This document shows positions 1-64,000 of a DNA stretch of 64,000 bases, piece by piece. The translations under genes were made by a program, and so were the position numbers. The notes under the pieces were generated by a model, which did no database searches, had not been told where the DNA came from, and saw only the letters and a program-made list of their open reading frames with translations. The stretch is from positions 9,071 to 73,070 of the IMG/VR virus record IMGVR_UViG_2840904412_000002, one strand, 5' to 3'. Source of the stretch: a virus (taxonomy: Duplodnaviria > Caudoviricetes). How positions within the stretch are numbered: the first letter of the stretch is position 1; the number at the start of each line of letters is the position of its first letter.

Positions 1-254
1 ATATAAAGAACCCTTATTTGTTGCTAATGTTATTCCTAGTGGAATAGGTATAGATACTATTACTGGTAGGAGCGGTAAAGGGTTTTTTGAACGACAACGA
101 GAAGAACGTATTGCAACATCTAAAGGAATAAGTGTAAAAGGCGGGGACTATACAGGAGTGTTTATTACACTAGAAAACGTAAAGTGGAATAAATCGTATA
201 TTCCTCTAGAAAGTGTCATAGAGTATTATAAGCAAACTAAAGAAGGTAGGATTA

Positions 255-1007
255 ATGTCTGAGATGTTTTATGAACAAGATATTAAAGATTTAATTAGAA
301 CTAAGAAACACTTATTCCTTGATGATGAAATTACGAGTAATATAGACGATATTAAGATATTTAATGAGAAAGTAATATGCCAAGGGAAATGTAGAACAGA
401 TTGCTTAGTACTAGACCGTAATGGTACAGTTATGGGGATAGAGATAAAAACAGAAAGAGACTCTACACAAAGATTAAATAAACAACTGTATTACTATAGT
501 CTAGTCTGTAAATATGTTTATGTATTTTGCCATGACAAACATGTACCTAAGGTAGAAAAGATACTCAAAGAACATAAACATGACCATGTAGGAATCATTA
601 GTTATATCAACTTCAGGAACAAACCTACAGTAGGTAAGTACAAACAAGCAACACCATCACCTTTCAGAAGCCCTTACCATACTTTAAATATATTATGGAA
701 GTACTCTTTACTAACTATGTTAAGAATCATTAGAGACTACCCTAAATATTATAATAAAAATGCAATACATACATTTAATAAAAATGGACATCAAAATGAG
801 TTAGCTACTAAGGGTACACAGTCTTTAAGAATGAAGAAGCCTGCTATCATTAATCAAATTATTGGTTTTATAGGAGTAGAAAAAACATATCAGTTATTTT
901 GTAGATGTGTGATATATGGGTATGATAATAGATGGCAACTTATTGATGAATCGTTTTTTGATGTAGTTAAGAATGGGGTGATTGGTATATATGAAGAAGA
1001 AAGATAA
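255..1007 (+). CDS. PD-(D/E)XK nuclease-fold protein (sce7726-like), conserved in Twort-like phages
   Basis: 250 aa; RTDCLV...GIEIKTERDSTQRLNKQL motif. Confidence 0.6.
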   Translation: MSEMFYEQDIKDLIRTKKHLFLDDEITSNIDDIKIFNEKVICQGKCRTDCLVLDRNGTVMGIEIKTERDSTQRLNKQLYYYSLVCKYVYVFCHDKHVPKVEKILKEHKHDHVGIISYINFRNKPTVGKYKQATPSPFRSPYHTLNILWKYSLLTMLRIIRDYPKYYNKNAIHTFNKNGHQNELATKGTQSLRMKKPAIINQIIGFIGVEKTYQLFCRCVIYGYDNRWQLIDESFFDVVKNGVIGIYEEER

Positions 1008-1413
1008 ACCAAAAAGAATATGGCACCAACCTGTTAACTTTGCTCCTACAAACAACCTAGCAGGAGCAAACCCTACATTTTTTCCTAAAAAGAGACAACG
1101 AGCTAAAGAGACAAAAGGTTATGAGTACCGTATTCAGCTTATTAAAAAGTTTGAGAATGTCTCAAATTCAGATGTTAGTATGCAAAAAAAATATATATTA
1201 AATCTTATTAGTCGAGACTTGCATTTACCTGAAAAATATATTACACTAAAACAGAAAGGTACTAAAAAAGAAACCATAATGTGTACAGATAGAGTATATT
1301 ATGTGTACCGTTCTAAAAAATTAATTGGTAAGTGCTCAATTAGAGAGCAAAGAACATTTAAAAATACTCATTTAATTTTTATATTTAAACTAAGGAAAAG
1401 GAAGATAAACTAA
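982..1413 (+). CDS. basic conserved hypothetical phage protein
   Basis: 143 aa ORF coupled to neighbours. Confidence 0.6.
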   Translation: MVYMKKKDKPKRIWHQPVNFAPTNNLAGANPTFFPKKRQRAKETKGYEYRIQLIKKFENVSNSDVSMQKKYILNLISRDLHLPEKYITLKQKGTKKETIMCTDRVYYVYRSKKLIGKCSIREQRTFKNTHLIFIFKLRKRKIN

Positions 1414-2205
1414 ATGGAAATGATTAATAAAGAAACCGCTATTAGTATGTCTACATTACTTAAAAAATTAAAAAAAGGACCTACTATTGTAGGTGCAGGA
1501 TATGGCTCCGAGCTATTCCCTTATCAGCTATTAGTAGAGCCTTATATAGAGGTAGAGGAATCTGAGGATGGGTTTTTGAAAGTGTACAATAAAGTATTTG
1601 TTCCTTCTCATAAAGTAACAGAGTTTAATAATTTCAGTATTGTATTGGAAAATGCTATGTTAGGCTACACTACTAAATTACAAAAGCAAAATAAAAATAC
1701 TTTTGATATTATGACTTCTTATAAGGAAGATAAAGATATTCACGAGTATGCTATTTCTAGTGTATTTGACAGTCCTACTATTACTAAGTCTTCTTTTACA
1801 ATTAGTAAAAAGAAGTTTACTGTGTATAAACTTACAGAAACACAAGTTACATCCTTAGACTTTAAAGACTTTACACATACACTATATTTAGTAGTACCGG
1901 AAGATGATGGCTTTCCTAAAGGTAGACTAAGTAAGACAGAAACACAACACTTTCTTAATCTATTCTCAGATACTAAAGTGATACCAGAAACAATTAACGC
2001 TGTATCTTCTTCAAGAAGTAATGTAAGTTTTGATATGTACGAACCTAATGGATTTATTCTTATTTTCAAAGCTAACATTTATGAATTAGGCTCTAAAAAC
2101 CACAATGTCTCTTTTCACAAAGACCTTATTAAAGGTAGTACTCTAGGTAATAACACTATTACAATACATTTGAAGAATTCACATGAATTACAGTTATTTT
2201 GGTAA
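1414..2205 (+). CDS. hypothetical protein
   Basis: 263 aa ORF abutting the upstream stop. Confidence 0.65.
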   Translation: MEMINKETAISMSTLLKKLKKGPTIVGAGYGSELFPYQLLVEPYIEVEESEDGFLKVYNKVFVPSHKVTEFNNFSIVLENAMLGYTTKLQKQNKNTFDIMTSYKEDKDIHEYAISSVFDSPTITKSSFTISKKKFTVYKLTETQVTSLDFKDFTHTLYLVVPEDDGFPKGRLSKTETQHFLNLFSDTKVIPETINAVSSSRSNVSFDMYEPNGFILIFKANIYELGSKNHNVSFHKDLIKGSTLGNNTITIHLKNSHELQLFW

Positions 2206-2534
2206 TATTTAGTCCAGTTCTATTATTTTTATATATAACAAAATAGTTAATAAAAATAATGACAAGTAGTGTAGTATAAAAAAGTAACAGTAAAATATTG
2301 AAAAATATTTTTATAATTTATATTCATTTTGAAAATAATTACCATAGAAATTTACTACTAGATAGTTAATAGTTTATTTCTATGGTTTTTTAAAAATAAA
2401 ATTTAGGAAAAATAGTGATATATTAAGTATGAAATACCCTTTGAAACCTTATTCTAAAAGGGTTATAGTAGTTTAATATAAAGTGTTTCAATATTAGTTT
2501 AACTTATTATATTAATAAAGGAAGATACATAAAT

Positions 2535-3263
2535 ATGGCTAGAAAAAAGATGAGAAATAAAAACGATAAGACTCTAAAAGTTGTACCCGAGAAGAAAAGT
2601 ATTCTTGTAGAGTTATACGAGAATAAACTTCTACGTACAAAAGTAGATAATGCAATTGATGAGGACCTAGGTTATGACTACATCATAGAACTATGTAAAG
2701 AGTATGGGTTAGAATTATCTAAGTCTGCTATTAGTAGATATAAAACTAAACGTAGAGAAGCTATTCAAAATGGTTGGGACTTAGGGGAATATATTGATGG
2801 AAGAAAGAAAAATAATGTTTCTTCTATTGAAGATAAAGAAGTAGATGTATCTAGTAAAGTAAACCCTTCACATCCATTTGAAGTAGCTAAGAAAAAAACA
2901 CAAGATATTTATGATGATATTGAGGTTCTTGATAATATTATCCAAGCAGGTGCTTTAGGATTACAATACGTAGATACTGTAGACCCTGCTCTAGCTATTA
3001 AGGCTATGGAAACTAAACATAAAATTACAAATGGACAGTTACAAGGAATGAGCCTTATTGGTATGCGTGAGCTTTTAGTTAAACAAAACGCCCGAGATAC
3101 CGCAATAACTCAAGTTATTCTAGAGTACATCCCAGAAGAAAAACATGAGGAAGTTATGGAGCGTTTAGAAGAAACAGAAAAAGAATTCTATGAAAACTTA
3201 GACCTAGATGAAGAAGATATGAAGTTAAAACAAGCATTGGATAGAGTAGGATACTCTATTTAG
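2535..3263 (+). CDS. conserved hypothetical protein (possible HTH near N-terminus)
   Basis: 242 aa, RBS AAAGGAAG; YIIELCKEYGLELSKSAISRY. Confidence 0.65.
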   Translation: MARKKMRNKNDKTLKVVPEKKSILVELYENKLLRTKVDNAIDEDLGYDYIIELCKEYGLELSKSAISRYKTKRREAIQNGWDLGEYIDGRKKNNVSSIEDKEVDVSSKVNPSHPFEVAKKKTQDIYDDIEVLDNIIQAGALGLQYVDTVDPALAIKAMETKHKITNGQLQGMSLIGMRELLVKQNARDTAITQVILEYIPEEKHEEVMERLEETEKEFYENLDLDEEDMKLKQALDRVGYSI

Positions 3264-3277
3264 AATAGGAGAAGTAT

Positions 3278-3742
3278 ATGGTAGAAGAAATAGTATTTAA
3301 ACAGTTAGAAGAGGCACAACCTATTAAAGAATTAAGTACAATTATTAGATATTTAGAAGAAGGTAAAGTTCTATTGGTTAAACAAGAAAACCAAGGAGAT
3401 ATTATTGTAAAACTTACAAGTAACAGTACAAATGGACATAAAATGACTTATATTAGCAGAGATATTAAAGAAGAGTCGAGCTACTATAAAAGACATTGGG
3501 CGCCTTTTGATATTAGTATTAATGCTTTTATTGCTTTTGATGTTTACTTAGCAGAAGATGTTAATAAGTATAATTATAATAATAAGTTTAATATTAAGGA
3601 TATTGTAGAATTTGTAGCAGGAGATAGTAAGGACATTGCTTATGTGCATGATGTATTTACTGATGGCAGTAAGTTTCTATACAGCTTAACAGGGGAAGAA
3701 AGATTATTTGAAGAATATGAATTACGTAAAGTTAATCGTTGA
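3278..3742 (+). CDS. hypothetical protein
   Basis: 154 aa, RBS AGGAGA. Confidence 0.65.
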   Translation: MVEEIVFKQLEEAQPIKELSTIIRYLEEGKVLLVKQENQGDIIVKLTSNSTNGHKMTYISRDIKEESSYYKRHWAPFDISINAFIAFDVYLAEDVNKYNYNNKFNIKDIVEFVAGDSKDIAYVHDVFTDGSKFLYSLTGEERLFEEYELRKVNR

Positions 3743-3797
3743 CAAAGTATATGAGTTATGGTAAAGTATGTATATACTTATTAAAGGAGAGATTATA

Positions 3798-4229
3798 ATG
3801 ATTATTTACTTAAATGAGGAAGAGAAAAATTTAGTAGGAGGTAAAAAGTATACTCCCCTAGAAGCTAAATTTAGAACTAAGAAAGAAAAAGATATTGTAG
3901 AGATGTATCGTAAAGGGCATCCTGTTACTGATATTTGCAATGTACATAATATTAGTATGGGATTACTATATACTGTAATTAACAACCATAAATTAGGTAA
4001 ACGCAATATTACGAAAAACCTACAAAAGAAAATTTCACATGTTTTAAATAATAAAGAAAAACTAGAAAACTTGTTGAATGATTATGGTAAGTTAACAAAT
4101 AAAGATATTTACCATAAGTACCAAATTCATAAAAACGGACTATATTATATCTTAGATTTATATAATATTGATAGAAAACAAGGTACTAAAGAAGAGGTAT
4201 TATCAGATAGTATTGTAATTGAAGAGTAA
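3798..4229 (+). CDS. putative HTH DNA-binding protein
   Basis: two HTH-like repeats (VTDICNVHNISMGLLY; NKDIYHKYQIHKNGLY); RBS AAGGAGAG favours a start at 3798; sigmaA-like promoter upstream. Confidence 0.55.
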   Translation: MIIYLNEEEKNLVGGKKYTPLEAKFRTKKEKDIVEMYRKGHPVTDICNVHNISMGLLYTVINNHKLGKRNITKNLQKKISHVLNNKEKLENLLNDYGKLTNKDIYHKYQIHKNGLYYILDLYNIDRKQGTKEEVLSDSIVIEE

Positions 4230-4241
4230 GGTGCTGATAGT

Positions 4242-4910
4242 ATGAATTATCAAGAAAGACTACGAGAAATTAGAAAAAATAGTACACAAAAAAAAGCTAG
4301 GACTAGCAAAAACTACACTTTAAGTGAGCTAGAAGTATCCCTATTTGATAAAGATAGTGATGTTATTAGTCCTTTTACAAGTGTAACTAAAGATGATATT
4401 ATTAAAGGTAATGAATTATTTATTGCTTCTTTACCTAATGATATAACACTTGAAGATGGGACTACTTTAGAGAAAGGACAATATATTGGTAATAGTATAG
4501 GTAGACTAGCAGATATGGAGAAACTAGAGGACTCAGGTATATATTCTAAAAGTCTTTATGAAAACGGACATAGAATTAACTTACTTGCAGTTATCAAAAA
4601 TCCTAAGTCTGTATATACACAAAAAGATTTAGTATTAGATGTTAAAAATAAAACTGAGGTTAAAGATATAACAACTAAAAGTGCTTTTGTAATATCTAAA
4701 CAAAAGGTAGATTACCTAGAGCTTGTAGATACCTACTATTTTGATAAGCTCATAGATGATGTCCTTAAAAATTATAATAACTTATCTAATCCTAATAACT
4801 TACTTAAGAGATATATTAAAAATAAAAAAACTTTAAGTGAGGGTAAAAGAATGATTTATTGTCCTTTACTAGATGAATGTTTAGCTATAGTAGGTGACTC
4901 TAATGAGTAG
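4242..4910 (+). CDS. hypothetical protein
   Basis: 222 aa ORF. Confidence 0.6.
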   Translation: MNYQERLREIRKNSTQKKARTSKNYTLSELEVSLFDKDSDVISPFTSVTKDDIIKGNELFIASLPNDITLEDGTTLEKGQYIGNSIGRLADMEKLEDSGIYSKSLYENGHRINLLAVIKNPKSVYTQKDLVLDVKNKTEVKDITTKSAFVISKQKVDYLELVDTYYFDKLIDDVLKNYNNLSNPNNLLKRYIKNKKTLSEGKRMIYCPLLDECLAIVGDSNE

Positions 4911-5298
4911 TAAGAAGTGGTTATTTTATATCATAGTATTAGCTGTGTTAACAAGTGCTGTGTTTGCATACTCGTGGACTTCTATATACTATGAGAAAAA
5001 CACGTATGAATCTGGTGTAGTACAAGACAGTGAAGTAAATAACACAAAGAATAATGGTGACGTAGAGTATGTTACAACAGTAACACTAAAAAAAGATACG
5101 GATAAAAAAGCTACCTTTATGAATGATTTACCTAACTTCTTACCTGGTAGGATAGATAATAAAACAATAGATAAGAGTTTCTATAAATCTAGTGATTTTC
5201 GTGAAGGAGAGAGATTCAAGCTCTACAGAATATACACAAAAGATAGCAATGGTGAAGTAATTCATAAATACCGTTTTGAAAAGGAAGTAGATAAATAG
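4894..5298 (+). CDS. membrane-anchored protein
   Basis: N-terminal hydrophobic helix WLFYIIVLAVLTSAVFA. Confidence 0.6.
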   Translation: MTLMSSKKWLFYIIVLAVLTSAVFAYSWTSIYYEKNTYESGVVQDSEVNNTKNNGDVEYVTTVTLKKDTDKKATFMNDLPNFLPGRIDNKTIDKSFYKSSDFREGERFKLYRIYTKDSNGEVIHKYRFEKEVDK

Positions 5299-5419
5299 TG
5301 GCTCCGCTAACTATATCAATTGTAGTAGGTATCTGTATTGTATACTATTTATTGGAGAAAGATTAGGTCAAGAAAACACTTGACCTTTTTTATTTGTCTA
5401 TATATAATAATGAGTAGAG

Positions 5420-5668
5420 GTGATAGATGTGGGAAATTTAAAAACATTTTATGAGGAAGTCAGACATTTGGAAAATAGAAATATTGCTAAAGACCAAGTA
5501 ATATTAGAGGCAATGGAGACATATAGTAGATTAAGAGGAACATTAACAAATAGGCAATTAAGTATTGACATCTTTTTAAATTATGGTATAGTAGAATATA
5601 TGAAGTATAAAAAACATTTACGTAGGTTACAAAAGTGTGTTTTAAATACATATACGGAAGGAGAATAA
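5420..5668 (+). CDS. hypothetical protein
   Basis: 82 aa ORF downstream of a promoter. Confidence 0.5.
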   Translation: MIDVGNLKTFYEEVRHLENRNIAKDQVILEAMETYSRLRGTLTNRQLSIDIFLNYGIVEYMKYKKHLRRLQKCVLNTYTEGE

Positions 5669-5670
5669 CT

Positions 5671-5892
5671 ATGATTAAAGAAAAGTTTTATAATGAATTG
5701 AGTTACTACAGAGATGGACATAAAGATTTGGAAAGTATGTTTGAGTTAGCATTAGAGTATATTAACAAGTTAGAAGAAGAGGAACAAGCAATAGCTGAGT
5801 ATGAAGAGACTATCGATGAGAATTTAGAAGATGCTATTGATACAATTGAAAGCCAGTTAGAGATTATCAAAGATTTGGTTAAATGGACGTAA
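5671..5892 (+). CDS. acidic coiled-coil hypothetical protein
   Basis: RBS GAAGGAGA before ATG at 5671. Confidence 0.55.
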   Translation: MIKEKFYNELSYYRDGHKDLESMFELALEYINKLEEEEQAIAEYEETIDENLEDAIDTIESQLEIIKDLVKWT

Positions 5893-6060
5893 TTTGATGA
5901 GTAGTTTTGATGAATTCCTCAAGAAAGAGATTAAAAAAGTTAAAAAACCGTATAGTAAACAAAAGAAGAAAGTAGAAACACCTATAGAAGAAGTACAAGA
6001 AAAGTTAGCTAAAATTAGAAGTAAATCAAATTATATGGACTTAGGTAGGAGGTATAATAA

Positions 6061-6267
6061 ATGAAATCATACACAAGCAAAAGAGTATCTGCTAGTATTG
6101 AGGAAATGAAGCAACACAAAGACTTTAGATTATTATTTGGGTTTGATGATGTAACTTTGTATCTACTTAGTGAACAAGAAAATGCTAAAACATTCCCAAT
6201 GGATAAGAAAGAACTAGATAAAGTAGAGAAGAAATATTCTAAAGAGAAGTTCTTCACATACTTATAA
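6061..6267 (+). CDS. hypothetical protein
   Basis: RBS AGGAGG, 68 aa. Confidence 0.6.
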   Translation: MKSYTSKRVSASIEEMKQHKDFRLLFGFDDVTLYLLSEQENAKTFPMDKKELDKVEKKYSKEKFFTYL

Positions 6268-6279
6268 AGAGGTGAATTT

Positions 6280-6480
6280 ATGTTAGTAGCGTTAGTAGGT
6301 ATTTGGTCTTTACTATTTATATGTGTAGTATTAAATATCAAATTAAATAATATTTTCGTTATAGGAGATTACGTAGAGTTTAAGGACAGGGTTGTAGCAA
6401 CAGTATTTTTCTTATTCTTAAGTTTAACTATGGTTATTGGATTATTAATTATATTCAAAGGAGTATATGGACAATGGTAA
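6280..6480 (+). CDS. small membrane protein
   Basis: two hydrophobic segments, RBS GAGGTG. Confidence 0.55.
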   Translation: MLVALVGIWSLLFICVVLNIKLNNIFVIGDYVEFKDRVVATVFFLFLSLTMVIGLLIIFKGVYGQW

Positions 6481-6752
6481 AAGAGAATATTAAAGAACTT
6501 TTAGGATGTATCTGTAATTGTGTAGATTCCTTTATGCCAACAGGAAAAAGTTACGTAATTTATACTGATAATAAAGTGATTGTTAAGCACAAGGGTAGTA
6601 TTGTTGTAATTATTGAAGATGATGTAGTATATGGTAATGTCTCTCAACTAAAAACTGGTACTATAGAGAAGCAAACATTATACACTTTAGTTAAAGCACT
6701 TCAATATTTAGTAAGTTTAGATTATCGTGAAAGAGAAGATGTAAATATTTAA
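6474..6752 (+). CDS. hypothetical protein
   Basis: 92 aa, RBS AAGGAG. Confidence 0.55.
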   Translation: MVKENIKELLGCICNCVDSFMPTGKSYVIYTDNKVIVKHKGSIVVIIEDDVVYGNVSQLKTGTIEKQTLYTLVKALQYLVSLDYREREDVNI

Positions 6753-6830
6753 AAAAGTTTAGGGAATCTGTTGACATTCAGATTCCCTTTTGTTATACTT
6801 TAATTAAGATAAGAAAAGGAGTTGTTTATT

Positions 6831-7415
6831 ATGAAAAAAGTATTTATTGCAGGAAGTTTAGGTTTAATGCTATTCGTGGGTGGTTGTGGTAATCAGCCAA
6901 CACACCATCAAGAAGTAACTTTAGAAGACAGAGACACACAAACTGAAGAAGTAAAAGCACAAGATAATAATAGTAATCAAACAGCAGAGTTTAATGGAGA
7001 AGTTAATCCAAATGGTAACGGAGCTCCACAACATGTTACGAATACACCTAGTGGAGATAAAGAAGTAACAGAGTTATTTGAGAAAGATTTTCAAGATATT
7101 GCAGACCAAACTGCTACCCTAAGAGGCTCTATTGATGGGTTTATAAGCTCTGAAACAAATATTAAAGCAGGAACTTCTGTGTTAAAGGCAAATAGAATTG
7201 TAGACCATGTAGATGCACTTTATGACACTACAGAAGACGAGACAATTATTAAAGGACAACTACAACAAATGGCTGACTTATATAAGAAATCAGCGGACAA
7301 CCTTGAGAGATATGAAGACACTTTAGATGAGCAATACTTAAATAGAGGTAAAGAACAATATCAACAAGCATATGATTTAGAAATTCAAGCTAAGCAAGGT
7401 ACTAATATAATTTAG
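6831..7415 (+). CDS. lipoprotein
   Basis: MKK + hydrophobic core + lipobox-like FVGGC; own TTGACA promoter. Confidence 0.65.
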   Translation: MKKVFIAGSLGLMLFVGGCGNQPTHHQEVTLEDRDTQTEEVKAQDNNSNQTAEFNGEVNPNGNGAPQHVTNTPSGDKEVTELFEKDFQDIADQTATLRGSIDGFISSETNIKAGTSVLKANRIVDHVDALYDTTEDETIIKGQLQQMADLYKKSADNLERYEDTLDEQYLNRGKEQYQQAYDLEIQAKQGTNII

Positions 7416-7427
7416 GGGGAATAAACA

Positions 7428-9317
7428 ATGAAATTTAAAAAATTACAAAAATCACCAGAAGAACTAATTATAAATTCTAAAGCTGTGACAGGCTCAACAT
7501 TAGTATATGGGGATAAGATTTACTATAAATCAAAGAAAGACAAAGTAGATGTACTAGCACCCTTAGATATGTTTTATGATATAAAATATGTGCTTAATAA
7601 TACTACTGCATCTATTATTTTATTTAGAGCTTTATGTGGACACCCTAAATTAACAAAATTTAAAGGAGACTACAAAGAAGTATTATATAAAATTAATGAA
7701 GAAAAAGTAAAATTCAATAACTTAGATTATGAGTACTTTTACAATGACCAAGTAAAACTTGATTCACAAGAAGAACAAGAAAAACTAACCAACTTTCTTT
7801 CACTTCCTTTAAATGAGAAAATCCAGTACAAATCAGTAAGACGCAGAGAGCACGTACGAGACTCACATAGCTATCAAAATATGTATTCTTATCCTTGGGT
7901 TGTTAATAGGTACTCTACTGAAGAGAAAGCTAAACTCAAAGAACTATATACTAGTGTAGGGTCTACTCTATCTGATATTGTATTTGATAATTTATATTCT
8001 AATGGTAAAGGTCATATGTATGATAAAGATAATATGACATTATTAAAGTTAATAGGAATGTTTGAACCTCAATCATACAATGGTAATAGTTATTATGTTA
8101 AAGTAAAATATTTTAGAGACTTAGAAGATATTCTGCCAGAAACTAAAATTAAAGAATCACACCTAAATACTAAGACTGGAGACTTATATATTAAAGTAGA
8201 TGGTGCTTACTCATACAGCTTCTCTATGAACATATATAAAGAAGAGTATACCAAGGAATACTATAAACAAGGCTTAACTTTTAAAACATTAGTAGAGGCA
8301 ATAAAGATACACTATATTAAATATAGTTCTATGACAAACAATGTATTATCACAACTTAACAATGACATAGTAAAAAGCGTTTTAGTATTAGATAGAATTA
8401 TTAATTCTCCTTATACTGAGCTATTTGACAATGTGTCTAACTATATAACTATACCTAAAACAAAAAAGTGGAAACTACAAGATTTATTAGGTATTTCTAA
8501 ACAACAGCTAGAAAAATTAAATGAGTACAATAAGCATGAACAACGCAATTATATTATGATGGTAGATATATTAAAAACATATTATAAAGCACTTTACACA
8601 GAAGAAAACTTAAATAAGTTAAATGATACCACATTTTTAATGTTAAACCATAATCACTCTATCGTATATGTACTTAGAGAATTGAGCAAATACTATAGTA
8701 TTAGTTTCTCACAATTAAAAAAGATAGTAGAATACGTGGATGTAGATGCTCATGAAAGACAATGTATTGGGAATGTTAAATATACTTATATTGATTATAT
8801 AAGAATCTATCAAAGGCTAGTTAGTGCGGGATACAGAACTTTAGACAGTATTAATTTCACACCATTTTCTTTAAAGTTAGAACATGATATTATATCTCAT
8901 GAATATGTAATGTTGAAAGACGATGTTGATGACTCGATATTAGAAAGTAAATATGACTCAACTTATGATGTCATCACAAAGAAAAAATATAAGTACAATG
9001 GTGAGAATATTGTATTCCTTCCTGCAGACTCTAAAGATAAACTAAAGGATGAGGGTAAGAGTTTATCTCATTGCGTTGGTGGATATACATCTAGAATTAT
9101 AGAAGGTAAATGCGTAATATTCCTTGCTCGTAAAGAAAAAAATATTGATGAGTCATGGTTTACAGTTGAAATTAGAAAGACTGTTAATGGTTTAGTCTTA
9201 GGGCAACAACAGTCTATTAATAAATATAAGTTGCCACCTGAATTAAAAGAACAACTAGAAAAAGATATTAGAAAGATTAATGCAAAGCATCAAGATGAAT
9301 TACAGAAAGCCTCTTGA
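7428..9317 (+). CDS. PcfJ-domain protein
   Basis: 629 aa; C-terminal LKDEGKSLSHCVGGY...CVIFLAR...FTVEIR typical of PcfJ-like domains. Confidence 0.7.
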   Translation: MKFKKLQKSPEELIINSKAVTGSTLVYGDKIYYKSKKDKVDVLAPLDMFYDIKYVLNNTTASIILFRALCGHPKLTKFKGDYKEVLYKINEEKVKFNNLDYEYFYNDQVKLDSQEEQEKLTNFLSLPLNEKIQYKSVRRREHVRDSHSYQNMYSYPWVVNRYSTEEKAKLKELYTSVGSTLSDIVFDNLYSNGKGHMYDKDNMTLLKLIGMFEPQSYNGNSYYVKVKYFRDLEDILPETKIKESHLNTKTGDLYIKVDGAYSYSFSMNIYKEEYTKEYYKQGLTFKTLVEAIKIHYIKYSSMTNNVLSQLNNDIVKSVLVLDRIINSPYTELFDNVSNYITIPKTKKWKLQDLLGISKQQLEKLNEYNKHEQRNYIMMVDILKTYYKALYTEENLNKLNDTTFLMLNHNHSIVYVLRELSKYYSISFSQLKKIVEYVDVDAHERQCIGNVKYTYIDYIRIYQRLVSAGYRTLDSINFTPFSLKLEHDIISHEYVMLKDDVDDSILESKYDSTYDVITKKKYKYNGENIVFLPADSKDKLKDEGKSLSHCVGGYTSRIIEGKCVIFLARKEKNIDESWFTVEIRKTVNGLVLGQQQSINKYKLPPELKEQLEKDIRKINAKHQDELQKAS

Positions 9318-9355
9318 CAGAGGTTCTTCTGTAGTATATAATAAGGGGGAATTAT

Positions 9356-9673
9356 ATGAGGTCTAGGGAGTATTATGAAAATAAAGCTAAAAAGAAGATT
9401 ACTAGGATTTTCAAAAAGCAAATAAAAAGAAAATACAAGGAAGAAACTAAAAAAGGTAAATTTACAACATTTACTTACAAAGAAATTGAAATAGAAAGCG
9501 CATATGGAAATTTGTATTTATTTAGTATTCATAGAGAATTATTACTAGATTGTTTTATTAAAGCATTGGAAGAGCTGAACACCAAGTATAACATATCTTA
9601 TAATACCGATACATGGTATTTTACAATAAAAAGTAAAAAGATTAATAAAAAATATAAGGAGTGTGTATCTTAA
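9356..9673 (+). CDS. hypothetical protein
   Basis: 105 aa, promoter and RBS. Confidence 0.55.
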   Translation: MRSREYYENKAKKKITRIFKKQIKRKYKEETKKGKFTTFTYKEIEIESAYGNLYLFSIHRELLLDCFIKALEELNTKYNISYNTDTWYFTIKSKKINKKYKECVS

Positions 9674-9876
9674 TGAAACACGTAGAATTAAGAGAAGATG
9701 AATTAGGAAATCAATATATTTTCTTCCATAAGAGTGATGTAGAACCAAAATATGCTGTTCCATGCTTAGACTTAAATAAAGGGACTTTAGGTATGGTAGA
9801 AAAGATAGATATTGCAGAAGTATTTCCATTGTTAGTAGGACACATTGACACAAATGATTTGAAAAAATATATTTAG
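9673..9876 (+). CDS. hypothetical protein
   Basis: TAATG stop/start overlap. Confidence 0.5.
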   Translation: MKHVELREDELGNQYIFFHKSDVEPKYAVPCLDLNKGTLGMVEKIDIAEVFPLLVGHIDTNDLKKYI

Positions 9877-9896
9877 GGAAGAATTTTATAAGTAAT

Positions 9897-9968
9897 CTAG
9901 ACTTAGGTGTTGACATTAACCTAAGTCTTTTGTATAATTAAGATATAGATAAGGAGGAATTAATTATG
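9897..9968 (+). repeat. duplicated hairpin-promoter-RBS cassette (second copy ~11804-11874)
   Basis: TAGACTTAGG...CCTAAGTCTTTTGTATAATTAA..TATAGATAAGGAGGAATTAATTATG occurs twice. Confidence 0.8.
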
Positions 9969-10313
9969 AATAAGAATCTAAAGGTAGTACTAGGAGTTGT
10001 TATTTTATTGTTTGTCTTGGTGAGTTGTGTTAGAACACTATCTACTCCCGATTATGTAGGAGAATGGGAATCTATAGAAGACGGATATGCACATGAATGG
10101 GTTGAGTTTACCAAAGATAAAATGATAGTTAGTGGTAAAGAATATGACATTGAAGCGGAAGAAAAGGGAGAGTCCTCACGCATTAAAGTAAAAGATGTTA
10201 ACGGAGATGTGCAAATTGACCTTATTATTGCTTTTAAAGATAAGGATAATGCAACTGTGTATGCGGAAAGTACATTTAGTGATGCACAGGTATTTGACAT
10301 CGTAAGAAAGTAG
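9966..10313 (+). CDS. lipoprotein / exported beta-rich protein
   Basis: signal peptide with LVSC; YVGEWES motif. Confidence 0.6.
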   Translation: MNKNLKVVLGVVILLFVLVSCVRTLSTPDYVGEWESIEDGYAHEWVEFTKDKMIVSGKEYDIEAEEKGESSRIKVKDVNGDVQIDLIIAFKDKDNATVYAESTFSDAQVFDIVRK

Positions 10314-10321
10314 GTTATGTT

Positions 10322-10876
10322 ATGGACTATGTAAACCAGAAAGGAATTGTAAAAGAGAGTCAAGTCAATTTAACTAAACATGCTTTTGAAAGATACCAAC
10401 TTAGATTCGGTAAACATACTAGAGAACAAGCTATAAGTTGGATTACAATGGCTTTAAATAACGCTACTTACTTATCTAATGCTAATGGTAGGTCTACTTA
10501 TGAGTATGATAATGCTAGAATAGTTGTAGATAAACATATGAATGTTATTACTATTATGAAAGAAGAGCTTGACTGGAACTCTATTAAAGATACAAGAAGT
10601 GATATAGAAGAGTTTATTATAAAGAAGCTAAGAAAAGAAGTAAAACCTTTTTTAAGGGTAGATAAAGAGTTACAAATCTCTATCTATGAAAAAGAAATTA
10701 ATAAGTTAAAGACTAATAATCCTACAACTAAAGAATATATTCAAAAAGATATTGACGAACTACTCAATAACAAGGAAAATAACATTACTAAGATTCAAGG
10801 AATTATTAGAACTGCTAAAAAGTATTACGTAAAACCAAATGATATAGTAAAAAACTTAGAAAGCTATGAGGTGTAG
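10322..10876 (+). CDS. hypothetical protein (N-terminal LTKHAFERY, RelE/BrnT-like fold candidate)
   Basis: 184 aa. Confidence 0.5.
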   Translation: MDYVNQKGIVKESQVNLTKHAFERYQLRFGKHTREQAISWITMALNNATYLSNANGRSTYEYDNARIVVDKHMNVITIMKEELDWNSIKDTRSDIEEFIIKKLRKEVKPFLRVDKELQISIYEKEINKLKTNNPTTKEYIQKDIDELLNNKENNITKIQGIIRTAKKYYVKPNDIVKNLESYEV

Positions 10877-10879
10877 GTT

Positions 10880-11524
10880 ATGGAAATTAAATTGAATAAA
10901 GAAGAAAAGGGTTTGTTAGGTATTAAAACTAGAAATCATTTAGATAGTAGTAAACAACCTAAGAATGGTTGGAGAACAATTCCATTCAATGGATATTATG
11001 AGGCTCATCCTAGTGGGTTAATTAGAAATAAGTATAGTAAGAAACTTATTAAAGGTACTCAAACACGTAAATATAATAAGTTTACTAGCCAAGAGATTGT
11101 ATATCTATTAGTTCCTAAAAAAACAACTTATTCTAGAGCTAAAATTATTGCAAGTACCTTTCCAGAAAAGATTAGTCAGTCTAAAGGAGATTTAAGCAAT
11201 GGTTATGTTTGTTTTAAAGATGGGGATAGAACTAATTGTAATGTAAAAAACTTATTTATTGGTAAAGGGAAATTACGAAATGCTGTATATAAGGTAAATA
11301 ACTCCTTTATGACAAATAAGGACATTGTTAACTTCGTAAACAGTTTAACTAATGATAGTATTGGTAATAGTTTTAAACATATATTAGACAAAACTGAGTG
11401 TATTAGGGAAAGTAAAGACTATACTATTATTAAAAAAGGTAAAAGAATTAGTATTCTTAAGTCAGATAGCAGTTTATTTAGTTTTGTAGTAGAAAGAAAA
11501 CCAATTGAAAGAGGTAGAGTATAA
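10880..11524 (+). CDS. NUMOD4/HNH-like protein, probably degenerate
   Basis: WRTIPFNGYYEAHPSGLIRN and CFKDGDRTNCNVKNL (HNH His replaced). Confidence 0.55.
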   Translation: MEIKLNKEEKGLLGIKTRNHLDSSKQPKNGWRTIPFNGYYEAHPSGLIRNKYSKKLIKGTQTRKYNKFTSQEIVYLLVPKKTTYSRAKIIASTFPEKISQSKGDLSNGYVCFKDGDRTNCNVKNLFIGKGKLRNAVYKVNNSFMTNKDIVNFVNSLTNDSIGNSFKHILDKTECIRESKDYTIIKKGKRISILKSDSSLFSFVVERKPIERGRV

Positions 11525-11766
11525 TGGGAACTTTAATTTTAATTTTACAATGGATTGGTCTAATATTATTATTAGGAGTACTACAAATTTTTTCTATTAA
11601 GAGCGTGAATCGTATTGATGATATAAAATACTACTTATTATCTTGTTTTACATTCATTGTAATTTTCTTCCTAGTAGAAAGTATGGCAGGGTACACAGAA
11701 TATTTAATGTTTGTTATTTTATTTATCATTCTTATTAATACAATCCAAAGTAAGAAAGTAAAGTAA
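11524..11766 (+). CDS. membrane protein
   Basis: three hydrophobic segments. Confidence 0.6.
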   Translation: MGTLILILQWIGLILLLGVLQIFSIKSVNRIDDIKYYLLSCFTFIVIFFLVESMAGYTEYLMFVILFIILINTIQSKKVK

Positions 11767-11871
11767 GGATAGGTAAATGTAAAAAAGGTAAATAAAAAAA
11801 ACTTAGACTTAGGTACTTATATTAACCTAAGTCTTTTGTATAATTAAAGTATAGATAAGGAGGAATTAATT

Positions 11872-12300
11872 ATGTATGAACAAATCATTAATAAGTGGTT
11901 TAGGTTACTAGTTGATGGTATTCATAGATATGATGATACAATCCGTATTGAAGATATTTATAAGTTAGTAGAGGATATGGATTCTATGGATATAGTTAAT
12001 GCTTACTACATGAAAGGCAATACAGAGTATTGGGTAGCAGATTGGGCAGATAGTAAGAGTGAAACTAGCATTGAAAATATCTTAAAAAATAGAGGACTAG
12101 AGTATTCTTTTAAATCAGAACCAGAGTATAATGCTTACTTAGTTACCTTAAATAAAAACATAGTTAGAATAAAGGAATACTATGATATAATTATTTTAGA
12201 AATTCTAAAGGATAATAACATAGTAGAAACGATTACTATGAATGATTATAATAGAGTTTCTTTATACTTAGATACATTAATAAAGGAAAAGAAGAAGTAG
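11872..12300 (+). CDS. hypothetical early protein (resembles 19723 and 20047 ORFs)
   Basis: RBS AAGGAGG; 142 aa. Confidence 0.6.
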   Translation: MYEQIINKWFRLLVDGIHRYDDTIRIEDIYKLVEDMDSMDIVNAYYMKGNTEYWVADWADSKSETSIENILKNRGLEYSFKSEPEYNAYLVTLNKNIVRIKEYYDIIILEILKDNNIVETITMNDYNRVSLYLDTLIKEKKK

Positions 12301-12944
12301 AAAGATAGCTATAAGAATAGAATTTAGAACTATTGTAAAGAAAGTAATTAGAAATAAATAAGTGAATACATAGAGGTATAAGAGGGAGTAGAGAAGAAGT
12401 AAATATAGATACCTTATAAGCAATGTAAATAACTATACAATAGGTAATAGGTAATGTAATAGACAATAAGAACTATTAGGTAATATAAATAAGAAACAAA
12501 GAGAACTAATAGTAAATAACGTAAATAAGTATACAGTAGACAGTAACAATAAATAAGAAATAAGTAACAGTAAATAACAATGCAATAGACAAAGAAACGG
12601 ATAATATAAACCCCAGAACTTTTTCGTCCCTCTGCCTCGTCCTACTTAATGTAGTATCCGGTAATATTATATTTGAAATATAGATATTTATTATATTTTA
12701 ACTACTATATAATGATTACTATTCTAGACTTAATATATAGTAATATACTAGTTATCTACCTTAATGTATTAGTTATTTATACTAATCGGGTACTATCAAT
12801 GATTTACCCTACATTTATATAGTATTACTTATATATCTACTCTTATATGATTTCAGCTTCTTCAGTTTCAGTTCAATTTATTTACTCAAAGGTATTGCTA
12901 TTTAATGCTGTACATGTTATACTTTATATATACTAATAAAGGAA

Positions 12945-13319
12945 GTGGTAATTATGATTACAATTAAAGATATTATTGAGTTTGTTGAAGAGAACGGGGA
13001 GTATGAAAAATTGGAGTTCTTAACTGATATTTATAAGCATACTTATACCTATACTGTAGATAACTATACTGTTTATTATGTAACGATTGATAAGGTTTTT
13101 TCCTCTAACTTAGTCCTATATAAGAATGATGTAATGGTAAATAACTCCTATATCCATAGCAGAGCTTTCTGTGCTGACGTTGAGTTAGATAAGCTACTTA
13201 ATAAGTCTAATAGTGTACTTGAGGTTATTGACTACTATTATAATAAGCGTATGAAAGAAGTTTCTAAAGAGAATGAGAAGAAGCGGTTTTTAAATAAATT
13301 CATGAGTAGAGATAATTAA
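12945..13319 (+). CDS. hypothetical protein (paralog of 13338-13676)
   Basis: shared ITIKDIIEFVEENG...EVIDYY...KFM pattern. Confidence 0.6.
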   Translation: MVIMITIKDIIEFVEENGEYEKLEFLTDIYKHTYTYTVDNYTVYYVTIDKVFSSNLVLYKNDVMVNNSYIHSRAFCADVELDKLLNKSNSVLEVIDYYYNKRMKEVSKENEKKRFLNKFMSRDN

Positions 13320-13337
13320 TAAGGAGGATAATAAGTT

Positions 13338-13676
13338 ATGGTTAGTATTAGAGCTGTTATAAACTACATTGTAGCAAATGGAGTAGAAAGAGTTGAAGAA
13401 TCTAAGGTATCTCATATACTAGACTTGGGTAATGGTTATAGTATCGAATACATTATTCCCATTAGAATGGTCTATCATGAGGGTATTACTATACGTAAAA
13501 GAGGCTTTATTCAAGAGTTTAAAGGGGATGCTATTGATTATTTAAATGCTCAATTGAAGAAAGAAAATAACATTTACGAAGTCATTGACTTTTATGAGTC
13601 AGAGTCTATTAGAAAGGAATTTAATAGACAGTTAGAATTAGAGGAAGTAGAAAAATTTATGGGTAGACGAGAATAA
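13338..13676 (+). CDS. hypothetical protein (paralog of 12945-13319)
   Basis: VSIRAVINYIVANG...EVIDFY...KFM. Confidence 0.6.
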   Translation: MVSIRAVINYIVANGVERVEESKVSHILDLGNGYSIEYIIPIRMVYHEGITIRKRGFIQEFKGDAIDYLNAQLKKENNIYEVIDFYESESIRKEFNRQLELEEVEKFMGRRE

Positions 13677-13832
13677 AGTATTGTAACTATATTTACTCAA
13701 AGGTATTGCTATTTAATACCGTGCATGCTATAATGTATATAGTAGTAATGTTGGTATATATCTATGAGATATTGAAAGATGATATTGACAATCACATTAT
13801 TAATTATAGATAGTATAAAGGAGGAATTATAA

Positions 13833-14057
13833 ATGAATTATAAAGAAGTATTAGAGGTTATTAAAAATAATAAACCATGTAAGGTTAGATTTACTGGTAG
13901 TACTTTGTTCCTTGCTAATAAGGAATTTAATGTAGATACTGATAAAGGTATATTACAGATTGGTGTATCTAGTATTAATACAGACGACTATATTAAATTA
14001 CAGCGGTATTGTTTAGAAAGAGATGAGTATACCGTAGAAGGTGCTATTTTATTTTAA
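13833..14057 (+). CDS. hypothetical protein
   Basis: RBS AAGGAGG. Confidence 0.6.
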   Translation: MNYKEVLEVIKNNKPCKVRFTGSTLFLANKEFNVDTDKGILQIGVSSINTDDYIKLQRYCLERDEYTVEGAILF

Positions 14058-14069
14058 GGAGGTATATGT

Positions 14070-14270
14070 ATGGATTATAGAGATTTTATTACTGATTGTA
14101 TTAGTGGTGGTTATAGTGTGTATATTAAAGTTACTGATAATAGAGTTCATGTTATTTCAGAAATGGAATCAGTATCCTATCCAAAGAAAGAAATTAATTT
14201 ATATAACTTAAAATCTTACGTTTATTATATGAGTAACTTTGGAAGTCCTATTACAATGGAGGGATTATAA
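14070..14270 (+). CDS. hypothetical protein
   Basis: RBS AAGGAGG. Confidence 0.6.
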   Translation: MDYRDFITDCISGGYSVYIKVTDNRVHVISEMESVSYPKKEINLYNLKSYVYYMSNFGSPITMEGL

Positions 14271-14656
14271 TGAATAGGGTTAAACTATTAAAATTAATAG
14301 AGAATATGGCAGATATAAATAATATTGAAATTACAAGTGTAAACTTTTATCCAGAAGCACTAGATATTAACAATAAAGCTAAGATTTGTATGGGTAGTAA
14401 TTATGTAGTTCATAAAGTAAATGAGGGCGGTGGTAAAAGATGCTTTACTGTAGGTGAGATGTTAGATGAAGTTTTAGAGTTACTTAAACCTTCTTTTAGC
14501 AAGGGTGATTATATCACTAAAGGGGCACAATCCGGATTACTTATTAAGATAGGAGTAGATTCTTACAATATTCTAAATGATGACAATGAAACTATCTATT
14601 ATTATCCCATCTCGTTAAAAGAGTTAGAATATATGGGATGGAGAAAGAGGGATTAG
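14270..14656 (+). CDS. hypothetical protein
   Basis: TAATG coupling. Confidence 0.6.
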   Translation: MNRVKLLKLIENMADINNIEITSVNFYPEALDINNKAKICMGSNYVVHKVNEGGGKRCFTVGEMLDEVLELLKPSFSKGDYITKGAQSGLLIKIGVDSYNILNDDNETIYYYPISLKELEYMGWRKRD

Positions 14657-14658
14657 CT

Positions 14659-14973
14659 ATGATAAGTTCAAGTCATGCTAAGTACCTATCAGAGATGTAT
14701 AAAAATAGTGTACATCATGAAACTATAGATAGTATTGTAGAAGATGTATTAGATAATATTAATGATGGTATTATTGAAGAAGCTATGAGAGGGAATACAA
14801 GTTATCAATATGTTCTTAGGGATTTAAGAGTAGATAATGAAGTAGAAGATAGAGTTATAGAAGAACTTACTATCTCAGGGTATAGTGTAAACTATGTTAG
14901 TAATAGCACAGAGTATCCTTTTATATCCATAGATAATTTAGCAGGACTAGATTACTTAGAGATTAAATGGTAA
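14659..14973 (+). CDS. hypothetical acidic protein
   Basis: start after RBS GAGGG. Confidence 0.55.
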   Translation: MISSSHAKYLSEMYKNSVHHETIDSIVEDVLDNINDGIIEEAMRGNTSYQYVLRDLRVDNEVEDRVIEELTISGYSVNYVSNSTEYPFISIDNLAGLDYLEIKW

Positions 14974-15295
14974 AATAAAGGGTTACTCTATGGTGTTACA
15001 TTAGAATGATTCTAATCTAGGATTTTAATCTTTAAACCCTAGGAAAAGTAGTACTAAAATATAGAATCCCTTAGGTATGGGATTCTTATTTTCAAATTTA
15101 TGAAAAAGTATATAGTATCTCCTAGAGGAAAGTTTTAATGTACTTAAAATAGCCAATTACTTATTATCATTTAGGGGTATCTAATTGATAATATTGAAAG
15201 ATACCCGCTTCTAGTACAAATATACGAACAATAAATAAATTTACTATATACAGTATTTGATACACTTAATATGTACTTATAAGGAGGTGGGTATT

Positions 15296-15691
15296 ATGCT
15301 TACTAGAAGAAGGGTAAAAGATATTCAAAATAATATTAAAGAAAAAATAAACGTAGGACATAGTATAGAGTTAAAGGAAGAACAAGAACATTATAGAAGA
15401 TTGAATACTGATACTTATACCATACATGAATTAGATAAGATTATAGAAGAGCATTTAAATAATCTAGAAGATATATCTGTAAATGATTTGAGGATAGATT
15501 CTATTTGGTTAGGTACTATTGGTATATACTATTACCCAATCGGTCAAAGTATGCAAGAGCAGATATATAGTATAAGAGAACTTAAATATATGAAAAAAAA
15601 ATTTAAGAAACTAGGATTTAAAGCACAAATATCAAATAGCGATGTGGGATTCACACCTTACATTTATTTAAGATTAATATGGTATATATAA
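15296..15691 (+). CDS. hypothetical protein
   Basis: RBS AAGGAGG before ATG at 15296. Confidence 0.6.
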   Translation: MLTRRRVKDIQNNIKEKINVGHSIELKEEQEHYRRLNTDTYTIHELDKIIEEHLNNLEDISVNDLRIDSIWLGTIGIYYYPIGQSMQEQIYSIRELKYMKKKFKKLGFKAQISNSDVGFTPYIYLRLIWYI

Positions 15692-16098
15692 GGAGGTATA
15701 TTAGGAGTCTATATAAATAGGTGTAGGAAGCGGGTATTTCCTATTTTTTCCTTGACATTCATTATGGTTTATTATATATTAGTATATAAGGAGGAATTAA
15801 TTATGAAATTAAAAAAAGAACCACAAAATATAGATAGATAAGTAGACTTATAACCGCTTCTGTTGTTGAAGCGGTTTTATTATACTCTATTATAGTCTAA
15901 TTCTTTCATATTTAACGTATACAGGGTTTTAAATGTATCTAGGTATATTTATACCAAAAAGTACTATCGTTTGTTATACGCCGTCTATGAAGCATATAGA
16001 GGGTATTATATTTCATTAAGTGTAGTGTCAGCTTTCAGGATAATTTTCTTTTCTAGGTAGGTTTATACCTAAAAAGTATTCTTGTTGGGTGACTTATT

Positions 16099-16128
16099 TA
16101 TACATATAGTATATATACTATATGTATA
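16099..16128. repeat. perfect 30-bp palindrome
   Basis: TATACATATAGTATA|TATACTATATGTATA. Confidence 0.85.
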
Positions 16129-16263
16129 CTTTTATAATTTTTTTATTCCATGTAACTCCTATTAGTTACAGAGTTGTAGAGTAAATAATTGAAAATAGTG
16201 ATTGACATTATATAAGGTATGGTCTATAATCAGTAATAGTAGTTATTACTGTATAATATTGGA

Positions 16264-16461
16264 GTGTTGGTTATGGTTAGTAGTATTATAGGACTTATTT
16301 TAGTAGGGATAATTAGCGTAGGTTTAGTAAGTGTGCTACTGTTTATGTGGTATGTAGCAATTTATACTAAAGATAAAGTATTACTTTCGGTTGCTATATT
16401 ACTAACAGTTATTCTTGGATTAATTGGTATAGGTTCTGTACTCAATTACTTTGGATTATAG
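16264..16461 (+). CDS. small membrane protein
   Basis: two TM helices; TTGACA/TATAAT promoter upstream. Confidence 0.6.
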   Translation: MLVMVSSIIGLILVGIISVGLVSVLLFMWYVAIYTKDKVLLSVAILLTVILGLIGIGSVLNYFGL

Positions 16462-16472
16462 GAGGTGAGACT

Positions 16473-16706
16473 GTGGTTATATTTATATTGCATATTATTA
16501 CGATTATTATCCTAGTAGTATGTTTTTGGGTACTTCTTTCTTCTAGTAGTCCTTTACATTTCTTAGCATCTGTATTTGTGTATATTACTATTATCAATAT
16601 AGTAGGTATGTTAGATATAAGTAAGTATATTTTAAATGTAATAGGATTCTTCATAATGGCTGTTGGGTTATTGATTCTTTTAATGAGAACAAGGATATAT
16701 AGGTAG
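16473..16706 (+). CDS. small membrane protein
   Basis: three TM helices, RBS AGGAGG. Confidence 0.6.
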   Translation: MVIFILHIITIIILVVCFWVLLSSSSPLHFLASVFVYITIINIVGMLDISKYILNVIGFFIMAVGLLILLMRTRIYR

Positions 16707-16855
16707 TATTTATCCTAGAAAGTAGAATGAGTGTCAGAAGCGGAGTTTATAAGAGCTGAGGAGGTATGTAAGTAGGAAGCGGTTAAGTATTTCCGCTTCT
16801 TTTTTGTTGACAGAGGTTAGGGTAAGTAGTATAATGTATGTAGAGGTGATAAGGT

Positions 16856-17092
16856 ATGAAAGTAATAATTAAAGATGTAGAGCTAAGTGAAAATTGTATT
16901 GTGTTTAATTCTGTTATTGATGACTTTGGTATCATAATTAACCATGATTATGGGTATAATGTACTATGCATTAATAGAGATGAGTCATCGTATGATGATG
17001 TAGGAGAAAACTACCTTGTGTATAGTAACCCACTAACTATTGGTGAACTCAATCGTGATAATAAATCAGTACCTAGTATTTCAATAGTATAA
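16856..17092 (+). CDS. hypothetical protein
   Basis: consensus promoter, RBS GAGGTG. Confidence 0.55.
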   Translation: MKVIIKDVELSENCIVFNSVIDDFGIIINHDYGYNVLCINRDESSYDDVGENYLVYSNPLTIGELNRDNKSVPSISIV

Positions 17093-17170
17093 GAAAAATT
17101 TATCACTTATTATAAGAAATAACTATCACATTAACTTGACATATGAGTAAAAGTATGTTACATTATATAT

Positions 17171-17560
17171 GTAAGGAAAATAGAATAAAGACCTGAAGAG
17201 GATATGTGCAGTCAGTAGCATATCGGAATAGGGACAATTGATGAGGTGGTAGTGAGCCTCGAGCAACTGACATGAAACTCACAGGGCGGGTATAAGATTG
17301 CAATGCTTATACTTTGTAGTAATAGATACACTATTACTTCTACCATAGTTGGTGATGGCTACCAGTGCAACAAAGGTCAGGGTGGACTCATAGATTCTTA
17401 GAATCGGGGTAGCATTTACCTATTAAGTTAGGTTACACGGATATGAGTGTGTGTAAAGATGTTAACAAAATGATACTAAACCAAGCCTATACTGAAAAAG
17501 TATAGATTAAATTCTCTAGTATTAATAGTATACTTGTTATACTAGGGGGTTTAATCTACC
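17171..17560 (+). ncRNA. candidate large structured ncRNA (~390 nt)
   Basis: promoter TTGACA(17136)-17-TGnTACATT; no ORF; GC-enriched; many stems; ends in long hairpin TAGATTAAATTCTCTAGTA...TACTAGGGGGTTTAATCTA. Confidence 0.6.
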
Positions 17561-17842
17561 CAGAACCTTCCTGAAATATACTATATACTATTATTAATAA
17601 TAAACTTCTTTATAATACTACTAATTACTTCTCACTTATATATATATATATATTACTTACCTTTATATACTTCTTATACAACTTCTTTATAATAACTTAT
17701 TTCTTATACAATACCAACCATACTATACAGAATTACTTATAACTATACACTATACTATTATACTTAAGGATAAGTATATACTTTTTTAAGCATAATAAAT
17801 ACCGCTTCTAGTAATTAACTATTGAAGCGGTTAATGAGACTT

Positions 17843-18568
17843 CTATTCTATTTCATAATAATAGTAATATAAAGAATAGCAAAATTGTCCTTTATGGTTA
17901 CCTAGTACTACTATAAGTTTTTTATCTACATTAATTTCACGTAGTAAGTATGACTCTATTCCTGCAGATATGCTATCTACATCTTCAGAGAAACCTTCCA
18001 TAATAATAAACTCATCAGCACGTATTCCTCCTAAATATCCGTCTTTCTTTTTTATAGTAAAATTATTCATAGGATGAAAATCTAATAGTACATCTAAATC
18101 TTTTAGGTTATTGCGCATTGTGTATTCATAACTTTTAGATAATACTTCTTCAATATTGTTCTCATTAAGTTCTACATTTAGTATATTAATAGATTCTTTA
18201 TTTAATCTATCAATAAATGTAAGTTTACCTTGTTCTATTAAAGGCATATATAGTTTGTTATTCCTAATAGAATGTAAGCTGAACCTATTCATAGCATCCA
18301 TAGGTATATCTGTTGTAACAAATACATCATTGTATACGTGACTTTTTACTGCACTTTCATATATAAATTGGTCTCTGGTACCACTATATTTATCTGGTGA
18401 TTCATTACCTACGTGTAAATACATTTTATACTGTGGTAAATGAAAACTAGGACTAGAATAATAAGACTTTCCATTTATTTTTACTTGCTTCCTTCTGGGA
18501 TATTGATAAACGATATTCTTAGCTTCAAAAAACTTTTCCCATTCTAATTCTTTCTCTTTTTTATTCAT
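17843..18568 (-). CDS. hypothetical protein with degenerate PD-(D/E)XK-like N-terminus
   Basis: RBS GAAAGGAG before ATG at 18568; ELEWEKFF...YSSPSFHLP...YLHVG. Confidence 0.55.
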   Translation of the reverse strand: MNKKEKELEWEKFFEAKNIVYQYPRRKQVKINGKSYYSSPSFHLPQYKMYLHVGNESPDKYSGTRDQFIYESAVKSHVYNDVFVTTDIPMDAMNRFSLHSIRNNKLYMPLIEQGKLTFIDRLNKESINILNVELNENNIEEVLSKSYEYTMRNNLKDLDVLLDFHPMNNFTIKKKDGYLGGIRADEFIIMEGFSEDVDSISAGIESYLLREINVDKKLIVVLGNHKGQFCYSLYYYYYEIE

Positions 18569-18727
18569 AAAACTACTCCTTTCTAATAGAAGTGTACCAA
18601 ACAATAAGATATTTGTCAATACTCTTTCCCGCTTCTATATAATTATTGAAGGCTATGTCACGAAACTAGACTTTCCTATACAGTTATAGTATACTAGTAA
18701 TAGGTAATTAATAGGAAGGAGAGGGTT

Positions 18728-18997
18728 ATTATCATAATAGATAGTAGTCATTTATCAGATGTACATTTTATAGTTAAAGGTAATACAATAAAAACTAAAG
18801 CACTAATTACAGATAATCATGTTTCTTATGCTTTAGTAGAAGATACAAATCATTTTGATACTGATATGTTCAAGTATGTATTTACATTAGAAGAACCTGA
18901 ATCAACGATTGTATATCTCAATAACCAGAAGATAGGGCATACAAAAGAAGATTTATTCAAATTTTCTTATGATTATCTTAAACAATACTTGTTATAA
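18728..18997 (+). CDS. 89-aa ORF with non-canonical (ATT/ATC) start, absent from ORF track
   Basis: promoter TAGACT-17-TATACT, RBS GGAAGGAGAGG, open frame to TAA at 18995-18997. Confidence 0.5.
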   Translation: MIIIDSSHLSDVHFIVKGNTIKTKALITDNHVSYALVEDTNHFDTDMFKYVFTLEEPESTIVYLNNQKIGHTKEDLFKFSYDYLKQYLL

Positions 18998-19228
18998 CTA
19001 TTGACAAAACTTTTCCTGATACACAATTGAGAATAGAATGATAATACGTTTCGGACGACAGGTATATAATACATTGTAGATTACTTCTGTCGTCCGAAAG
19101 CCAAAAAGGAGTAAAATTAGTGTATGTCACGAAAAAACGATTTTCAATTAATTACTCTTTATCTATTGACACTCATTCCTTTATACCTTATAATTAAACT
19201 ATAATCAAATAAAGGGAGAAGATAACTT

Positions 19229-19525
19229 ATGGAATTATTAAATAGAATTGAACAAGAAGGTTTTGAAATTGAACATATTGAAGACGGGGAATATCTTATT
19301 AAAGATATTAATGGTAAGGAAGCGGTACTTACGATGGCAGATGGATATGCTATTGTCACCAATAACGAGGGGCTAGAAACTCATATCTATGATAGTAAAC
19401 CTTCATTAATTATCAGTGAGTTATTAGATGCTATGAACTATGACTTTGAAAAAGAACAGAAGAAAAAACAATTAGCCAAAGCAAGAAAAAATAAGTTTGA
19501 TGATTTATTAGAACACTTTGATTAA
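19229..19525 (+). CDS. early (terminal-repeat-type) protein
   Basis: TTGACA/TATAAT promoter, RBS AGGGAG. Confidence 0.65.
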   Translation: MELLNRIEQEGFEIEHIEDGEYLIKDINGKEAVLTMADGYAIVTNNEGLETHIYDSKPSLIISELLDAMNYDFEKEQKKKQLAKARKNKFDDLLEHFD

Positions 19526-19722
19526 TAGAATCAATTTTAAACATATCAGTTAAGATAGGCTCTTGAGCTGACGCTAAGGAATTTTTCTCTAAGGGGTTTT
19601 ATCCTAAAACACATTAAGTTGTAGAAACTCTAAGTAGACAAGTATAAATTTGGTATAAGAAGCGGAATGTATTTAGGGTAAAACTATAAGTTCCGCTTCT
19701 ACTATAAAAAGGAGATGTTATA

Positions 19723-19926
19723 ATGAATATTCAAGAGGCAAAGGATAAGTTATTTGAATTATTTTTATTAGACTTAAAGGATTATGATAATAATTTACTT
19801 GAGGACGATTTATGTAAGTTAGTTGATGATATGGAAGGATTGTTTGATACACAAAACCTTAGATATACTGATAGACATGGAACCGTTTTGTTTATTGAGG
19901 ACTGGTTAGAGGGTGTAGAACCATAG
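19723..19926 (+). CDS. early acidic protein (paralog of 20047 N-terminus)
   Basis: MNIQEAKDKL vs MNKEQAKNKL. Confidence 0.6.
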   Translation: MNIQEAKDKLFELFLLDLKDYDNNLLEDDLCKLVDDMEGLFDTQNLRYTDRHGTVLFIEDWLEGVEP

Positions 19927-20046
19927 GATAAATCATTTACGATAACTTACCTTGAGATAAGTTGAGATACAGTAGGATGCAATAGCTTAGGATGTTAAGA
20001 TACCTAAGTATAAGTTTAATACTATTATTGAAAAGGAGGTTTCTAC

Positions 20047-20466
20047 ATGAATAAAGAGCAAGCAAAGAATAAGTTATACGATGAGTTACTTTATACAGTA
20101 CGTGAGTATGGAGGTACAGAAGCGGATTTATTAGAGCTTATTGATAGTTTTAGTTATTTAGACGGGTGGGCTCCGATATTCACGAGTCCAGAAAGAGAAC
20201 AACACTATTCAATTGAACAATTTCTTAAGGAACAAAAGCCTGTTTTAGAGAAATACTTAGATAATTTAGATATAGTATATAGTAAAGAAGTAATCAATGG
20301 TTATGTAATGTATAGGTTATTCAATGATGCCCTTATTATAAAACCAGATGAGGATAAGTATAATGTAAATATTAAAGTGGGGAATAGGGAGTTTATTACA
20401 CTTTCCTTATTATCCTTTACGGATATAACAGATATTATTATAGGTAATAAAGATAAATTTCAGTAA
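20047..20466 (+). CDS. early protein
   Basis: RBS AAGGAGG; terminator hairpin follows. Confidence 0.65.
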   Translation: MNKEQAKNKLYDELLYTVREYGGTEADLLELIDSFSYLDGWAPIFTSPEREQHYSIEQFLKEQKPVLEKYLDNLDIVYSKEVINGYVMYRLFNDALIIKPDEDKYNVNIKVGNREFITLSLLSFTDITDIIIGNKDKFQ

Positions 20467-20658
20467 GTATAATTTAAATCCCTAGAGTGAAATACCTCTA
20501 GGGTTATTTTTATTATTTGACTAAGTATAAACTAGCTTTCAGAAGTGAAAATAACTAAATACCAAAATGAGTAAGTAGCAGTTTTTGATTAAACCCAAAA
20601 ATGAGTAAGTAGAGATTAACCTTTCTACCCGAAAAAGATATTAGGTAATAGATTCCTA

Positions 20659-20673
20659 AATATTCTGACAATT
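20659..20673. promoter_or_regulatory. CodY-box-like site
   Basis: AATATTCTGACAATT, 2 mismatches to AATTTTCWGAAAATT, with overlapping weaker boxes. Confidence 0.45.
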
Positions 20674-20711
20674 TAGACAAAAGGGAGAGCGGTCACAATG
20701 ACCGCTTACAA

Positions 20712-20927
20712 TTAATTAATTTTTTTATATAACTCTGATAATTCTTTTTCTAATTTTTCAATTAGTTTTGTGTCATTATTTTCTTTTGCTCTTCTTAACT
20801 TCATTTCACGGATTTTAATGCATCCGCTTCCTGAAGTCAATTTTCTTTCTAGCTTGTTGTCGTTCAAGTGGTCTAGTTTGCTTTTGCGTCCGTCTAATGT
20901 TACCCCAAAGTTTTTTTCATTTTTCAT
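20712..20927 (-). CDS. small basic early protein (opposite strand)
   Basis: RBS AAGAGG, 71 aa. Confidence 0.55.
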   Translation of the reverse strand: MKNEKNFGVTLDGRKSKLDHLNDNKLERKLTSGSGCIKIREMKLRRAKENNDTKLIEKLEKELSELYKKIN

Positions 20928-21083
20928 AATTAATCAACCTCTTTTATATATTTTTTGTAGTGGTTTATTATCTCTTCTACACTTATAATGATAAAGCATA
21001 ACGGCAAAAAAGTAAAGCATTTTTTGGGTAAAATTTTACACTTTTAAATAGTCGGAATTGTTTTCATATTTAGAACAATTCAG

Positions 21084-21098
21084 AATTGTCTGAAAATT
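21084..21098. promoter_or_regulatory. CodY-box-like site
   Basis: AATTGTCTGAAAATT, 1 mismatch. Confidence 0.5.
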
Positions 21099-21235
21099 TA
21101 AACAACTTAAAAAGGTCATCAGTTCCATTATATAATAAGAATAAACCTATTGCAACACTTAATTTATTTAACATGTTGTGTATTATGTATTTAATAGTTC
21201 GGGTCGTGTTTTTTCTATATAATAGAAAGAAAGAA

Positions 21236-21333
21236 AAAAGAAATTTAAAAAAGTTAGTCAAAAGGGTTTACAAACTTTAGGGTCTATGTTATTATAACTA
21301 TAGAAAGTTAATCAAAGGAGGAAAACACTATGA
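21236..21333 (+). repeat. duplicated early promoter-RBS cassette (second copy ~23341-23438)
   Basis: AAGAAATTTAAAAAAGTTAGT.AAAAGGGTTTACAAA...ATGTTATTATAACTATAGAAAGTTAATCAAAGGAGGAAAACA. Confidence 0.8.
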
Positions 21334-21533
21334 AACAAGCACAAGCAATTAAAAAATTCATTGAATTAAGAAAAGAACTAAAAGAACAAGGTTATATTAT
21401 TTCTAAGAAACAGTTACTATCAAATATGGAAATTTGGTACTTAGATTTAAAAATTGCTTCCCAAATCGAATGGTTCATTAAAACACCTAACGATATTATC
21501 ATTAAAGATATGAAAGAATTCGGGGACTTATAA
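21330..21533 (+). CDS. early protein
   Basis: strong promoter and RBS. Confidence 0.6.
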   Translation: MKQAQAIKKFIELRKELKEQGYIISKKQLLSNMEIWYLDLKIASQIEWFIKTPNDIIIKDMKEFGDL

Positions 21534-21702
21534 TATGATTAAAATTAAGATAGGCAAAAAGAAAATCAAAAGCACCGAAAAAACTGATAACATTTTAATT
21601 AGTATTGGGGCTTGCACACTTACAGCAATTATGATAAAGTTAATACAACTACAATTTACATTACCACTTGAAACGTGGTTACGATAAGAAAGGAATGATT
21701 TT

Positions 21703-22005
21703 ATGACAAAGAAAATAGCACACGATATAATGAAAGCATACGACTTTGATGCTTTCAGTGATAACGTGTTTATGCAATATAAGAACAAATTGAATGATAC
21801 AAACTATCATTTAGAATTTAACGTATTTAGTGAAGATTGGCTTAACGGGTCAATCGAATTTTATAAGAAAAACAATTTCTTCAAAAAGAATAGAAACTTA
21901 AAAACGGGTTGGGCAACATTTAAAAATGGTTGTACAATCTTAAAGGTAGATAGTACATGCTATGTTATCTTAAATGGTGTACTTATTCACCAAAAAGAAA
22001 TTTAA
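21703..22005 (+). CDS. early protein
   Basis: RBS GAAAGGA, 100 aa. Confidence 0.6.
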   Translation: MTKKIAHDIMKAYDFDAFSDNVFMQYKNKLNDTNYHLEFNVFSEDWLNGSIEFYKKNNFFKKNRNLKTGWATFKNGCTILKVDSTCYVILNGVLIHQKEI

Positions 22006-22201
22006 AAAAATAACAAAAAGGGGTTTACAAAAACCCCTAGGCATGTTATTATTAATATAGAAGTTAAGGGAATGACACAAACAGAAAAAAACTTAAAAAA
22101 GTTTTTGAAAAGTGTTGACAACATAAAAACTTCATGGTAATATAAAGATACAAGGTAACCAAAGCACACGGAAAAATTAAAATGTAAGGGAATTGATTAG
22201 A

Positions 22202-22489
22202 ATGAAAAAAAATTATTTATACGTAGAAACGCACACAGTACAAGGTAAAGAGATTGAAGTGTTTAGAATTCCAAATGACACAAACGGAAACCCACGTTAT
22301 GTAGTGCATTTTAAAGACCTTGGCGTTAGCCTTTGGGACTATGACAATATCAATAAACTATTCGGCTTTAAGAAATACACGGCAAAATGGTTTGGTGGCG
22401 GTGTAGTATTCCAAAGTTTCAACATAGCTGAGACTTTAGAACACGCATTAAGTGAAGTTAATGAAGCGGTAAACTTGAAGCAGAAGTGA
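22202..22489 (+). CDS. early protein with NGNPRYVVHF...GGGVVFQS motif
   Basis: motif recalled from early regions of other large phages; own promoter. Confidence 0.6.
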   Translation: MKKNYLYVETHTVQGKEIEVFRIPNDTNGNPRYVVHFKDLGVSLWDYDNINKLFGFKKYTAKWFGGGVVFQSFNIAETLEHALSEVNEAVNLKQK

Positions 22490-22562
22490 AAAGCCTTAAA
22501 CAGAAAATTTACGAACTTCAAAACCCCAATGAAGTCGAATTTAATATCGAGGAGGATTAATC

Positions 22563-22742
22563 ATGAAATTAGTAACTATAGATTATTTAGAATTCAAAAG
22601 ATTAGTAGGGCAAGAGATTCGTTTGAAAGAGAGAATTGAAGAATTAGAGGACGAAATTGAAGGCTTAGAATACGAAAACCATCGATTAAAGAAGGTACTA
22701 TTAGAAGAAAGAAATCAGTGTAACAACCGCTTCTCACATTAA
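22563..22742 (+). CDS. 59-aa coiled-coil early protein (below ORF-track cutoff)
   Basis: RBS GAGGAGG; MKLVTIDYLEFKRLVGQEIRLKERIEELEDEIE. Confidence 0.55.
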   Translation: MKLVTIDYLEFKRLVGQEIRLKERIEELEDEIEGLEYENHRLKKVLLEERNQCNNRFSH

Positions 22743-22766
22743 ATAAATTAATTGGAGTTGATTATT

Positions 22767-23120
22767 ATGTTACGTAAGGAACTTTTAGATATGTTAGAAG
22801 TCAATTGTGATAGCTATCTATCACAATATACAATAAGAAAAGAACTAAATTTAAATGAGGAATTTTATGATTCTACTGATTTAAATAAATTATATATAGA
22901 AACTAGAATTAAATCTATCGAGAAATACCTTAAAATTAAATCAATAGATTATGAAACAGAATTATATTTAAATCGTTATTGTTATGATAGTGATAAAATC
23001 TATTTAGTGATTAATCACGAGGGAAGATTGATTAACATTACAATAAATAGGGAACAATTCATCAATGATGAGATAGAATTCATTTTTGATTTAGTTGATG
23101 AAGAGATTAATTTAGACTAG
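22767..23120 (+). CDS. early acidic protein
   Basis: RBS GGAG, terminator after the stop. Confidence 0.55.
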   Translation: MLRKELLDMLEVNCDSYLSQYTIRKELNLNEEFYDSTDLNKLYIETRIKSIEKYLKIKSIDYETELYLNRYCYDSDKIYLVINHEGRLINITINREQFINDEIEFIFDLVDEEINLD

Positions 23121-23153
23121 AATGTATTTTCTAGTCTTTTTCTTATTATTTTA

Positions 23154-23168
23154 AATTTTCAGAAAATT
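23154..23168. promoter_or_regulatory. perfect CodY box
   Basis: AATTTTCAGAAAATT equals the consensus. Confidence 0.6.
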
Positions 23169-23205
23169 CATAATTGTTTCTACAAAACGAGCCTCTCCAC
23201 TTCCT

Positions 23206-23234
23206 ATTATACGGGAAAGCTCCCCGATTGTCAA
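23206..23234 (-). promoter_or_regulatory. consensus sigmaA promoter firing antisense to the early cluster
   Basis: TTGACA-17-TATAAT on the - strand. Confidence 0.75.
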
Positions 23235-23434
23235 TACTTTTCTTCAAAATAATTTATTTAAAAAGTTTCATAAATCTATTGACTTTTATATCACTATACT
23301 GTAATATATAAAGTGTAATAAGGAAGCGGAACACTTAAAAAAAAGAAATTTAAAAAAGTTAGTTAAAAGGGTTTACAAATAAGAATATACATGTTATTAT
23401 AACTATAGAAAGTTAATCAAAGGAGGAAAACAAT

Positions 23435-23572
23435 ATGAGATACGAGATTGGAGCATTAGTTAATGGAGAATTGTTCATGTTTTCTACATTCAAGAAAGAA
23501 GAGGCAGAAAAGCAGTACCAAGAATGGTGCGAACGCTTTGGAAAAGAAAACGTAACTATGGAGGTGTCTTAA
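23435..23572 (+). CDS. 45-aa early protein
   Basis: strong cassette promoter/RBS; MRYEIGALVNGELFMFSTF. Confidence 0.5.
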   Translation: MRYEIGALVNGELFMFSTFKKEEAEKQYQEWCERFGKENVTMEVS

Positions 23573-23739
23573 ATGTTCAACCTCTTACACAAACAAACTA
23601 AAAAAGAAATTAAGCAAATGAAGCGGGCTCAAAAAAGAGCCCAAAAAGAATTAAAAAAAATTGTAGAAAAGTGTTGACATTCTACAATATACATGGTATT
23701 ATTAAGGTAACAAATAAATCAATAAAGGAAATGATAAAA

Positions 23740-23871
23740 ATGAAAAAAATCACAACAACCTTAAACTTAATCGGTATGAAAAATAATGAAAGGTTTACAG
23801 AAGAGTTAAAAAACTACCGTCAAGATGTTACTTTCTTGAAAGCAAATAAAATTGTAAAATATTCAAAATAA
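23740..23871 (+). CDS. small early protein
   Basis: promoter and RBS AAAGGA. Confidence 0.5.
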   Translation: MKKITTTLNLIGMKNNERFTEELKNYRQDVTFLKANKIVKYSK

Positions 23872-23942
23872 GGCTTGACAACTTAAACACTACATGATAT
23901 TATTAAGATAACAAAAAACAAACAGAAAAGGAATTGATAAAA

Positions 23943-24224
23943 ATGAAAAACACATTAAACAACGTAATTGAAATACTAGAAAGCAAAGGGTACGACTTTG
24001 AATATGATGAAACTATAACAGTATTAGAAATTACAAGCCCTAGTGGTGCTTATGAGGATATTACACCTAGGTTTATACGTGACGGAAGAGTCGAGAGTAC
24101 CTTTATTATTCCAGACTTTTTAGATGAGGACTTAGGGAACGTATGTGTAGACTTTTACAGCTACACTTTAAACTTCCCTAGTAATAAAGAACTACTGAAA
24201 GAAATTGAAAATATTTTTAAATAA
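23943..24224 (+). CDS. early acidic protein
   Basis: own promoter, RBS AAAGGA. Confidence 0.6.
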   Translation: MKNTLNNVIEILESKGYDFEYDETITVLEITSPSGAYEDITPRFIRDGRVESTFIIPDFLDEDLGNVCVDFYSYTLNFPSNKELLKEIENIFK

Positions 24225-24386
24225 GTGTTGACAATCACTTGAAACCATGATATTATAAAGATACAAGGTAAGGGAAGCGGTCAACCGCTTCCAACCTAGT
24301 AAAAAAGTTTTAAAAAGGTATTGACAACCTATAATCTATATGGTATTATAATTATAGAAAGAAAAAAAAACAAATAAGAAAAGGAT

Positions 24387-24725
24387 ATGATGAAAATGTT
24401 AGAAAATTACACAGTACAAGAGTTAAGAGAAATCGTAGCAGAGGTTAACGGATATGATGGCAGTTTAGAAGAGCTTGACTATATGGATATTGGAACACTT
24501 GATGAAATCCTTAGCGGTGTGGAACCTACAGAGGTTTTAAGAATGGCACACTTTGGAGAATTTGATTGGTCAGACGATTATGTTAAAATAGACGTATACG
24601 GAAATTTAGAAAGCGTTAGTAACTTTGAATTTGAAAAACTTGTAAAAGATAGCCATGATGAAATTGTAGAACGCTACAATGAACTTGTGGAAGACGGGGA
24701 TATTGAACCAATCGAATTTATTTAA
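24387..24725 (+). CDS. highly acidic early protein (DNA-mimic/anti-defence candidate)
   Basis: 112 aa, D/E-rich; FDWSDDYVKIDVYGNLES. Confidence 0.6.
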   Translation: MMKMLENYTVQELREIVAEVNGYDGSLEELDYMDIGTLDEILSGVEPTEVLRMAHFGEFDWSDDYVKIDVYGNLESVSNFEFEKLVKDSHDEIVERYNELVEDGDIEPIEFI

Positions 24726-24863
24726 TCATTGTTAAGATATCCACCGCTTAGGTGGTGGGTATCTCATAGAGTGATTAAATTTAAAAAAAGTATTGACACT
24801 CTAGAAAATAGATGGTAATATAAGAGTATAGAAAAAATAAAAAAAGAAAAGGAATTGATTATT

Positions 24864-25214
24864 ATGAACAACACATTAAACACTATCGAAATGAACGTCG
24901 AATACTTAGGCACTAAGTGGGTAAATGGTTGGGAACACAACGCCTATAATGTAGCACTAACACATAATGGTGTTACAGAGGAGTTTATCTGGAAGCAAGG
25001 ACTAGGGATTCATAAGGAACCCTCTCTTGAAAGGGTTTTAGAACACCTTATTAAAGAGTCATATTATTATGAAGAGGACATTTACGATATGTATGATGAC
25101 CCTGAAATAGCAGAAAAAGTTATAGAGCAATTAAAAGAAGAAGAGGAAAAGTTAAATAATTTATTTTCTGAATATGAATTAGAAGAGTTCTACTCCTTTT
25201 ACTTTGAAGATTAG
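24864..25214 (+). CDS. acidic early protein
   Basis: own promoter; D/E-rich C-terminus. Confidence 0.6.
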   Translation: MNNTLNTIEMNVEYLGTKWVNGWEHNAYNVALTHNGVTEEFIWKQGLGIHKEPSLERVLEHLIKESYYYEEDIYDMYDDPEIAEKVIEQLKEEEEKLNNLFSEYELEEFYSFYFED

Positions 25215-25294
25215 AATTCATAGAAGCGGTTGACAAACTAACCGCTTCATGTTATTATAAAGGTAACAAAAAAACAAAATAGGAGTTGTTTATT

Positions 25295-25897
25295 ATGAAA
25301 AAAACACTAGAAAAAGCAATCGATGCCTTAATAGGCGCATCAGCAGATACAATTGAAAAGGACGTCTTATACTGGTTAACTGGTGAGGACGTTGATACGC
25401 TAGATGAGGCTATTAACCTCCTTGAGAATGTCTCATGTGAAGCGGGAGACGTAAACCACCTTGTATACACATCTGATTGTATTAATTGGGTGTTAGAACA
25501 CGAGGAGGCTATTATAGACTTTCTCAATGCTAATATTGATGACGAGGTAGACTCGTTAGACGATATTTCTTGGGAGCAACACAACCAAATAAATTCTATT
25601 ATTACTGGTTGGGAGTCTGGGGACGATAGAGTAAGTCGTTTCAATAGTGATAATTGGGACGAGGCAGAAGATTCCGCTATTGAGAGTATCGGTCAGGAGG
25701 AATGGAATTCTCTTGACGAAATGGAAAGAGACGATGTGATTCAGGGGCAGTTGAACTTCATGCTCTATACGGAAGCACCGCTAGACATAGACAAACACGA
25801 CTATGTAGAGTTAGCACACAGTACATTCGAGTATTATGCTCATGTACTGTTAGCCGGTCAGTTAGAGGGCATTAAAGAAGTGATTGAGGAGGAGTGA
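25295..25897 (+). CDS. very acidic early protein (Ocr-like DNA-mimic candidate)
   Basis: ~200 aa with a large excess of D/E; GDVNHLVYTSDC motif. Confidence 0.6.
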   Translation: MKKTLEKAIDALIGASADTIEKDVLYWLTGEDVDTLDEAINLLENVSCEAGDVNHLVYTSDCINWVLEHEEAIIDFLNANIDDEVDSLDDISWEQHNQINSIITGWESGDDRVSRFNSDNWDEAEDSAIESIGQEEWNSLDEMERDDVIQGQLNFMLYTEAPLDIDKHDYVELAHSTFEYYAHVLLAGQLEGIKEVIEEE

Positions 25898-25918
25898 ACC
25901 TCCTCTTTTTTTACAGGG

Positions 25919-25942
25919 AATTGTCTAAATATTCTGAAAACT
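25919..25942. promoter_or_regulatory. two CodY-like boxes overlapping by 6 bp
   Basis: AATTGTCTAAATATT and AATATTCTGAAAACT upstream of a promoter. Confidence 0.5.
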
Positions 25943-26061
25943 TAAACTTTTAAAGAATGTGGATTTTTTGTAAAAAACTATTGCAATTCTAAACGTAATA
26001 TAGTAATATAATAGATGTAGAGGAGATACCTCACAAAATAAAATTTTAGGAGTTGGTAATT

Positions 26062-26361
26062 ATGAAACAATTTATAATGGCGGTTGAATATGAAGACGGA
26101 CGTTTAGGTTACGTCCGCATGTACTTCGAGGGCTACGAGCTCTTAGAGGTGCAGGAGGTTGTTTTAGGTCACGAGGACATGCCTCCACGCTTTGAGGTTG
26201 AGGTGGACGAGATAGCGGACTATCTCGGATTTGCCTACCTCGAGGAAGAAGACCAATTTGGGCGCTTCTTCGGTGAGTGGTTGGCTCTTGGTGAATCTTG
26301 TGACGTGCCTAGTGATTTCCTCGAGGACGAGGACGGATATTTAGTAGAGGAGGTGGAGTAA
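26062..26361 (+). CDS. very acidic early protein
   Basis: RBS AGGAG; D/E-rich; locally high GC. Confidence 0.6.
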   Translation: MKQFIMAVEYEDGRLGYVRMYFEGYELLEVQEVVLGHEDMPPRFEVEVDEIADYLGFAYLEEEDQFGRFFGEWLALGESCDVPSDFLEDEDGYLVEEVE

Positions 26362-26565
26362 ATGACAGAGGGCAAAGCAAGAGAATACGCTGAACGTCTT
26401 ATAAACGCTAGTTATTATCTGTGCCCTCACGACCTAGTTGGAATGGCTAGTAAGTGGGACGGCATAGCAGACGACATTAGAATAATCGGCGTTGAGTGTT
26501 TCAAAAAAGAGTACTTAAAGGGTCTAGAGGTTGAAACCTTAGAGGTACTCAACAGATACGAGTAA
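26362..26565 (+). CDS. early protein
   Basis: coupled to the upstream gene. Confidence 0.55.
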   Translation: MTEGKAREYAERLINASYYLCPHDLVGMASKWDGIADDIRIIGVECFKKEYLKGLEVETLEVLNRYE

Positions 26566-26589
26566 GGCGGTCAATAGACCGTCTTTTTT
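26565..26589 (+). terminator. rho-independent terminator ending the early + strand cluster
   Basis: AGGCGGTC-AATA-GACCGTCT-TTTT. Confidence 0.75.
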
Positions 26590-27106
26590 ATTTGCCTTTA
26601 TATAGCTTGTATTTAGCCCATATAAGCACGCTAACCGCTTCTGTATGCTCGGTAATGTTATTGTACCTAGATAGATAAACGTTTGTTAGAGCGTCTATAT
26701 GAGCTGTATATGACATGTAGAATAGTTTGGTTCGTTGATTGATACAGTAAAGATTGAATGAATCAATAATATAAATTGAAAGAGGTTAATTAATATATAG
26801 TTTTTATTTAGATAAAGGTAGATTATATAAAAAATATAATTAATAAAATACGGGGGTCGGTAGGAAGCAACATAATCCGTGGCACATTCACCTAGATACA
26901 CCCCCCACTTAGGGTACTATAGATTTGGCATATTTATAACATTTTAATTACAGAAGTCAACATACACTATTTAGGTAGTTACCTCTATAAAGTCAACATT
27001 ACAAATCTACCCTGTGGGTTAGAAATGTATAGTATAAATAGATAGTCCTTAAATATAAAGTCAACATACCTAAAATAAAAAAGAGGTAAATTAAATCCCT
27101 CTTCTC

Positions 27107-27340
27107 TTAGGTATTATTAACAACCTCTAATTCATGTATAGTAATCATATCCATCCTATAGAAATCTCTTAGGTCTCCTTTAATAAACTTTTGCCCCTTA
27201 TGGTTTGTTTCCTCTTTATAACCTTCTTCTTTAATACGTTTAATTAAGTTCTCCTTATCTGTGTATATCTTATCTTCTCTAAAATGAAAGTTATCTTCAT
27301 AAGGTTCACAATTATCATGTTCTACTTGGTATAGTTTCAC
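27107..27340 (-). CDS. hypothetical protein
   Basis: 77 aa, RBS GAGGAG. Confidence 0.6.
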   Translation of the reverse strand: MKLYQVEHDNCEPYEDNFHFREDKIYTDKENLIKRIKEEGYKEETNHKGQKFIKGDLRDFYRMDMITIHELEVVNNT

Positions 27341-27419
27341 TAGTCATTTTACTCCTCTTCATAAGACCATTCACCATATTCTACATTATAGTGTGATATA
27401 TCTACTAATTTTCTATTTA

Positions 27420-28580
27420 TTATTCTATTTTTGATACATTTAAATAAGTTTCAATTAGAGGTAAGACTTGTGATAGGTATTGCTCTTCAGTTAAATCTAA
27501 ACTATTTTCAGACCAAATAACAAAAGAAGTACCCCTAACTGCTAAAGGACTATCTACATCAACAAATTCACTACCTTCTACATCGTCCTCTAATTCACAG
27601 AAAGTATCAGTATTAAACTGACGTTTTATATAATCTTGTTGCCATTCTATATCTTCTTGACTAAATTTAGATTCAGGTAAGAAAGTCGTTGAATAGAAAT
27701 TACAATTTGTTAAGTCTCTATTATCATTAGCAAAATCTTTAGCTGATAAACCACCTTCAGATTTTTTCCAGTAATAAACTTCAATACCTCTATCTAATCG
27801 TTTTAATCCATTAGTATATATACTATCGTTCCATACAATAGGAGTAACGTTTTTATCAAATAAGTGTTCAGCTATTGTATTAATAAAGTCTATATAAGCA
27901 GGTTGATTATTACTTGCACCTGCTGACTCATCAGCACCAATATTAAATCTCATTTTATCTTGTTTAAATAGTGAGATAATTTCACTAACTAAGGTCTTAA
28001 CAGCAGTATAAGTATCATCATTATACCAATAATCAGCTAAAGTATCATCAAAGTCTGATTGAATGTTTTTATCAGGATACAGCTCTTTTACAATACTTAA
28101 CCATTTACCTGAATGACCTGGGACGGAGAAACATGGTGTGATTTGTACATCTTTATCTTTTGCATAATTAACAATATCTTCAATTTCATCTTTAGTTAAG
28201 TAATCTTTATTCTGAGTGGTTTGGGTTTGATTTAGATATTCAGAGTAAATACCATATCTATTGTTATCTGAAATATAGAGTTGTAAGTGTTTTCCATCAT
28301 TATCATGAATAGTATCAATAACTTTTTTAATACTATCTTTAGATAGGTATCTTCTAGCAATATCTAATAGAACCTCACGTCTATGCTTAGTCTTAAAGCT
28401 AGGTACAGGCGTTTTACTCGAATCTTTTGTGTAAGATAGGGTGTAATTATCATACCATACATTAGGTTGTAGGTTTCTAAGTTTGATACTAATATTACTA
28501 GTACCTTGTTTAAGCTCGTACTCAGACCCTTGTACAAGTTTATCATTTAAAAATAAATATAAGGTCTTATTTTGGTTCAT
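27420..28580 (-). CDS. glycoside hydrolase family 20, Dispersin B-like beta-N-acetylglucosaminidase with N-terminal Ig/FN3-like module
   Basis: LLDIARRY, LQLYISDN, YLTKDEIEDIVNYA, VPGHS, catalytic IGADE, IVWND, YYW motifs. Confidence 0.8.
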   Translation of the reverse strand: MNQNKTLYLFLNDKLVQGSEYELKQGTSNISIKLRNLQPNVWYDNYTLSYTKDSSKTPVPSFKTKHRREVLLDIARRYLSKDSIKKVIDTIHDNDGKHLQLYISDNNRYGIYSEYLNQTQTTQNKDYLTKDEIEDIVNYAKDKDVQITPCFSVPGHSGKWLSIVKELYPDKNIQSDFDDTLADYWYNDDTYTAVKTLVSEIISLFKQDKMRFNIGADESAGASNNQPAYIDFINTIAEHLFDKNVTPIVWNDSIYTNGLKRLDRGIEVYYWKKSEGGLSAKDFANDNRDLTNCNFYSTTFLPESKFSQEDIEWQQDYIKRQFNTDTFCELEDDVEGSEFVDVDSPLAVRGTSFVIWSENSLDLTEEQYLSQVLPLIETYLNVSKIE

Positions 28581-28614
28581 ATTAACATCTAGCTCCTTTA
28601 GTATTTAGTAATTT

Positions 28615-28624
28615 TAATATAACA
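28615..28624 (-). promoter_or_regulatory. late promoter motif TGTTATATTA upstream of the GH20 gene
   Basis: same 10-mer at 38461, 49130, 50009 and 53104 (- strand); matches the Kayvirus late promoter consensus. Confidence 0.6.
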
Positions 28625-28917
28625 ACATTAGTATTACTTAATGTGAAATGTAGATTTTAATAGTATCTAACCTAGTCTAGTTTATCCTCAGATAATAATT
28701 TCACCATTTTGGTTATTATGCTTTACAAAAATAAGACTCATGGTGTTAAAGTCTTACAAGGGTTCACTTTTACAATGGCTAAATCGGTCAAAGGTTTGTA
28801 AATCTTCTGTGTCTACAACAAACTGATTTCCTTTCTTATAGATGCTAACCTTTTCTCGTATTTGTCCATGAGTACTTGTAATTTGTAACCTTTTTTCAAT
28901 CACATAGATAGTTTTCA

Positions 28918-29244
28918 TTATTTAAACTCTGTTCCAGCCTTAGCCCATTGCATAGGCGTAATGATTTCTAGCTTATACCCTTTTAAATCTTGTTCTATAA
29001 TATTTAGATTTTCCCATACCTCAATCCAATGGACTCTAGAATCATCATTATAAATATGGAAGTCTTGAGGGTTTTCTAGGTATTGTTCTAGCTCTTCATA
29101 GTATAGAACTTCAAAAGCGGTATCGTCAATTCCCATTAATAATCTTAATCTTTCCTTATACCCTATTTTAGCATTATAATAAATATTTTCTAATTGTCTT
29201 TCTACCCTATTAAATAGTGTTTGAACACCTTGTAATTCATGCAT
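28918..29244 (-). CDS. hypothetical protein
   Basis: RBS AGGAGG, promoter. Confidence 0.6.
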   Translation of the reverse strand: MHELQGVQTLFNRVERQLENIYYNAKIGYKERLRLLMGIDDTAFEVLYYEELEQYLENPQDFHIYNDDSRVHWIEVWENLNIIEQDLKGYKLEIITPMQWAKAGTEFK

Positions 29245-29307
29245 AACACACTGCCTCCTAATTAATTATATAATTAGTATAAAGGATAATAATTAGAATG
29301 TCAATAA

Positions 29308-29910
29308 TTATTCTAAAGTTTCTTCTATGATTTGTTTTAATGTATAGCATTCAATTTCATCTAATTCTTCAAGATACTGTAATTGATAGTAGAAGTTATC
29401 TACAATTTTATCAAAGGCTTTTGCTTTCTTTTCTTGTAAAGATAGTTGTTCTTTTGTCGTAATTTCATTATCCGCTTCATTATTAGTTTCTTCTAAGGAT
29501 TCTTTGGCGTTATCTTTATTTACTGTTACTTTTAGCTTGTTATCATAGTAACTGTTCTTTTGGTTTAAGTTGTAGTTATCGTTGTAATCATTCCAATCTA
29601 CATAGATACATTCATGTGTTTCATCCTCATAGATAATATCTATAGCTGCGATGTCATGGCAACTTTCTAACCTTTCATATGCCGTAGTTTCTCCGTCTAA
29701 GCTGTCGAAAATTAAGTCTTTCGGGTTATTAATAAGAAGTGCTAAGTGGCTACAATGTTTTGTTTTATTTATGTGAAAATCTTCTTTTAAAGTGCGCTGA
29801 GAGACATAGGCTTCCGTAATTCCTCCGATATAGAATAAGCCAATATCCTTAGGTTCTAAACGAATAACATCACAATTCTCTAATACTAAATCTACATATT
29901 TTGTATTCAT
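29308..29910 (-). CDS. conserved hypothetical protein
   Basis: 200 aa; VDLVLENCD...DIAAIDIIYED. Confidence 0.6.
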   Translation of the reverse strand: MNTKYVDLVLENCDVIRLEPKDIGLFYIGGITEAYVSQRTLKEDFHINKTKHCSHLALLINNPKDLIFDSLDGETTAYERLESCHDIAAIDIIYEDETHECIYVDWNDYNDNYNLNQKNSYYDNKLKVTVNKDNAKESLEETNNEADNEITTKEQLSLQEKKAKAFDKIVDNFYYQLQYLEELDEIECYTLKQIIEETLE

Positions 29911-29967
29911 AGTTATTACTTCTCCTTTATATTAATTATTATATATTCAATGAAATAAAAAAGTACC

Positions 29968-30339
29968 TTACTTAATATCTTTAATTAACTCTTTAATGAG
30001 TTGTAATGTAGGTTCTTGGTCTACATCTACAACTAATGTATCTAACTTTTCTAGTGCTTTTTCTTTTATATATTTATTTTCTTTTGAGGGCTCTACAAGC
30101 TCTATAATCTTATCTAACTTATCTGATAAAATATGGTTATTTTGATTTGTTATTTCACAAAAATCACCTAAGATAAATCTATTTACATAATCAGTCTCTT
30201 TACTAACACCATAGATATAGCCTAACATTCTACTATTATCATTAGTTGTTCTTCTAGTAGATTCTAAAGATGTGTATAATTCTTTAACTTTGTAAAATGT
30301 GTCGAATATATATTTAGCATATGTTTCGTTAAACTTCAT
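29968..30339 (-). CDS. hypothetical protein
   Basis: 123 aa. Confidence 0.55.
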   Translation of the reverse strand: MKFNETYAKYIFDTFYKVKELYTSLESTRRTTNDNSRMLGYIYGVSKETDYVNRFILGDFCEITNQNNHILSDKLDKIIELVEPSKENKYIKEKALEKLDTLVVDVDQEPTLQLIKELIKDIK

Positions 30340-30411
30340 ATAAAAATTCCTTTCTTGGTACTATAATATTAACTCTATCCCCTGATACTGAATCAATATA
30401 CTTAATATTTT

Positions 30412-30594
30412 TCACTCTAGCTCCTCCAGTTTTTCCATCAATGTCCTATTCCAACCTATCAATCTTTTATTTTGTTCTTCTAATAACTTCATTTTTTTAA
30501 TGTTACTATTTAATAAAAATTGTTTATTTTTATAAAGTAACTCGATTAACTTTAATTCTTTGAGTCTTTCTTCCTCTATATACACTTTTCCCAT
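30412..30594 (-). CDS. small coiled-coil protein
   Basis: 60 aa. Confidence 0.5.
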   Translation of the reverse strand: MGKVYIEEERLKELKLIELLYKNKQFLLNSNIKKMKLLEEQNKRLIGWNRTLMEKLEELE

Positions 30595-30601
30595 ATTATC
30601 C

Positions 30602-31159
30602 CTACTTTAGTTTCTTTATAGTATCTATTACTTTCCTTGTACTTCTAACATCAGCATTCTTTAAATTATTTAATAGAAAATTTAATTTATTTACATAGCT
30701 GTCTACTGTAGAAATAAAAACATCTTCCGTATCATTATACTCTGAACGCATTTCTAAGAATATAGTTATAGTGTTTTTATCTGAGCTGTGAACGTCAGTT
30801 ATAATAGTATCTAAAGGGTAAGAATTTTTGTCTACACTGAATACTTCGTATGGCTCATTGTTTATTAGATTATTATAGACAAAATGTCCGTTATTCCTTT
30901 TAATTTCTATCCAAGAACTGTATTTGATGTATCTTTGCTCTTTAATAAAATCTTCTTTAGTTATTTCATTAATCTCCCAAATGAACAATTCGTCATATAC
31001 TTCTAAATCATAGTTTGATTGTATATATTCTAATTCTTCTAGGTTAGTAGAATATCCAAGTATTTCAGTATTACTTGTGGTATAGTCTATATACTCATCC
31101 CAACCACAATGTGTAGTTGTACACTCCGTTTGCTTTATTAGTGCATATAGTTTTGTCAT
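30602..31159 (-). CDS. hypothetical protein
   Basis: RBS AGGAGGAGG before ATG at 31159. Confidence 0.6.
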   Translation of the reverse strand: MTKLYALIKQTECTTTHCGWDEYIDYTTSNTEILGYSTNLEELEYIQSNYDLEVYDELFIWEINEITKEDFIKEQRYIKYSSWIEIKRNNGHFVYNNLINNEPYEVFSVDKNSYPLDTIITDVHSSDKNTITIFLEMRSEYNDTEDVFISTVDSYVNKLNFLLNNLKNADVRSTRKVIDTIKKLK

Positions 31160-31497
31160 AATAACCTCCTCCTTAAACATATTATACAATAAAAAAGAAC
31201 CTGTGTCAACAAGTTCTTTAAGATTAATCCTATTAACTTTTTTACTAAATTGATTATATACTCAGTATATCCGATTACTTCTTATTTTCTTTTTCAATCA
31301 TTTCCATTCTGTCATGCAACATTCTGAAAAACTGGTATCTGTATCTGTCCGTTAAAGCATATTTATCCATGCGTTCCAATACCTCACGATACAATTGTTT
31401 CCACATATTTTCATATCCCATTATTTTCACATCCTATTATTTGTATTGCCTACATACTTTGGGTACACATCAATAATTATACCCATATATTTACCTA

Positions 31498-31713
31498 CTA
31501 AAGCTCAACATAAGGTGTCAACATTTTAATAGTGGCTACTACCTTATCTACGTCATCACTAAAAATATACTGGTCATCTTCATAATGTTTGTACCCTTCT
31601 TTTAACAAAGAATACTCTGCTTCGTTTAGGGTGTGAAAAAATGAGTCATCTGTCGTAAAATCTTTCTCACCACCCCAGTCATAAATTCTATACTCAATAA
31701 TATAAAATCTCAT
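31498..31713 (-). CDS. hypothetical protein
   Basis: 71 aa, RBS GAAAGGA. Confidence 0.55.
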   Translation of the reverse strand: MRFYIIEYRIYDWGGEKDFTTDDSFFHTLNEAEYSLLKEGYKHYEDDQYIFSDDVDKVVATIKMLTPYVEL

Positions 31714-31991
31714 AATATTCTGTCCTTTCTTGTTACAACTAACTAACCGGAATTTTCGGAAGGTTTTTTAGTAATTTTCTAGTAGGCTTTCGAGCTTTCG
31801 AGTAACTTATTACACCAATAGTAAATTTTAAATTAACTGCAAGTTTAAATAAAAAATATTATTTATATTATAATCGTTAGCAAAAGCAACATCACCGTTG
31901 TAAACTGGTCTGTTTTGACATTTTTCTTTACCTTTAAAATAATCTTCTTCTTATATCCTCACGGTCTCTATGATAGAGCCTTTATCTACTT

Positions 31992-32477
31992 TTACAATTC
32001 CGTTATATTCTGTGTATAAATAGAACTCATGTCCAATTCCATCTTCTTTTTGTATGCTGTAATTAGTTGGTCGATAGTGTAGTATTGTTCTGCAATATCA
32101 AAAGTTATCGGAATCTGATTGTTATAATAATCAATACTAGCCAAATTATCTAAAATACTTCCTGCACTTAATTCAGTGAATGAGCCGTTAAAACTACCTA
32201 TTTTGTCTACCAATACCCATTCGTCAATACCCTTTTGATTCGCAATACTCAGTCCAAACGCTAACAAGTCTGCTAGTTCATCTAACTGAACCTCTAACGG
32301 TTTACCTCGTTTCTTTTTCCAATTTTTAAACGTTTCTAATGTGTTGAACCATTCGAAAAACTTCACCACGTAAGAAATTCTGCTATCTTGTAAATTAAGT
32401 GTCGGAATTCTATCATCAAATTCCTTTTGCATTTTTAGTAACTCTTGTAATTGTTCTACTGTTAGTTTATTAGTCAT
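31992..32477 (-). CDS. dut: dimeric (all-alpha) dUTPase of temperate staphylococcal phage type, possibly inactive
   Basis: MQKEFDDRIPTLN, FEWFNTLETFKNWKK, QLDELADLLAFGLS; usual C-terminal NHERQ motif missing. Confidence 0.75.
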   Translation of the reverse strand: MTNKLTVEQLQELLKMQKEFDDRIPTLNLQDSRISYVVKFFEWFNTLETFKNWKKKRGKPLEVQLDELADLLAFGLSIANQKGIDEWVLVDKIGSFNGSFTELSAGSILDNLASIDYYNNQIPITFDIAEQYYTIDQLITAYKKKMELDMSSIYTQNITEL

Positions 32478-32495
32478 TGTTTGCGTCCTCCTGTT

Positions 32496-32867
32496 TTAAT
32501 TGTTAATTAATCCAAATAATCTATTAATATCTTCATGAGTATGCCCGTCCCATTTTGGTGCTTTTTCTACTTCCTTAACATTGTAAATATCCCAATACTC
32601 TAAATCATAGTGGTATGTGTAATGTCCTTGTGGAGTTGTAATACCAACAATAAACATTCCGTCAAACATTGTTCCATCATCATGTTGTTTAGATTTCCAT
32701 GCTTTTTCCTTATGTGTATTTAAAATTACTGCGAACAACACAGCTCTATCATGATAGAGTTGACCAAAAGTGTGGTGACCGTCTGAAATTTCCTCTGTGC
32801 TGATTATATTTTTTTCCTTTAATTGTTGAATTTGAATGTTTAAATTATTAATAGTAAAATCCTTCAT
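32496..32867 (-). CDS. WDGH-motif phage protein
   Basis: SDGHHTFGQLYHDR...APKWDGHT. Confidence 0.65.
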   Translation of the reverse strand: MKDFTINNLNIQIQQLKEKNIISTEEISDGHHTFGQLYHDRAVLFAVILNTHKEKAWKSKQHDDGTMFDGMFIVGITTPQGHYTYHYDLEYWDIYNVKEVEKAPKWDGHTHEDINRLFGLINN

Positions 32868-33079
32868 CTACTCGTCCCCCTCTTTATTTATAAGCCAATA
32901 CGTATAATCTAATCCGTAATGTTTTGCAACATACTCAGACAGGACAGCAACGTTACGTCTTAATTTAGTGTTCTGTTTGCGTATCCTTATATAATCTGAA
33001 ATAATAGCTCCACTTAAAAGAAGTGCTAACACATATAAAACTGTCATTTACTCGTCCTCCTCAAACTTTTCTTTTAATT

Positions 33080-33394
33080 TTAAATATGTTTTGTACTCTT
33101 GTTCTTTCCGGTATTTTTGAGACTTGTTGTTGTTTTTTCAATAATATTATGTTCAACTAATTTGTCCATAACATATAATAAGCTATCATATTCTTTTTTT
33201 GCTTCTTCATACCTCATAGAATTCATTGTTGCTACTCTGTCTATACCAGAAATACTATACTCGTCCCAACGCTGTAAAACGTCAATTAAAAACGAAGCAA
33301 GTTTTTCAATCTCATCAAAAATACAGTCATCATTTTCTTTGATACCATATTTACTATTCATTAAGTCTGAATTTATTTCACTCATAATAGTCAC
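33080..33394 (-). CDS. hypothetical protein
   Basis: 104 aa ORF in operon. Confidence 0.5.
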   Translation of the reverse strand: MTIMSEINSDLMNSKYGIKENDDCIFDEIEKLASFLIDVLQRWDEYSISGIDRVATMNSMRYEEAKKEYDSLLYVMDKLVEHNIIEKTTTSLKNTGKNKSTKHI

Positions 33395-33632
33395 ATTCCT
33401 TCATTTTTCTAATTAATTCTTCTGTGTTACTATTACCATCATATCTTTCATACGCATAATGACTAAATTGTGACACAAAAACTTTCATATGATGCTTACA
33501 CAAGTCGATAGGACAATACATCTCTGCATATACTTCACCATTTAAATATGTTACTTCGTAAAACTCTCCATCTGCTTTGTTACCGCAAATATCACATACT
33601 ACCTCTTGTACTTCTTTGGTTACCTGTGCCAT
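33378..33632 (-). CDS. zinc-binding hypothetical protein
   Basis: CDICG...DLCKHH. Confidence 0.55.
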   Translation of the reverse strand: MAQVTKEVQEVVCDICGNKADGEFYEVTYLNGEVYAEMYCPIDLCKHHMKVFVSQFSHYAYERYDGNSNTEELIRKMKECDYYE

Positions 33633-33688
33633 AAGAGCCCTCCTATAAAAATTTTATTTAATTTATTTTTTTAATTTAATAAAATAAC

Positions 33689-34093
33689 TTACTTAATCAA
33701 CTCCCCGTTTTTCCAAATTAACGTTAGCGTCCCATCATCATTTATAAGGTATAATGTTTTAGTAGTAATATTTTCTTCAAGGTCAGATTTTCCTAGTAGG
33801 CTTTTTATAGTACTTCTCTTTTGAGGTAAAAAAACTAATTCTCCCTCAAACTCATACACTTCTAATAACAAAGGAATAACCGTTCTCTCCGTGATTTCTT
33901 CTTCCGCTTCGACGGTGAAAGTGTCCCAATGAAAGATGGGTACCATGGTGTTGAACGAGACGTCGCTATAAAACTTCACTGCCCTTCCATAATTTGATGT
34001 GAAAGTTTCACCTTTCACATTATTCTCTCGAGCCCATTGAATTAACTGATGTAGGTTCATTTCCTTCTTAACTTTAATTTTCAATATAAACAC
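33689..34093 (-). CDS. temperate-staphylophage-type protein (paralog of 35131-35526)
   Basis: KVKKEMNLHQLIQWA...TFTVE.EEEITE...TLIWKNGEL. Confidence 0.65.
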   Translation of the reverse strand: MFILKIKVKKEMNLHQLIQWARENNVKGETFTSNYGRAVKFYSDVSFNTMVPIFHWDTFTVEAEEEITERTVIPLLLEVYEFEGELVFLPQKRSTIKSLLGKSDLEENITTKTLYLINDDGTLTLIWKNGELIK

Positions 34094-34104
34094 TCCTTAA
34101 GTAG

Positions 34105-34428
34105 TTATTTCTTCTTACGTTTTTTAATACTATATTTTATGTTTAATGTCTTATTAACTTGCTTAAGTTGAAGATATACTTCTTTCCAGTTTACTAAGTA
34201 TTGATAAGACATATCTTCGTCAATCATAAATGATACAGGGTCTTTAAAATAGTCATCTAGTTCATTACTCTCTAATACACTAAATGGGACATCTTCTAAA
34301 CCCATTTTTCTTTGTAAAAACTTGAAGTAATTTTCAAAATAGTCTTTCTTTTTAAGTTCATATTTATCAATTTTTTTCTTCACTTTTGTAAATAGTTTTT
34401 GTAATTTTTTACGTTCTTCTTTCTTCAT
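34105..34428 (-). CDS. basic hypothetical protein
   Basis: RBS AGGAGG, promoter. Confidence 0.55.
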   Translation of the reverse strand: MKKEERKKLQKLFTKVKKKIDKYELKKKDYFENYFKFLQRKMGLEDVPFSVLESNELDDYFKDPVSFMIDEDMSYQYLVNWKEVYLQLKQVNKTLNIKYSIKKRKKK

Positions 34429-34571
34429 TTTTTTAAACCTCCTATTTGTTTATACATTAAGTATAGCAGGTAAGAATGTATAAGTCAACACACAAGAGGA
34501 ACTTTTTTTAATATTTTATGTTTTTAAATGCTTCTTTAAGTTCTACGAATCCGTCTTAACTTTAATTTTCA

Positions 34572-34787
34572 TCATCGTTCCTCCTCATATTCAATCTTTG
34601 ATGGTACCGCATTGTTAAAATGTATAATGTTTCCATTCTCCAACTTAATATCTATTCCATTGTTTTCGTGGAGCTCAATACCTACTACTTTTTCATTATT
34701 GGTGTAATGACCATACGGTGATAACCCCACTTCGTAAACTTCGTCTTTGTAAGGTAATTGTACTGAGTACGATATAATCTTCATCAT
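34572..34787 (-). CDS. hypothetical protein
   Basis: MMKIISYSV start overlapping the YopX-family stop. Confidence 0.5.
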   Translation of the reverse strand: MMKIISYSVQLPYKDEVYEVGLSPYGHYTNNEKVVGIELHENNGIDIKLENGNIIHFNNAVPSKIEYEEER

Positions 34788-35134
34788 CGTTCCCCCTCTA
34801 ACAATTCTTTGGTTTCGTAAATATTCCCAACAACCTCTAAAAGTTCTATTCTCTCGAATAAATCTTCCACATAGATATCCCACTCAATAATTGTTTTAGC
34901 TTCTTCAATTCGAACTACACCATATTCTTCATCCATGTCGTCCCACACAATATCACCTTGATACACATCGACAATATGCTTGTCAGTCAATCCTGTTGAC
35001 TGCATTAAAGCAACCTCATCAAAACCTCTAAATGCACCACTTTCTAGCTCTACATATTTATCAAAAAAGCTGATTTCACGAACATCTGACATTAGATTCT
35101 CAGTTTTATCCCATGCTCTAAATTTGGGTATCAT
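34784..35134 (-). CDS. YopX-family protein
   Basis: MIPKFRAWDK...LMQSTGLTDK...YQGDIV...LEVVGNIYE. Confidence 0.8.
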   Translation of the reverse strand: MIPKFRAWDKTENLMSDVREISFFDKYVELESGAFRGFDEVALMQSTGLTDKHIVDVYQGDIVWDDMDEEYGVVRIEEAKTIIEWDIYVEDLFERIELLEVVGNIYETKELLEGER

Positions 35135-35526
35135 TCCACCATCTCCCCATCTTCCCAAATAAGCGCCATTGTGTAGTCGTCGTTTAATATATAAAAGGCT
35201 TTTGGTAACGTATCTACGCCTTTTACAACTTCTCCTATAGCCTCTCTTATCGACGTTTTATAGTGCGTGTGTATAATTTGCCCGTAACCACTTACAAACA
35301 ACTCAATAAGGGTTGGTATTTTTGTATCCTCTGTAATTTTTTCCTCGACCTCTACTGTGAAAGTTTCGTCGGGTTCTATTAAGTCAGAGTGGCAGAATCC
35401 GTCACGGTCAAAATCCACTTCTCCACCGCAAGTCCCTGTAAAACTTCTATTCTTAACATCGTTATCCCACACCCACTCAATTAACTGTGGTAACGTCATT
35501 TCCTTTTTAACTGTAATATACGGCAT
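35131..35526 (-). CDS. temperate-staphylophage-type protein (paralog of 33689-34093)
   Basis: TVKKEMTLPQLIEW...ALIWEDGEMV. Confidence 0.65.
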   Translation of the reverse strand: MPYITVKKEMTLPQLIEWVWDNDVKNRSFTGTCGGEVDFDRDGFCHSDLIEPDETFTVEVEEKITEDTKIPTLIELFVSGYGQIIHTHYKTSIREAIGEVVKGVDTLPKAFYILNDDYTMALIWEDGEMVE

Positions 35527-35550
35527 AATTACCCCTCCTTACATGTATAA

Positions 35551-36285
35551 TTATTTATTGTAAAAGTCTACAAGAAATTTTACCGTTTTATTTTTTAAGG
35601 TCTTTTCTACTACTTCCATAGTTTCTTTACTAATTTTAATACTATCCTCATTAGATTTAATTTTATCTTTTATTTCTTGTATTAAAGGCTCTACTTTATT
35701 AACTAAATATTTTTTACTTTCTATACTTACATCTCTTCTTTTATGGTTTATTATCTCTTTTGGTATATACTTGACTTTTGCAAAGTCTGTATGACTTACC
35801 TTTACACTATCTAAGTCATCTAATAGACAATTATAATATTCTAAATGACTATAAAATGTGTAAAACCTAACAAGGTCTTTCCCAGACAGATTTTCTTTTT
35901 TTAATACGTTATTGATATTACCTATAACAGAATAAGCTATAGTTTTAAAGTTAGCCTTAATGTAAGATGTAAATATAACATCATCATAAAATAAACTTAA
36001 TACCTGCGTGTTAAATGCAGTGTTTTTAGCTTGTTCTAGTTGAGCGCATAGATTAAGAACATTATCAAAACCACTCTTTAATATCAAAGAAATAAATCTT
36101 TCCACCGCATAATACCTTGATTCTTCCGTATGTTTACTTGCTTTTTCATTGTTCCTAAAAATAGTATCAGATAAAGGCTGTACTACTAAACTCATATAGT
36201 CTTTGTCCGAATACTCGTCAGATGTTCCTTGGTAAGTACTTCCGAATTCTATTGTAGATAGTACAAAACTTCTTTCTAGGTTCAT
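35551..36285 (-). CDS. nucleotidyltransferase (pol-beta superfamily)
   Basis: FGSTYQGTSDEYSDKDY = GS...DxD motif. Confidence 0.7.
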   Translation of the reverse strand: MNLERSFVLSTIEFGSTYQGTSDEYSDKDYMSLVVQPLSDTIFRNNEKASKHTEESRYYAVERFISLILKSGFDNVLNLCAQLEQAKNTAFNTQVLSLFYDDVIFTSYIKANFKTIAYSVIGNINNVLKKENLSGKDLVRFYTFYSHLEYYNCLLDDLDSVKVSHTDFAKVKYIPKEIINHKRRDVSIESKKYLVNKVEPLIQEIKDKIKSNEDSIKISKETMEVVEKTLKNKTVKFLVDFYNK

Positions 36286-36464
36286 TATATCACCTTACCT
36301 TATTTGTTAGTATAATCTTATCTTACTACACAAATTTATTAATGTCAACATCTAATTTATAACATGTTGTGTTATTACTGCAATCAGTATACACTACCTT
36401 TTCTATTTTGTCAACAAAAAAAGTACCTACAAATTAATGTAGATACTTATACTATAATTATAGA

Positions 36465-36665
36465 TTTTAAGGCGTGTACATGAAGGGTAACTCATGTAGG
36501 GTTTAGTAGTAAGATATAAAGCGCCTACCACGCAACATACAACGCCTCTTGTATGTTATTATATACGTACTGGAAGAAGTTACCAGTAGGAACCTACAGG
36601 CATATACAAAGCCTATGCCAGGCAATATACGGTATATCTCGTATATCAGGTATAATACCTTATAG
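36465..36665 (-). ncRNA. candidate multi-hairpin ncRNA downstream of tRNA-Met
   Basis: about six consecutive hairpins, no ORF, terminator at ~36415-36448. Confidence 0.45.
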
Positions 36666-36766
36666 TTATTATCTTGTAACCTATAACTTCCGATAATTAG
36701 GGTTTTATAATAACTACTGTATAAGTAACTATAACCTATAAGTTTTTTGTATACTAGGGACTATAA

Positions 36767-36838
36767 TGGACTCTGTAGGATTCGAACCTACACTCCAACG
36801 CTTATGAGGCGTTTGCTTTACCATTAAGCTAAGAGTCC
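36767..36838 (-). tRNA. tRNA-Met(CAT) (Ile2 not excluded)
   Basis: GGACTCT acceptor stem, D-loop, AACGC-CTCATAA-GCGTT anticodon arm, GGTTCGAATCC T-arm. Confidence 0.92.
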
Positions 36839-36936
36839 ATAAATTATCATGAGATAGGGCTTGAACCTTTAAGTAATTACTTTCAACACTTAACTATATA
36901 TAATGTAACATATTTTTAATAATAAGTCAAGTTATG

Positions 36937-37149
36937 TTAATAACTATAATATTTATCCATTTCTTCTTTATACATTTCTTGTAGTCCTCTAGTTATATGC
37001 TGTTTAGCTTCTTCTTTAGTTAAACAGCTTTTATCACTTACTTCTTTTAAATAATTATCTTTTTCTAACGTTAATATAACCTTTAATTGTTCATTAGTGG
37101 CTTTGTTAAGTTTTTGTTTTTCTGTATATAGCCAATTGTTAAAATTCAT
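36937..37149 (-). CDS. hypothetical protein
   Basis: 70 aa. Confidence 0.5.
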   Translation of the reverse strand: MNFNNWLYTEKQKLNKATNEQLKVILTLEKDNYLKEVSDKSCLTKEEAKQHITRGLQEMYKEEMDKYYSY

Positions 37150-37469
37150 AGAGTATCTTCCTCCAATTGAGCATTTGAATAATGATATAGGTCTTTACAA
37201 ATACTTTTTGCATAACAACGAATAGCATAATTACTGTCATCAATGTCTTGTAGGTACAGACTATGGACTAAATCATAAGCATAAAACAGTAAATGTTGTG
37301 TTTTTTTCTTACCATCTCTAACTTCAAAAATAATTGTGTCTAGGTTTTTAAGGTCTAGTATTTTAAATTCCTTAGTTGTATTCAGGTTTTTAGGGAATTT
37401 CATCCACCCATGCTCATACATGATTTCCACCGCATTACTGAATTGTCTTTTAGCTGTGTCTTTATTCAT
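37146..37469 (-). CDS. hypothetical protein
   Basis: promoter and RBS. Confidence 0.55.
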   Translation of the reverse strand: MNKDTAKRQFSNAVEIMYEHGWMKFPKNLNTTKEFKILDLKNLDTIIFEVRDGKKKTQHLLFYAYDLVHSLYLQDIDDSNYAIRCYAKSICKDLYHYSNAQLEEDTL

Positions 37470-37632
37470 AATAATCAATCCCTTTCTTAATTTCTATACT
37501 AAGTATACCAAATAAGAAAGGGATTGTCAACAATAATATTAAATTAATTAGGGTGTTTCTTTATACTATTTTAATAATAAGCTATACACTCTAATTCGTA
37601 CCCTTTAGTTGCGGAAGTATCTAAAAATACCT

Positions 37633-37926
37633 CTATAAAAATTTTTCTATAAATGTATCTATATCCTCTTTTGTAATGTCTTGTTGATGAAGTAAAGTTG
37701 TATTTACTTTTGTAAGTATCATGTCATACATATCCACTAAAGAATTATACTTTTTAAACTCTTCATAAGGTATAATAACGACATTAGTCTCTTTTATAAC
37801 TCTGGCTATATAGTAGTACTCTAATTTATCTTCCGAAGCATGAACTGTACTATTGTGGTCTATTACACCGTGAATAAGCTCACTAAATACCCTATTACAA
37901 AAGTAGGTAATTAAATCATTATTCAT
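37633..37926 (-). CDS. hypothetical protein
   Basis: 97 aa. Confidence 0.55.
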   Translation of the reverse strand: MNNDLITYFCNRVFSELIHGVIDHNSTVHASEDKLEYYYIARVIKETNVVIIPYEEFKKYNSLVDMYDMILTKVNTTLLHQQDITKEDIDTFIEKFL

Positions 37927-38320
37927 TGATTAGCTCTTCTTTAATTAAGTGTTGTTTAAGACGTTCTACATAGTTACAAATCTTTTCTACTTCTTTATCT
38001 TCATCATCTTTACGACCTAAGCGTACTACGTATTTAATGATGTTAAATAACAAAGCATCTTTAAATCCTTCTAAATGTTCTTCTGTAAAACTAATAACAT
38101 CTACTTTTGAATTATTAGAATAGTGTTCTGGTACTGTAATACTTGGTTCAATATTATATAATTCTACAAGTTCTTTGACATGTTGTTCTAGACTTTTAAA
38201 ATGTCTTTCATGTTGAGATACATTAGAACAATCCTCCACTATTAATGTTTTTAATTGTAGTAGTTCTTTACTATCTTTACCCGTAGATTGATACTTTTCA
38301 ATAAATTCTTTTGATTCCAT
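37919..38320 (-). CDS. DUF3310 (T7 gp1.7-like nucleotide kinase family) protein
   Basis: VPEHYS...DVISF...NIIKYVVRLGRKD. Confidence 0.7.
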   Translation of the reverse strand: MESKEFIEKYQSTGKDSKELLQLKTLIVEDCSNVSQHERHFKSLEQHVKELVELYNIEPSITVPEHYSNNSKVDVISFTEEHLEGFKDALLFNIIKYVVRLGRKDDEDKEVEKICNYVERLKQHLIKEELINE

Positions 38321-38470
38321 TTCATACCGTCCTCTCAAAATAAGTTACTTTATTTTACCATATATAATAAATAATGTCAAATAAAAAATGAGGAGCTACA
38401 AGAGCCCCTCACCAAAGGAAAGATTATGATGTTATGGAATGTATCTAGTTGATACATTTATAATATAACA

Positions 38471-38992
38471 TTAATCTAATCCGGTAGAACCGAAGCCTCC
38501 ACGGTCACTGTGATTTTCAAATTTATCTACTACTACTGGTTCGGGATACACTACGGGAGCAATTACTAATTGAGCAATCTTTTTACCTTTTTCAATTTTT
38601 TGCTTAGTGCTTCCGATATTATCTACCATAACTTTAATTTCTGAATTATATCCGAAATCTACAGTTCCAAACTGAACTCGTAAGTCTGTCTTTGCTGTAA
38701 TACCTGACTTAGGTCGTACTTGAGCTTCATAACCTATAGGTAAATTAATTGCAATACCTGTAGGAACTAATGCTCTACTACCTTCAAAGACACATGTTTG
38801 TGTGGTGTTATTGTCTTTTTTCTTACATAAAGCTCTACCAATACGTTGTAATACTTGTCTTAGAGATTTTCTACAAGGATTTAATTCAATATCCTCTACT
38901 GCATATAGGTCTAACCCGCTATCATAAATGTTAGCACGTACTGGTATTTTTGCATCATTATGTAACAATTTAATTTCTAATTTTTCCATCAT
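38471..38992 (-). CDS. dut: trimeric dUTPase with a ~30-aa insertion
   Basis: DSGLDL, VPTGIA, QVRPKSG, GTVDFGY, IAQLVI, RGGFGSTG. Confidence 0.9.
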   Translation of the reverse strand: MMEKLEIKLLHNDAKIPVRANIYDSGLDLYAVEDIELNPCRKSLRQVLQRIGRALCKKKDNNTTQTCVFEGSRALVPTGIAINLPIGYEAQVRPKSGITAKTDLRVQFGTVDFGYNSEIKVMVDNIGSTKQKIEKGKKIAQLVIAPVVYPEPVVVDKFENHSDRGGFGSTGLD

Positions 38993-39357
38993 AAGTCTCC
39001 TTAAGTAAAGTCTTTAATGTCATAATCAACTAGTACTACATCTTCAAAATAGTCGGAGTGCAATACTAAAGAGTTTTCTAATTTGTCTCTAATCTCTTGT
39101 GTTTCATCTCCATTTTCTAAGTTTACTCTTACTTTTGCTTTAATTGTGACAATGTAAGTCTCTTCCATTATTTAATTATTCCTTTCAATAAATAATATCT
39201 CTCTAGTATCTCCTTATATAGTTTAAGCATATCATTATCTAAATTTTTATCTTCTAAATATATAATAAGTTTTTCCACTTCATCTTCACTTAGTACGACT
39301 ACCTTTTCCATAACACCCCTCCTTACTTAGTTATCATAACATAAAAAAAGAACGCTG

Positions 39358-39609
39358 TCAAGCGTCCTCTTCATGTACTTCATATATAGTTTTTTTAATT
39401 ATACTTATAGGTTTATACCCCTTATATACTAATGATAGTACACGTTTACTATTCCTAAAGTTAATAGTATTTGGGAACGATAAAGCAGATGTCACATCAG
39501 AAGTATAATCCATAGGATTTCCTAAATAGTCTGTTGCTTTAATATACATACTTCCATCTTTAAATACTATAACTTTTTCGTTTTCTACTTCTGTTCTTTT
39601 AATAATCAT
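39358..39609 (-). CDS. hypothetical protein
   Basis: 83 aa. Confidence 0.5.
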   Translation of the reverse strand: MIIKRTEVENEKVIVFKDGSMYIKATDYLGNPMDYTSDVTSALSFPNTINFRNSKRVLSLVYKGYKPISIIKKTIYEVHEEDA

Positions 39610-39617
39610 AAAATCAC

Positions 39618-39935
39618 CTAATAACCTACTATTAGTTTACTGCCTACTGTTAGATTAATTTCTTTATTTAATTCTTCTATTTCTTTAACAGTAGTATTAT
39701 AGTCCTTTGCAATAGCTTTTAAGGTGTCCCCATGTTCAACTATATGTACAATAGGGTACCTATAAATAAGACAGTAGTCAATGCTAGTTAATGATACTGA
39801 TTTAATATTGTTAAGTTCTTGAAGTCTATCAATACATACACCATATTTCTTACTTAAAGTCCATAATGTTTCCCCTGGCTTTACTTTGTGATAAAATTTA
39901 TTATCAACTCTTTTTAAATCCTTTATTAAATCCAT
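39618..39935 (-). CDS. tandem LysM-domain protein
   Basis: HKVKPGETLWTLSKKYG and HIVEHGDTLKAIAKDYN. Confidence 0.85.
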   Translation of the reverse strand: MDLIKDLKRVDNKFYHKVKPGETLWTLSKKYGVCIDRLQELNNIKSVSLTSIDYCLIYRYPIVHIVEHGDTLKAIAKDYNTTVKEIEELNKEINLTVGSKLIVGY

Positions 39936-40521
39936 TACTACGACTCCTTTTTTCGTAAAAGTCGGCTTGGAAGTAACAAATTAGTATTAATAACATATTA
40001 ACCAGTTCAGTAATAACAATATGTGGTGTCGTATTAGTTAATACCATACTAACCGATAGTAAACCAATGGCAAACCCTATAATAAGATATAACCATTTGT
40101 TAGTTCCATCAGACTGTTTAGTTTTATAGAACTGTATAATCTGGCTTATGTAAGCTAGTATAATAGATAGTGTTGCTACTGTTTGTGTTAATTCTACATA
40201 GGTACCAAAAATATATAGAAATAAAGAAAAGATAATTAAAAATAAAAATATAAACCAATCTTTCTTTCTATACACTACTACAAGTAAACAAACAAGTCCT
40301 AAAAATAAGTTAACACCTACAGAAATAATTTGGAATAATGTTGATTCTGTATGTAGTAAGTTATAAAAACTAATACCTACGGTGGTTATAATAAGGTACC
40401 AAAACCACCTAGATACACCATTAATATTACCATCTTTTACTAGAGACTTTAAGCCAGGAATATACCCAATCGTAATTAATATAGCATACATGGAACTTAA
40501 AATTAAAGGTAAATTACTCAT
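39904..40521 (-). CDS. PQ-loop/SemiSWEET-like membrane transporter
   Basis: multi-TM; GYIPGL and AYISQIIQFYKTKQSDG repeats. Confidence 0.65.
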   Translation of the reverse strand: MSNLPLILSSMYAILITIGYIPGLKSLVKDGNINGVSRWFWYLIITTVGISFYNLLHTESTLFQIISVGVNLFLGLVCLLVVVYRKKDWFIFLFLIIFSLFLYIFGTYVELTQTVATLSIILAYISQIIQFYKTKQSDGTNKWLYLIIGFAIGLLSVSMVLTNTTPHIVITELVNMLLILICYFQADFYEKRSRSNGFNKGFKKS

Positions 40522-41125
40522 TATTTGAAGCACCTAGTTTCTCTAATTCCTCTAATACCTCTTCCCAAGAGATAATACCTTTACCCTTAGTTAAATCAAG
40601 AGCAACACCATAAACATAAGCATTAAAGGAATACGGCACTCTATCCATATGGTCATTCATATCAGTAGTAGACCATCTAATATCAGATGAATAAATTAAA
40701 ACTTTTTTATTTAGTTTTTCTGTTTCTTCATTTATAATATCTTGAAGTTCTTGGTATATACTAGTGGTATTCTTATATTTACTTTGGATTTCTTTTAACC
40801 TATTAACAGTTTCTTTAGCTTCACGTTTCATTTGGAATATTTGTGAAGTTTCCATAGTTGTACCTAAACCACCATTACCACTGATAGGTAAGTCAATAAT
40901 ATAAATGTCTGAATCCTCAATAGCTTCTGTATCAGAATTTACAATGCGTTCTGATAACTTAAAACTACTTGTTTCTTTTTTGTTGTTGAATGGTTGTGAA
41001 CTAGGGTCAAAAACTTTAATACCTTTAATATTTTCCATTTCTTTTTTTTGTTTAATTCTGTATTCTTTTAAACCTTGCATCAACATATCAGATGCATGAT
41101 ACACTTGTTTATGTCTTTTACTCAT
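40514..41125 (-). CDS. nucleoside 2-deoxyribosyltransferase-like protein
   Basis: VYHAS, VFDPS, SDTEAIEDSDI, GTTME, FNAYVYG. Confidence 0.7.
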   Translation of the reverse strand: MSKRHKQVYHASDMLMQGLKEYRIKQKKEMENIKGIKVFDPSSQPFNNKKETSSFKLSERIVNSDTEAIEDSDIYIIDLPISGNGGLGTTMETSQIFQMKREAKETVNRLKEIQSKYKNTTSIYQELQDIINEETEKLNKKVLIYSSDIRWSTTDMNDHMDRVPYSFNAYVYGVALDLTKGKGIISWEEVLEELEKLGASNNE

Positions 41126-41139
41126 TGTTTATTCCTCTC

Positions 41140-41394
41140 TTATTTAATATATTTTTTAATAAATTCTGGGTGTTCTTTTCTGTCTGGATACTTAATAATT
41201 AATAAACCCATAACACCTAAACTAACAAAAGGTAATATAGTTACTAAGCCTATAAAACCAACTGTAGTGTTTAGAAAGAAAATAAGTGCATCTACCGTTA
41301 CATATGTAAGGGCAATAACAAATGATAGAACTATAAAAATAAAAAATTTAGTTAACCAATCTCCCCGTTGTACCTTTTTAGACAATTTTTTCAT
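41140..41394 (-). CDS. membrane protein
   Basis: two TM helices; RBS AAGGAGG. Confidence 0.55.
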   Translation of the reverse strand: MKKLSKKVQRGDWLTKFFIFIVLSFVIALTYVTVDALIFFLNTTVGFIGLVTILPFVSLGVMGLLIIKYPDRKEHPEFIKKYIK

Positions 41395-41548
41395 ATAAAA
41401 ACCCTCCTTGATAATAATATACACCAAGGAGGTTATAGTTGTCAAGAATTATTTTAATTTTATTACCACTTAAAATCGTCAGCGTAGTTGTGCTAATTAT
41501 AAAGATAATTTAATTTTTCCTTAAGGAGGAGAGATGTATAAATAGTTT

Positions 41549-42628
41549 TTAAAACCATCTTTCTTCTTTTGTAAAATCTAAAAAATCTATTAAATCATCT
41601 CTATTAAATCCTTGGGTGTTGTAAATACTGTGAAAAGTGCGGTGGCAAAAATCACATAATGTAATACCATTATTCAATTCAGTTCTTAATTCTGGATATG
41701 CCCTATAAGGCATTATATGATGTGCATTTAGTTTTCCTCCATGTTGCCAACAAGATTGACATGTGTAATTGTCTCTCTCAAACACATTTCTTACCCATTC
41801 TTTATAAGAATAATATTTTCTTCTCAATTGTCTCTCTTCTAAAGAAATGCTATGGTCATACTTTGGGTGTTCAGTTCCTTTCTTGTACTCACACCCGCAC
41901 TTCCCGCCTTTTCTAAGATAACTAATATACCCTTCCGCAATGTTACCACAAGTACATTTAAAAGTAAATTTTAAATCTGCGTTTTTATAACCGCCTATAT
42001 ATTCCATTCCGTAACCTTCTAGCTCTTTGGAAACTTCTTTTTCTGTTTTTCTTAGTTTATCAGAACCTCTTTGGATAGAGCATTTTTTACAACCGTTACC
42101 ATTTTTATATGAGGTAAACTCTTTATTATTAATATGTCCGTTTTTACATTTATAGACAACACATGTTCTTTTATTAAAGTATATTTTTTGTAGCGTATCT
42201 GTACTATTTTCAAAAGTTTTTCTTATTTCATCTTCAGGTGTTCTAGTTTTTTCATGCATACTTTTCTTACCACATTCAGCACATCTTCTACCTTTTTTAA
42301 AATCATCTGGGTAAATAGAATGTCTATTACCACATTGACATATAAATCTCCATTTAGATTTAGCTGGTTTATAAGATGTTTCTAAACAAACACAACCATT
42401 ATCTTCAAATAGTTTTTTAATTTTATTAAAATATGCTTTATGTTTAGGGTTTAAACAACCACAGGAAAGGTCTGCTTTGGTTTTTAAATTCCTTGATGTT
42501 AGATTGAGTGTATTACCACAGACACATTTACATATCCATTTTACATTGCCAGAAGTTGTCCTTTCTCCACTATCTCCCACTATAGCTAAGTTTCCATAGG
42601 TGGTTCTAGTTAAATCATTTATTTTCAT
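41549..42628 (-). CDS. free-standing HNH homing endonuclease with zinc-ribbon repeats
   Basis: VFERDNYTCQSC...LNAHHI...NGITLCDFCHRTFH; repeated CxCG. Confidence 0.85.
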   Translation of the reverse strand: MKINDLTRTTYGNLAIVGDSGERTTSGNVKWICKCVCGNTLNLTSRNLKTKADLSCGCLNPKHKAYFNKIKKLFEDNGCVCLETSYKPAKSKWRFICQCGNRHSIYPDDFKKGRRCAECGKKSMHEKTRTPEDEIRKTFENSTDTLQKIYFNKRTCVVYKCKNGHINNKEFTSYKNGNGCKKCSIQRGSDKLRKTEKEVSKELEGYGMEYIGGYKNADLKFTFKCTCGNIAEGYISYLRKGGKCGCEYKKGTEHPKYDHSISLEERQLRRKYYSYKEWVRNVFERDNYTCQSCWQHGGKLNAHHIMPYRAYPELRTELNNGITLCDFCHRTFHSIYNTQGFNRDDLIDFLDFTKEERWF

Positions 42629-42644
42629 AAAATACCACTTCTTT

Positions 42645-43382
42645 TTAAAATTTTAATGAGTCACTTACTCTGCTAATAATTCCCCTAAAATTATGTGTGA
42701 ATTCATGATGTTTAGCAAAATCTTGTTTTTTAAATAATTCTATATAGGGTTCAAATCCAGATTTACTTCTTTTAATATCAGATTGCTCTGGCTGACCTTC
42801 TATAATAACAGTACATGTATCATGCATGCGTGTTAACGTTTTCTTAAGTTCTCCTCGAGTAAAATTCTGTGTTTCAGAAATTATAACAGTTTTCCCTTGT
42901 ATATTACTACCTCTAAGGAATGTGTGTAATGTTTGTGTAACAAAGGCTTGTTCTATTTTCTCTTTATCTATGTTGGGGTCTAATTCTAATAATGTTTTAA
43001 TTACTTGCATAGGGTTTAAATTTAATTCAATAAGGGCATCATGCAATGGAGAGAAATAATCCATAGCCTTTGTATTTAGGTCACCAGGGCGATGACCTAC
43101 CGAGTTTTCCTCCGCAGGACTCATAATAAACATAATCTCTTTACCCTTATTTAAGTAGTCTGCATAGGCACACACAATACTTGTATAAGTTTTAGCGCTA
43201 CCACTTCTTGATGAGTTTGTTAAGACTAGGACATCATCATTGAAAAAATCTTCACAGAAATTTAATTGTTCATATGTGGCTTTTTCCAAAAAATCGTGGA
43301 ACACGCTATGTTGTAACATGTTATACTTTACGTTGGGATAATCTCTTAACTTATATTCTAACTCTTTAGTCGTTTTTGCCAT
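42645..43382 (-). CDS. phoH: PhoH-family ATPase
   Basis: SRSGSAKT P-loop, GHRPG, FLRGSNI, ISETQN, TRMHD, GQPEQSD. Confidence 0.88.
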   Translation of the reverse strand: MAKTTKELEYKLRDYPNVKYNMLQHSVFHDFLEKATYEQLNFCEDFFNDDVLVLTNSSRSGSAKTYTSIVCAYADYLNKGKEIMFIMSPAEENSVGHRPGDLNTKAMDYFSPLHDALIELNLNPMQVIKTLLELDPNIDKEKIEQAFVTQTLHTFLRGSNIQGKTVIISETQNFTRGELKKTLTRMHDTCTVIIEGQPEQSDIKRSKSGFEPYIELFKKQDFAKHHEFTHNFRGIISRVSDSLKF

Positions 43383-43510
43383 AGATACACTTACCAACTT
43401 TCACAGATTTTATAGTATTTCACCTATTAATATAATATTTACTTTAGTATACCATATATCAAGTATTAGTGCAACAAAAAAACTACCTAAATTAATAGGT
43501 AGTTAGTATA

Positions 43511-44170
43511 TTACATCCCCCAAGCACTTAATCCTTGAGCTTGATAGGCTCTTACAGCACTATCAATTTGTCCTTGTACGGTTGAAGTATCTCCCCAACC
43601 TGGCATTGTTTGGAATAATCCACTAGCACCACTTGGATTTTGAGCATTTACTTGTCCGTTAGATTCTAGAGCAATGATATGTTCCCAAGTAGATGCGGGT
43701 ACTCCTGTTCTAGCTTCCATTTCTTTTGAAGCAGATAAACCAGTTGCACCTGCTGTATTTCCGTTACTTAGTTTTACTGTACCTGCTTGAGTAACGTTAT
43801 CTTGGGACGTGTGTGCGGTAATTAGTTGTGTATTATTTTCATTAGTATACTCTACATTATTAGTTGTGTTATCTTGTTCTAAAGATGCTAATTGAGAACT
43901 TGTATTATTTACTTGACCCTCTGTTCCGTAATGGTAATCATAACCAAAATACCCGTTATAACTATAGAAATGATAAGTAAACCCATCTAATACAAACGAG
44001 AAGTCATAGTTACCTTCTTGAATAGGTGTAGTTACTAAGTCCTCGGAATTAGTTTGAGCCTTATTTGCTAGGGTTACATAATCAATTTCATCAGCACTAG
44101 CTTTATCAGAGATACCTCCAAACGTTAAAGTTGCTCCTAAAACTAATGATGCTAAAATTGTTTTCTTCAA
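43511..44170 (-). CDS. secreted lytic transglycosylase (IsaA/SceD-like)
   Basis: signal peptide; WEHIIALESNG...NPSGASGLFQTM. Confidence 0.85.
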   Translation of the reverse strand: MKKTILASLVLGATLTFGGISDKASADEIDYVTLANKAQTNSEDLVTTPIQEGNYDFSFVLDGFTYHFYSYNGYFGYDYHYGTEGQVNNTSSQLASLEQDNTTNNVEYTNENNTQLITAHTSQDNVTQAGTVKLSNGNTAGATGLSASKEMEARTGVPASTWEHIIALESNGQVNAQNPSGASGLFQTMPGWGDTSTVQGQIDSAVRAYQAQGLSAWGM

Positions 44171-44279
44171 AATTAAAACTCCTTTATTTTTAGTTACATA
44201 TATAGTAACATTTTTTTATTTCACAAGAATAATGTAGCATACTTTAGTTACAAACTAATTACTTAATTATTACATATTA

Positions 44280-44825
44280 TTACACTAAACTATCTTTAGC
44301 TAGAATACTAATAGTATCATGGATAAAATCAACTTCCATATGTTCTTTAAACCCTCTAGATATACCTGTATAAATAACTTTATCTACTTTTGTGTAGTCA
44401 TTATCTAAGACATATCTAACATGATTAATAAAACTATCCAAAGGTAATCTTACTGTACCATCTTTCATAAATACAATAAGGTCACCCATAGGTAAATTCT
44501 CTGTTAGTAGATTTAGTTTTACCATATCTTTAATAGAGAATTCTACTCCATCTAGCTCACTAATGCTAGATACATGTCGTAAGTTATATGTTTTATTGTT
44601 GTTTGAGACATTTTTAGTAAAAAACCCAACAGCACCTTTTTCTTCATAGTAAACTGCCATATAGTTGCCACAATTAGATTCTAGGTATACATCTAATTCT
44701 TCTGGTTTATAATCGGAAGTAACACTTAATTTTTCACTTTCGTTCTTTAAATATTCTGAAATTTGTTTTACATTAATAGTAATAACTTCTTTTGTATCAT
44801 AAATATAAGGTTTCATAACAATCAT
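44280..44825 (-). CDS. conserved hypothetical protein
   Basis: 181 aa, coupled to RNase H. Confidence 0.6.
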   Translation of the reverse strand: MIVMKPYIYDTKEVITINVKQISEYLKNESEKLSVTSDYKPEELDVYLESNCGNYMAVYYEEKGAVGFFTKNVSNNNKTYNLRHVSSISELDGVEFSIKDMVKLNLLTENLPMGDLIVFMKDGTVRLPLDSFINHVRYVLDNDYTKVDKVIYTGISRGFKEHMEVDFIHDTISILAKDSLV

Positions 44826-45247
44826 CCTTTTCCTATTGATTTTTTAGCAAGCTCATCAGCTAAATCATTAAATTTATCATTACTATGAGCTTTAACTTTT
44901 TTAAATTCTATTTGAGTATATTTAGAGTATTCTCTTATTCTTTCTACATATAATTGACTTAACCAATTCCTAGCAACCCAAGAACCTTCATACCAGTTAA
45001 TGAGTCCTATATAGTCTATATGGATAATAGAAATTTTATACCCTAATTGTATAGCCTCTTCTATTGCATAACATACAGCTAAAATTTCTCCTGCTACATT
45101 ATTAAACTTTGCTAGTTTTTCATTAGATACATTGTTAGAAATTGTGTGTATGATTTTATTATCATCTATTAACACTGCTCCACAACCTACCTGTTTTTTC
45201 TTATAATCACTACTGCCATCGGTGTATATTAGTACAGTATTGCTCAT
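44822..45247 (-). CDS. rnh: ribonuclease HI
   Basis: IYTDGS, NVAGE, HIDY, KVKAHS...NDLADELAK. Confidence 0.9.
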   Translation of the reverse strand: MSNTVLIYTDGSSDYKKKQVGCGAVLIDDNKIIHTISNNVSNEKLAKFNNVAGEILAVCYAIEEAIQLGYKISIIHIDYIGLINWYEGSWVARNWLSQLYVERIREYSKYTQIEFKKVKAHSNDKFNDLADELAKKSIGKG

Positions 45248-45249
45248 AT

Positions 45250-45429
45250 CTACTTACCTTTACCTGGGAAGTAAGGATATGTACATGCACAGTAGACATT
45301 TTCTATAAACTTAACGACAGCTTTGTTAAAGTCAAAACACTTATAGCAAAATTCAAGAGCTTCATCTTCACTATCAGCCACAACTTTTACAATAAAATCA
45401 TCTAACTTAATTTCAAATAGATTTTTCAT
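45250..45429 (-). CDS. 59-aa hypothetical protein (below ORF-track cutoff)
   Basis: MKNLFEIKLDDFIVKVVADSEDEALEFC; fills the gap in the operon. Confidence 0.5.
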   Translation of the reverse strand: MKNLFEIKLDDFIVKVVADSEDEALEFCYKCFDFNKAVVKFIENVYCACTYPYFPGKGK

Positions 45430-45440
45430 TAAATAACCCC

Positions 45441-46013
45441 TTATCTTAGAATAAATTTAATAACTTCTAATGGTGTTTCTAGTGTTTCTAATATAGTATA
45501 ATCTGTATTCTCTAACGTCTCTATAAACTCCTCGATGTTTATATCTACTTCTTGTAAATATTTTATAATTTCTTCATCTTCTTTGTGTGTTGTATTCATA
45601 AAGTTTCCATATGATAAATCAAAAAGATTAGCTAAATTAACTAAATTAAATGCAATTTTAACATTATCTAAGTCATCTAAATGTGGGTTGCTTTCTATAA
45701 AGTTATATAAGCAGTCCTTAGCTTTTTCCGATAGCATTAAGTCTAATAACTCACTTTTTTCATCTCTAGTTGTCTTTTTACGAGTTAAAAACACCTCGTC
45801 AAATTCCACTAACCCATTTTTATTTGTATTTAGTAACTTATCTAAAGCACCAAACATGACAATCCTGTCATCAATATCATCTAATTTATTAATAATAGAA
45901 AGTATGTCAAAGAAGTTATCTTCTCCTAGTACTTTATAAATATCTTGTAGTTCAAAGGTATCAATTAGTTCTAATAGTTCTTCTAAATCACTTGGTGATA
46001 AATATTTACTCAT
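45441..46013 (-). CDS. acidic conserved hypothetical protein
   Basis: about 190 aa. Confidence 0.6.
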   Translation of the reverse strand: MSKYLSPSDLEELLELIDTFELQDIYKVLGEDNFFDILSIINKLDDIDDRIVMFGALDKLLNTNKNGLVEFDEVFLTRKKTTRDEKSELLDLMLSEKAKDCLYNFIESNPHLDDLDNVKIAFNLVNLANLFDLSYGNFMNTTHKEDEEIIKYLQEVDINIEEFIETLENTDYTILETLETPLEVIKFILR

Positions 46014-46203
46014 TATCATCAACCTCAAATAAAATGTGACTTGGTGTTTCTAATATTTTTTCAAGATTAATTTTATTACCACTTCTAGGGGTTTTAATAC
46101 CTTGCTCCCAATAACTAATAGTAGAATAATTTACTCCTAATTCTTTAGCAAGACTTCTTAAAGTATATCCTTTTTCAATTCTGATTCTTTGTAATTTTAA
46201 CAT
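46006..46203 (-). CDS. XRE-family HTH transcriptional regulator
   Basis: LQRIRIEKGYTLRSLAKELGVNYSTISYWEQG. Confidence 0.85.
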   Translation of the reverse strand: MLKLQRIRIEKGYTLRSLAKELGVNYSTISYWEQGIKTPRSGNKINLEKILETPSHILFEVDDNE

Positions 46204-46269
46204 TACTATAGCCTTCCTTTCTTTCTTAGTATAATTATAGTATACCGTATTATATGTTCAATGTCAACA

Positions 46270-46494
46270 TTATTCTTCTCTTATGTTTACAAATTTGATG
46301 TTATCCTTATAGGCAATTTTAGACATAACTAAATCATCGGCTTTATATTTAGCCTTAACTGTGTTACTTTCAATTACCCTAATAACTAAATCTTCTTCTC
46401 TACCTGATTGTGTAGTGTATTTATATGTGACTTTATATACAGAATTAATATTACCTAGTATCTTTTTATTGAACCACTTTTTAAATTTATTCAT
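46270..46494 (-). CDS. hypothetical protein
   Basis: 74 aa. Confidence 0.55.
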   Translation of the reverse strand: MNKFKKWFNKKILGNINSVYKVTYKYTTQSGREEDLVIRVIESNTVKAKYKADDLVMSKIAYKDNIKFVNIREE

Positions 46495-46565
46495 AGTTAC
46501 CATTTCCTTTCTAAAAATAAGTATAACATAAAAAATAAGAGAGTGTCAAGCACTCTCTTAAATAG

Positions 46566-47664
46566 TTATTTCCATCTAACTCTACCCCAATATTTTTCTT
46601 TAACGATACGCTCTTTTTTATCTGTAATTTTACAGATAGCCATATAGAAGTATCCTGCACTAGGGTTAGTAGGGTATTTTAGCTTAATCCACCAATAGCC
46701 ATCTTTCTTAGTGACGCTATAAAATGGTACCCACTGATTAGCATAAATCCAAGAACCACTTTCTACTACTTTACCATCTAAGCCTGGTGAGCGTCTAACT
46801 TTAATAGTCCTATCTGCAGTAAAAGTGCCTCCCATATTCCAAGTAATTTTTGGTTTTGGTTTTTCTGCTTTGAAGTTTGGTCTAATAAAAATCATATTAG
46901 GGTCATAAGGATGTACTCGAATAGTAGCGGGTTCCCAACCTTTACCACCTTGGGCATTACCATATGTCCATCCCCCACCTAACCAATTGTTTTCAATCAC
47001 AACAATTTGGTTAAGGGTAGCACTTAACACCCATGCTACATGACCATGCCCATTACCATAAGCTCCTGGAAATAATACCATATCTCCACCTTTAGCTAAG
47101 AAGCTAGGTGTGTTTTTATATATTTTTGCTTTATCCTTAAGTAAACTAGCGTTATCACTAGCAATATTTTTTGCACTTGCTCCTTGTAAAGAGTATCCAG
47201 GGAATAATTTATTAAAACCATAGTTTGCTAAATCATAACATTGCATTATGTTGCGTTATTGCCTTTCCATTAGAATATTTCTACTCTAATTTGTATAACA
47301 TAACTCTTACACTTTCATGTAAAGTTCAGACTATATCTTTACTCGATTATTTAAAAGTCAAGCACTCACCACTGTCTATCAATTGATAGCACTTAGTCGT
47401 TGAACCTTTCTCTACTGTTACCATAGAGACTTGGATGCGGATTTCCCAATCTTTATCTTTTTTACTATACCAAACACATTACTGTCTGCCCCTAACTATG
47501 TCACCATGCTAGGTTAGTAGATAAAGCTCTGAGGGGGTTCCCGTCAATTCAATGAGTTAGGATACCATTTATTAATATCCGTACCAACCATCGTAATCAA
47601 TATATTTCCCTGCGGTACCTCTTAAAAAGGAGACAAATTGACTTCGTGTCATCTTTGCTAACAT
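46566..47664 (-). CDS. CHAP + SH3b endolysin, join(47575..47664, 46566..47243), 255 aa
   Basis: exon 1 MLAKMTRSQF...DYDGWYGY joins QCYDLAN; GHVAWV catalytic His; SH3b C-terminus. Confidence 0.88.
47244..47574 (-). mobile_element. group I intron (ORF-less, 331 nt) in CHAP lysin
   Basis: P1 GGAUAU/GUAUCC with U.G pair; AAUUGACGGGAA, AAUCCGCA, UCAACGACUA, GAUAUAGUCU cores; terminal G; splicing restores the frame. Confidence 0.9.
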
Positions 47665-47677
47665 TTAATCAATCCTC

Positions 47678-48583
47678 CTAATTCCACTTAATTTGACCCC
47701 AATATTTTTCTTTAATAATACGCTCTTTTTTATCTGTAATTTTACATACTGCACAATAGTAATAGTCTTTACTAGAGCCTGGTTGTTGATACTTAAATCT
47801 AACCCACCAAAATCCATCCTTCTTAATAACTTTATCAAACGGTACCCAGTCATTTTTTGTATATAACCATGAATTTTTATCAACAATTGCACCTTTTAAT
47901 CCTGGTGATTTACGTACTTTAATAGTTGTGTTAGGGTAGAAAGTACCACTTAAATTCCAAGCTGTTTTAGGGTCTGTATGTTTTACCTTTGGAGTTACTG
48001 AACCAGACTTAACTGATTTACTACCTTTAATATATTTTGCTACAATTTTATCTAAGTTACTTGTATCCCTACCATATCCTGCTTGTTGTAATAAATTTCC
48101 TGGGTCTTGCTTATCTGATTGAATATCTTGATGTCCTGGCATTCTTGTTTTGTAATCTATTTTCCAGTAATCACAAAGATATGCTAATACACGAGCAAAG
48201 TTATCTAATGATTTTTTAGTTCTTTCTTTATCTGAAAAGTAACAACCTTCTACACCAATCGCAGCATCGTTAGCATCTAAATTATACCATAAATTATCAG
48301 TAGGTGCGTTATACATTACGTGGTAGGCAATCTCAGTCGTAGGTATACAAATAATTGCCTCTTTATCATCAACAAATATATGAGCACTTGCTACATAATC
48401 CCAACCGATGTTGTATGTATTTCTATAGTAATCTACATTGTTTTGTGCAGTAGAGTTTAAATTTCCTGTATCATGTGCAACAATAAATTTAGGGACGCCA
48501 GTAGTCATATTTTTACCTGGTCGTCTAGTTGCAACTGGTAATAGTTGGAACTTTACTGTTACACCATTCCAATTTTCAGCCAT
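47678..48583 (-). CDS. N-acetylmuramoyl-L-alanine amidase (Amidase_2) + SH3b endolysin
   Basis: IVAHDTGN, ASAHIFVD, AYH, GHQDIQSDKQDPG; SH3b paralogous to that of the CHAP lysin. Confidence 0.9.
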   Translation of the reverse strand: MAENWNGVTVKFQLLPVATRRPGKNMTTGVPKFIVAHDTGNLNSTAQNNVDYYRNTYNIGWDYVASAHIFVDDKEAIICIPTTEIAYHVMYNAPTDNLWYNLDANDAAIGVEGCYFSDKERTKKSLDNFARVLAYLCDYWKIDYKTRMPGHQDIQSDKQDPGNLLQQAGYGRDTSNLDKIVAKYIKGSKSVKSGSVTPKVKHTDPKTAWNLSGTFYPNTTIKVRKSPGLKGAIVDKNSWLYTKNDWVPFDKVIKKDGFWWVRFKYQQPGSSKDYYYCAVCKITDKKERIIKEKYWGQIKWN

Positions 48584-48594
48584 TTATCTTCCTC

Positions 48595-49089
48595 CTAGCC
48601 TTTTGGTGAGCTTGTTTTATGTTCATCTGGGACATCATCAATAGGTGTTTCAGAATCTAGTTTTTCCATAGGTTCTGCAATTGCTAAAATATCTTCATGT
48701 TCTAATTCACCAACTACATCTGGAGCCATAGGATGACTACCTCCGTCTACAATACTATTAACTTTATTATTCTCCCAAGTTAATGATTGTTCTGGGTCTT
48801 TAGAATCACGTGGTTCATGGTAATCTGTTTGAACAATAATACTATCTTTAATACCTTTAGTATTGTTATCTACTAAAATACCTAAACCTGCAAGCAATGT
48901 TAATATAGAGCCAATAATATTAACACCTTGCTCTACTTGACTAGAATAATCTAAGCCAAAAGCACCTGTTAATTGATTGATAAATACTGCTAAGGCAGAT
49001 ACACTAGCTACCCAAAACGTTTTACTTTTAAAACGGGTACTTAAGTTAATACCACCAACAACTGTAGGTGTCTTATCTTTTTTAGTCAA
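48595..49089 (-). CDS. hol: holin (phi LC3-like)
   Basis: GINLSTRFKSKTFWV, two TM helices, GILVDNNTKGIKDS; late promoter upstream. Confidence 0.85.
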   Translation of the reverse strand: MTKKDKTPTVVGGINLSTRFKSKTFWVASVSALAVFINQLTGAFGLDYSSQVEQGVNIIGSILTLLAGLGILVDNNTKGIKDSIIVQTDYHEPRDSKDPEQSLTWENNKVNSIVDGGSHPMAPDVVGELEHEDILAIAEPMEKLDSETPIDDVPDEHKTSSPKG

Positions 49090-49163
49090 AATAAAAAACG
49101 CCCTTTCTTGTTATATTTTTTTACATTACTAATATAACAAGATTAGACGTTTAAGGTATATTT

Positions 49164-49343
49164 TTATAGTTCTTTTAATGTACTAATAACTTGAGACATT
49201 TGTTTATTATCTAGGTCCTCTAGATTTGTCTCTGGTAATAATTCTAACTTTTCCCAAAGTTCATTTTTATTATTAATTTTATCTTCTAGCAATGCTTTAC
49301 CTACTAAACTTTGAGTAAAATAAATTTGTTTTTGACTAGCCAT
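49164..49343 (-). CDS. conserved small protein
   Basis: MASQKQIYFTQSLVGKA. Confidence 0.6.
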   Translation of the reverse strand: MASQKQIYFTQSLVGKALLEDKINNKNELWEKLELLPETNLEDLDNKQMSQVISTLKEL

Positions 49344-49462
49344 AATAATCATTTCCTTTTATTAAAATCTAGCCATTGTGTACTGAAAATCAGGAGAGTA
49401 ATTGAAAGAAAGGAGAAATGTATGAAAACCAATTCCACAATGGCTATAATATTGTATATTAC

Positions 49463-49994
49463 TACAATTAAATATCATAACATAGCCGTTCTCACACGGA
49501 ACTATGTATAAAGAAATATTGTTAGGTTACCTAGTTCTAGTAAGTTCTATACGGGAGCGACCTCGTAGTCCACTTATAGAAGCATAAGCAGTATAGGGAT
49601 AGGGTCTATTACCTACCAACTTTCACACGGTATGAAGAATTATTGTAAAGTATGCAAGTATTTGTTAGCGTTATTACTTTTCTTTTATTGTAGATTTGTG
49701 CTACTTGTACTGGTATCATTCATTATCAAACATGTTTCCATGCTCCAACTACAAAAGTGCTTTATTAGTGTAATTATATAGGAGACCACCAAGTTCCTAT
49801 ATAATGATTGCACCTGACAGATACCATACCTTATATCCCTTTATACATAGAGCTGAACAATCCACCTCGTATTCAATAATACTCAAAGGGTATTTCCTAA
49901 GTTCTCACGTAGGTTTAACACCCTGTGACATTTTCACACCTTACAGCCACCACACTGTTAAATTTCAGTCACTATGTTATGATATTTAATTGTA
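49463..49994 (-). ncRNA. candidate large ornate ncRNA (~530 nt, ROOL-like size)
   Basis: perfect 23-bp terminal inverted repeat, nested 12-bp long-range stem, promoter at 50009-50038, no credible ORF. Confidence 0.7.
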
Positions 49995-50161
49995 TTAAGT
50001 TGTAAATATAATATAACACACTTTTAAAATTCAGTCAAGTAAATTTAAAAACTTTTTATAGTTTTTTTATACTAGGGTAAAAAAGTAGTAAAAAGACCTA
50101 GTTGTGTAAGGGGTCATTTATTTATATATAAAGTATAGCATAAATAAAAAACCGTGTCAAG

Positions 50162-50983
50162 TTAATTTAGTAAATTTTTTGAATTTATTAATTTTTGTTT
50201 TTCTAGTTCTAGATTTGATAGTTGTTTATTTAATACAATTTTAAAATTAGTATTGTCAGTTTCTTCTACGCAGTAAGAGTACTTGCCTGCCATTTCAAAT
50301 ACAATCCTAGAACTTTCTTCTAGTAATGTTTTATCTTGAGATACTAATCTAGTAAGACCAAATTTATTGGACTCTGTTTTACTAATACCATTCTTTAACA
50401 TTCTTTTTCTAGTTCTTGTTATTCTAGATTCAATGTTGATACCTAGGTTAGAGTTTAAGTTCTTCGATAACTCTGACCAACAGTATGATATTGACTTACC
50501 ATACATAATACGTTCTTTTTTGCATCTATTAGTAGCAATACCTCTTATCATAGAAACTAGCTCTTTTCTCCATTCTTCCGTATCTACATTTAGGTTGTAG
50601 ATTACGTTATTGTTTACTGAGTAAGAACCCGTTTTTCTGATAGAAGGTAAAACTTCTTTTCTAATCCACCTTTTAAATTCTTTTGCTGATTCTAATTTAC
50701 TACCAAAAATTAAACTGTATATACCAGGCTCATTGATAATTGTTTTATTAGAGAAGTCATTGTTACTCCATAAGGCGCTTTTAATAGCTTCCGTTAATTC
50801 TACGGAAGCCTTATATGACAAGACTTTCTTATCATCTTCCTCTACATGTACACGAACTGCTTGGTCTAAGTCTGTGTACCCTAACACGCATGCTACATCT
50901 GTTCCTAATGCATAAAATTCATTATTAATATTGAAACTTCTAATTTTTTGTCCTTCATAGTTTAAATTTAATAAATTTTCCAT
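50162..50983 (-). CDS. BRO-N domain (antirepressor-like) protein
   Basis: GTDVACVLGY, IINEPGIYSLIFGSKLESAKEFKRWI..EVLPSIRKTGSY. Confidence 0.85.
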   Translation of the reverse strand: MENLLNLNYEGQKIRSFNINNEFYALGTDVACVLGYTDLDQAVRVHVEEDDKKVLSYKASVELTEAIKSALWSNNDFSNKTIINEPGIYSLIFGSKLESAKEFKRWIRKEVLPSIRKTGSYSVNNNVIYNLNVDTEEWRKELVSMIRGIATNRCKKERIMYGKSISYCWSELSKNLNSNLGINIESRITRTRKRMLKNGISKTESNKFGLTRLVSQDKTLLEESSRIVFEMAGKYSYCVEETDNTNFKIVLNKQLSNLELEKQKLINSKNLLN

Positions 50984-51054
50984 AGTTATCATTTCCTTAT
51001 CATTTATTTTATACTTCTATTCTACTACAACATTAAAGTAAAGTCAACACTTTT

Positions 51055-51270
51055 TTACTTACTTTGTAATTCTTCTTGAAGAGAATCCCAATATTTTTCT
51101 GCTTGACTTCTATTATCTTCCACATGAGCAGTGACTTTATTACATTTGACACAATGCATATGTTTAATATGTCCTTCTTCTCTTCTTTTTGCTCTTTTTC
51201 TTGGTAATTTAAAACTTGAACCACACTCTTCACATACTAAATTTGAGATTACATAAACTTGCTTTTTCAT
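51055..51270 (-). CDS. zinc-ribbon protein
   Basis: CEECG...REEGHIKHMHCVKC. Confidence 0.65.
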   Translation of the reverse strand: MKKQVYVISNLVCEECGSSFKLPRKRAKRREEGHIKHMHCVKCNKVTAHVEDNRSQAEKYWDSLQEELQSK

Positions 51271-51330
51271 TTTTATCAATTCCTTTTCTATTTATTTGTT
51301 TTATATTTATATTATAATAGGTGTTGAGTA

Positions 51331-51522
51331 TTAAGTCAACACCTTTATTTTTTGACCTGCGTAGTTAATTTGGACACGTAGTTTATCTTCTTCGTCAACT
51401 TTTTTGTTGGTAGCACCCCTATAGTCTTCATAACCCAAAATTTTGGCTATATCGTTACCTACAAAGTAAGTTTGATTGTCTTTAACTACTGTTCTTACTG
51501 ATTCTCCTTCAAAATTAAACAT
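51331..51522 (-). pseudogene. truncated BRO-N fragment
   Basis: FNFEGESVRTV...YFVGNDIAKILGY, stops after 63 aa. Confidence 0.55.
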
Positions 51523-51638
51523 TAATTGGTTTTCATGTTACATCAGTCCTTTTCTTTTATTCGATACTCTTATTCTAACTTAGGACTGAATAAATGTCAA
51601 CACTTTTTGTTAAATTTTATGTAATTATTCTGAAGAAT

Positions 51639-51819
51639 CCTTTAGTATCAAGGGTTACAAGAAGAAAAAAACATGTTTGGAAAATTAGCACCCCTCTTAA
51701 TATATATATATAATACTAATAATACTAATAATACTAATAATACTAATATATATATATATAAGGGGGACCTTAATTTTCCAAACATGTTAAAAAATAGCTG
51801 TAACCCTTGATACTAAAGG
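51639..51819. repeat. 181-bp interrupted palindrome with central (TAATACTAA)x4; origin candidate
   Basis: 21-bp arms 51639-51659/51799-51819; 18-bp arms 51670-51687/51771-51788. Confidence 0.85.
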
Positions 51820-51865
51820 GTTTAGTAAAAATTGTATATAAAAAAGACCAACTTTTCAGCTAGTC

Positions 51866-52069
51866 TTAATAAAACAATTTGAAACTTTCAATTCTATTTG
51901 GATTAATGTAAATTTTCTCAGATGTTAAACTATTCTCAGTATAAACTTTCAGTAATCTTGCACTAGCCATAAAAGCACTCAAATCTGTATCATAAACCGG
52001 ACTATCTTCAGTACCAATTAAAAAATACTTATTACCACTTGCCATTGTTATTTCAACATATTTAATCAA
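51866..52069 (-). CDS. conserved small protein
   Basis: YVEITMASGNKY. Confidence 0.55.
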   Translation of the reverse strand: MIKYVEITMASGNKYFLIGTEDSPVYDTDLSAFMASARLLKVYTENSLTSEKIYINPNRIESFKLFY

Positions 52070-52081
52070 AACTTCTTCCTC

Positions 52082-52414
52082 CTAAGTAAACTTATTGAAT
52101 ACAAAAGATACAATAGCACCAAGCACTAATAATAAGACTTTCTCAACTCTTTCACTTTTTTTATCATCTTTATCTTTTGTACTTTCAGCCAATTCTTTCA
52201 CTTTCTCATCTAATGACTCTAATTGTATATAGATAGGTGTTTGTCTTTCAACATTAACTGCTAATTCTTTATCTAAAGTAGTTACGATACTCTTTAGTTC
52301 ATCAACTTCATTTTCCAGTTTCTTAAATGTATCACTGTCAATATACCCTTTTTCTTGTATAGTATTACTTATTGATTCAACTTTTTTAAATAGTTCATCT
52401 ACATTATTCGTCAA
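52082..52414 (-). CDS. coiled-coil protein with C-terminal membrane anchor
   Basis: VEKVLLLVLGAIVSFVF. Confidence 0.6.
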   Translation of the reverse strand: MTNNVDELFKKVESISNTIQEKGYIDSDTFKKLENEVDELKSIVTTLDKELAVNVERQTPIYIQLESLDEKVKELAESTKDKDDKKSERVEKVLLLVLGAIVSFVFNKFT

Positions 52415-52427
52415 TGTAAATCACCAC

Positions 52428-52748
52428 TTAATGATAAACCGATTCAGAGTATACATCAAAGTTATCTATAAACTTATCAATAATCTGGGCATAATTTTTA
52501 GTAATAATTTTTCCATAAGAAGTTTTTATATCAATTTCAAAATCTATAACACCAAACTCTTGAAGGTCTATACGGCACTTAACTTTATCAGGGTTGTTGC
52601 AAGGTAAGTAAAAGTAATCAAAAGATATAATAGAGCCGTTAGTCAAAAGTCTGTTTATTCTATACATGTGAAAAATATCCCTATCTCTTTTAAAATGAGT
52701 TAAGGCATCTTTAAATTCAACTTTTAGAATATCTTTATGCTTAGTCAA
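52428..52748 (-). CDS. conserved hypothetical protein
   Basis: 106 aa, RBS AAGGAGG. Confidence 0.6.
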   Translation of the reverse strand: MTKHKDILKVEFKDALTHFKRDRDIFHMYRINRLLTNGSIISFDYFYLPCNNPDKVKCRIDLQEFGVIDFEIDIKTSYGKIITKNYAQIIDKFIDNFDVYSESVYH

Positions 52749-52814
52749 TTTTATACCGAACCTCCTTTATTTTTTAATAAAAAAAACTTGCATAAATTAA
52801 GGATTTATGGTATA

Positions 52815-53066
52815 CTAATTAGAGAGTAAGGTAGCCACCACTATTATGAAAGTATAAAGAAAAACACCCATAAAATTCCCTAGATATAGGATGTATATAC
52901 CTAATAATAAAACACAGTACATAATAAAAATAATAAGTACTTGATACATAATATTTAAACCATATATACTATTATTAGTTAACTGACGTGTAACTATATT
53001 TACTCCTGTTAGTATGATAATGAAAGCCACTAATACAATACATACTTCAATTATAGTCACCAACAT
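52815..53066 (-). CDS. membrane protein
   Basis: three TM helices. Confidence 0.5.
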   Translation of the reverse strand: MLVTIIEVCIVLVAFIIILTGVNIVTRQLTNNSIYGLNIMYQVLIIFIMYCVLLLGIYILYLGNFMGVFLYTFIIVVATLLSN

Positions 53067-53184
53067 ATTGTCACCTATTATTTCTCGAATATCATTCAAA
53101 ACTTAATATAACATAGAATGACAACATTGTATTATATTAATATAGTGAACAACTATGCCTTAGAGCAAGGGGTGGAATAAGAGT

Positions 53185-53559
53185 TTGAAACGGAAACTAG
53201 AAAAAATAGATAGTATTGTAAAAAGGATATTAATACTAGTTATATCAACTTTAGTCATACTATCAATAGTCAATGCACTGTCACTAATATTTGAAATGAG
53301 ACCTAATGTTGTAATGATTTATTTTATGTTTGGTGCTATGACATCTTATGTAGTTTTAGTGTATTATGATAAATTTATACAAAGAAAAGATGACCCATTA
53401 CCTGACTATATTTTAAAAGAAGTACAAGTAATTAAAAACGAAGTAGATGTTCTACAAGAAATGTTATCAGAAGAACAAGGTACCACAAAAGAAGAGATTA
53501 AAGTGAGAGCAAAAGCAAGACGAAAGGTAGACCATGAAAAAACACGAAGTAAAAGATAA
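53185..53559 (+). CDS. membrane protein, first gene of the packaging operon
   Basis: two TM helices. Confidence 0.6.
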   Translation: MKRKLEKIDSIVKRILILVISTLVILSIVNALSLIFEMRPNVVMIYFMFGAMTSYVVLVYYDKFIQRKDDPLPDYILKEVQVIKNEVDVLQEMLSEEQGTTKEEIKVRAKARRKVDHEKTRSKR

Positions 53560-53812
53560 GCGTAGACTTATTAAAAAAAATGGAACTAAAGTAACTCTTG
53601 TTAAAAAAAACGACAAAAGAATTACAAGCCCTAGTCGTATTTGTTGTATATGTGGGGAACAATTATCAAAAGTAAATTATAGCAATGGGAAAGTTCTTGC
53701 AAAAAAAGACCATATCCATGTTCAGTATAGTAGTCTTTTGTATTTAGATATGTGTAAGGATGTGACTAACTGCTATAAGAACCTTAAAGAAAGAGGTGAG
53801 CTTAGTGAGTAG
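53534..53812 (+). CDS. conserved Cys-containing protein
   Basis: RICCICG. Confidence 0.55.
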   Translation: MKKHEVKDKRRLIKKNGTKVTLVKKNDKRITSPSRICCICGEQLSKVNYSNGKVLAKKDHIHVQYSSLLYLDMCKDVTNCYKNLKERGELSE

Positions 53813-54218
53813 AACAGGACGACTTCGTAGAAAAATGGAAAAAAAGAAAATTGAACAAGAAGATAAAACTAAGTATATTCAAGATGGTTTTATGAGTAGT
53901 ATCCAAACTTTAATGTTCGATTTTCAAAACAAAGTTAATGCAGGGCAAGTAGAAGTAAAAGACCCTAATGATTTATATAAACTATTTGTTATTTATTCTC
54001 AAATGCAACAACTCATAGGTGATGATACTGAAGGTGGCGGTGTTTTACCACAACTATCAGGAAAGCAACAAAAAGTTTTCGATGAAATAATCACTGAAAA
54101 TAGTGAAGATGGAGAAATAGACATGAAAAAACTATCTGAGTTATCAGAAGATGACATTACTAATATGATTGCGGATAAAGAAAAGGCAATGAATAACGAT
54201 AATTCAGAGACATTTTAG
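53796..54218 (+). CDS. terS: putative terminase small subunit
   Basis: directly upstream of terL; helical protein of ~137 aa. Confidence 0.55.
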   Translation: MSLVSRTGRLRRKMEKKKIEQEDKTKYIQDGFMSSIQTLMFDFQNKVNAGQVEVKDPNDLYKLFVIYSQMQQLIGDDTEGGGVLPQLSGKQQKVFDEIITENSEDGEIDMKKLSELSEDDITNMIADKEKAMNNDNSETF

Positions 54219-54232
54219 AAGGAGTGATATGT

Positions 54233-57200
54233 TTGGATGGTAAAGAGTTATTAAAGATTACTCAAGAAACATTTCAAACGGAACAAGTAACAAAAGAGCA
54301 GGTTGACCATATTTTAAATATGCTTAACCCTAGTACTTATATGCTTAAGTATCATACGCTAAGGGGGCATCCTATAACGTTTAGTATTCCAAATAGGGAT
54401 AGAAGTAGGGCACAAGCGCATAGACCTTGGCAAGTCCGTAAACTACATATGCGGACTATAAACCTTTTCTAAACTTGGAAACTCCTAACGTAAAGACGAG
54501 GACAATCAAGTGCTAAATTCAGTTTAATACTGATAAACGCCTAACGACTAAATTTACTGGTAAGCAATTAAATGGAATTGTGTAGAACAGTATAAGAGGG
54601 AAACCGTAACGAAAAGGGCTTTTACACCAAGAAGTAAAAGTATGAGATAGTCTAGTCCCCTAATAAATATCGGGAAACCGAGGGTAAAAAACGATAGTAA
54701 ATGATACCCACCCTAACAAAGCAGTAATTAAATCGAGACAATTAGGGCTATCGGAGATGTCAGTAATGGAGATGGTACATTTTGCGGATTTACATAGCTA
54801 TGCCTCTGTAAAGTGTATGTACACATTTCATACCCAAGACCAAGTTAAGAAATTTGTACAATCAAGGTTAAATCCAGTATTACAAAAACCTTATTTTAAC
54901 TCTATTGTAGATTGGGAACAAGATTCACAAGGCTTTAAAAAACTAAGAAATTCTAGTATGTTCTTTAGAACTAGCAGTAAGCCAGGGGCTTTAGAAGGTG
55001 TTGACGTAGATTTTTTAGTTTTTGATGAATACGAACGTGTGCCTAAATTATCAGAATCTTCTGGGTTGGAAGCCATGTCTAGTTCTCCTTTTAAAGTAGT
55101 TCGTAGATTCTCCACACCATCAGCACCAGGAATAGGAATACACAGATTATACCAACAATCTGACCAATGGTATTATGCACATGTTTGTCAGCATTGTGGT
55201 CATGAAAATGAAATGAAGTATGCAGATTATGACCCTGATAATTTAGATAAGAGTGGGAATTTGTTATGCGTAAATCCTGATGGTATAGACGAGATGGCAA
55301 AAACAGTACAAGATGGTACGTATCAATATGTGTGTCAAAAATGTGGGAAACCACTGGATAGATGGTATAATGGAGTTTGGAGATGCCATTTTCCAAATAG
55401 AACAAAGAATAATGCAGGTATAAGAGGGTACTATATTAGTCAGATGAATGCGGTAGATACATGCCCTTTAATGTAGAAATACATTAATAGCATCCCTTTA
55501 ATTCATGGGACATCTCTCATTTGAGACAATCATGAGCCAAGCCTATATTAATAGGAAGGTGCAACGACTATTATGTAGTTCCAAGTGGAACGAAACGGGG
55601 GAGACCTAAGTCTCATATGATATGGTTATGATATAGTCTGAGCTTTGTAGGTGACTACAAGAAGGATAGGAGTAACGAACCTATTCGTAACATAATGGTG
55701 GATTTCAGCTGACCAACTTGTTGAGAAGGAGTTAAATACTGAGTCTAAACAAGCATTTTATAACTACGTATTGGGTTAGTGGCATAGCCCCTTTACACAG
55801 TAATGTGTATCGAAGAACTCTGTTAAACGGGGAAACCCCTAACGTAAAGACGAGGGCAATCCCGTGCTAAGTGTTGACTTTATATAAAATACATGTTATA
55901 ATGTACTTGTAAGGTTAACTAAATGCCTAACGACTAAATTTCTAGGTAACTTACAAAAGGGTGTAAGTGAGAACTAGATAAGAAAACTAATACTTTGAAA
56001 AATTTTAATAAAAATAATAAAGATAGGGGGGTAATTATTTATGAGGAAACCTATAAGTACTAAGGAATTTGAAAATATTTTAAAAGAAACAGAAAAAGGA
56101 CAGTATACTTTACTAGGTGAAGTTGTCAATGCCAAAACTAAAGTTGATGTTAGACATGAGAAGTGCGGTACTGTATATAAAGTAAGTCCTTCTTCCTACA
56201 AAGGGGGTAGCAGATGTCCTATATGTGCAAGAAAAGAAAGAGTAAATACACGTAAAGGTGGAAGAAGAAAAACACATGAGGACTTCATAAAAGAGGTTTA
56301 CAATCTTGTTGGAGAAGAATACACAGTTAACAGTAAGTATGAAAAATGGAATACTAAAATATCATTTACACATAATAGTTGTGGGAATACTTTTTTAATG
56401 ATTCCTAATAGTTTTTTGAATGGTAGAGGTTGTCCTGAGTGTGGTAGAAAAAGAAGTAATTCTGTAAGAAACTCAAACAATAATATTTTTAAAGAAAAAC
56501 TAAGACTAAAATATGGCAATGAGTACACTCCTTTAGAGGACTATAAAAATAACTCAACAAATATATTAGTTAAGCATAATACTTGCGGTAACTCATGGAG
56601 AGTTAAACCTGCTAATCTACTATGGGGTTATGGATGCCCTAGATGTAAACAGTCCAAAGGAGAAAAGTTGGTAGAAGAGTATCTTTTAAGTAAGGGAATT
56701 AACTTTACGACCCAAAAGAAGTTTAAAGATTTAAAAGCAGTTAAAAATTTATCTTTTGACTTCTACCTACCAGAAGAAAATATTCTTATTGAGTATCAAG
56801 GAAAACAGCATTATCACCCAGTAGATATTTTCGGAGGAAGAGAGCAGTTTAAAAAGCAAGTGGAATATGATAATATGAAGAGAGAGTATACTAAGAATAA
56901 AGGATACCATTTAATAGAAATACCATATAAGTATACTACCATAGAAGGTATAGAAGAAATTTTAAACAAAGTATTAGTGTAAAGCAGAGAGCCCTTAACC
57001 TAAACTAAGGGTTATGATATAGTCTAAACCGTAAATAAATACTAGGAAACTAGCGGTAGTAATTGATGCCTTATGAAGATTTAAAAATGCGTGTATTACC
57101 AGAAGACGTGTTTGAAAACAAATCACAGATTGCTAAAGAACAATTATTTGATAGAGATAGATATAAGTATATATCATGTAGTGTTGACTGGGGTAATTTT

Positions 57201-57836
57201 CATTGGTGCTGTGTACATGGTATGACAGAAGATGGTCATGTAGACTTAATACGACTATTTAGTGTAAAGAAAAATAGCAGACCAGATTTAGTAGAGGCAG
57301 ACTTAGAAAGAATTATATTAGAGTTTTCTAAATATGACCCCGATATTATTATAGCTGATAATGGAGATTCAGGAAATAACGTTCTTAAATTAATCAATTT
57401 CTTTGGTAGGGAACGAGTATTTGGATGTACTTATAAATCTAGTCCACGCTCATCAGGACAACTATATGCACAATTTAATGAAAACACAAACACCGTAACC
57501 GTAGACAAATTAATGCATAATAAGAACTATATACAGGGACTAAAAACAGGTAGAATAAGTGTGTACCAAAAACAAGATGAAGAACTTAAAACATACTTAA
57601 AACATTGGCAAAATGTTTTAATCATGGATGAAGAAGATGAGAAAACAGGGGAAATGTACCAAGTAATTAAGCGTAAAGGAGACGACCATTACGCTCAGAG
57701 TGCAACGATAGGATATATTGGACTCAATCGTATTAAAGAATTACTTGAAACATCTAAAGGAACATCTTTTGACTCTACATTTGTTTCTACTGATTACAAC
57801 CAAGATTCAAACAATACATTCTATTTAAACGATTAG
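54233..57836 (+). CDS. terL: terminase large subunit, join(54233..54439, 54694..55454, 55698..55776, 57066..57836), 605 aa
   Basis: spliced product reads RPWQVR|IVNDTHPNKAVIKSRQLG, FLVFDEY, NAV|WISAD, VLG|MPYED, SVDWG, GDDHY. Confidence 0.92.
54440..54693 (+). mobile_element. group I intron 1 of terL (ORF-less, 254 nt)
   Basis: P1 GUCCGU/GCGGAC; CUAACGACUA and GAUAGUCU cores; ends AACG. Confidence 0.9.
55455..55697 (+). mobile_element. group I intron 2 of terL (ORF-less, 243 nt)
   Basis: AAUUCAUGGGA, AAUCAUGAG, GCAACGACUA, GAUAUAGUCU; ends CAUAAUG like the lysin intron. Confidence 0.85.
55777..57065 (+). mobile_element. group I intron 3 of terL carrying a homing endonuclease
   Basis: P1 GGGU/GCCC; CUAACGACUA before and GAUAUAGUCU after the ORF; internal promoter TTGACT(55874)-17-TATAAT. 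Confidence 0.9.
56041..56982 (+). CDS. intron-encoded homing endonuclease (three zinc-ribbon repeats + Vsr/EDxHD-like nuclease)
   Basis: H..CG...CP.C x3; SKGE...FDFYLP...IEYQGKQHY. Confidence 0.85.
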   Translation: MRKPISTKEFENILKETEKGQYTLLGEVVNAKTKVDVRHEKCGTVYKVSPSSYKGGSRCPICARKERVNTRKGGRRKTHEDFIKEVYNLVGEEYTVNSKYEKWNTKISFTHNSCGNTFLMIPNSFLNGRGCPECGRKRSNSVRNSNNNIFKEKLRLKYGNEYTPLEDYKNNSTNILVKHNTCGNSWRVKPANLLWGYGCPRCKQSKGEKLVEEYLLSKGINFTTQKKFKDLKAVKNLSFDFYLPEENILIEYQGKQHYHPVDIFGGREQFKKQVEYDNMKREYTKNKGYHLIEIPYKYTTIEGIEEILNKVLV

Positions 57837-57846
57837 GAATGATACA

Positions 57847-58644
57847 ATGTTACAAGATATTATAGATAATAAAGACACTGATATAAATATCGGTGTCTTA
57901 CACTTTTTAACAAATAGAACTTTTACATATGAAGAAGTAGCAAAGACTAATAATATATTAACTGAAAAGTATTATTATATTGTTAAGTCTTATGGATTTA
58001 ATGATTTTTATGATTTATTTCTATACGTAAACAATGAAGATAACTTTGTTTCTAAGGGGGGAGACAAGGATAAATCTAAGTTGAATAAAGTAAAGCGTAA
58101 GGTTATACGTAATGGTAAAGAAATAGAAATGACTATATACGAGGACCCAAATGCTGATAACCAACAACAAGATAAAAAACCCAAAGATAATGAACAACAA
58201 CCTAAAACAACATCAGCTATAGGCTCTAAATCTACAGGAACGGAAGAAGGACAAAAGGTTAATCCTAAAAGGATAGTAAATACAATCAGTAAGTTAGGTA
58301 GTAGAGCAGACCATATAGATACTTCTTTAGTAAATATCTCTAGGGAATTTACTTCTACAGATGGAGAGTTGATAGGTACTGCCTTTTTCGAGGAAACGAA
58401 AGATACTATTAAACTACATGGATATATAATAAAAGAAGGTGTTACTGGGGTAGGTATACGTTCTGTTATAGAGTTACTATTATTAGGAATAAAGAAAGAA
58501 AAAAATATAGAAGTATATGACATCCAATTACCAGAGGCTGTACAGTATTTAACTATGTTAGGACTTACTAAAAAGAATGATTCTTTTTATATGAATAAAA
58601 AAGATGTTATAGCTTTTATAGGGGACTTACATGAATTTCTTTAA
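57847..58644 (+). CDS. conserved putative virion protein
   Basis: KGG.KD.SKL.KVKR.V.RNGK motif; follows terL. Confidence 0.6.
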   Translation: MLQDIIDNKDTDINIGVLHFLTNRTFTYEEVAKTNNILTEKYYYIVKSYGFNDFYDLFLYVNNEDNFVSKGGDKDKSKLNKVKRKVIRNGKEIEMTIYEDPNADNQQQDKKPKDNEQQPKTTSAIGSKSTGTEEGQKVNPKRIVNTISKLGSRADHIDTSLVNISREFTSTDGELIGTAFFEETKDTIKLHGYIIKEGVTGVGIRSVIELLLLGIKKEKNIEVYDIQLPEAVQYLTMLGLTKKNDSFYMNKKDVIAFIGDLHEFL

Positions 58645-59266
58645 TATCTTGATTATATTTACAGTTTGTTATATACTATATGTAGTAACGCTAATACTAA
58701 TATATTACAAAAAAGAAATTAAATTTAAAAAACTTTTAATGAATTTAGAAAATTTAAAATATAATTTTTATATAGAAAAGGAAGATGTTGTAATGGAAAA
58801 TAAGTTAACGCTAGAGGAATCTATCACACCTTTAACAAAAAAAGAGAAAGAAGATGCTATTAAAGAGTTTAGTCGAATTTTATGTGAAATGACTAATAAG
58901 TTGTATTCTACATATAATGTATTAAGACAAGACCCAGTAGACGAAACACAAAAGTTAGATGGGCATTTAATGGTTTTTCAAAGCCGTTTAGGTGATTCTC
59001 TTACAGGAGATTTACATGATAAACTATTTAGATTAGCATTTGATAAACGTTTAAATATATTTGAGGTAAATAAACAGTACAGGAAAGATGTACAGGATAA
59101 TAAAGCTATTGCTCTAGGTAATGTTGTTGTTACAGATACAGCTATTAGTAATATTTTATCCAGTAATGAATTAGGGTTTAGTATTTCATTTATGCTAAAA
59201 GAAGATTGGGAAGAAAAAGAACGAATTCGAAAAGAAGAAGAAGAAAAGTTAAACAAAGAAAAGTAA
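58631..59266 (+). CDS. hypothetical protein (N-terminal TM; possible second start at 58793)
   Basis: 211 aa ORF with internal RBS AAAGGAAG. Confidence 0.55.
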   Translation: MNFFNILIIFTVCYILYVVTLILIYYKKEIKFKKLLMNLENLKYNFYIEKEDVVMENKLTLEESITPLTKKEKEDAIKEFSRILCEMTNKLYSTYNVLRQDPVDETQKLDGHLMVFQSRLGDSLTGDLHDKLFRLAFDKRLNIFEVNKQYRKDVQDNKAIALGNVVVTDTAISNILSSNELGFSISFMLKEDWEEKERIRKEEEEKLNKEK

Positions 59267-59302
59267 TGATGTTATGAGATACAGGGAAAGGGAATAAGTT
59301 TA

Positions 59303-60268
59303 ATGAATAAAAAGTTAGACGGTAAAGAAATAGCAACTGTAATTATCATAATATTAATAGGATTCTCTATATTATTTAATATTTTATTTTTATCTCAACT
59401 AGATAAAGAAAAAGAAGAGAAAGATAAATACAAAAGGTTAGTTAATATTTATCAGAAAGATAATAAGATAGATACTAAAGACAAAAAAGAATATGTTAAA
59501 AGGTTAAATGATGCAGAAGAGGAACTTGATAAAGTAAAGAAAGAAACTAATTATAAGGGATACAATGATAAGTCTGATAAAGGTAAAGCAGAGATAGATA
59601 AGGAACTTAGAGAGTCTATTTTTGGTAAACTTAGAGATGATGAAATAATTGTTAAAACTAAGATTGAATACACAGATAAGGTTAAATCACCTACTATAAA
59701 AATAGACAATGAGGGAATAGGAACAGTGTTACTTCCGATAGAGAATAAACCAGAGAATGATAATACTGAAGTAAAAGTAGTTGATTCTACTAACATACCA
59801 ACTGCTACACCTCCAGTAGTAAGTGCACCAGAGGTCAGTAATACACCAATACCCCAACAACCACCTAGTGTACCAGATAATAACGGTAATACAGTACCTA
59901 TTGCACCTAGTACACCTAATGCGCCTAGTGATGGTGGAAATTTAACACCAAATGTTCCAATTAATCCAACACCACCTGTTGAAGAACCTATAAAACCTAC
60001 AGAGCCAGACAGACCTATAGAACCGTCTAAACCAGAAGAACCAAGTGGTCCTGTTGAATCAGAGGAACCTAACAACCCTGATAATCCTGATGTTACTGAG
60101 GAACCACCTCAACCAGAAGAACCTAACAACCCTGATAATACCGATAATACTGATGCTACTGGAGAATCAAGTAATCCTAGTGAACCTAATATTATACCAT
60201 GGACACCACTAGAACCTCCTTTAAGTATGCCTTTAGTTCCTTTAGAACCTGCAACACCAATAACATAA
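59303..60268 (+). CDS. membrane-anchored Pro/Glu-rich protein
   Basis: N-terminal TM; EEPNNPDN repeats. Confidence 0.7.
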   Translation: MNKKLDGKEIATVIIIILIGFSILFNILFLSQLDKEKEEKDKYKRLVNIYQKDNKIDTKDKKEYVKRLNDAEEELDKVKKETNYKGYNDKSDKGKAEIDKELRESIFGKLRDDEIIVKTKIEYTDKVKSPTIKIDNEGIGTVLLPIENKPENDNTEVKVVDSTNIPTATPPVVSAPEVSNTPIPQQPPSVPDNNGNTVPIAPSTPNAPSDGGNLTPNVPINPTPPVEEPIKPTEPDRPIEPSKPEEPSGPVESEEPNNPDNPDVTEEPPQPEEPNNPDNTDNTDATGESSNPSEPNIIPWTPLEPPLSMPLVPLEPATPIT

Positions 60269-60356
60269 TTATTACTACAAAAGCATAGGTATTAAACCTA
60301 TGCTTTAATTATATTATATTAATAAGAGATGCTATTATAGAAAGGATATGTAACTA

Positions 60357-60710
60357 TTGAACTTTGATTTAAATATACTAACTTCTATTTTAGTTTTAAT
60401 TATAGGTACTTGTTTACTTACATTAGTAATAACAGAATGTTTAGGTTATACAAAAGAACTTAAATTGTTACATTATGCAATTTATGGTATAGTAATTATA
60501 GGAACTTATTTTTTAACAGAAATGTTTAAAAAAATATCTAGTATAATTAAAGAAGATGTTATTTTATCTGTTCAAAATACAGAAAAATATAACGGTTTTA
60601 ATGACCCAATATTTATATTCATTATTACAACGATTGGTGCTATTATTGGGCTAGGTATTTATTATACGCATAAATATATAAAAGAAACTAACTTAAATAA
60701 GAAACGGTGA
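60357..60710 (+). CDS. membrane protein
   Basis: three TM helices. Confidence 0.6.
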   Translation: MNFDLNILTSILVLIIGTCLLTLVITECLGYTKELKLLHYAIYGIVIIGTYFLTEMFKKISSIIKEDVILSVQNTEKYNGFNDPIFIFIITTIGAIIGLGIYYTHKYIKETNLNKKR

Positions 60711-60718
60711 TGTAGACT

Positions 60719-61099
60719 TTGACCTATGCTAAAGATAAAAAATGGGAAGATGCAAAGACTTTTATAAAACAACAGGGTATGAAAGATAATTGGATAGAAA
60801 TAGTAGATTATTATAGGCAAATAGGCGGTACGCACGTTGCTGTATTTATTGCTCTAGAAAAAGAAAAATATATGATACTAGAAGCAACTACTGATAATAG
60901 AGTAATATTAGTAGATAAAAATAATAATATTGTTTTAGAAGATTATAATGTGGTTATGGAATCTAAGAAGATGTTTTATTATATAGAACAACCCTTTAAG
61001 CACAAAATAGACTTAAATAGTTCTATAAGCAATATTACATATAATAACACAGATACATTAACAATGTACAACCATAAGGATGGTGACACGGTTGGCTGA
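60719..61099 (+). CDS. conserved hypothetical protein upstream of portal
   Basis: WIEIVDYYRQIGG. Confidence 0.6.
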   Translation: MTYAKDKKWEDAKTFIKQQGMKDNWIEIVDYYRQIGGTHVAVFIALEKEKYMILEATTDNRVILVDKNNNIVLEDYNVVMESKKMFYYIEQPFKHKIDLNSSISNITYNNTDTLTMYNHKDGDTVG

Positions 61100-62242
61100 T
61101 ATTTTTAAACGTCTAAGGTTAGGTAGAGATTATGAAGATATAATTGATACTGTACCTATAGATGAGGGATTACAGGCAAATATTAGAAATATAGAAGAAA
61201 AGAGCAAAGAACTTAATAAGTCATTATACGGTAATCAACAAGCATACGCAGAACCTTTTCTTGAAATGATGGATACAAACCCAGAGTTTAGAACAAAGAG
61301 AAGTTACATGAAAAATTCAGATAATTTACATGATGTTCTAAAACAGTTTGGTAACAATCCTATTTTAAATGCTATCATCTTAACAAGGTCAAATCAAGTA
61401 GCTATGTATTGTCAGCCCTCAAGATATAACGAAAGAGGGTTAGGCTTTGAAGTACGTATGCGTGACTTAGATGAAGAGCCTGGAAGAAAAGAAAAAGAAG
61501 AGATTAAACGTATAGAAAATTTTATACTAAATACAGGTAAAGATAAAGATGTGGATAGAGATTCTTTCCAATCTTTCTGTCGTAAGATTGTACGTGATAC
61601 TTATACATATGACCAAGTAAACTTTGAAAAGGTATTCAATAAGAAAAATGCTACAACAATGGATAAGTTTATTGCCGTAGACCCTAGCACTATTTTTTAT
61701 GCTACTGATAAAAATGGTAAGATAATTAAGGGTGGAAGGCGTTTTGTTCAGGTTATAAATAAAAAGGTTGTAGCTAGTTTTACTTCTAGGGAAATGGCTA
61801 TGGGTATCCGTAACCCAAGAACAGAATTATCTAGTAGTGGTTATGGGTTGTCCGAAGTAGAAATTGCTATGAAACAATTTATTGCCTATAATAATACGGA
61901 AACATTTAATGATAGATTCTTTTCACATGGCGGAACAACACGAGGTATACTTCAGATTAAATCAGAACAACAGCAATCTCAACGTGCATTAGAGAATTTT
62001 AAAAGAGAATGGAAGTCTAGTTTTTCTGGTATAAACGGAAGCTGGCAAGTACCTGTGGTCATGGCTGATGATATTAAATTTGTTAATATGACACCAACCG
62101 CAAATGATATGCAGTTTGAAAAGTGGTTAACCTATTTAATAAACATTATTTCAGCATTATATGGTATTGACCCCGCAGAGATTGGTTTCCCTAATAGAGG
62201 AGGAGCAACAGGTGGAAAAGGGGGAAACACACTTAATGAGGT
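61092..62242 (+). CDS. portal protein, exon 1 (interrupted; remainder outside window)
   Basis: MADIFKRLRLG, YGLSEVEIA, FFSHGGTTRGIL, DMQFEKWL, YGIDPAEIGF; similarity ends at GNTLNE. Confidence 0.9.
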
Positions 62243-62260
62243 AACTAAACAGTTACAATA

Positions 62261-62290
62261 TAAATATAAATATAAATATAAATATAAATA
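62261..62290 (+). repeat. (TAAATA)x5 microsatellite in the intron P1 loop
   Basis: enclosed by AAACAGTT/AACTGTTT stem. Confidence 0.85.
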
Positions 62291-62723
62291 TATAAACTGT
62301 TTGCCTTGCTTATAGAGTAATCTGTAAGTACCGAGTGTTAAATGCTAAGAACTCCTAAAGACTCAATAACTGAAACAGAATCCTAAAGGATAAATGGAAA
62401 AGTTACGAAAGTAGAAAAAATATTGAGTATGGTATAAGGTTAAATCCTAAGTACTAATACAATGGATGTTTAGCAGGGAAAGTTCTAAGGGAATGCAATT
62501 CCTATGAAAGACCCTCAACGACTATTCCGTATAGGTGACGGAAGTAAAACCACAAGTGATTGGTGGAAGAAAAATACTCCTCCTTACTTAATAAGGATGA
62601 ACAAATAGTCTCCGCTCGTTCTGAAAGGAAGAGCTTGGAATTAACCAAGGACTTAGAAGTAGCGTTCTAAAGTTAAAGATTGTTAAAACTTATAAATATT
62701 TAAAATTTTATTCCAATTACCTG

Positions 62724-62752
62724 TTGACAATTACTCACCATTATGTTATCAT
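62724..62752 (+). promoter_or_regulatory. sigmaA promoter for tnpB inside the intron
   Basis: TTGACA-17-TGnTATCAT followed by RBS AAGGAGG. Confidence 0.75.
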
Positions 62753-62766
62753 AGATACATAAGGAG

Positions 62767-63990
62767 GTGAATATAATGTTAAAACAGGAAAAATATAAAC
62801 GTATAAATATAAGATTATTACCAACTAAAGAACAAGAAGTTAAAATGTGGAAGTCAGTAAATAATGTACGAAATGTAAAAAACATATTTATAGCTAGGTG
62901 TTATGAGATAGACAAAGATACTGAATTTTTTAGTGTAGACCCATTAAAGAAAGAGTTGACAAAATTATTAAAAGATAAAAAGTATATGTATCTTAAAGAG
63001 ACCTCAAGACAAACATTGAATTTTGCAATAAAAGATGTTGTAGACTCTTTCATTAATTACAGAAGAAAAAGCACTAAAAAACCAGTATTTAAAAAAAAGA
63101 CTACTGCCACTAAATCTTTTAAAGTTAGGAACGGTTCTAACTCATTTAGAAGGGTAGGTTTTACATTTTATTTAGAAAAAATTGGTAATATTAAATTTTC
63201 TAAAAAGTACTATTTAAAAAATAAATATATTTTTGATTATATGGAAAAAGATAGATATATACTTCCTACAGTAATCTATGATGGAAAATATTGGTTTATA
63301 TCTATAATGTATAGGAGTGACTTAATTAATTCTCAAAAACCAAGAGAATTAACCAATGAAACAATAGGTATAGACTTAGGTATTAAAACATTAGCTACTT
63401 GTTCAAATGGTAAATCTTATAAAAACATAAATAAATCTCAAAAAGTTAAAAAAATAGAGAAGAAATTAAAACGTAAACAAAGACAAGTAAGTCGTAAGTA
63501 CGAAATGAATAAACAGGATAAAAAGTTTATTAAAACTAATAATATCATTAAGTTAGAAAAAGAAATAAAACTCTTACACAGAAAACTTAAAAATATTAAG
63601 AATACTCATATTCATACTATGACTAAAGAGATAGTAGAACAATTGCCACAAGAAATCGTAATAGAAGATTTGAAAGTAAGTAACATGATGAAAAATAAAC
63701 ATTTATCTAAACACATAAGTAAGAGTAATTGGCATGAAATACGTAGACAATTATCTTATAAATGTGAAGATAGAGGAATATTACTTACAGTAGCAAATAC
63801 TTATTATCCAAGTTCTCAAACTTGTTCTTGTTGTGGTAATCGTTTAACTAAACAAGATAAACTATCTTTATCACAAAGAACATATAAATGTTCTTGCGGA
63901 AATAATCTCGATAGAGATTATAACGCTAGTCTTAACTTGAAAAACTATAGGTACTCCAAATGGTATCAAAATAATATAATTTCACAATAA
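62767..63990 (+). CDS. tnpB: TnpB RNA-guided endonuclease (IS200/IS605/IS607 superfamily)
   Basis: RLLPTKEQ N-terminus; RuvC GIDLG, IEDL, DRDYNA intact; PSSQTCSCCG..CSCG zinc finger. Confidence 0.92.
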   Translation: MNIMLKQEKYKRINIRLLPTKEQEVKMWKSVNNVRNVKNIFIARCYEIDKDTEFFSVDPLKKELTKLLKDKKYMYLKETSRQTLNFAIKDVVDSFINYRRKSTKKPVFKKKTTATKSFKVRNGSNSFRRVGFTFYLEKIGNIKFSKKYYLKNKYIFDYMEKDRYILPTVIYDGKYWFISIMYRSDLINSQKPRELTNETIGIDLGIKTLATCSNGKSYKNINKSQKVKKIEKKLKRKQRQVSRKYEMNKQDKKFIKTNNIIKLEKEIKLLHRKLKNIKNTHIHTMTKEIVEQLPQEIVIEDLKVSNMMKNKHLSKHISKSNWHEIRRQLSYKCEDRGILLTVANTYYPSSQTCSCCGNRLTKQDKLSLSQRTYKCSCGNNLDRDYNASLNLKNYRYSKWYQNNIISQ

Positions 63991-64000
63991 AGAAATATAT

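Follow-up and report, generated by a model that had tools for sequence, protein, structure and literature searches.

Positions 17136-17560 of the stretch of DNA analysed here, a window of 64,000 nt taken from a 73-kb IMG/VR record, raise the question of whether they hold a gene for a structured RNA and, if so, to which family this RNA belongs and what it may do in infection. The window derives from a low-GC (about 27%) Twort-like phage of Staphylococcus (Herelleviridae, Twortvirinae), in agreement with its initial annotation as phage DNA: an 8-kb query around the element matches vB_SpsM-DH2 (DH2) at 93% and Twort at 85%. The element is present as a single copy in the record, with no second copy in the window. 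The comparative evidence described below indicates that it is very probably a real structured RNA gene and that the RNA family, which has no match in Rfam 15, is probably an undescribed one. From a general perspective, the broad kind to which it belongs, that of large ornate phage non-coding RNAs of unknown function, is already known; it is the RNA family that is new.

The element opens with a sigma-A type promoter with an extended -10, which has a spacer of 17 nt and matches the consensus at 10 of 12 positions plus the TG. A promoter scan of 16500-18200 returned 10 sites against 11.4 +/- 3.4 in shuffled sequences, a number that is not significant alone; the call is accepted because the -35, the TG and the -10 are kept, with the same spacing, in 7 of the 7 lineages aligned, and not from the scan score. 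The + strand would be transcribed, with an RNA start predicted from the promoter spacing at about 17171. As regards coding capacity, the ORFs overlapping the element encode 32-46 aa only, and no frame is open throughout in 11 homologues, the longest stop-free runs covering 19-78 codons of about 130-150. Moreover, the most conserved core of the RNA contains 1-nt indels between homologues. Most of the annotated homologue records have no annotation beneath the match; small hypothetical ORFs are annotated there in four of them (BE24, BE25, Terranova and Twillingate), and in Terranova and Twillingate this ORF has 41 aa and lies on the minus strand. The GC content rises to 0.43 at 17200-17399 versus 0.19-0.30 in the flanks, and the + strand folds at -108.5 kcal/mol with a z-score of -3.44 (1/100 shuffles as good), the fold of the - strand being weaker (z -2.02). 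Promoter, lack of an ORF and raised GC had all been claimed in the initial annotation, and the three claims hold.

The homologues identified all belong to one phage subfamily. By blastn, the window copy retrieved 36 phage records and the use of a divergent member as second query brought the number to 39, all from Staphylococcus Twortvirinae and distributed over about seven lineages. The copies of CF5 and Sepunavirus are 89% and 79% identical to that of the window, respectively; further carriers are the PG-2021 phages (most of them grown on S. xylosus), Baoshanvirus (BS1, BS2, Golestan101) and a Baoshan-labelled clade with JDF86, PSU4 and RSM-J51Sa. A pattern scan of IMG/VR returned phiSA_BS2 plus two chance matches inside coding DNA, and nhmmer over 376 collected loci found already known members only.

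Up to its UCUACC tail the RNA would measure about 390 nt in the window and 376-456 nt in the relatives, and its fold comprises about 12 helices and 3-4 pseudoknots, whose positions are collected in Table 1. The first ~235 nt (P1 to P8) are common to all lineages, save for the JDF86 clade at P4/P5, where P5 is absent and P4 is different. The last ~150-220 nt occur in two alternative forms among lineages, and every form ends in a long hairpin followed by UCUACC. Around the pseudoknots there are invariant unpaired stretches, namely AUAAAGA, GAnGAG, GGAAUA, CGAGCA, UGGUGAUGnCUACC and CAGGGnGG.

Table 1. Elements of the RNA locus and of its 3' side, by position in the window; pair counts refer to the alignments of homologues.
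Feature	Position	Strand	Description
Sigma-A type promoter with extended -10	17136-17164	+	-35 TTGACA 17136-17141, TG 17156-17157, -10 TACATT 17159-17164
Structured RNA domain, about 390 nt	17171-17560	+	From predicted start to invariant 3' UCUACC (17555-17560)
P1	17192-17195 / 17229-17232	+	Encloses P2; two-sided change in 2/4 pairs, 100% paired
P1-P2 internal loop GAnGAG / GGAA	within 17192-17232	+	Invariant, purine-rich
P2	17201-17207 / 17218-17224	+	Two-sided change in 5/7 pairs, 100% paired
PK1, GTCAGT (P2 loop) with ACTGAC	17211-17216 / 17266-17271	+	Two-sided change in 3/6 pairs
P3	17243-17246 / 17257-17260	+	Two-sided change in 3/4 pairs
PK2, GTGAG (P3 loop) with CTCAC	17252-17256 / 17278-17282	+	Two-sided change in 1/5 pairs
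P4 hairpin	17289-17296 / 17306-17313	+	Loop with conserved GCAAUG; two-sided changes (RNAalifold); outer P4 in pair count
P5 hairpin, variable	17318-17325 / 17331-17338	+	Two-sided changes (RNAalifold)
Central block UACCAUAGUUGGUGAUGnCUACCA...AAAGGnCAGGG	17341-17379	+	Near-invariant; holds P6 and P7
P6, putative	17341-17345 / 17350-17354	+	Never varies; alternative register possible
P7	17356-17360 / 17375-17379	+	One pair occurs as three types: G-U, A-U, U-A
P8 outer stem, tentative	17386-17389 / 17407-17410	+	Competes with PK3
PK3, CTCATA with TATGAG (P10 loop)	17387-17392 / 17442-17447	+	Two-sided change in 2/5 pairs, 100% paired
P8 inner stem	17393-17397 / 17401-17405	+	Hairpin folds in 9/9 sequences, with 5 different inner-stem sequences
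P9 hairpin	17418-17433	+	Between the two PK3 strands
P10	17434-17439 / 17448-17453	+	Two-sided change in 4/5 pairs
PK4, tentative, GGAT with ATCT	17439-17442 / 17554-17557	+	Two-sided change in 1/4 pairs (U-A vs C-G), 100% paired
P11	17487-17492 / 17500-17505	+	
P12, long 3' hairpin	17504-17522 / 17539-17557	+	Followed by invariant tail UCUACC
AT-rich tail	17561-17787	+	Extremely G-poor; ends in weak A/U hairpin plus T6 (17759-17787)
G+C-rich inverted repeat ACCGCTTC...GAAGCGGT	17801-17831		Same arrangement in CF5

The evidence that this structure has been under selection comes from covariation, which the initial annotation had named as the check to be made on homologues. RNAalifold, applied to 10 sequences, predicted 61 pairs, and compensatory changes were seen in 19 of these. 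A structure model fixed by hand was then counted pair by pair and set against slid controls and 500 shuffles. In the 5' core (nine sequences) the 31 pairs are 97.6% paired and 14 of them show two-sided changes, compared with 0-1 in the slid controls, and 0/500 shuffles reach the observed value. The 11-sequence alignment spans about seven lineages of one phage subfamily and offers few covariation events per pair, because the family is narrow (39 records); here 50 pairs in 10 helices are 97.3% paired, and two-sided changes are found in 23/50 pairs (76 cells) versus 0-5 pairs in six slid controls. On four of the five measures none of the 500 shuffles reaches the value observed for the 50-pair model; the fifth, further pair types, is not above shuffles for this model (327/500) nor for the 5' core (232/500). 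Five G-U pairs are invariant in 11/11 sequences (one of them in 8/8), and these fix the + strand, because on the other strand they would be C-A mismatches. Furthermore, the partner strands of the pseudoknots vary in concert over alignment distances of up to about 120 nt, and a script scanning the 11 sequences for co-linear pairing columns added two further long-range helices, PK3 and PK4.

The six hairpins named in the initial annotation are all present, and covariation supports P2, P3, P4, P5 and P10; the long 3' hairpin P12 is present in all lineages. The three long-range complementarities that had been pointed out, GTCAGT/ACTGAC, GTGAG/CTCAC and TATGAGT/ACTCATA, covary as PK1, PK2 and PK3. 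The letters of PK1 are GUUAAG/CUUAAC in the PG-2021 and Baoshan lineages; in the JDF86 clade they are GGUGA/UCACC, and AUCGGA/UUCGAU appears there, as read by eye, to stand in place of PK2. PK4 would join the loop of P10 to the invariant 3' tail and competes, in the window, with the base of P12. One earlier proposal had to be abandoned, that of a domain closed by GACCT/AGGTC: no pair of this helix shows a two-sided change, its middle pair is unpaired in 7/11 sequences, and both of its strands belong instead to P1 and P7, which covary.

A covariance model of the 5' core was built from nine sequences. On this model, in whose building its own sequence was used, the window copy reaches 148.5 bits (E 4.8e-28). 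Three sequences outside the model-building set score 70.7-73.6 bits and keep P2 (UACACAU/AUGUGUA), PK1 (GGUGA/UCACC) and, by eye, PK2 (AUCGGA/UUCGAU) in different letters, P3 being GAAG/CUUC; they therefore represent the same architecture written differently. The markers proposed for the family, a Twortvirinae early ornate RNA, are the extended -10 promoter, P1-P2 with the GAnGAG/GGAA loop, PK1, PK2, the central UGGUGAUGnCUACC...AAAGGnCAGGG block, PK3 and the 3' hairpin plus UCUACC, and the window copy carries every one of them.

The distribution of the gene within the subfamily is patchy. The core model gave no match at E <= 1 in the whole genomes of phage K, Remus and Twort (0/3), and the best score in the first 10 kb of phage K was 12.9 bits (E 0.62). 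There was no match in the whole genome of DH2, the closest relative of the window phage, when the four carrier genomes searched alongside gave exactly one each. No match to the model was found in A511, SPO1, phiEF24C or the Twort record with the terminal repeat, and LP65 gave two chance-level ones (E 0.15 and 0.71). DH2 is 92-97% identical to the window in both flanks and is without the 2.2 kb at 16844-19024, which include a 78-aa ORF, the RNA gene, its tail and a convergent 258-aa gene. The upstream ORFs are unrelated between clades (13-18% identity, except 53% in CF5), and on these grounds a conserved neighbouring protein partner was rejected. The downstream genes differ between lineages in identity and orientation: a convergent gene comes next in the window, CF5, Sepunavirus and PG-2021_35, and a co-directional one only in Baoshan-type phages, at a distance of >400 nt. 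In these latter phages, read-through would enter the next + strand genes. The genes neighbouring the element in the window have no match in Pfam, and their PHROGs matches are all to families of unknown function, save for one marginal "Holliday junction resolvase" match (E 0.0057). In a contig of a related phage from sequencing run X3, the RNA differs from that of the window at 7/389 positions, as against 62 differences plus 16 gaps in 526 positions just upstream, and part of the tail is replaced. In two other runs, X1 and X2, part of the RNA is covered by a single short Sepunavirus-like contig each, and these contigs are silent on transcription. No RNA run came up among the sequencing runs listed for 16800-17900. 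Because of the absence from DH2, the unrelated neighbours and the contrast seen in run X3, the promoter and the RNA are regarded as a conserved and exchanged unit; the RNA gene is accessory, gained or lost as a cassette among Twort-like phages. When shared modules were sought in the remaining non-coding parts of the window and in those of phage K, Twort and DH2, only chance matches of 16-33 nt were obtained.

The position of the cassette in the genome suggests when it may be used. The flank at 19124-21707 matches part of the annotated left long terminal repeat of Twort, near TreI, and the distance of the homologous element from the left end of the record is 3.7 kb in CF5 and 4.9 kb in Terranova, upstream of TreK. 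These relationships, which for the window's own genome are relationships of synteny, would place the element in an early block at or near the terminal repeat.

On the 3' side, the stricter scan rule found no terminator-like site directly after the structured domain. The AT-rich spacer that follows contains very little G in the lineages of the window, CF5 and Baoshan; on the + strand of the window tail, 2 and 4 G are counted in the first and second blocks of 110 nt. The first hairpin plus T-run is met 222 nt past the domain in the window and 204-357 nt past it in the other nine records examined, some of these hairpins being weak and CF5 having none. Because of this distance the functional unit could be a longer transcript; otherwise, the mature 3' end could be formed by processing back to the 3' hairpin or by Rho-dependent termination in the C-over-G tail. 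The inverted repeat beyond the tail probably terminates transcription of the convergent 258-aa gene (17843-18619, - strand) and may also stop + strand transcripts. In two clades the spacer carries iteron-like repeats, which hint at a role at the DNA level or in cis: 5 copies of yAAGTAGTAyyGT are recognised by eye in Sepunavirus (3 per family in a repeat search) and 3 direct-repeat copies ending in AAGTAG in PG-2021_10.

The comparison with known families supports the novelty of the RNA. Rfam 15 (4227 models, gathering thresholds) gives three matches over the window, two group I introns and one tRNA, none of which falls in 17136-17560. A permissive rerun on 1 kb, with E up to 10, returned 8 weak matches, all far below gathering, the best one inside the element being rli51, on the 3' hairpin only (21.5 bits vs 48 gathering); in four other lineages, 5 matches at E up to 1 were all outside the RNA. 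ARAGORN found in the window a single tRNA, tRNA-Met at 36766-36839, about 19 kb from the element. It had been stated that the sequence could not be assigned to tRNA, tmRNA, RNase P or intron classes and was to be compared with Rfam by Infernal, and these results bear the statement out; together with the strong covariation, they agree with the proposal of an undescribed structured phage RNA. A group I intron was rejected, since RF00028 recognises two elsewhere in the window (83.4 and 75.6 bits) and none here at E up to 10, and the element comes with a promoter of its own and is not bordered by exon halves. A riboswitch or T-box leader was likewise discarded, there being no family match, no terminator abutting the domain and a next gene that is mostly convergent. 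No description of this RNA was found in the literature searched, and two 2026 preprints on ncRNA mining make no mention of Staphylococcus or Twort.

The reading preferred here, though a tentative one with somewhat less than an even chance of being correct, is that of an immediate-early RNA that acts in trans, as a folded molecule, by binding a host or phage factor. Its action in trans and the nature of its partner are what we infer by exclusion and analogy. A binder of this sort is favoured because there is no conserved neighbour protein, no common downstream target and a rigid-looking globular fold; no binding motif was recognised in the RNA. According to this model, the host sigma-A RNA polymerase would transcribe a free-standing gene whose product is a large structured non-coding RNA; with its promoter in the early block near the terminal repeat, this RNA would be expected in the first minutes after infection begins. 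The transcript would fold into a compact 5' core, in which P1 and P2 are split by the purine-rich loop and the loops of P2 and P3 pair downstream as the interleaved PK1 and PK2, while an exchangeable 3' domain would be locked onto the near-invariant centre (P6, P7) by PK3 and perhaps PK4. The folded RNA would then capture, as a specific binder, decoy or sponge, either a protein of the host or phage or a small signalling molecule, and its use would be in host takeover or counter-defence, as an accessory function traded among Twort-like phages.

The pRNA of phi29 offers a partial analogy for such an RNA. It is a structured phage RNA, transcribed from an early promoter near the genome end, which acts as a folded RNA and not as an antisense; it is about 170 nt long, is essential for phi29-like packaging motors and has an Rfam family. 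The present RNA has no Rfam match and, unlike pRNA, is accessory, being missing from close relatives with the same virion machinery.

Among the other explanations, a new class of large ribozyme is a possibility, but an unlikely one. The junctions at the interleaved pseudoknots would form the active site, and the RNA would cut itself from a longer transcript or act on another RNA. The size of the fold, with about 12 helices and 3-4 pseudoknots, is in the range of large ribozymes, the invariant unpaired stretches flank the pseudoknots, the variable 3' domain is peripheral to a constant core, and self-excision would account for the lack of a terminator where the conserved part ends. However, invariant junctions are equally expected for a fold that binds a protein or a ligand, searches with E up to 10 retrieved no ribozyme family, and neither a cleavage site nor a substrate can be named. 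A specific resemblance was considered in this context: the invariant CUGAnGAG, hairpin and GGAA recall the CUGANGA ... GAAA strands of the hammerhead core. In hammerheads, GAA is followed by the A of the A15.1-U16.1 pair. In the present RNA the base after GAA is U, and CUG together with the base preceding it pairs with UAG and the following base as P1, a helix with two-sided changes in two of its four pairs; covariation thus contradicts the hammerhead reading, which was rejected, and the hammerhead models gave no match at E up to 10.

An element acting in cis appears somewhat less probable than a ribozyme. It would be a polymerase-modifying or read-through RNA, or else a primer or activator for an origin in the AT-rich, repeat-bearing spacer. 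In its favour, the first hairpin plus T-run is always preceded by 204-357 nt of AT-rich sequence, the spacer is G-poor in some lineages (window, CF5, Baoshan) and contains repeats in others (Sepunavirus, PG-2021_10), and read-through would be antisense to the convergent genes of the window, CF5, Sepunavirus and PG-2021_35. For the terminal repeat of phage K, a transcript of the + strand that is antisense to gp009 has been reported (PMC9241854). On the other hand, conservation between clades extends to the RNA and not to the spacer or its repeats, and a downstream context that is convergent or co-directional by clade leaves no single target in cis; in addition, four covarying tertiary pairings favour a stable globular fold over a switch. 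The cis-acting polymerase-modifying RNAs described so far are far smaller than the present one, which also counts against this explanation.

The transcripts of Kayvirus deserve a comparison of their own, as non-coding RNAs of the same phage subfamily. Those reported in two RNA-seq studies are lnc001/lnc002 and snc001-007 of phage K (PMC9241854) and lncRNA1/2 of vB_SauM-515A1 (PMC7698491). Three sncRNAs of phage K map to the terminal repeat, and snc001 (3114-3628, +) comes after a row of early + strand genes and is antisense to a convergent gene (PMC9241854). The Kayvirus transcripts were defined by read coverage, without a covariation-supported structure, whereas the present RNA is defined by its structure. 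Homology between them was rejected, since the Kayvirus RNAs belong to phages without the gene, the whole phage K genome having no core-model match; blastn of seven family members against positions 1-10000 of phage K gave only chance matches of 16-24 nt.

Returning to the preferred trans-acting binder, a more specific form of it, with about as small a chance as the element in cis, is an aptamer-like RNA sponge or decoy that captures a component of host immunity. It would be a counter-defence agent of a kind so far known only for proteins. Its target could be a nucleotide that serves as second messenger in CBASS, type III CRISPR or Thoeris-like systems; sensor and effector proteins are the other candidates, and the gene would represent a counter-defence cassette traded by Twort-like phages of coagulase-negative staphylococci.

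Even more doubtful is the idea of an RNA-only architectural particle, a multimer self-assembling like GOLLD and ROOL, some of which are transcribed very abundantly. Like these RNAs, the present one is a large, multi-helix, pseudoknotted non-coding RNA in phages of Firmicutes that lacks an assigned function and a conserved protein partner close by, and its own promoter fits with this idea. The phage-associated GOLLD and ROOL RNAs are reported from cryo-EM to form homo-oligomeric assemblies (bioRxiv 10.1101/2024.12.08.627333). Nevertheless, the present RNA has no sequence or structure match to either in the Rfam searches; at about 380-460 nt it is the smaller RNA, its gene has no tRNA gene as neighbour, the single one of the window being 19 kb away, and it is known so far from Staphylococcus Twortvirinae only, in the early region near the terminal repeat and under its own sigma-A promoter. 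Finally, it is highly improbable that there is no RNA function at all, the locus being conserved DNA (a protein-binding or packaging site) or a decaying gene remnant with incidental structure, an explanation to which the phylogenetic narrowness of the family lends itself but which is opposed by the excess of two-sided changes over the slid controls (23/50 pairs vs 0-5), the joint variation of distant pseudoknot partners, the invariance of strand-specific G-U pairs, a consensus promoter kept at a fixed distance and a conservation higher than that of neighbouring coding DNA.

Few large RNAs have a tertiary structure supported by covariation, and the known classes are no more than a handful; those with a solved function proved to be ribozymes, RNP cores or unexpected assemblies. 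The RNA described here is compact, has a clean promoter and possesses at least three well-supported pseudoknots. Moreover, its carriers are culturable lytic phages, including Sepunavirus, Baoshanvirus and CF5, whose Kayvirus relatives are described as therapy candidates in the two studies cited above (PMC7698491, PMC9241854). The window phage and DH2, with their flanks 92-97% identical, constitute a natural presence/absence pair that eases loss-of-function and complementation tests. If the RNA does contribute to the manipulation of the host in the first minutes of infection, an RNA player would be added to phage takeover or anti-defence, with a bearing on the prediction of the host range and efficacy of staphylococcal phages.

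The RNA gene (17136-17560, +) lies within a 2.2-kb stretch (16844-19024) that is entirely missing from vB_SpsM-DH2 (DH2), the closest relative of the window phage, where other sequence takes its place between flanks that are 92-97% identical to the window. The difference from DH2 at this position is a mosaic cassette boundary. The contents of the stretch are listed in the table below together with the other features considered here; its convergent 258-aa ORF has PHROGs matches of unknown function only. Moreover, a sigma-70-type promoter is found just 5' of the 78-aa ORF (16856-17092) and is typical of the dense row of early promoters of this region. The RNA gene is also absent from phage Remus (JX846612), as determined by a covariance-model search of the whole record. 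In the same record, an annotated IS605 OrfB-family (TnpB-like) transposase lies inside a region described as 'similar to portal protein' (L134 9677-10000).

Features of the window and of the homologous loci of two related Staphylococcus phages
Feature	Location	Strand	Remarks
Group I intron	window 55420-55661	+	Rfam, 83.4 bits, over gathering threshold
Group I intron	window 47306-47634	-	Rfam, 75.6 bits, over gathering threshold
Sigma-70-type promoter	window 16807-16835	+	TTGACA / 17 nt / TATAAT, 12/12 match
Stretch missing from DH2	window 16844-19024		78-aa ORF, RNA gene, tail, convergent 258-aa ORF
Repeat array, Sepunavirus BE05	L004 1966-2140		yAAGTAGTAyyGT, 5 copies by eye, 3 per family as computed
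Repeat array, PG-2021_10	L007 2048-2153		3 copies, AAGTAG at end
ORF-free stretch, ~480 nt	window 36286-36765	-	directly downstream of tRNA-Met
tRNA-Met	window 36766-36839	-

The AT-rich spacer that follows the RNA gene is strongly biased in composition: two consecutive 110-nt blocks (17561-17780, +) contain 2 and 4 G, with 19 C each, and the GC skew falls to -0.74. This G-poor bias is also present in CF5 and, in the first 110-nt block, in the Baoshan lineages; judging from base composition, the tail could be a putative Rho-utilisation-like tract. In Sepunavirus BE05 and PG-2021_10, the spacer between the RNA gene and the terminator carries imperfect direct-repeat arrays, which look like iterons or protein-binding sites. 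A search for direct repeats in the window's own spacer found no such array, and AACTTCTTTATAATA occurs there twice instead.

The ORF-free stretch next to tRNA-Met, which is unrelated to the RNA gene, probably encodes a structured RNA too, as the second such gene of the window. Its GC content reaches 0.36 and its fold has a z-score of -4.0, none of 100 shuffles being equally good; furthermore, about 330 nt into it, an internal hairpin and a U-run are followed by TTGACA. Its place agrees with that of the very abundant 'lncRNA1/lnc' found after tRNA-Met by RNA-seq in Kayvirus, according to two reports (PMC7698491, PMC9241854).

Follow-up and report, generated by a model that had tools for sequence, protein, structure and literature searches.

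In many staphylococcal biofilms PNAG/PIA is the principal polysaccharide. The standard enzyme for attacking it is dispersin B (DspB), and the idea of equipping a phage with DspB by engineering is familiar. Engineered T7-DspB (Lu and Collins 2007, as cited in the review PMC11357414) is a man-made lytic phage with an E. coli host, which brings a dispersin to the biofilm and frees it at lysis only. DspB itself, from Aggregatibacter actinomycetemcomitans (1YHT), is a secreted proteobacterial enzyme. DispTs2 and DispTs3 of Terribacillus saccharophilus (8QB6, 8QAK) and DispSf of Mammaliicoccus fleurettii are single-domain GH20 barrels secreted via a signal peptide, and hydrolysis of both natural and synthetic PNAG was shown for DispTs2, DispTs3, DispLp and DispSf (PMC11883664). 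The Kayvirus proteins TmpH and TmpI share a ~65-aa N-terminal module, which continues into a Big_2 domain in TmpH and constitutes TmpI alone; neither contains an enzyme domain. The gene described here, from a large Staphylococcus phage, is natural, unlike T7-DspB, and joins a dispersin-type GH20 domain to a virion-type module homologous to that of TmpH and TmpI.

The gene is located in the window, i.e. the whole 64-kb stretch of viral DNA that was analysed; the tail sheath gene is outside it. The interval 27420–28624, to which the preliminary description referred, consists of the GH20 ORF and the upstream late box. The features of the locus are as follows.

27420..28580, minus strand: GH20 ORF, 386 aa, ATG start, stop codon within the coordinates; N-terminal beta module plus dispersin-type GH20 domain
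28386..28580, minus strand: N-terminal module, residues 1–65, a small TmpH/TmpI-type beta module, tentatively FN3-like
27423..28382, minus strand: GH20 (beta/alpha)8 barrel, single domain, residues 67–386 (Pfam, AF2, Foldseek)
27927..27932, minus strand: codons of the catalytic pair D217-E218 (DspB D183-E184), from the alignment to DspB
28615..28624, minus strand: Kayvirus late −10 box TGTTATATTA, exact, 34 nt upstream of the GH20 ATG
28593..28599, minus strand: ribosome-binding site AAAGGAG, read from the sequence, 12 nt before the GH20 ATG
28727..28755, minus strand: weak hairpin AAGACT/AGTCTT with an 11-nt loop, then a T run, immediately past the stop codon of the 54-aa ORF that lies upstream
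27107..27340, minus strand: 77-aa gene downstream of GH20, phrog_2884; its PSU5 homologue is annotated BofL
29304–29276: sigma-70-like promoter TTGACA-17-TATACT (11/12), preceding the next gene upstream of GH20

The 77-aa phrog_2884 gene is conserved in K-like phages and marks the conserved backbone that received the GH20 gene insertion.

A dispersin-type GH20 domain and its relatives

The preliminary description had proposed a Dispersin B-like GH20 barrel with a substrate-binding DIARR motif and a catalytic Asp-Glu pair. PF00728 matched residues 68–363 (87.1 bits vs cut-off 22.3, E 1.9e-24; Pfam), the DIARR motif was found at residues 73–77, and the pair, D217/E218 in 'IGADES', aligned with DspB D183/E184. 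The AF2 model of the barrel had a pLDDT mostly above 90. The best four PDB matches by sequence were all dispersins (DispTs3, 3e-56; DispTs2, 1.5e-54; DispLp, 4e-25; DspB, 1.7e-23), followed by StrH at E 8e-11. The top six Foldseek rows were likewise the four dispersin entries (TM 0.93, 0.93, 0.85 and 0.83), with StrH next at TM 0.61; the superposition on DispTs2/DispTs3 had an rmsd of 1.5 Å, and the match to DspB an E of 3.6e-23. Thus, the four best matches by sequence and by fold are the same four dispersins, which bears out the proposed likeness. Sequence identity is 33–35% to DispTs2, DispTs3 and DispSf and only ~23% to DspB.

The reviews PMC11357414 and PMC11883664 name R27, E332 and W216/W237/W330 of DspB as dispersin substrate residues. 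All have equivalents in the phage protein: R27 and E332 correspond to R76 and E358, and the Trp triad W216, W237 and W330 to W250, W271 and W356. D218 (D252) and the loop N271-x-N273-x-Y275 (N292/N294/Y296) are also kept. Across 45 sequences, E218 is invariant and D217 nearly so, and both are retained in all full-length phage forms (38–63% identity). The catalytic and pocket residues are also held in common with DispTs2, DispTs3 and DispSf, in which the motif preceding the pair is VLGGDE instead of NIGADE. The phage GH20 is predicted on these grounds to be enzymatically active.

Three of the six residues of a 'dispersin-only' set (H53, D116, W216, D218, W330, G331) are kept, namely W250, D252 and W356. 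The other three, all second-shell, are H, D and G in DispTs2, DispTs3 and DispSf and are changed in the phage protein to Y102, S152 and S357, respectively. Y102 is common to the entire short-form phage clade, and S152 was found only in the window protein and in phage DH2; at the G331 site, chromosomal members of the clade can also have Ser or Asn. The residue that S152 replaces is reported to form a hydrogen bond with the catalytic Asp, so the change could reduce or modify activity.

The homologue set was taken from an exhaustive representative search (1481 matches at E<=1e-3, 213 at <=1e-10 and 13 at <=1e-30), because a word-index search gave 5 proteins only; an 11-sequence alignment (A2) was used for the related-locus search. 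In a 38-row tree (quick search, SH-aLRT support), from which DspB was absent, all nine phage GH20s and P0015 formed one group (SH-aLRT 91). P0058, proposed as the DspB cluster by a name look-up among the matches, was rejected; it is from Furfurilactobacillus. The phage group was nested in a 29-row clade (SH-aLRT 94) with Terribacillus, M. fleurettii, chromosomal S. pseudintermedius and other staphylococci. The Terribacillus and M. fleurettii rows are sequences from the species that the validated DispTs enzymes and DispSf come from. The phage enzymes therefore fall inside the Terribacillus/M. fleurettii clade and not with a non-dispersin GH20 clade, the latter being the outcome that the preliminary description had named as evidence against its own proposal; the test came out in favour of that proposal.

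The gene is rare, as had been expected for this phage group, being present in 7 of 50,697 phage records, where it is annotated as 'tail fiber protein' or not at all. A literature search found no published description of it. Phage DRA88 we take to be MCE-2014, and the Myoviridae safety paper makes no mention of the MCE-2014 GH20. Phage DH2, whose host is S. pseudintermedius, is 99% identical. A scan of IMG/VR returned only two further contigs, near-identical and of the P0005 type. Among sequencing runs, one DNA run contained the complete 2-kb stretch with 22 differences, and another contained fragments at 100% identity. Two RNA-library runs gave one to two short contigs apiece, including one that covers the late box together with the DNA upstream. 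Contigs of this kind can stem from DNA and indicate neither transcript starts nor amounts, and we did not use them as evidence for transcription or habitat.

The N-terminal module and the virion

The ~65-aa beta module occupies the position that the signal peptide has in cellular homologues. The most hydrophobic 12-residue stretch within the first 45 residues scored 0.51 (Kyte-Doolittle) vs 1.94–3.60 in six cellular relatives, in which a signal peptide is present; the phage protein has thus lost this export signal, as the preliminary description had stated. Residues 1–65, with predicted beta strands, end in '...KTPVPSFKTK'. The module matched PHROG 'major tail protein' families (phrog_341, E 6.8e-5; phrog_4178, E 1e-3) and, by BLASTP, the N-terminus of TmpH (A3R, 36% over 61 aa, E 2e-5; DH2, E 1e-5), and L37, Y43, P60, F62 and T64 were invariant over 16 rows in an alignment with the TmpI family.

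The AF2 model of the module was of moderate confidence (pLDDT 76.6) and had no Foldseek match at E<=1e-3. VIA-align gave its highest Z scores to the Tuc2009 tripod (5e7t_B, 5.5) and the Bxb1 tail tip (5.2), with numerous FN3 domains behind them at 3.6–4.8; every score lies below the stated noise level of ~8. One homologue, P0223, bears the source annotation 'fibronectin type III domain-containing protein'. The earlier suggestion of a beta module akin to staphylococcal phage tail proteins is upheld, and its FN3 likeness therefore stays tentative.

Immunogold EM placed TmpH on the tail of phages A3R and 676Z (PMC8236893); the 812 baseplate paper does not mention it. The computed masses of A3R ORF127, TmpH and TmpI (23,068, 17,717 and 7,817) agree with MALDI peaks recorded for intact virions of K1/420, 812 and K (23,069, 17,718 and 7,818; PMC5923470), indicating that TmpI, essentially the N-module alone, is a virion component.

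The closest phage counterparts are the 'tail fiber proteins' (phrog_6320) of MCE-2014, vB_SurM-PSU5 and vB_SurM-PSU4. They have a homologous N-module and a C-terminal GH20 of ~38.5% identity, and their genes lie in the left-arm genome region with a late-like box at 34 nt, as in the window. They differ in length (623–727 aa), in carrying a stalk of collagen Gly-X-Y repeats and a middle domain of ~140 aa, neither of which the window protein has, in retaining H53 and D116 (DspB numbering), and in sitting on the opposite side of the bofL-like gene. Module, collagen and GH20 are thus combined in these three phages, and P0006 combines a BppU_N baseplate anchor (E 6.3e-24) with collagen and GH20. Pfam found neither collagen stalk nor BppU_N in the window protein, which is without a trimerising stalk or a recognised baseplate anchor. 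Because relatives swap the N-module for BppU_N and extend it with collagen, display on the virion is favoured over release at lysis, the two options left side by side in the preliminary description. We infer that the N-module acts as a virion anchor and that the GH20 protein is attached to the virion through it.

The late box

The late motif noted earlier upstream of the gene is an exact copy of TGTTATATTA, which PMC7698491 (with its Table S2) reports as the late −10 box of Kayvirus vB_SauM-515A1. The window contains five exact copies, all on the minus strand, vs 1.54 expected, and five were reached in 2 of 100 shuffles. One of them precedes the holin gene, where 515A1 has the late promoter pL74. 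The GH20 box is flanked by TGT and AA, both of the boosting extensions published for active late promoters (TWN upstream, TT downstream) being absent; in Table S2 of PMC7698491, the nucleotides after the box are AT for pL32 and pL110 and GT for pL82. The same source describes some perfect boxes in 515A1 that gave no expression rise. Boxes with one mismatch were found 34 nt before the GH20 gene in MCE-2014, PSU5 and PSU4, at 67 nt in PSU6 and at 39 and 44 nt in Alsa_2, for a chance density of boxes with at most one mismatch of ~3e-4 per position. No Kayvirus-like late box was found in the two P0005-type IMG/VR contigs. The tmpH genes of 515A1, which are under late promoter control, are late with a 22–33-fold rise at 30 min.

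The next gene upstream has its own sigma-type promoter, as the preliminary description had said of the neighbours. The promoter scan called no consensus promoter between that gene and the GH20 start; in the intergenic region upstream of the ATG no sigma-70-like site was called, and the −10 box stands without a −35 element. The hairpin at 28727..28755, which was read by eye and not called by the terminator scan, may shield the GH20 gene from early transcription upstream. The exact box and its position suggest that the GH20 gene is transcribed late in this phage.

Substrate and mode of action

An icaADBC-like cluster adjoins the chromosomal GH20 gene in 5 of the 14 loci tested (S. pseudintermedius, S. 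intermedius, S. cornubiensis, S. pasteuri and M. fleurettii), and the S. pseudintermedius biofilm is described as ica-dependent and detached by DspB (reviews PMC13226480 and PMC11357414). PNAG/PIA, the ica-dependent staphylococcal exopolysaccharide, is most likely the natural substrate of the phage enzyme.

We consider it fairly probable that the gene encodes a late, virion-mounted dispersin-type PNAG depolymerase (beta-1,6-N-acetylglucosaminidase). The single-domain GH20 would act by substrate-assisted catalysis via D217/E218. It would be made late in infection, in the cytoplasm, from a phage late promoter and without an export signal, and the TmpI/TmpH-type ~65-aa module would mount it on the virion tail. 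Particles could then cut a path through the PNAG matrix to reach cells, while unassembled enzyme freed at lysis would loosen the matrix for progeny.

The same enzyme and substrate might instead belong to a soluble late protein that accumulates in the cytoplasm. Holin/endolysin lysis would free it, and by breaking down PNAG near the lysed cell it would let progeny diffuse; the N-module would then be a carbohydrate or cell-wall binder rather than an anchor. The lack of a signal peptide and a late box like that at the holin gene agree with such a role, as do the short form without collagen stalk or recognised baseplate anchor and the weak fold matches of the N-module, which include FN3-type modules attached to glycoside hydrolases; engineered T7-DspB acts in this manner (review PMC11357414). 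However, the module is that of the virion proteins TmpI and TmpH, and relatives fuse GH20 to collagen stalks and BppU_N, which are typical virion-fibre architectures, and we regard a purely soluble enzyme as an unlikely alternative.

Wall teichoic acid GlcNAc matters in staphylococcal phage adsorption, and an exo-beta-N-acetylglucosaminidase acting on it or on another GlcNAc surface polymer could modify or destroy receptors, preventing progeny loss on debris or exposing a receptor. GH20s of this clade also free monosaccharide exo-wise (PMC11883664), and the second-shell Y102, S152 and S357 could shift specificity. We judge this improbable: PNAG is the substrate of the closest validated enzymes, members of the clade encoded on chromosomes show a link to ica clusters, and the dispersin pocket (W250, D252, W356, E358) is kept. 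Two of these substitutions, H53 to Tyr at the pocket base and D116 to Ser at the reported support of the catalytic Asp, would also agree with a GH20 of reduced catalytic power whose main role is to bind PNAG as an accessory receptor-binding protein. This appears very improbable, as R76, D217, E218, E358 and the three Trp are intact and D217/E218 are kept in all full-length phage forms; moreover, change at the D116 site is tolerated, given the Gly found there in the chromosomal enzyme of S. coagulans.

A more specific form of the virion-mounted dispersin is possible, although we hold it rather doubtful. The phage might be a natural 'enzymatic phage', in which several dispersin copies, docked along the tail by the TmpI-type module in the manner of TmpH/TmpI, would make the entire tail a surface that cuts PNAG. 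Devices of this kind would have arisen in Twortvirinae by module swap on at least three occasions (TmpI-type alone, TmpI-type plus collagen, and BppU_N plus collagen). The clade-specific H53Y, in combination with this phage's D116S and G331S, might adapt the enzyme to the PIA of its hosts, which is cell-bound and partly deacetylated.

The database annotation can be corrected, since genes labelled 'tail fiber protein' or left unannotated encode dispersin-type GH20s. With a dispersin of its own, apparently placed under the late programme and joined to a virion module, this natural staphylococcal phage would offer a ready-made, host-adapted anti-biofilm enzyme. It would also give a possible reason for differences in biofilm activity between otherwise similar therapeutic Kayvirus-like phages, and the small docking module could reveal how Twortvirinae tails mount accessory enzymes.

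The GH20 gene and its enzyme domain

The gene is a single reading frame, read from the minus strand.

27420-28580, minus strand: GH20 ORF, 386 aa, ATG start
12 nt upstream of the GH20 ATG, minus strand: ribosome-binding site AAAGGAG

The source virus record (IMG/VR) is 73 kb long and carries terminal repeats. We searched phage records with a 2-kb stretch around the gene. The nearest was Staphylococcus phage vB_SpsM-DH2 (DH2; Herelleviridae/Twortvirinae, host S. pseudintermedius, record without annotation), with 99.0% identity, and the two GH20 proteins differ at 3 of 386 residues. Coverage was below 80% in all of the other 211 of the 212 matching records; PSU6, for example, was covered to 48% at 71.5% identity. 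Among the matches listed, 18 K-like records aligned to bases 25-404 alone, which correspond to the flanking bofL-like gene; the GH20 gene is therefore an insertion into a conserved phage backbone. The bofL-like gene (phrog_2884; 27107-27340) follows the GH20 gene in the window and DH2, and directly precedes it in MCE-2014 (L002) and PSU5 (L004); thus, short GH20 genes (N-terminal module and GH20) and long ones (with a collagen stalk and a middle part between the two) flank the same conserved gene on different sides. We also observed a three-codon mini-ORF (ATG TTA ATA TGA; 28578-28589, minus strand) 4 nt past the ribosome-binding site, whose stop shares bases with the GH20 start codon (ATGA). 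It may reflect translational coupling, or may simply be another reading of the long 12-nt spacer.

The preliminary description had proposed a dispersin-like GH20 barrel with a catalytic DE pair, and the family, structure and residue analyses all bore this out. Pfam GH20 matched residues 68-363 (E 1.9e-24). The best four of all PDB sequences were four dispersins, DispTs3 (8QAK, 3e-56), DispTs2 (8QB6, 1.5e-54), DispLp (8QCE, 4.2e-25) and DspB (1YHT, 1.7e-23), followed by StrH (about 1e-10). An AlphaFold model built from 45 input sequences (mean pLDDT 86.8, barrel mostly >90) matched DispTs2 and DispTs3 with TM 0.93 and rmsd 1.5 Å, DispLp with TM 0.85 and DspB with TM 0.83; StrH came next, at 0.61. 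DispTs, DispTs2, DispTs3, DispLp and DispSf have been shown to hydrolyse synthetic and natural PNAG, and the residues defining dispersins are listed in the same paper (Males et al. 2025, PMC11883664). We mapped these residues through two alignments, one to DspB (HMMER) and one of 25 relatives (MAFFT). The retained catalytic residues (DspB numbering in brackets) were R76 (R27), D217/E218 (D183/E184) and E358 (E332), so the catalytic machinery is intact. W250/N251/D252 (W216-D218), Y270/W271 (Y236/W237), W356 (W330) and N292/N294/Y296 (N271/N273/Y275) were also retained, as were E200, F205 and S113. Four DspB residues were substituted: H53 by Y102, D116 by S152, G331 by S357 and G20 by E69. Y102 is common to the short-form phage clade (the window, homologues P0002-P0004 and PSU6), S152 occurs in the window and DH2 only, and the G331 site is Ser or Asn in all full-length phage forms and some chromosomal enzymes. 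In the alignment to DspB and relatives, three of the six 'dispersin-only' positions do not carry the dispersin residue in the window protein; rate and specificity therefore call for caution.

Relatives and their link to PNAG

We searched 1.84 billion representatives exhaustively and obtained 1481 matches at E<=1e-3, only 13 of them at E<=1e-30. The closest cellular proteins, which include a 'family 20 glycosylhydrolase' of S. coagulans and of S. hominis/S. haemolyticus, are 343-352 aa long, 34-38% identical, and have a hydrophobic N-terminal signal sequence running straight into the barrel. A genome scan found further loci in Terribacillus saccharophilus, Mammaliicoccus fleurettii, Macrococcus, S. 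pseudintermedius, S. intermedius, S. cornubiensis and S. pasteuri. We constructed a tree of 38 rows (IQ-TREE quick search, SH-aLRT support only, rooted on two multi-domain GH20s), omitting truncated Alsa_2/P0014, most of the distant matches and DspB. The phage forms, five short and four long, grouped with homologue P0015 (support 91). As a check for grouping with a non-dispersin GH20 clade, we located this group in the tree without DspB: it is nested in a clade of 29 rows (support 94) that also holds all Staphylococcaceae and Terribacillus enzymes, and the lactobacillal DispLp-like sequences fall outside that clade. A 320-aa Macrococcus lamae GH20 without signal peptide (L011:186-1148, on a 25-kb contig; 40% identity to the window protein) was placed beside the phage clade.

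In S. pseudintermedius LMG 22219 (L020:3965-8410), the chromosomal homologue is arranged tail-to-tail with four clustered genes, for products matching GT2 (IcaA-like), a small protein, polysaccharide deacetylase (IcaB-like) and acyltransferase-3 (IcaC-like). S. intermedius, S. cornubiensis, S. pasteuri and M. fleurettii have such icaADBC-like neighbours as well, which brings the count to 5 of the 14 loci tested (L020, L017, L022, L018, L015; flanks of about 4 kb each). Gene neighbourhood thus connects the clade with PNAG metabolism without recourse to biochemistry. In S. pasteuri and M. fleurettii the cluster is downstream of the GH20 gene, on the same strand; in the other three species the two are convergent and abut.

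The N-terminal module and probable virion display

No hydrophobic stretch was found in residues 1-65, unlike in the nearest cellular proteins, in agreement with the proposed lack of a signal peptide. This module matched PHROGs labelled 'major tail protein'. Three DH2 genes downstream of a putative sigma-factor gene (assigned by position; the A3R equivalent is named sig) are counterparts of Kayvirus ORF127 and of the tail morphogenetic protein genes tmpH and tmpI.

ORF127 counterpart in DH2: 212 aa
TmpH counterpart in DH2: 172 aa, module and Big_2 domain
TmpI counterpart in DH2: 71 aa, module alone

The window module showed 33% identity to DH2 TmpH over 60 aa (E 1e-5) and 36% to A3R TmpH over 61 aa (E 2e-5); the MCE-2014 module matched A3R TmpH at E 4e-12. 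L37, Y43, P60, F62 and T64 were invariant in an alignment with eight TmpI-family proteins. The suggested kinship with Ig/FN3 tail-protein modules thus held for tail-protein homology; the fold model (pLDDT 76.6) gave weak structural matches, led by two phage tail/baseplate proteins and many FN3 domains.

Immunogold EM has shown TmpH on A3R and 676Z tails (PMC8236893), and intact K1/420, 812 and K particles gave MALDI peaks at 23,069, 17,718 and 7,818 Da (PMC5923470, Tables 3 and 4). These peaks equal the masses that we calculated for three A3R proteins: ORF127 and TmpH, each minus Met, and TmpI. In Kayvirus vB_SauM-515A1 (515A1), the three genes form late unit TU29, up 22-33-fold at 30 min (PMC7698491). 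ORF127 and TmpH, adjacent virion proteins otherwise unrelated, share a near-identical C-terminal peptide of about 15 residues ('VQVEPGETSADIS' in DH2; DH2 L009:824-2004, A3R L066:13883-15047), possibly a common element for docking or strand exchange.

Among 50,697 phage records, only 7, from six phages, held a close homologue, so the enzyme is indeed unusual for this phage group; 11 further records held distant matches (22-27% identity). The short form also occurs in PSU6 (381 aa). The proteins of MCE-2014 (697 aa), PSU5 (727 aa) and PSU4 (623 aa) are of the long form, in the order module, conserved linker, collagen Gly-X-Y repeats (PF01391), middle part of about 140 aa, and GH20. The long forms are labelled 'tail fiber' (L002:2876-4966, L004:2786-4966, L006:3098-4966), and their middle domain is without a family assignment. 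In a 712-aa Logan protein (P0006), a BppU_N baseplate-anchor domain (E 6.3e-24) replaces the TmpI-type module. Such exchange of N-terminal virion domains before a constant distal enzyme is a virion-fibre pattern, and is our main argument that the enzyme is probably displayed on the virion. The Alsa_2 gene falls into two ORFs, of 469 and 70 aa (L005:3212-4905), with the frame lost past the catalytic pair, and therefore looks like a decaying copy; tblastn recovers it in three pieces.

The late promoter motif and the proposed role

The late -10 box derived by experiment for 515A1 is TGTTATATTA, with no -35 box; some perfect boxes are silent in that phage (PMC7698491). The window contains five exact copies, all on the minus strand. 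One lies at the GH20 gene, as the preliminary description had noted, with both published late-promoter extensions absent around it. The other four are:

38461-38470, minus strand: exact late box
49130-49139, minus strand: exact late box
50009-50018, minus strand: exact late box
53104-53113, minus strand: exact late box

One exact box precedes the holin gene (48595-49089) and another a 94-aa gene (52815-53099); one lies between dUTPase-like and nucleotide-kinase-like genes.

Late boxes upstream of phage GH20 genes (distance from ATG)
Window: TGTTATATTA, exact, 34 nt
DH2: TGTTATATTA, exact, 34 nt
MCE-2014 and PSU5: TGATATATTA, 34 nt
PSU4: TGCTATATTA, the variant found at 515A1 pL67, 34 nt
PSU6: TGATATATTA, 67 nt
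Alsa_2: TATTATATTA, 39 and 44 nt

All seven Staphylococcus Twortvirinae records examined had a box, exact or one mismatch away, within 70 nt of the start, the long forms having upstream sequence in common, so that their boxes are not independent of one another; neither of the two P0005-type IMG/VR contigs had one. Boxes with at most one mismatch numbered 41 in 128,000 strand positions, not above shuffles, so about 3e-4 are expected at one fixed position.

Our literature search, which did not cover the primary MCE-2014 and PSU phage papers, found no description of a natural phage-encoded dispersin; it yielded engineered T7-DspB and bacterial enzymes only. Judged from sequence, the gene encodes a dispersin-clade GH20 in which the secretion signal has been replaced by the phage's own tail-protein module, under a late-type promoter. 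Its most likely function is PNAG/PIA hydrolysis: a virion-borne enzyme would act as the particle approaches biofilm-embedded cells and, alternatively or additionally, enzyme freed at lysis would do so.

Follow-up and report, generated by a model that had tools for sequence, protein, structure and literature searches.

The window, the whole 64-kb stretch of DNA that was analysed, comes from a Twort-like Staphylococcus myophage, and the region described here is 99% identical to vB_SpsM-DH2 and 90.5% identical to Twort. Its minus strand holds a structured RNA at 49459-49998, which measures 540 nt from stem end to stem end, compared with the ~530 nt given in a preliminary description of the locus. 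Downstream of the RNA lies the uphA-holin-endolysin lysis cassette, the iro homologue is at 51055-51279 (an ORF at 51033-51233 was considered as iro and rejected), and the nearest tRNA in the window is 12.6 kb from the RNA. At Rfam gathering thresholds the window yielded only two group I introns and a tRNA. The region corresponding to a second Kayvirus lncRNA (window ~36286-36766) gave no Rfam match and is not a paralogue of the 540-nt RNA.

The RNA is closed by stem P1, in which the perfect 23-bp stem noticed earlier is real and nested inside 27-nt arms. Exactly two copies of the 23-mer are present in the 64-kb window, one direct and one the reverse complement, and two matches were reached in 0 of 100 shuffles. 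Two further elements of the preliminary description were recovered, the nested repeat as 49502-49519 with 49833-49850 (18 nt, 89% complementary) and the ATTATATAGGA hairpin as 49773-49783 with 49795-49805 (11 nt, 100% complementary); they correspond to helices h8 and h12 of the covariation-derived structure (Table 1).

Table 1. Positions of the RNA, its helices and long-range pairings, and neighbouring elements, counted from the first letter of the window.
Feature	Position	Strand	Description
Structured RNA	49459..49998	-	ROOL covariance model (CM) 69.2 bits, E 1.8e-13; profile HMM 15/15 loci; 134 pairs, 87 compensatory
Closing stem P1, 5' strand	49972..49998	-	partner 49459-49485; 27 nt, 96% complementary
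Closing stem P1, 3' strand	49459..49485	-	inverted repeat, covariation, 23-mer copy count
Long-range helix h8 (nested repeat)	49833-49851 with 49501-49519	-	19 pairs, 13 compensatory
Helix h9	49828-49831 with 49524-49527	-	4 pairs, 3 compensatory
Hairpin h12 (ATTATATAGGA hairpin)	49773..49805	-	14 pairs, 11 compensatory; ROOL P11 equivalent
Pairing PK-A	49791-49787 (h12 loop) with 49770-49766 (junction)	-	span 49766..49791
Pseudoknot PK-B	49753-49749 with 49693-49689	-	UGUAG with CUACA; 5 pairs, 3 compensatory, all cells paired
GAAA-tetraloop hairpin h13	49726..49747	-	8 pairs, 4 compensatory; aligned to ROOL GccgaGAAAucggC hairpin
Helix h14	49697-49707 with 49617-49627 (span 49617..49711)	-	invariant words GUACAAGUAGC, GUGAAAGUU
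Hairpin h16, 3' domain	49550..49567	-	6 pairs, 5 compensatory; loop UCGCU in window
Trailer hairpin	49370..49446	-	between RNA and uphA; 11-bp closing stem, 100% complementary
Promoter	50009..50038	-	-35 TTGACT 50038-50033, 17-nt spacer, TG-extended -10 TATATT 50015-50010
Second sigma-A-type promoter-like site	50132..50160	-	TTGACA-17-TATACT, TG-extended, ~120 nt upstream

Transcription is predicted to start ~5 nt before P1, from a promoter whose -10 element is overlapped by an exact Kayvirus late -10 box, TGTTATATTA, at 50018-50009. Early and late elements are therefore combined here, as sequence, in the manner first described (TTGACT-17-TATATT together with the late motif). The late -10 consensus is that published as TGTTATATTA; in the accessible text of the same study, the orthologous promoter p78 of vB_SauM-515A1 is a typical early promoter, and promoters joining a -35 box to the late motif are reported to give no late boost (PMC7698491). 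Among the 15 homologues, the window included, the -35/-10 pair is found at equal distance in 11, and the late box is exact in three (window, Twort, CF5), carries one mismatch in two and two mismatches in six, and is absent within 110 nt in four. Across the window, TTGACW-17-TATAYT sites number 10 (0.19 expected) and late-box sites five (1.54 expected), all five on the minus strand; the late box also lies in the holin promoter region, at 49130-49139, and only the RNA promoter fits both patterns. The second promoter-like site stands in tandem with the RNA promoter, an order also seen in MSShimriz1 and EW3.

A search of 49100-50300 found no terminator-like site, so none lies between the RNA and uphA. 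The trailer in this interval forms a hairpin with a CU-rich interior containing anti-Shine-Dalgarno-like words and two compensatory changes relative to Twort, and CU-rich words follow the RNA in 13 of 15 lineages. Mini-ORFs of 1-29 aa that have Shine-Dalgarno words lie on the plus strand of the trailer and were considered as part of a type I toxin-antitoxin system; since they are not conserved between the window and Twort, this reading was rejected.

Homologues, covariation and strand

BLAST relatives were present in 307-330 phage records, all of Staphylococcus or Mammaliicoccus phages, and in most of them a 65-nt core was the sole shared segment. A profile HMM was built from eight full-length relatives and applied to the window and 14 further loci, drawn from Twortvirus, Silviavirus, Sepunavirus, Sciuriunavirus, Baoshanvirus, Kayvirus and unclassified Twortvirinae. 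Matches were full or near-full length in all 15 Twortvirinae loci, covering profile positions 2-539 in 11 loci and 24-517, 4-538 or 9-539 in the other four, with the phage K match at NC_005880.2 38010-38590 (E 4e-99). The genomic location of the RNA is constant over at least six genera. The 3' domain is enlarged by an insert of ~35 nt in K-like and Silviavirus members, and the 5' domain by one of 45 nt in PSU4.

Homologue alignment, which had been proposed as a check, was carried out on the 15 sequences, and RNAalifold predicted 134 base pairs. Standard pairs filled 97.0% of cells, compared with 78.4% (sd 0.6) after shuffling of the 3' partners and 36.7-40.5% after sliding by 1-3 columns, and 87 of the 134 pairs had changed on both sides, compared with a mean of 54.6 in shuffled and 15-26 in slid alignments; the observed values were reached in 0 of 500 shuffles. 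Within P1 (helix 1), 14 of 26 pairs had changed on both sides and 97.2% of cells were paired. Two pseudoknots covary as well. Cells with G-U outnumbered those with A-C by 241 to 23 in the 15-sequence alignment, which places the RNA on the minus strand, as originally stated, and the ROOL model matches the same strand. Fold energy alone cannot choose the strand, since its z-score against shuffles was -5.6 for the plus strand and -5.2 for the minus strand.

With terminal inverted repeats of 27 nt, the element might instead be a MITE or other mobile DNA whose repeats are merely stem-like, the outcome that the preliminary description had named as counting against an RNA. The element is present once, in the window and in the 73-kb record alike, no second copies were found, and the syntenic site is occupied in 15/15 loci, so a MITE was not upheld; constancy of place over six or more genera, an interior that covaries as RNA with its G-U excess on one strand, and covariation of the arms themselves (14/26 pairs) also make mobile DNA extremely improbable. 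Just as little weight is given to a set of several small protein genes, as annotated in Twort (gpORF073-076) and MSShimriz1, where public records place ORFs of 27-55 aa across the RNA. ORFs of at least 30 aa within the region are 30-61 aa long, but none is common in position or frame to the 15 homologues, and C1C, EW3 and PSU5 have no ORF of at least 25 aa on the RNA strand. The earlier statement that there is no credible ORF held when both strands were checked, no frame being conserved over the 15 homologues.

Relationship to ROOL RNAs

Searches with ROOL, GOLLD and OLE covariance models had been suggested from the outset, and of these only ROOL (Rfam RF03087) matched, GOLLD and OLE giving nothing at E up to 10 in a lax scan of 49100-50300. 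In a 1.2-kb E-value search the full ROOL model (positions 1-574) matched 49466-49902 on the minus strand at 69.2 bits (E 1.8e-13). Full-length matches were also obtained for SEP1 (88.2 bits, E 2.6e-18), whose closing stem is the model's P1, and for CF5 (62.5 bits, E 2.1e-13). None of the three reaches the gathering score of 99.1 bits, which is an operational cut-off and not a structural feature, and ordinary annotation consequently misses the RNA. Whole-record ROOL searches matched 2 of 15 Staphylococcus-phage records and gave no candidate in 12, while the window's own record gave one candidate and no match at E of 1 or better; the phage K locus gave no ROOL match, even with lax filters. A cmscan of the 14 loci (28.7 kb) returned tRNAs only and no ROOL, and is uninformative on absence because its speed filters dropped even the 88-bit SEP1 match. 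As a positive control, an IMG/VR motif scan gave 29 loci, and 15 of 15 tested hold a ROOL above threshold amid tRNA islands, so the ROOL model behaves normally on canonical members.

Reciprocal searches were performed with models of the Staphylococcus RNAs. A 122-position covariance model of the Staphylococcus core found canonical ROOLs in 0 of 29 loci with default filters, and with filters off its best in-ROOL match was 12 bits (E 0.72), in one of six loci; a motif-free sub-profile HMM (columns 220-344) found nothing significant. A 15-sequence profile matched 8 of 29 IMG/VR loci, and this result was discarded as circular because the motif used to pick out the loci is part of the profile. Loci chosen without the search motif were available from other Herelleviridae, four of whose five non-Staphylococcus representatives hold a ROOL: Enterococcus EF24C (264.8 bits), Brochothrix A9 (192.8 bits), Lactobacillus LP65 (128.4 bits) and Listeria A511 (87.5 bits, below the cut-off), with none found in Bacillus SPO1. 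With the Staphylococcus-only profile HMM, ROOLs were recovered from A511 (E 8.3e-7), EF24C (E 6.9e-6) and A9 (E 1.1e-3), but not from LP65. Gene order is shared in part, the EF24C ROOL being followed by tRNA-Asp and tRNA-Trp and the phage K RNA by tRNA-Asp, tRNA-Phe and tRNA-Trp, and the A511 ROOL adjoins a true homologue of Staphylococcus iro/gp191 (37-40% identity, E 1e-14 to 1e-18).

Helix by helix, comparison of the SEP1 model alignment with the RNAalifold structure showed the model's helices to match helices 1, 3, 7-14 and 16, which were derived independently of it. Among these, 1, 8-11 and 14 are the brace, bracket and parenthesis helices of the ROOL model; P1 and the nested fold of ROOL are thus both found, while helix h4 is mis-registered by the covariance model. 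Helices h8 and h9 (span 49501..49851, minus strand) enclose the core and 3' domains and have as their counterpart the second brace helix of the ROOL model in the SEP1 alignment. The loop of h12, CUUGGUGGU, is aligned with a ROOL hairpin having a GUGGcAa loop. The h14 block is the best conserved by BLAST, its words are aligned to the same words in ROOL, and it encloses an A-rich variable linker at 49628-49688 (columns 366-441), which varies in length and has no conserved pairs; ROOL likewise has its variable linker inside a helix with AGUAGC and GUGAAAG, and the ROOL linker is described as disordered inside the cage (PMC12286853). The h16 loop is a GC-centred palindrome in 13 of 15 homologues (AGCU, UAGCUA, GCUAGC or UUGCAA), which would suit a symmetric L15-L15'' kissing loop, whereas the window and Twort have UCGCU, the Rfam consensus, and no palindrome. 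All four ROOLs of the other Herelleviridae have GGUAGCUCC or its near-variant GAGUAGCUCU as the h16-equivalent loop, in each case with UAGCU; the A511 loop is identical to that of K-like lineages and differs from the window's.

Two long-range pairings accompany these helices. PK-B joins the 5' flank of the variable linker (columns 301-305 with 361-365) to the junction before the GAAA hairpin, as a ROOL-type pseudoknot does; its words UGUAG/CUACA are identical in the Listeria A511 ROOL, and at the equivalent model positions EF24C, A9 and LP65 pair through different complementary words. In PK-A, the loop of h12, the P11-type hairpin, pairs with the junction that follows it; this pairing has 64/64 cells paired and two of five pairs compensatory, and is kept with other letters in EF24C (UGAG/CUCA), A9 (UGGG/CCCA) and LP65 (UGAU/AUCA). 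Taken together, the two have 139/139 cells paired and 5 of 10 pairs compensatory, compared with 0-1 in slid controls; on one of five measures, further pair types, they do not exceed shuffles. The junction bases of PK-A begin 2 nt after the 12-14-bp stem of h12 itself, and in an H-type pseudoknot a 2-nt linker cannot cross a stem of that length. PK-A is therefore probably formed between molecules. Its position appears to be that of the J11/9-L11' contact of the Efa ROOL octamer, as judged by mapping helix names from the published text, and this contact is intermolecular by cryo-EM in the E. faecalis ROOL octamer (PMC12990946).

The window RNA and ROOL belong to the same length class (540 nt, compared with 538-627 nt for 15 above-threshold viral ROOLs), and both have a P1 that joins the two ends, a like order of long-range helices, a hairpin whose GUGG-type loop pairs with the junction immediately following, a GAAA hairpin, the invariant words GUACAAGUAGC and GUGAAAGUU..GUAAU, and a pseudoknot flanking a variable, A-rich linker. 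Both are phage-borne, and orthologues of the window RNA adjoin tRNAs and are very abundant. The differences are that P1 has 26-27 bp in the window but 16 in the model, that one of three 5'-domain hairpins is missing in the Staphylococcus branch, that the window scores 69.2 against a cut-off of 99.1 and K-like members are undetected by the covariance model, and that a lysis cassette stands in place of an adjacent tRNA. The apical P10 hairpin is also missing, its model columns being empty in the window alignment and only 5 nt being available between h11 and h12. According to the published structural work, this stem (P10 in Efa, P7 in env-120) is not conserved throughout, and stoichiometry changes with its length (PMC12286853; PMC12990946). 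GOLLD resembles the window RNA as a large, ornate, cage-forming phage RNA near tRNAs (PMC12286853) and differs from it in size and architecture.

The RNA of this locus is non-coding, conserved and present in a single copy; it lies on the minus strand behind a strong promoter-like site, and both its architecture and its long-range pairings are of the ROOL type.

Kayvirus lncRNA2 and alternative explanations

The lncRNA2 of Kayvirus (phage K 38,024-38,566; vB_SauM-515A1 38,000-38,525) is a full-length orthologue of the window RNA, with which it shares strand, flanking iro gene, promoter position and covarying structure, although only the 65-nt core is visible by BLAST (80-81.5% identity). Phage K differs from the window in having three tRNAs and a 330-nt trailer downstream, and the -10 region of its promoter has two mismatches to the 10-nt late box; tRNAs lie downstream of the orthologue in K, PSU5, Golestan, CF5 and Romulus. 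In vB_SauM-515A1, lncRNA2 is given as a 525-bp minus-strand transcript that precedes tRNA-Trp/Phe/Asp, accounts for 8.4% of normalised counts and rises 45-fold from 5 to 30 min (PMC7698491). A further report assigns it the highest phage read number, on the minus strand between gp191 and gt004 and with its own early promoter, and likens it to GOLLD and ROOL by location and abundance only, leaving its nature open in the text available (PMC9241854). For phage K, lncRNA2 is placed at 38,024-38,566, lncRNA1 and lncRNA2 together take 27% of reads from 2 min on, and the tRNAs downstream of lncRNA2 are described as far lower, with no evident terminator (PMC11598898). A review repeats the comparison to ROOL and GOLLD (PMC10383478), and in the accessible text of the searched literature ROOL and Kayvirus are named together only there and in PMC9241854. 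As far as these texts go, high expression appears in print for the Kayvirus orthologue only, and not for the window's phage (PMC7698491, PMC9241854, PMC11598898).

Two explanations other than a ROOL with a function of its own were weighed. The RNA could belong to a separate class of large RNA, its likeness to ROOL arising by convergence or from AT-rich, long-stem composition, so that the covariance-model matches mislead: the score falls short of the gathering cut-off, bias terms are high (16.3 and 29.4 bits), phage K has no ROOL match, the reciprocal sub-model tests were negative, and the model misplaces the 5' strand of P1 in the window. Such a class is nevertheless improbable, because three independent full-model matches fall exactly at the RNA defined by covariation, the correspondence with ROOL extends helix by helix and includes two pseudoknots, A511 combines identical PK-B words with an h16-equivalent loop as in K-like lineages, the reciprocal HMM finds A511, EF24C and A9, and synteny is shared, with tRNA-Asp in EF24C and with iro in A511. 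An action chiefly in cis, as a leader or processing platform that controls or stabilises the downstream transcript (uphA-holin-endolysin here, tRNAs in Kayvirus), would agree with the lack of a terminator-like site before uphA, with the late box shared by the RNA promoter and the holin promoter region, and with lineages in which the RNA lies close to what follows, the uphA start codon of CIFT_MFB_MRSA16 being ~20 nt after the RNA and the tRNA-Ser of Romulus abutting its 3' end. It is considered unlikely in view of the phage K RNA being far more abundant than the downstream tRNAs (PMC11598898) and of the holin-lysK expression of 515A1, which depended on its own late promoter (PMC7698491); moreover, the downstream partner varies among lineages while the RNA stays, and ROOLs elsewhere stand alone amid tRNAs.

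The reading preferred here, to which we assign a probability of about 0.85, identifies the 540-nt minus-strand non-coding RNA as ROOL in its Twortvirinae form, orthologous to Kayvirus lncRNA2. The model match, architecture, two pseudoknots, synteny and reciprocal profile search agree in this, which bears out the first of the identities offered in the preliminary description, a ROOL-like RNA, and makes the other, a new class, unnecessary. As identities for the element, MITE, gene and new RNA class are all rejected.

Proposed assembly and wider context

From the features above, a course of events can be proposed. Host sigma-A RNA polymerase would start ~5 nt upstream of P1, from the strong TG-extended promoter, which also bears the phage late -10 box; transcription would be early and possibly late. 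The RNA folds into the ROOL architecture, as covariation shows, with the 26-27-bp P1 joining both ends and the fold completed by the nested long-range helices, the GAAA hairpin, the linker-flank pseudoknot and the 3' domain. Homology and geometry suggest that copies then bind each other, one contact being 49791-49787 with 49770-49766, and that such intermolecular contacts could lead to a closed homo-oligomer of the ROOL nanocage type. ROOLs examined by cryo-EM (env-120, Enterococcus faecalis, Ligilactobacillus salivarius) are octamers or hexamers (PMC12286853; PMC12990946). With the apical P10 hairpin missing, the number of subunits may differ from eight. Since no terminator follows the RNA, the mature molecule is probably excised from a longer transcript by cleavage close to or at P1; the pairing of its two ends would account for its accumulation.

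On the best reading the RNA is a divergent ROOL lacking P10, whose copies probably assemble into an RNA cage. Our working guess for the role of the cage is that it sequesters a host or phage component during infection or serves as a scaffold for one. A fuller version is put forward tentatively, and we regard it as possible and no better than that: the most abundant transcript of the Twort- and K-like staphylococcal phages used in therapy would be a P10-less ROOL, excised from a terminator-less precursor at the 26-bp duplex and self-assembling to a cage of other than eight subunits, with the CU-rich, anti-Shine-Dalgarno-like trailer acting as a second functional module, directed at ribosome-binding sites or ribosomes.

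What ROOL, with its striking solved structures, does for its phage is one question, and the identity of the Kayvirus lncRNA pair, which makes up as much as 27% of phage reads and whose nature three transcriptome papers left open, is another; recognising lncRNA2 and its Twort-like counterpart as divergent ROOLs joins the two, and the link to lncRNA2 is the main gain of the analysis. It places ROOL in a strictly lytic model phage with published RNA-seq time courses, for which genome-editing methods exist (PMC12442396), so that a deletion phenotype becomes directly testable. ROOL also emerges as a shared feature of Herelleviridae, given its presence in four of the five non-Staphylococcus representatives. 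The Rfam threshold misses the whole Twortvirinae branch and Listeria A511, and public records annotate spurious ORFs over these RNAs.

RNA-library contigs from four runs of four studies cover only 49530-49965 of the region. These libraries may contain DNA, contig depth cannot rank genes and uncovered flanks prove nothing, and the coverage is taken as a weak hint of expression. One contig set (X1) also has a piece at 48455-48658, with a word depth of 2.2 compared with 1027, and the 30-nt pieces of another (X2) at 50173-50202 are low-complexity sequence.

Flanking sequences of the RNA and its 3' end

Downstream of the RNA, hairpins with CU-rich loop words were found in 13 of the 15 Twortvirinae lineages compared, the two without them being Romulus and CIFT_MFB_MRSA16. 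The closing stem of the trailer hairpin carries two compensatory changes between the window and Twort, and the CU-rich words resemble the 3' end of 16S rRNA (UUCCUCCUUU type). On the plus strand the same words have the form of Shine-Dalgarno sites; start codons come after them and open ORFs of 1-29 aa, which showed no conservation across lineages. In Romulus (locus L010), tRNA-Ser starts at the base immediately after the 3' end of the RNA (spans 530-617 and 618-1184), and therefore RNase P cleavage could generate this end; in CIFT_MFB_MRSA16, about 20 nt separate the end of the RNA from the uphA start codon.

On the other side, iro immediately precedes the RNA in Twort, and because of this arrangement the Bro-N/anti-repressor-like ORF of the window appears to have been inserted in this phage. 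The exact TGTTATATTA box between uphA and the holin gene fits a putative late promoter driving holin-endolysin; a late promoter for holin-endolysin is described for vB_SauM-515A1 (PMC7698491). The minus-strand group I intron interrupts the endolysin gene, adjoining its amidase/SH3b exon (47678-48583).

Features near the RNA, elsewhere in the window and in Listeria phage A511 (window positions unless stated)
Feature	Position	Strand	Context or score
Group I intron	47306-47634	-	75.6 bits
Group I intron	55420-55661	+	83.4 bits
Late-promoter box, exact TGTTATATTA	49130-49139	-	between uphA and holin gene
Trailer hairpin	49370-49446		downstream of the RNA; trailers of L003-L015 (Twortvirinae loci) compared with it
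Bro-N/anti-repressor-like ORF, 276 aa	50162-50992	-	between iro (51055-51279) and the RNA
ORF-poor gap, ~480 nt	36286-36766	-	downstream of tRNA-Met (36766-36839)
A511 ROOL	L060 1501-2052 (A511 26196-26747)		between tRNA-Pro and iro homologue

The ORF-poor gap at the lncRNA1 position

The ORF-poor gap occupies the same position as Kayvirus lncRNA1, and within it 36581-36705 matches phage K 13991-14126, which lies inside the published lncRNA1. A search of the gap against Rfam gave no match. A paralogous relation to the ROOL-like RNA was rejected.

Homologues, inserts and annotated proteins

Judged by sequence, the A511 ROOL, which scores 87.5 bits and so falls under the Rfam cut-off, is the nearest bridge from canonical ROOL to the Staphylococcus RNAs. 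Among the latter, vB_SurM-PSU4 carries a 45-nt insert in a hairpin of the 5' domain, and phage K and the two Silviavirus members, Romulus and CIFT_MFB_MRSA16, carry an insert of ~35 nt in the 3' domain. At several of the Staphylococcus RNAs and of the ROOLs, public databases list hypothetical proteins, namely gpORF073-076 in Twort (L001 2608-3092), four ORFs in MSShimriz1 (L008 431-1166), gp60 over the ROOL of Brochothrix phage A9 (L062 2917-3339), and ORF218 at the edge of the ROOL of Enterococcus phage EF24C (L063 3225-3359), all of which are probably spurious calls.

Follow-up and report, generated by a model that had tools for sequence, protein, structure and literature searches.

Results

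Portal locus and its features

The window, i.e. the whole analysed stretch of 64,000 nucleotides, ends within a portal gene that is interrupted by an element comprising a group I ribozyme and a tnpB gene. The host belongs to the Herelleviridae (Twortvirinae) and is a virulent Twort-like Staphylococcus phage. The end of the window is set by the end of the contig, and the following features were identified in the last part of the window:

61080..62241, + strand, exon 1 of the portal gene, 387 codons and one further nt (Pfam Phage_portal, 2.1e-17; Twort portal aa 1-384 at 97.7%)
62238..62241, + strand, GAGG, the final four bases of the exon, forming the 5' splice site and the left boundary of the transposon, predicted TAM in the empty allele (comparison with Twort and DH2)
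62241..62256, + strand, P1 hairpin in which exon G-1 pairs with intron C+15 and UAACU with AGUUA, first intron base U (sequence reading)
62259..62291, + strand, (ATAAAT)n microsatellite separating P1 from P2, 12 nt (two units) longer than its counterpart in DH2 (sequences compared)
62307..62674, + strand, group I (IA2) ribozyme core (RF00028, covariation, alignable with the IStron of phage c-st)
62307-62330, + strand, P2 (RNAalifold and pair counts)
62333-62339 with 62573-62579, + strand, P3
62343-62514, + strand, P4-P6
62520-62524 with 62606-62610, + strand, P7
62525-62543, + strand, P7.1
62550-62566, + strand, P7.2
62581-62597, + strand, P8
62615-62633, + strand, P9
62634-62649, + strand, P9.1
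62650-62674, + strand, P9.2
62682..62714, + strand, 5' arm of an AU-rich inverted repeat (IR stem) (blastn, duplexfold)
62724..62752, + strand, predicted internal sigma-70-type promoter for tnpB and omegaRNA, 3' of the ribozyme and the IR 5' arm (TTGACA-17-TATCAT with TG)
62761..62767, + strand, ribosome-binding site AAGGAGG (sequence reading)
62776..63990, + strand, tnpB, 404 aa, IS607-type RNA-guided nuclease, apparently intact (Pfam, PHROG 506, PDB 8iaz_A)
63884..64000, + strand, 117 nt that recur identically at the start of its own contig and of the companion contig G001 (two-copy repeat)

The open reading frame at 61080-62315 matches the Phage_portal profile only at positions 48-244 of 321, and the C-terminal part is missing. 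The uninterrupted Twort portal (573 aa) aligns over aa 1-384 and its alignment ends at ...GNTLNE, which is where the sequence-only reading, an earlier annotation made without database searches, had seen the portal similarity stop; in the nucleotide comparison, the likeness breaks off at ...AATGAGG. The annotation of Twort places the portal start at a TTG 12 nt further in. Portal aa 384-570 follow directly after ...ACTTACGG in phage vB_SpsM-DH2 (97.5% identical) and at the start of G001, and in DH2 the entire 1.9-kb element is contiguous within the portal gene. Exact excision of the element brings the two portal exons back into frame (G|CA = Ala).

Read against Twort and DH2, the junction is AATGA[GG]TAACT...CTTAC[GG]CAGACC. 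The insertion site ...AATGAGG|UAACUAAACAGUUAC has the properties of group B IStrons, namely a GG-ending motif, an exon G paired with C and U as the first intron base. The 3' end ...AACTTACGG|CAGACC, located outside the window on G001 and in DH2, shows the CGG end and no target-site duplication beyond the GG core. A TAM had been predicted to abut the 5' junction, and the TAM-like motif GAGG does adjoin it; excerpts of PMC4227781 list GAGG as one of three group B insertion motifs (AGGG, TGGG, GAGG). Immediately upstream of the junction, a stretch of 60 nt contains 12 synonymous differences from Twort, and the next 120 nt are 98-100% identical. This divergence tract is suggestive of co-conversion, with the portal showing other dips against Twort as well.

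The order of the element as read from the sequence is GAGG, the P1-P9.2 IA2 ribozyme, the IR 5' arm, the promoter, tnpB, a RAGATH-18 omegaRNA scaffold, the IR 3' arm, UACGG and portal exon 2. The parts from the omegaRNA scaffold onwards are outside the window on G001 and contiguous in DH2. The omegaRNA, terminal G and portal exon 2 that the sequence-only reading expected beyond the window were therefore all found, and the IStron identity it had proposed is borne out by the group I ribozyme, TnpB, the RAGATH-18 omegaRNA and portal exons on both sides.

Contig ends and the companion contig

The contig is a false circle that was closed through the 117-nt repeat inside tnpB; this two-copy repeat closed two false circles. 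The Logan depth in run X1 approximately doubles across the last ~170 nt. After the shared 117 nt, G001 continues with the RAGATH-18 omegaRNA scaffold and the other arm of the inverted repeat, followed by the 3' end ...ACGG and by portal exon 2. The join to G001 is based on the shared 117 nt, the exon logic and the synteny with DH2, not on a spanning read. In an independent DNA sample (run X2), one contig extends across the same junction of exon 1 and intron. The two genomes listed in IMG/VR with a 'direct terminal repeat' represent the two halves of a single phage. A true circular genome of 73 kb, with the 3' flank of the element by the SSB gene, was also considered and rejected: CheckV completeness is 50%, the supposed 3' flank is the tail of geneX, whose head ends G001 behind a second intron, the synteny in DH2 and Twort is as expected, and the repeat is at double depth. 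Repeated IStron copies can lead assemblers to close false circles.

A search of sequencing runs yielded no RNA run covering the stretch, and the lone RNA-labelled run had a 0.07 share of words. Its contig ends at 62239, leaving the intron uncovered, and its other pieces are 90-92% like the window; this run may represent an intron-less relative or DNA. The read mapping skipped 62247-62300 as a repeat.

Group I ribozyme and inverted repeat

The ribozyme as a whole can be placed at 62242-62674, directly after portal exon 1. The P1 of the portal intron agrees with the published group B P1. The GG|U(A/U)AC...GUUAC P1 hairpin is present in 7 of the 10 intron copies inspected, and three are without the GGT[AT]AC motif; the PT1-1 intron has the GGTAAC start without the GTTAC arm. 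The Rfam model RF00028 matches at 62292-62633 over its full length (1-253 of 253) with 34.5 bits (E = 4e-7 in a 601-nt search), which is below the gathering score of 50. A search of 55000-64000 (9 kb, E <= 1) listed no match, even though an 83-bit intron exists at 55420-55661; this empty result is read as a false negative because later searches found group I matches there. When 56 kb over 11 loci were searched at E <= 0.001, the IStron-type introns of L031, L033, L034, L036, L008, L038 and L039 were not listed, and the sole listed intron of the IStron subclass was PT1-1 with 51.4 bits.

Since RF00028 is weak on the IStron subclass, covariation was used to assess the introns. In an alignment of 10 related introns evaluated with RNAalifold and pair counts, 96% of the cells are paired and 56 of 91 pairs changed on both sides. 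None of 500 shuffles reached the observed values, and slid controls gave 9-17 pairs. Every helix from P2 to P9.2 was recovered, including the three hairpins P9, P9.1 and P9.2 at 62615-62674, so that both the full group I core and the P9 hairpins described from the sequence alone hold. The IA2 subclass label is based on the helix pattern (P7.1, P7.2, P9.0-P9.2) and the literature, not on a classifier. DNA-level matches to the portal intron occur in 155 phage records, among them the published c-st IStron.

As with IStrons of group B, the IS portion behind P9.2 lies within an AU-rich IR stem. The 3' arm is located at G001:C1:226-260, five bases upstream of the 3' splice site, and its pairing with the 5' arm loops out tnpB and the omegaRNA. 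The arms match as reverse complements with 91-94% over 35 nt (blastn), and duplexfold gave -32.2 kcal/mol here and -31 to -35 in all 6 full copies tested. The short GAAC/GAAU motif published behind P9.2 is absent from the portal intron in its exact form.

TnpB, promoter and omegaRNA

The dedicated promoter suggested ahead of tnpB is present as a prediction, a near-consensus TTGACA-17-TATCAT with TG extension that agrees in 11 of 12 positions; promoter-like sites in general show no enrichment here (8 found vs 11.6 expected). The Romulus record annotates a promoter at the equivalent relative position. The 407 aa originally given for TnpB hold for a start at GTG 62767, but ATG 62776 is the likelier start because it lies 8 nt behind the AAGGAGG ribosome-binding site, which results in 404 aa.

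TnpB contains the Pfam domains OrfB_IS605, Cas12f1-like_TNB and HTH_OrfB and matches PHROG 506 with 2e-101. It aligns to PDB 8iaz_A (8.9e-58) over residues 14-393, including the GIDLG, IEDL and DR(D/A) motifs; we take 8IAZ to be the structure named in the ISFba1 TnpB paper. The RuvC D-E-D triad (D200/E297/D379) and the zinc finger (Cys350/353/372/374) are intact, as had been reported, and all 13 full-length copies (31-96% identity), drawn from 5 phage genomes, retain these residues. Judging from the sequence, the nuclease may be in its catalytically active form. Compared with DH2, tnpB has a pN/pS of 0.47, a value derived from few changes (10 synonymous, 21 non-synonymous).

On the + strand between ribozyme and tnpB there is no ORF of at least 40 aa, the element contains no tnpA, as the sequence-only reading had noted, and the PF00239 resolvase domain was not found at E <= 10 in either this contig (G000) or G001. 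Because TnpA_S is lacking, the portal IStron is assigned to the non-autonomous members, like CbISt1, CbISt4 and CsISt1.

RAGATH-18 (gathering score 44.9) scores 70.3 bits at G001:150-228, 66.7 at G000:150-228 and 70.3 in DH2. It sits 37 nt ahead of the CGG end, giving the combination of IS607-type TnpB and omegaRNA. The suspected IS607-like nature of the protein is thereby confirmed by the RAGATH-18 omegaRNA, the GG/CGG junctions and 8iaz_A as the best solved relative. This phage carries four omegaRNA modules, which belong to three IStrons and one intron-less IS607-like element. A second IStron, predicted to lie between the head and tail of geneX, has a near-identical omegaRNA (156/159 nt) and a truncated tnpB. 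A search of viral contigs for related loci found 8 loci, six of them with TnpBs of 44-46% identity.

Occupied and empty alleles

All 5 occupied sites end in GG. Among the 15 empty alleles surveyed, 8 are without the terminal GG and the 7 with GG have at least 2 mismatches in guide positions 1-12; there is no perfect predicted target in this set, so no susceptible recipient was identified in it. The empty geneX allele of DH2 matches the guide at 26/26 positions, and its sole difference is in the TAM (GGTG vs GGGG). TAM changes in empty alleles are synonymous, from GAG-G to GAA-G in the Twort portal and from GGG-G to GGT-G in geneX of DH2 and Twort. The Twort portal allele (GAAG) also mismatches the guide at position 2, and both it and the geneX allele of DH2 would be expected to resist cutting. 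The occupancy of the portal and geneX sites differs among the close relatives, i.e. this phage, DH2 and Twort, which points to recent gain or loss.

Discussion

The element in the portal gene is, with good probability, a non-autonomous group B (IS607-family) IStron of ~1.9 kb, and this assessment includes the homing of the element by TnpB. The compared group B IStrons are BcISt1 from Bacillus cereus, CbISt1-4 from Clostridium botulinum and phages c-st and D-1873, CsISt1, CboIStron and the CseIStrons. Common to these and the portal element are a 5' IA2 ribozyme with P7.1/P7.2 and P9.0-9.2, a GG-ending insertion motif, pairing of exon G-1 with C, U as the first base, a 3' CGG, an AU-rich IR stem behind P9.2, an IS607-type TnpB and a RAGATH-18 omegaRNA across the 3' splice site; variants without TnpA have been described. 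At the DNA level, the IStron of c-st and the portal intron can be aligned (72% over 174 nt), and the RAGATH-18 of c-st reaches 61 bits. While group B IStrons reside in clostridial or Bacillus chromosomes, a plasmid or a pseudolysogenic phage, the host of the portal element is a strictly virulent Staphylococcus myovirus. Unlike in autonomous group B IStrons, no TnpA was found in the genome of this phage, which has four omegaRNA modules and one IStron with a truncated tnpB.

The element is a further, complete example of an already described class, the IS607-type IStrons. Its novelty was overrated in the sequence-only reading, as TnpA-less, phage-borne group B IStrons are already published; a catalogue from 2014, as far as its excerpts show, includes copies in phages c-st and D-1873 (PMC4227781). 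Literature searches on IStrons in Staphylococcus phages and on TnpB in Herelleviridae returned no description of the element as an IStron in virulent Staphylococcus phages.

The Romulus/Remus study reportedly described a spliced IS-containing portal gene. This Silviavirus element (Romulus, Remus, KSAP7/11, Stau2, LSA2311, SAPYZU_15, VL10) is annotated as 'IS605 OrfB transposase' and belongs to the same family, with an intron ~75-76% identical, a TnpB of 54% identity, a location in the portal gene, a promoter before tnpB and splicing said to occur. It is inserted after ...SHGG at ~aa 280, compared to aa 387 here, and its 3' end is CATGG. RAGATH-18 was not detected at the Romulus locus at E <= 0.001. 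The secondary sources and the Romulus record neither call this element an IStron nor tie it to an omegaRNA or to TnpB nuclease activity; the split of the portal by an 'IS605 OrfB transposase' is given in the annotation of the Romulus record and mentioned in PMC11035597. DH2 is recorded as a phage isolate, and so are the Silviavirus phages with the related element at the other portal site. If these isolates are viable, the portal must be restored.

From this arrangement we infer self-splicing, TnpB-guided homing and a separation of early omegaRNA production from late splicing. Read-through transcripts from the portal promoter would carry the ribozyme and both IR arms, and the ~33-bp IR helix would loop out tnpB, bringing the 3' splice site to the core, so that self-splicing could produce the portal mRNA. 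Transcripts from the internal promoter would be without the ribozyme and the 5' IR arm and could provide TnpB and omegaRNA, with the first ~16-20 nt of exon 2 as the predicted guide. Because the guide RNA overlaps the 3' splice site, splicing and guide production would compete. For CboTnpB, bioRxiv 2023.11.20.567912 reports cutting of TGGG-flanked donor joints and that splicing and omegaRNA maturation are mutually exclusive.

In a mixed infection, the TnpB-omegaRNA complex would cut an IStron-less portal allele with a GG-ending TAM and a matching exon 2, and recombinational repair from the IStron-bearing genome would copy the element in, i.e. homing without TnpA. The own allele would be spared because its target is preceded by ACGG instead of GAGG. 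Judging by the junction, the TAM of the portal TnpB should be GAGG or NNGG; known IS607 TnpB TAMs differ, being TGGG for Cbo (bioRxiv 2023.11.20.567912) and AGGAG for ISFba1 (PMC11061315). The portal TnpB probably also serves the near-identical omegaRNA of the second IStron. Such homing of TnpA-less IStrons between co-infecting phages was proposed in a 2026 review (PMC13565253, in extract). The sequence-only reading had likewise suggested that TnpB replaces a homing endonuclease and excludes competitors, and had proposed the temporal separation of omegaRNA production and splicing; like its author, we infer these roles from the arrangement of the element.

The proposed behavior resembles that of phage group I introns with protein homing endonucleases, such as T4 td/I-TevI and Twort-like introns, e.g. 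the I-RoReV intron (PMC7497331). These are also self-splicing introns in essential genes with a nuclease gene in a peripheral loop, and their predicted spread likewise involves cutting of the intron-less allele in mixed infection and co-conversion of flanks. Unlike in these introns, the portal nuclease is RNA-guided, and its specificity lies in the flanking exon, not in a protein surface. The best solved relative is the ISFba1 TnpB-reRNA (RAGATH-18) complex, for which excerpts of the study (Cell Res 2024, PMC11061315) describe a scaffold behind the gene without ORF overlap, as observed here. ISFba1 is a bacterial IS607 element with the TAM AGGAG and without an intron, while the portal element has one.

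TnpB homing cannot account for the arrival at new sites. Related elements occur at many sites, namely two portal sites, lysin, tail lysin, tail tube and geneX, which a flank-fixed guide cannot produce. This favors an alternative in which the same element is moved or kept by an IS607 serine recombinase (TnpA_S) acting in trans from a host IS607 element or a co-infecting phage or prophage, with TnpB only as a 'restorative' nuclease that re-installs excised copies and not as an inter-phage homing endonuclease. GG, the core dinucleotide of TnpA_S, ends every occupied site, and remnants of IS607-type tnpA (an N-terminal HTH-like peptide or a C-terminal piece, named by eye) are located upstream of related tnpB genes with different flanks in this phage and in Twort. 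However, neither half-genome contains a resolvase domain, the source of the enzyme during lytic infection is uncertain, and all 13 copies retain the TnpB active sites despite the loss of TnpA from each of them. As a replacement for homing, we consider the recombinase in trans rather unlikely; the two routes are not mutually exclusive.

The survey of empty alleles, none of which matches perfectly, would also fit an immobile, vertically inherited intron whose TnpB is retained for a different function, for instance tuning of splicing via omegaRNA binding or cutting of competitors without copying. This is also in line with the pN/pS of 0.47 and with the loss of most of tnpB from one IStron of this phage, and TnpB is reported to modulate splicing in CboIStron (bioRxiv 2023.11.20.567912, in part). 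Conversely, the nuclease residues are conserved throughout the copies, the omegaRNA scaffolds exceed the gathering score and the occupancy of the portal and geneX sites varies between this phage, DH2 and Twort, and an immobile intron therefore appears improbable. That a plain IS insertion or a mis-assembly without a functional intron broke the portal of a defective phage is suggested by the false circle and the window without exon 2, but is hardly credible given the same insertion contiguous in the DH2 isolate and in the contig of the independent sample, the covarying ribozyme helices and the exact restoration of the frame.

Returning to the homing IStron, a broader scenario can be put forward tentatively, one that we hold to be somewhat short of an even chance. 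TnpA-less IStrons may survive in virulent Twort-like phages as RNA-guided homing introns, in which one intact TnpB, expressed from a promoter bypassing the ribozyme, would load several omegaRNAs, including that of the tnpB-deleted sister, and cut co-infecting relatives at empty alleles in a number of essential genes. Such cutting would copy the elements and exclude competitor markers, and the TAM changes would be resistance mutations in an arms race between phages.

To our knowledge, work on IStrons with an active TnpB has until now dealt with clostridial chromosomes and plasmids, with TnpA present. The portal IStron represents the same machinery without a transposase, located in essential genes of lytic phages that are easy to grow. 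'Transposase' genes recur in Staphylococcus phages considered for therapy and are usually annotated without context. If the portal IStron is still spreading, it can do so only by RNA-guided homing or with help in trans, and the portal TnpB may copy the element into co-infecting phages. The proposal that OMEGA nucleases act as homing endonucleases between co-infecting genomes is made directly testable by natural relatives with and without the IStron, i.e. DH2, Twort and this phage.

Interruption of the portal gene and genome structure

The ORF at 61080-62315 encodes a portal protein, and its Pfam match spans just profile positions 48-244 of 321. Compared to the uninterrupted portal protein of the reference phage Twort (573 aa), it aligns over aa 1-384 at 97.7 % identity and the similarity ends at ...GNTLNE, as stated in the sequence-only reading, while about 530 nt from 62242 onward are non-coding. 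The junctions of the element read AATGAGG/TAACT and AACTTACGG/CAGACC. Since GG is present on both sides, either G can serve as the cut position. A cut after GAGG gives G/CA (Ala) as the spliced codon, and the Twort codon at this position is GCC, likewise Ala.

The window (G000:C1:9071-73070) ends together with its contig of 73,070 nt, whose last 117 nt equal its first 117 nt, and this overlap falls inside tnpB. The shared stretch is located at window positions 63884-64000, at G000:C1:1-117, and in the companion virus record G001 (66,586 nt) at 1-117 of locus L023 and 3173-3289 of locus L022. Both records are labeled 'direct terminal repeats' in IMG/VR, with CheckV completeness values of 50 % (73,070 nt) and 47 % (66,586 nt). 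Past the overlap, the start of G000 contains the tnpB stop, a RAGATH-18 motif at 150-228 (66.7 bits; gathering score 44.9) and ...AACTTACGG, followed not by the portal gene but by the last 17 codons of a second interrupted gene, geneX, and an SSB-like gene. GeneX (PHROG 1069/2058, function unknown) is uninterrupted in Staphylococcus phage vB_SpsM-DH2 (DH2) and in Twort. G001 starts with the same 117 nt, followed by RAGATH-18 (70.3 bits), ...AACTTACGG and portal exon 2 (Twort aa 384-570, 95.8 %), and ends with the geneX head, a second intron 80 % identical to the portal one, a remnant of tnpB covering just aa 313-404, and again the 117 nt.

Because the ends of the two records share 117 nt and carry complementary exons of the portal gene and geneX, these 'circular' records are, judging by their sequences, two halves of a single phage genome (about 139 kb), and the assembly crossed over at the 117-nt stretch common to two IStron copies. 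At one site, IStron 1 with its full tnpB separates portal exons 1 and 2, and at the other, IStron 2 with a truncated tnpB separates the head and tail of geneX. DH2, with 97.5 % identity across 99 % of the query, agrees with this, as its portal element is contiguous, with 1,898 nt separating ...AATGAGG from CAGACCC.... Logan contigs from the likely source run also agree, with a depth that roughly doubles from 22.1 to 38.0-39.3 along the final ~170 nt of the window. The exon 1-intron junction is bridged as well by a contig from an independent DNA sample (run X2). Extension past 64000, the check proposed by the sequence-only reading, thereby recovered the omegaRNA, the 3' end and portal exon 2 on G001 and contiguously in DH2.

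The group I ribozyme

The group I core and P9 hairpins read behind the portal stub were confirmed. RF00028 matches 62292-62633 across the whole model with 34.5 bits (E = 4e-7 in a search of 62200-62800 alone; gathering score 50). An Rfam E-value search of 55000-64000 returned no match, which is a false negative, as this range contains an 83-bit RF00028 match at 55420-55661. The model is weak on the IStron-type subclass, with 1/9 related introns listed at E <= 0.001 in a 56-kb search of 11 loci. For this reason, an alignment of ten introns was made, comprising the window copy, the second and third copies of the same phage, the second DH2 copy, five more phage copies (Romulus portal, SAPYZU_15 lysin, Alsa_4 tail lysin, PSU2 tail tube and PT1-1) and the published IStron of Clostridium phage c-st. 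RNAalifold recovered P2, P3, P4-P6 with a P5 extension, P7.1, P7.2, P8, P9 and P9.2, and the invariant P7 pseudoknot was added. Including P7, pairing is kept in 96.0 % of 903 cells, and 56 of the 91 pairs changed on both sides. When partners were slid by 1-3 columns as a control, 9-17 pairs showed two-sided changes, and not one of the five measures was attained in 500 shuffles. The stretch is a real ribozyme under selection.

P1 forms a short hairpin in which the last exon base, G62241, is the sole paired exon base (partner C62256), and the intron begins with U. Such an unusual 5' splice site has been reported for group B IStrons (PMC4227781, PMC13565253). The P1-P2 linker contains an (ATAAAT)n microsatellite at 62259-62291, a length-variable spot within the ribozyme that is 12 nt (two units) longer than in DH2.

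TnpB, inverted repeats and omegaRNA

The second part of the element contains the following features:

62724-62752: predicted promoter, TTGACA-17-TATCAT with a TG extension, 11/12 consensus matches
Between promoter and tnpB: ribosome-binding site AAGGAGG, from sequence
62776-63990, + strand: tnpB, ATG at 62776, 8 nt past the ribosome-binding site, 404 aa, the likelier start

The putative promoter corresponds to the dedicated one noted before. The length of 407 aa assigned to TnpB earlier follows the ORF list start at GTG 62767 and gives way to 404 aa, while the RuvC triad and zinc finger described with it were retained. TnpB matches the Pfam families OrfB_IS605, Cas12f1-like_TNB and HTH_OrfB as well as PHROG 506 'transposase' (2e-101). 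Its closest solved relative is 8iaz_A (8.9e-58), with which the GIDLG, IEDL and DR(D/A) motifs align, giving D200, E297 and D379 and Cys350/353/372/374 in ATG numbering. The triad and the four cysteines are kept in 13/13 full-length TnpB copies from five phage genomes, which are 31-96 % identical to the window TnpB. Compared to DH2, pN/pS of tnpB is 0.47, calculated from 31 changes. On the + strand, the interval from the portal stub to tnpB is free of further ORFs of at least 40 aa. The IS607 serine recombinase TnpA_S is absent from the element, and a PF00239 search of both half-genomes gave no match at E <= 10, in line with the earlier statement that no transposase lies between ribozyme and tnpB.

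The 33 AU-rich nucleotides at 62682-62714 have their complement at G001:226-260, an arm that stops five bases short of the 3' splice site. This inverted repeat (IR), with a predicted duplex of -32.2 kcal/mol, corresponds to the 'IR stem' known from group B IStrons (PMC4227781). Comparable helices of -31 to -35 kcal/mol were found in 6/6 full copies tested (this phage, DH2, two in LSA2311 and two in SAPYZU_15), and the truncated geneX copy was sampled for part of its arm. RAGATH-18, a mark of IS607-type TnpB guide RNAs (PMC11061315), stops 37 nt short of the CGG end and reaches into the beginning of the 3' IR arm. Therefore, the omegaRNA scaffold and the loop-closing helix of the intron draw on the same bases, a conflict between splicing and guide RNA that has been published (bioRxiv 2023.11.20.567912). 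As the predicted internal promoter is located downstream of the 5' IR arm, RNAs initiated there could yield the omegaRNA, while the ribozyme and the IR helix could not form in them. In read-through transcripts, both the ribozyme with its IR helix and the omegaRNA could form. For IStrons carrying both genes, a single internal promoter is reported to drive tnpA and tnpB natively (NAR 2026, PMC13521648). The two-transcript consequence of the promoter position seen here was not found spelled out in the accessible text of the literature. No RNA sequencing run covering the portal-intron region was found, and the single RNA contig ending at the junction stems from a relative just 90-92 % identical to the window.

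Assignment to group B IStrons

Judged by sequence, the element shows all features that define group B (IS607-type) IStrons except ORF A and the GAAC/GAAU motif. The matched features are insertion after AGGG, TGGG or GAGG, pairing of the exon G with C, an intron that starts with U, a 3' end in CGG, a ribozyme of class IA2, an IS part beyond P9.2 within an AU-rich IR stem, and an IS607-type ORF B (PMC4227781, PMC13565253). The short GAAC/GAAU motif reported behind P9.2 is absent in its exact form, and in contrast to autonomous members, ORF A (TnpA_S) is missing. Members without ORF A have been published (CbISt1, CbISt4 and CsISt1), and two published members are located in phages c-st and D-1873 (PMC4227781). 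Since the defining features are present, TnpA_S is absent and ORF A-less members are established, the portal element is, on these sequence characters, a non-autonomous member of this known class. The proposed IS607-like protein and its fit to the GG junction are borne out by the RAGATH-18 omegaRNA and the GAGG and CGG ends. That the portal gene is split by a 'transposase' is known from the Romulus annotation and remarks in PMC7497331 and PMC11035597. In the literature searched, which comprised a 2008 intron survey for IStrons in Staphylococcus phages and a general review for TnpB and homing of group I introns in Staphylococcus, these elements were not described as IStrons. Papers on TnpB in Herelleviridae were not relevant by title or abstract, those on TnpB with a phage portal intron did not deal with such elements, and none of the papers listed on IStrons, TnpB and co-infection since 2023 concerned virulent phages.

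Related elements in this phage and its relatives

RAGATH-18 scores above gathering in four modules of this phage, and one of its five tnpB-like genes is truncated. RF00028 matches the genome at least eight times, in four cases above gathering. Matches to the intron family occur in 155 phage records, of which 125 are from Staphylococcus, 15 from Enterococcus and small numbers from Clostridium, Bacillus, Listeria and others. The family is located in genes for portal, lysin, tail lysin, tail tube and other proteins. The further elements are:

G001:C1 ~65830-66586 joined to G000:C1:1-265 (loci L031, L005): second IStron, in geneX, the gene upstream of the SSB-like gene
G001 ~11440-11870 (ribozyme), 12001-13266 (TnpB), 13318-13402 (RAGATH-18): third IStron
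G001:C1 ~38400-40140 (locus L030) and Twort MT151386 ~124300-125700 (locus L007): intron-less IS607-like element

The geneX IStron has lost its promoter and tnpB codons 1 to ~312, and its omegaRNA scaffold is identical to that of the portal copy at 156/159 nt. The intron-less element consists of a left end ...AACAGG/TA, a 369-aa TnpB (43-46 % identical), RAGATH-18 and the end ...ACAACGG. It has moved, as its flanks differ between this phage and Twort. A short ORF before its tnpB looks like an internally deleted IS607 tnpA, with the peptide judged by eye.

Three tandem group I introns are located just downstream of the third IStron at G001:C1:13742-13993, 14044-14347 and 14395-14682 (locus L029, 3243-4183), scoring 52.4, 54.9 and 60.7 bits. 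The window itself holds more group I introns at 55420-55661 (+, 83.4 bits) and 55767-55971 (+, 75.6 bits), both above gathering, a weaker RF00028 match at 47306-47634 (-, 36.5 bits) and a tRNA gene at 36767-36838 (-, RF00005, 75.7 bits). Another TnpB type of 368 aa (31-33 % identical, D-E-D intact) is encoded at G000:C1:7515-8579, just outside the window (locus L032), and at 12052-13101 of SAPYZU_15, where it directly precedes geneX. It has no RAGATH-18 match, and its apparent 3' end is ...AGTAGCAGG.

Occupied and empty sites

Five occupied sites were compared with their 15 empty alleles among the genomes examined. All five occupied sites end in GG (GAGG, GGGG, GCGG, TGGG and GGGG). The terminal GG is missing in 8/15 empty alleles, and the remaining seven have GG but at least two mismatches to the resident guide within positions 1-12. 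By prediction, no allele among the 15 could be cleaved today. GeneX provides the clearest case, as the empty DH2 allele fits the guide at 26/26 positions and the sole difference is GGTG versus GGGG, a synonymous Gly codon. At the portal site of Twort, GAAG stands in place of GAGG and guide position 2 is mismatched, and both changes are synonymous.

This pattern of sequences fits GG-dependent invasion and would be equally compatible with TnpA-type integration and with TnpB cleavage. The lack of GG in empty alleles may reflect resistance mutations or simple ascertainment, which the pattern does not separate. Compared to Twort, the 60 nt directly upstream of the portal junction (62182-62241) contain 12 differences, all synonymous, whereas the next 120 nt upstream are 98-100 % identical (0-1 differences per 60 nt). 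Downstream of the junction, identity is 92-93 % over the first 120 nt and about 97 % farther on. These flank differences may resemble a co-conversion tract, although other dips of similar depth occur in the portal gene.

It has been suggested that TnpA-less IStrons might spread by intron homing, including between co-infecting phages (PMC13565253). The anatomy given in the sequence-only reading is correct, and its functional part, RNA-guided homing by TnpB, is plausible. The host phage offers an easy setting for the question of RNA-guided homing without a transposase.
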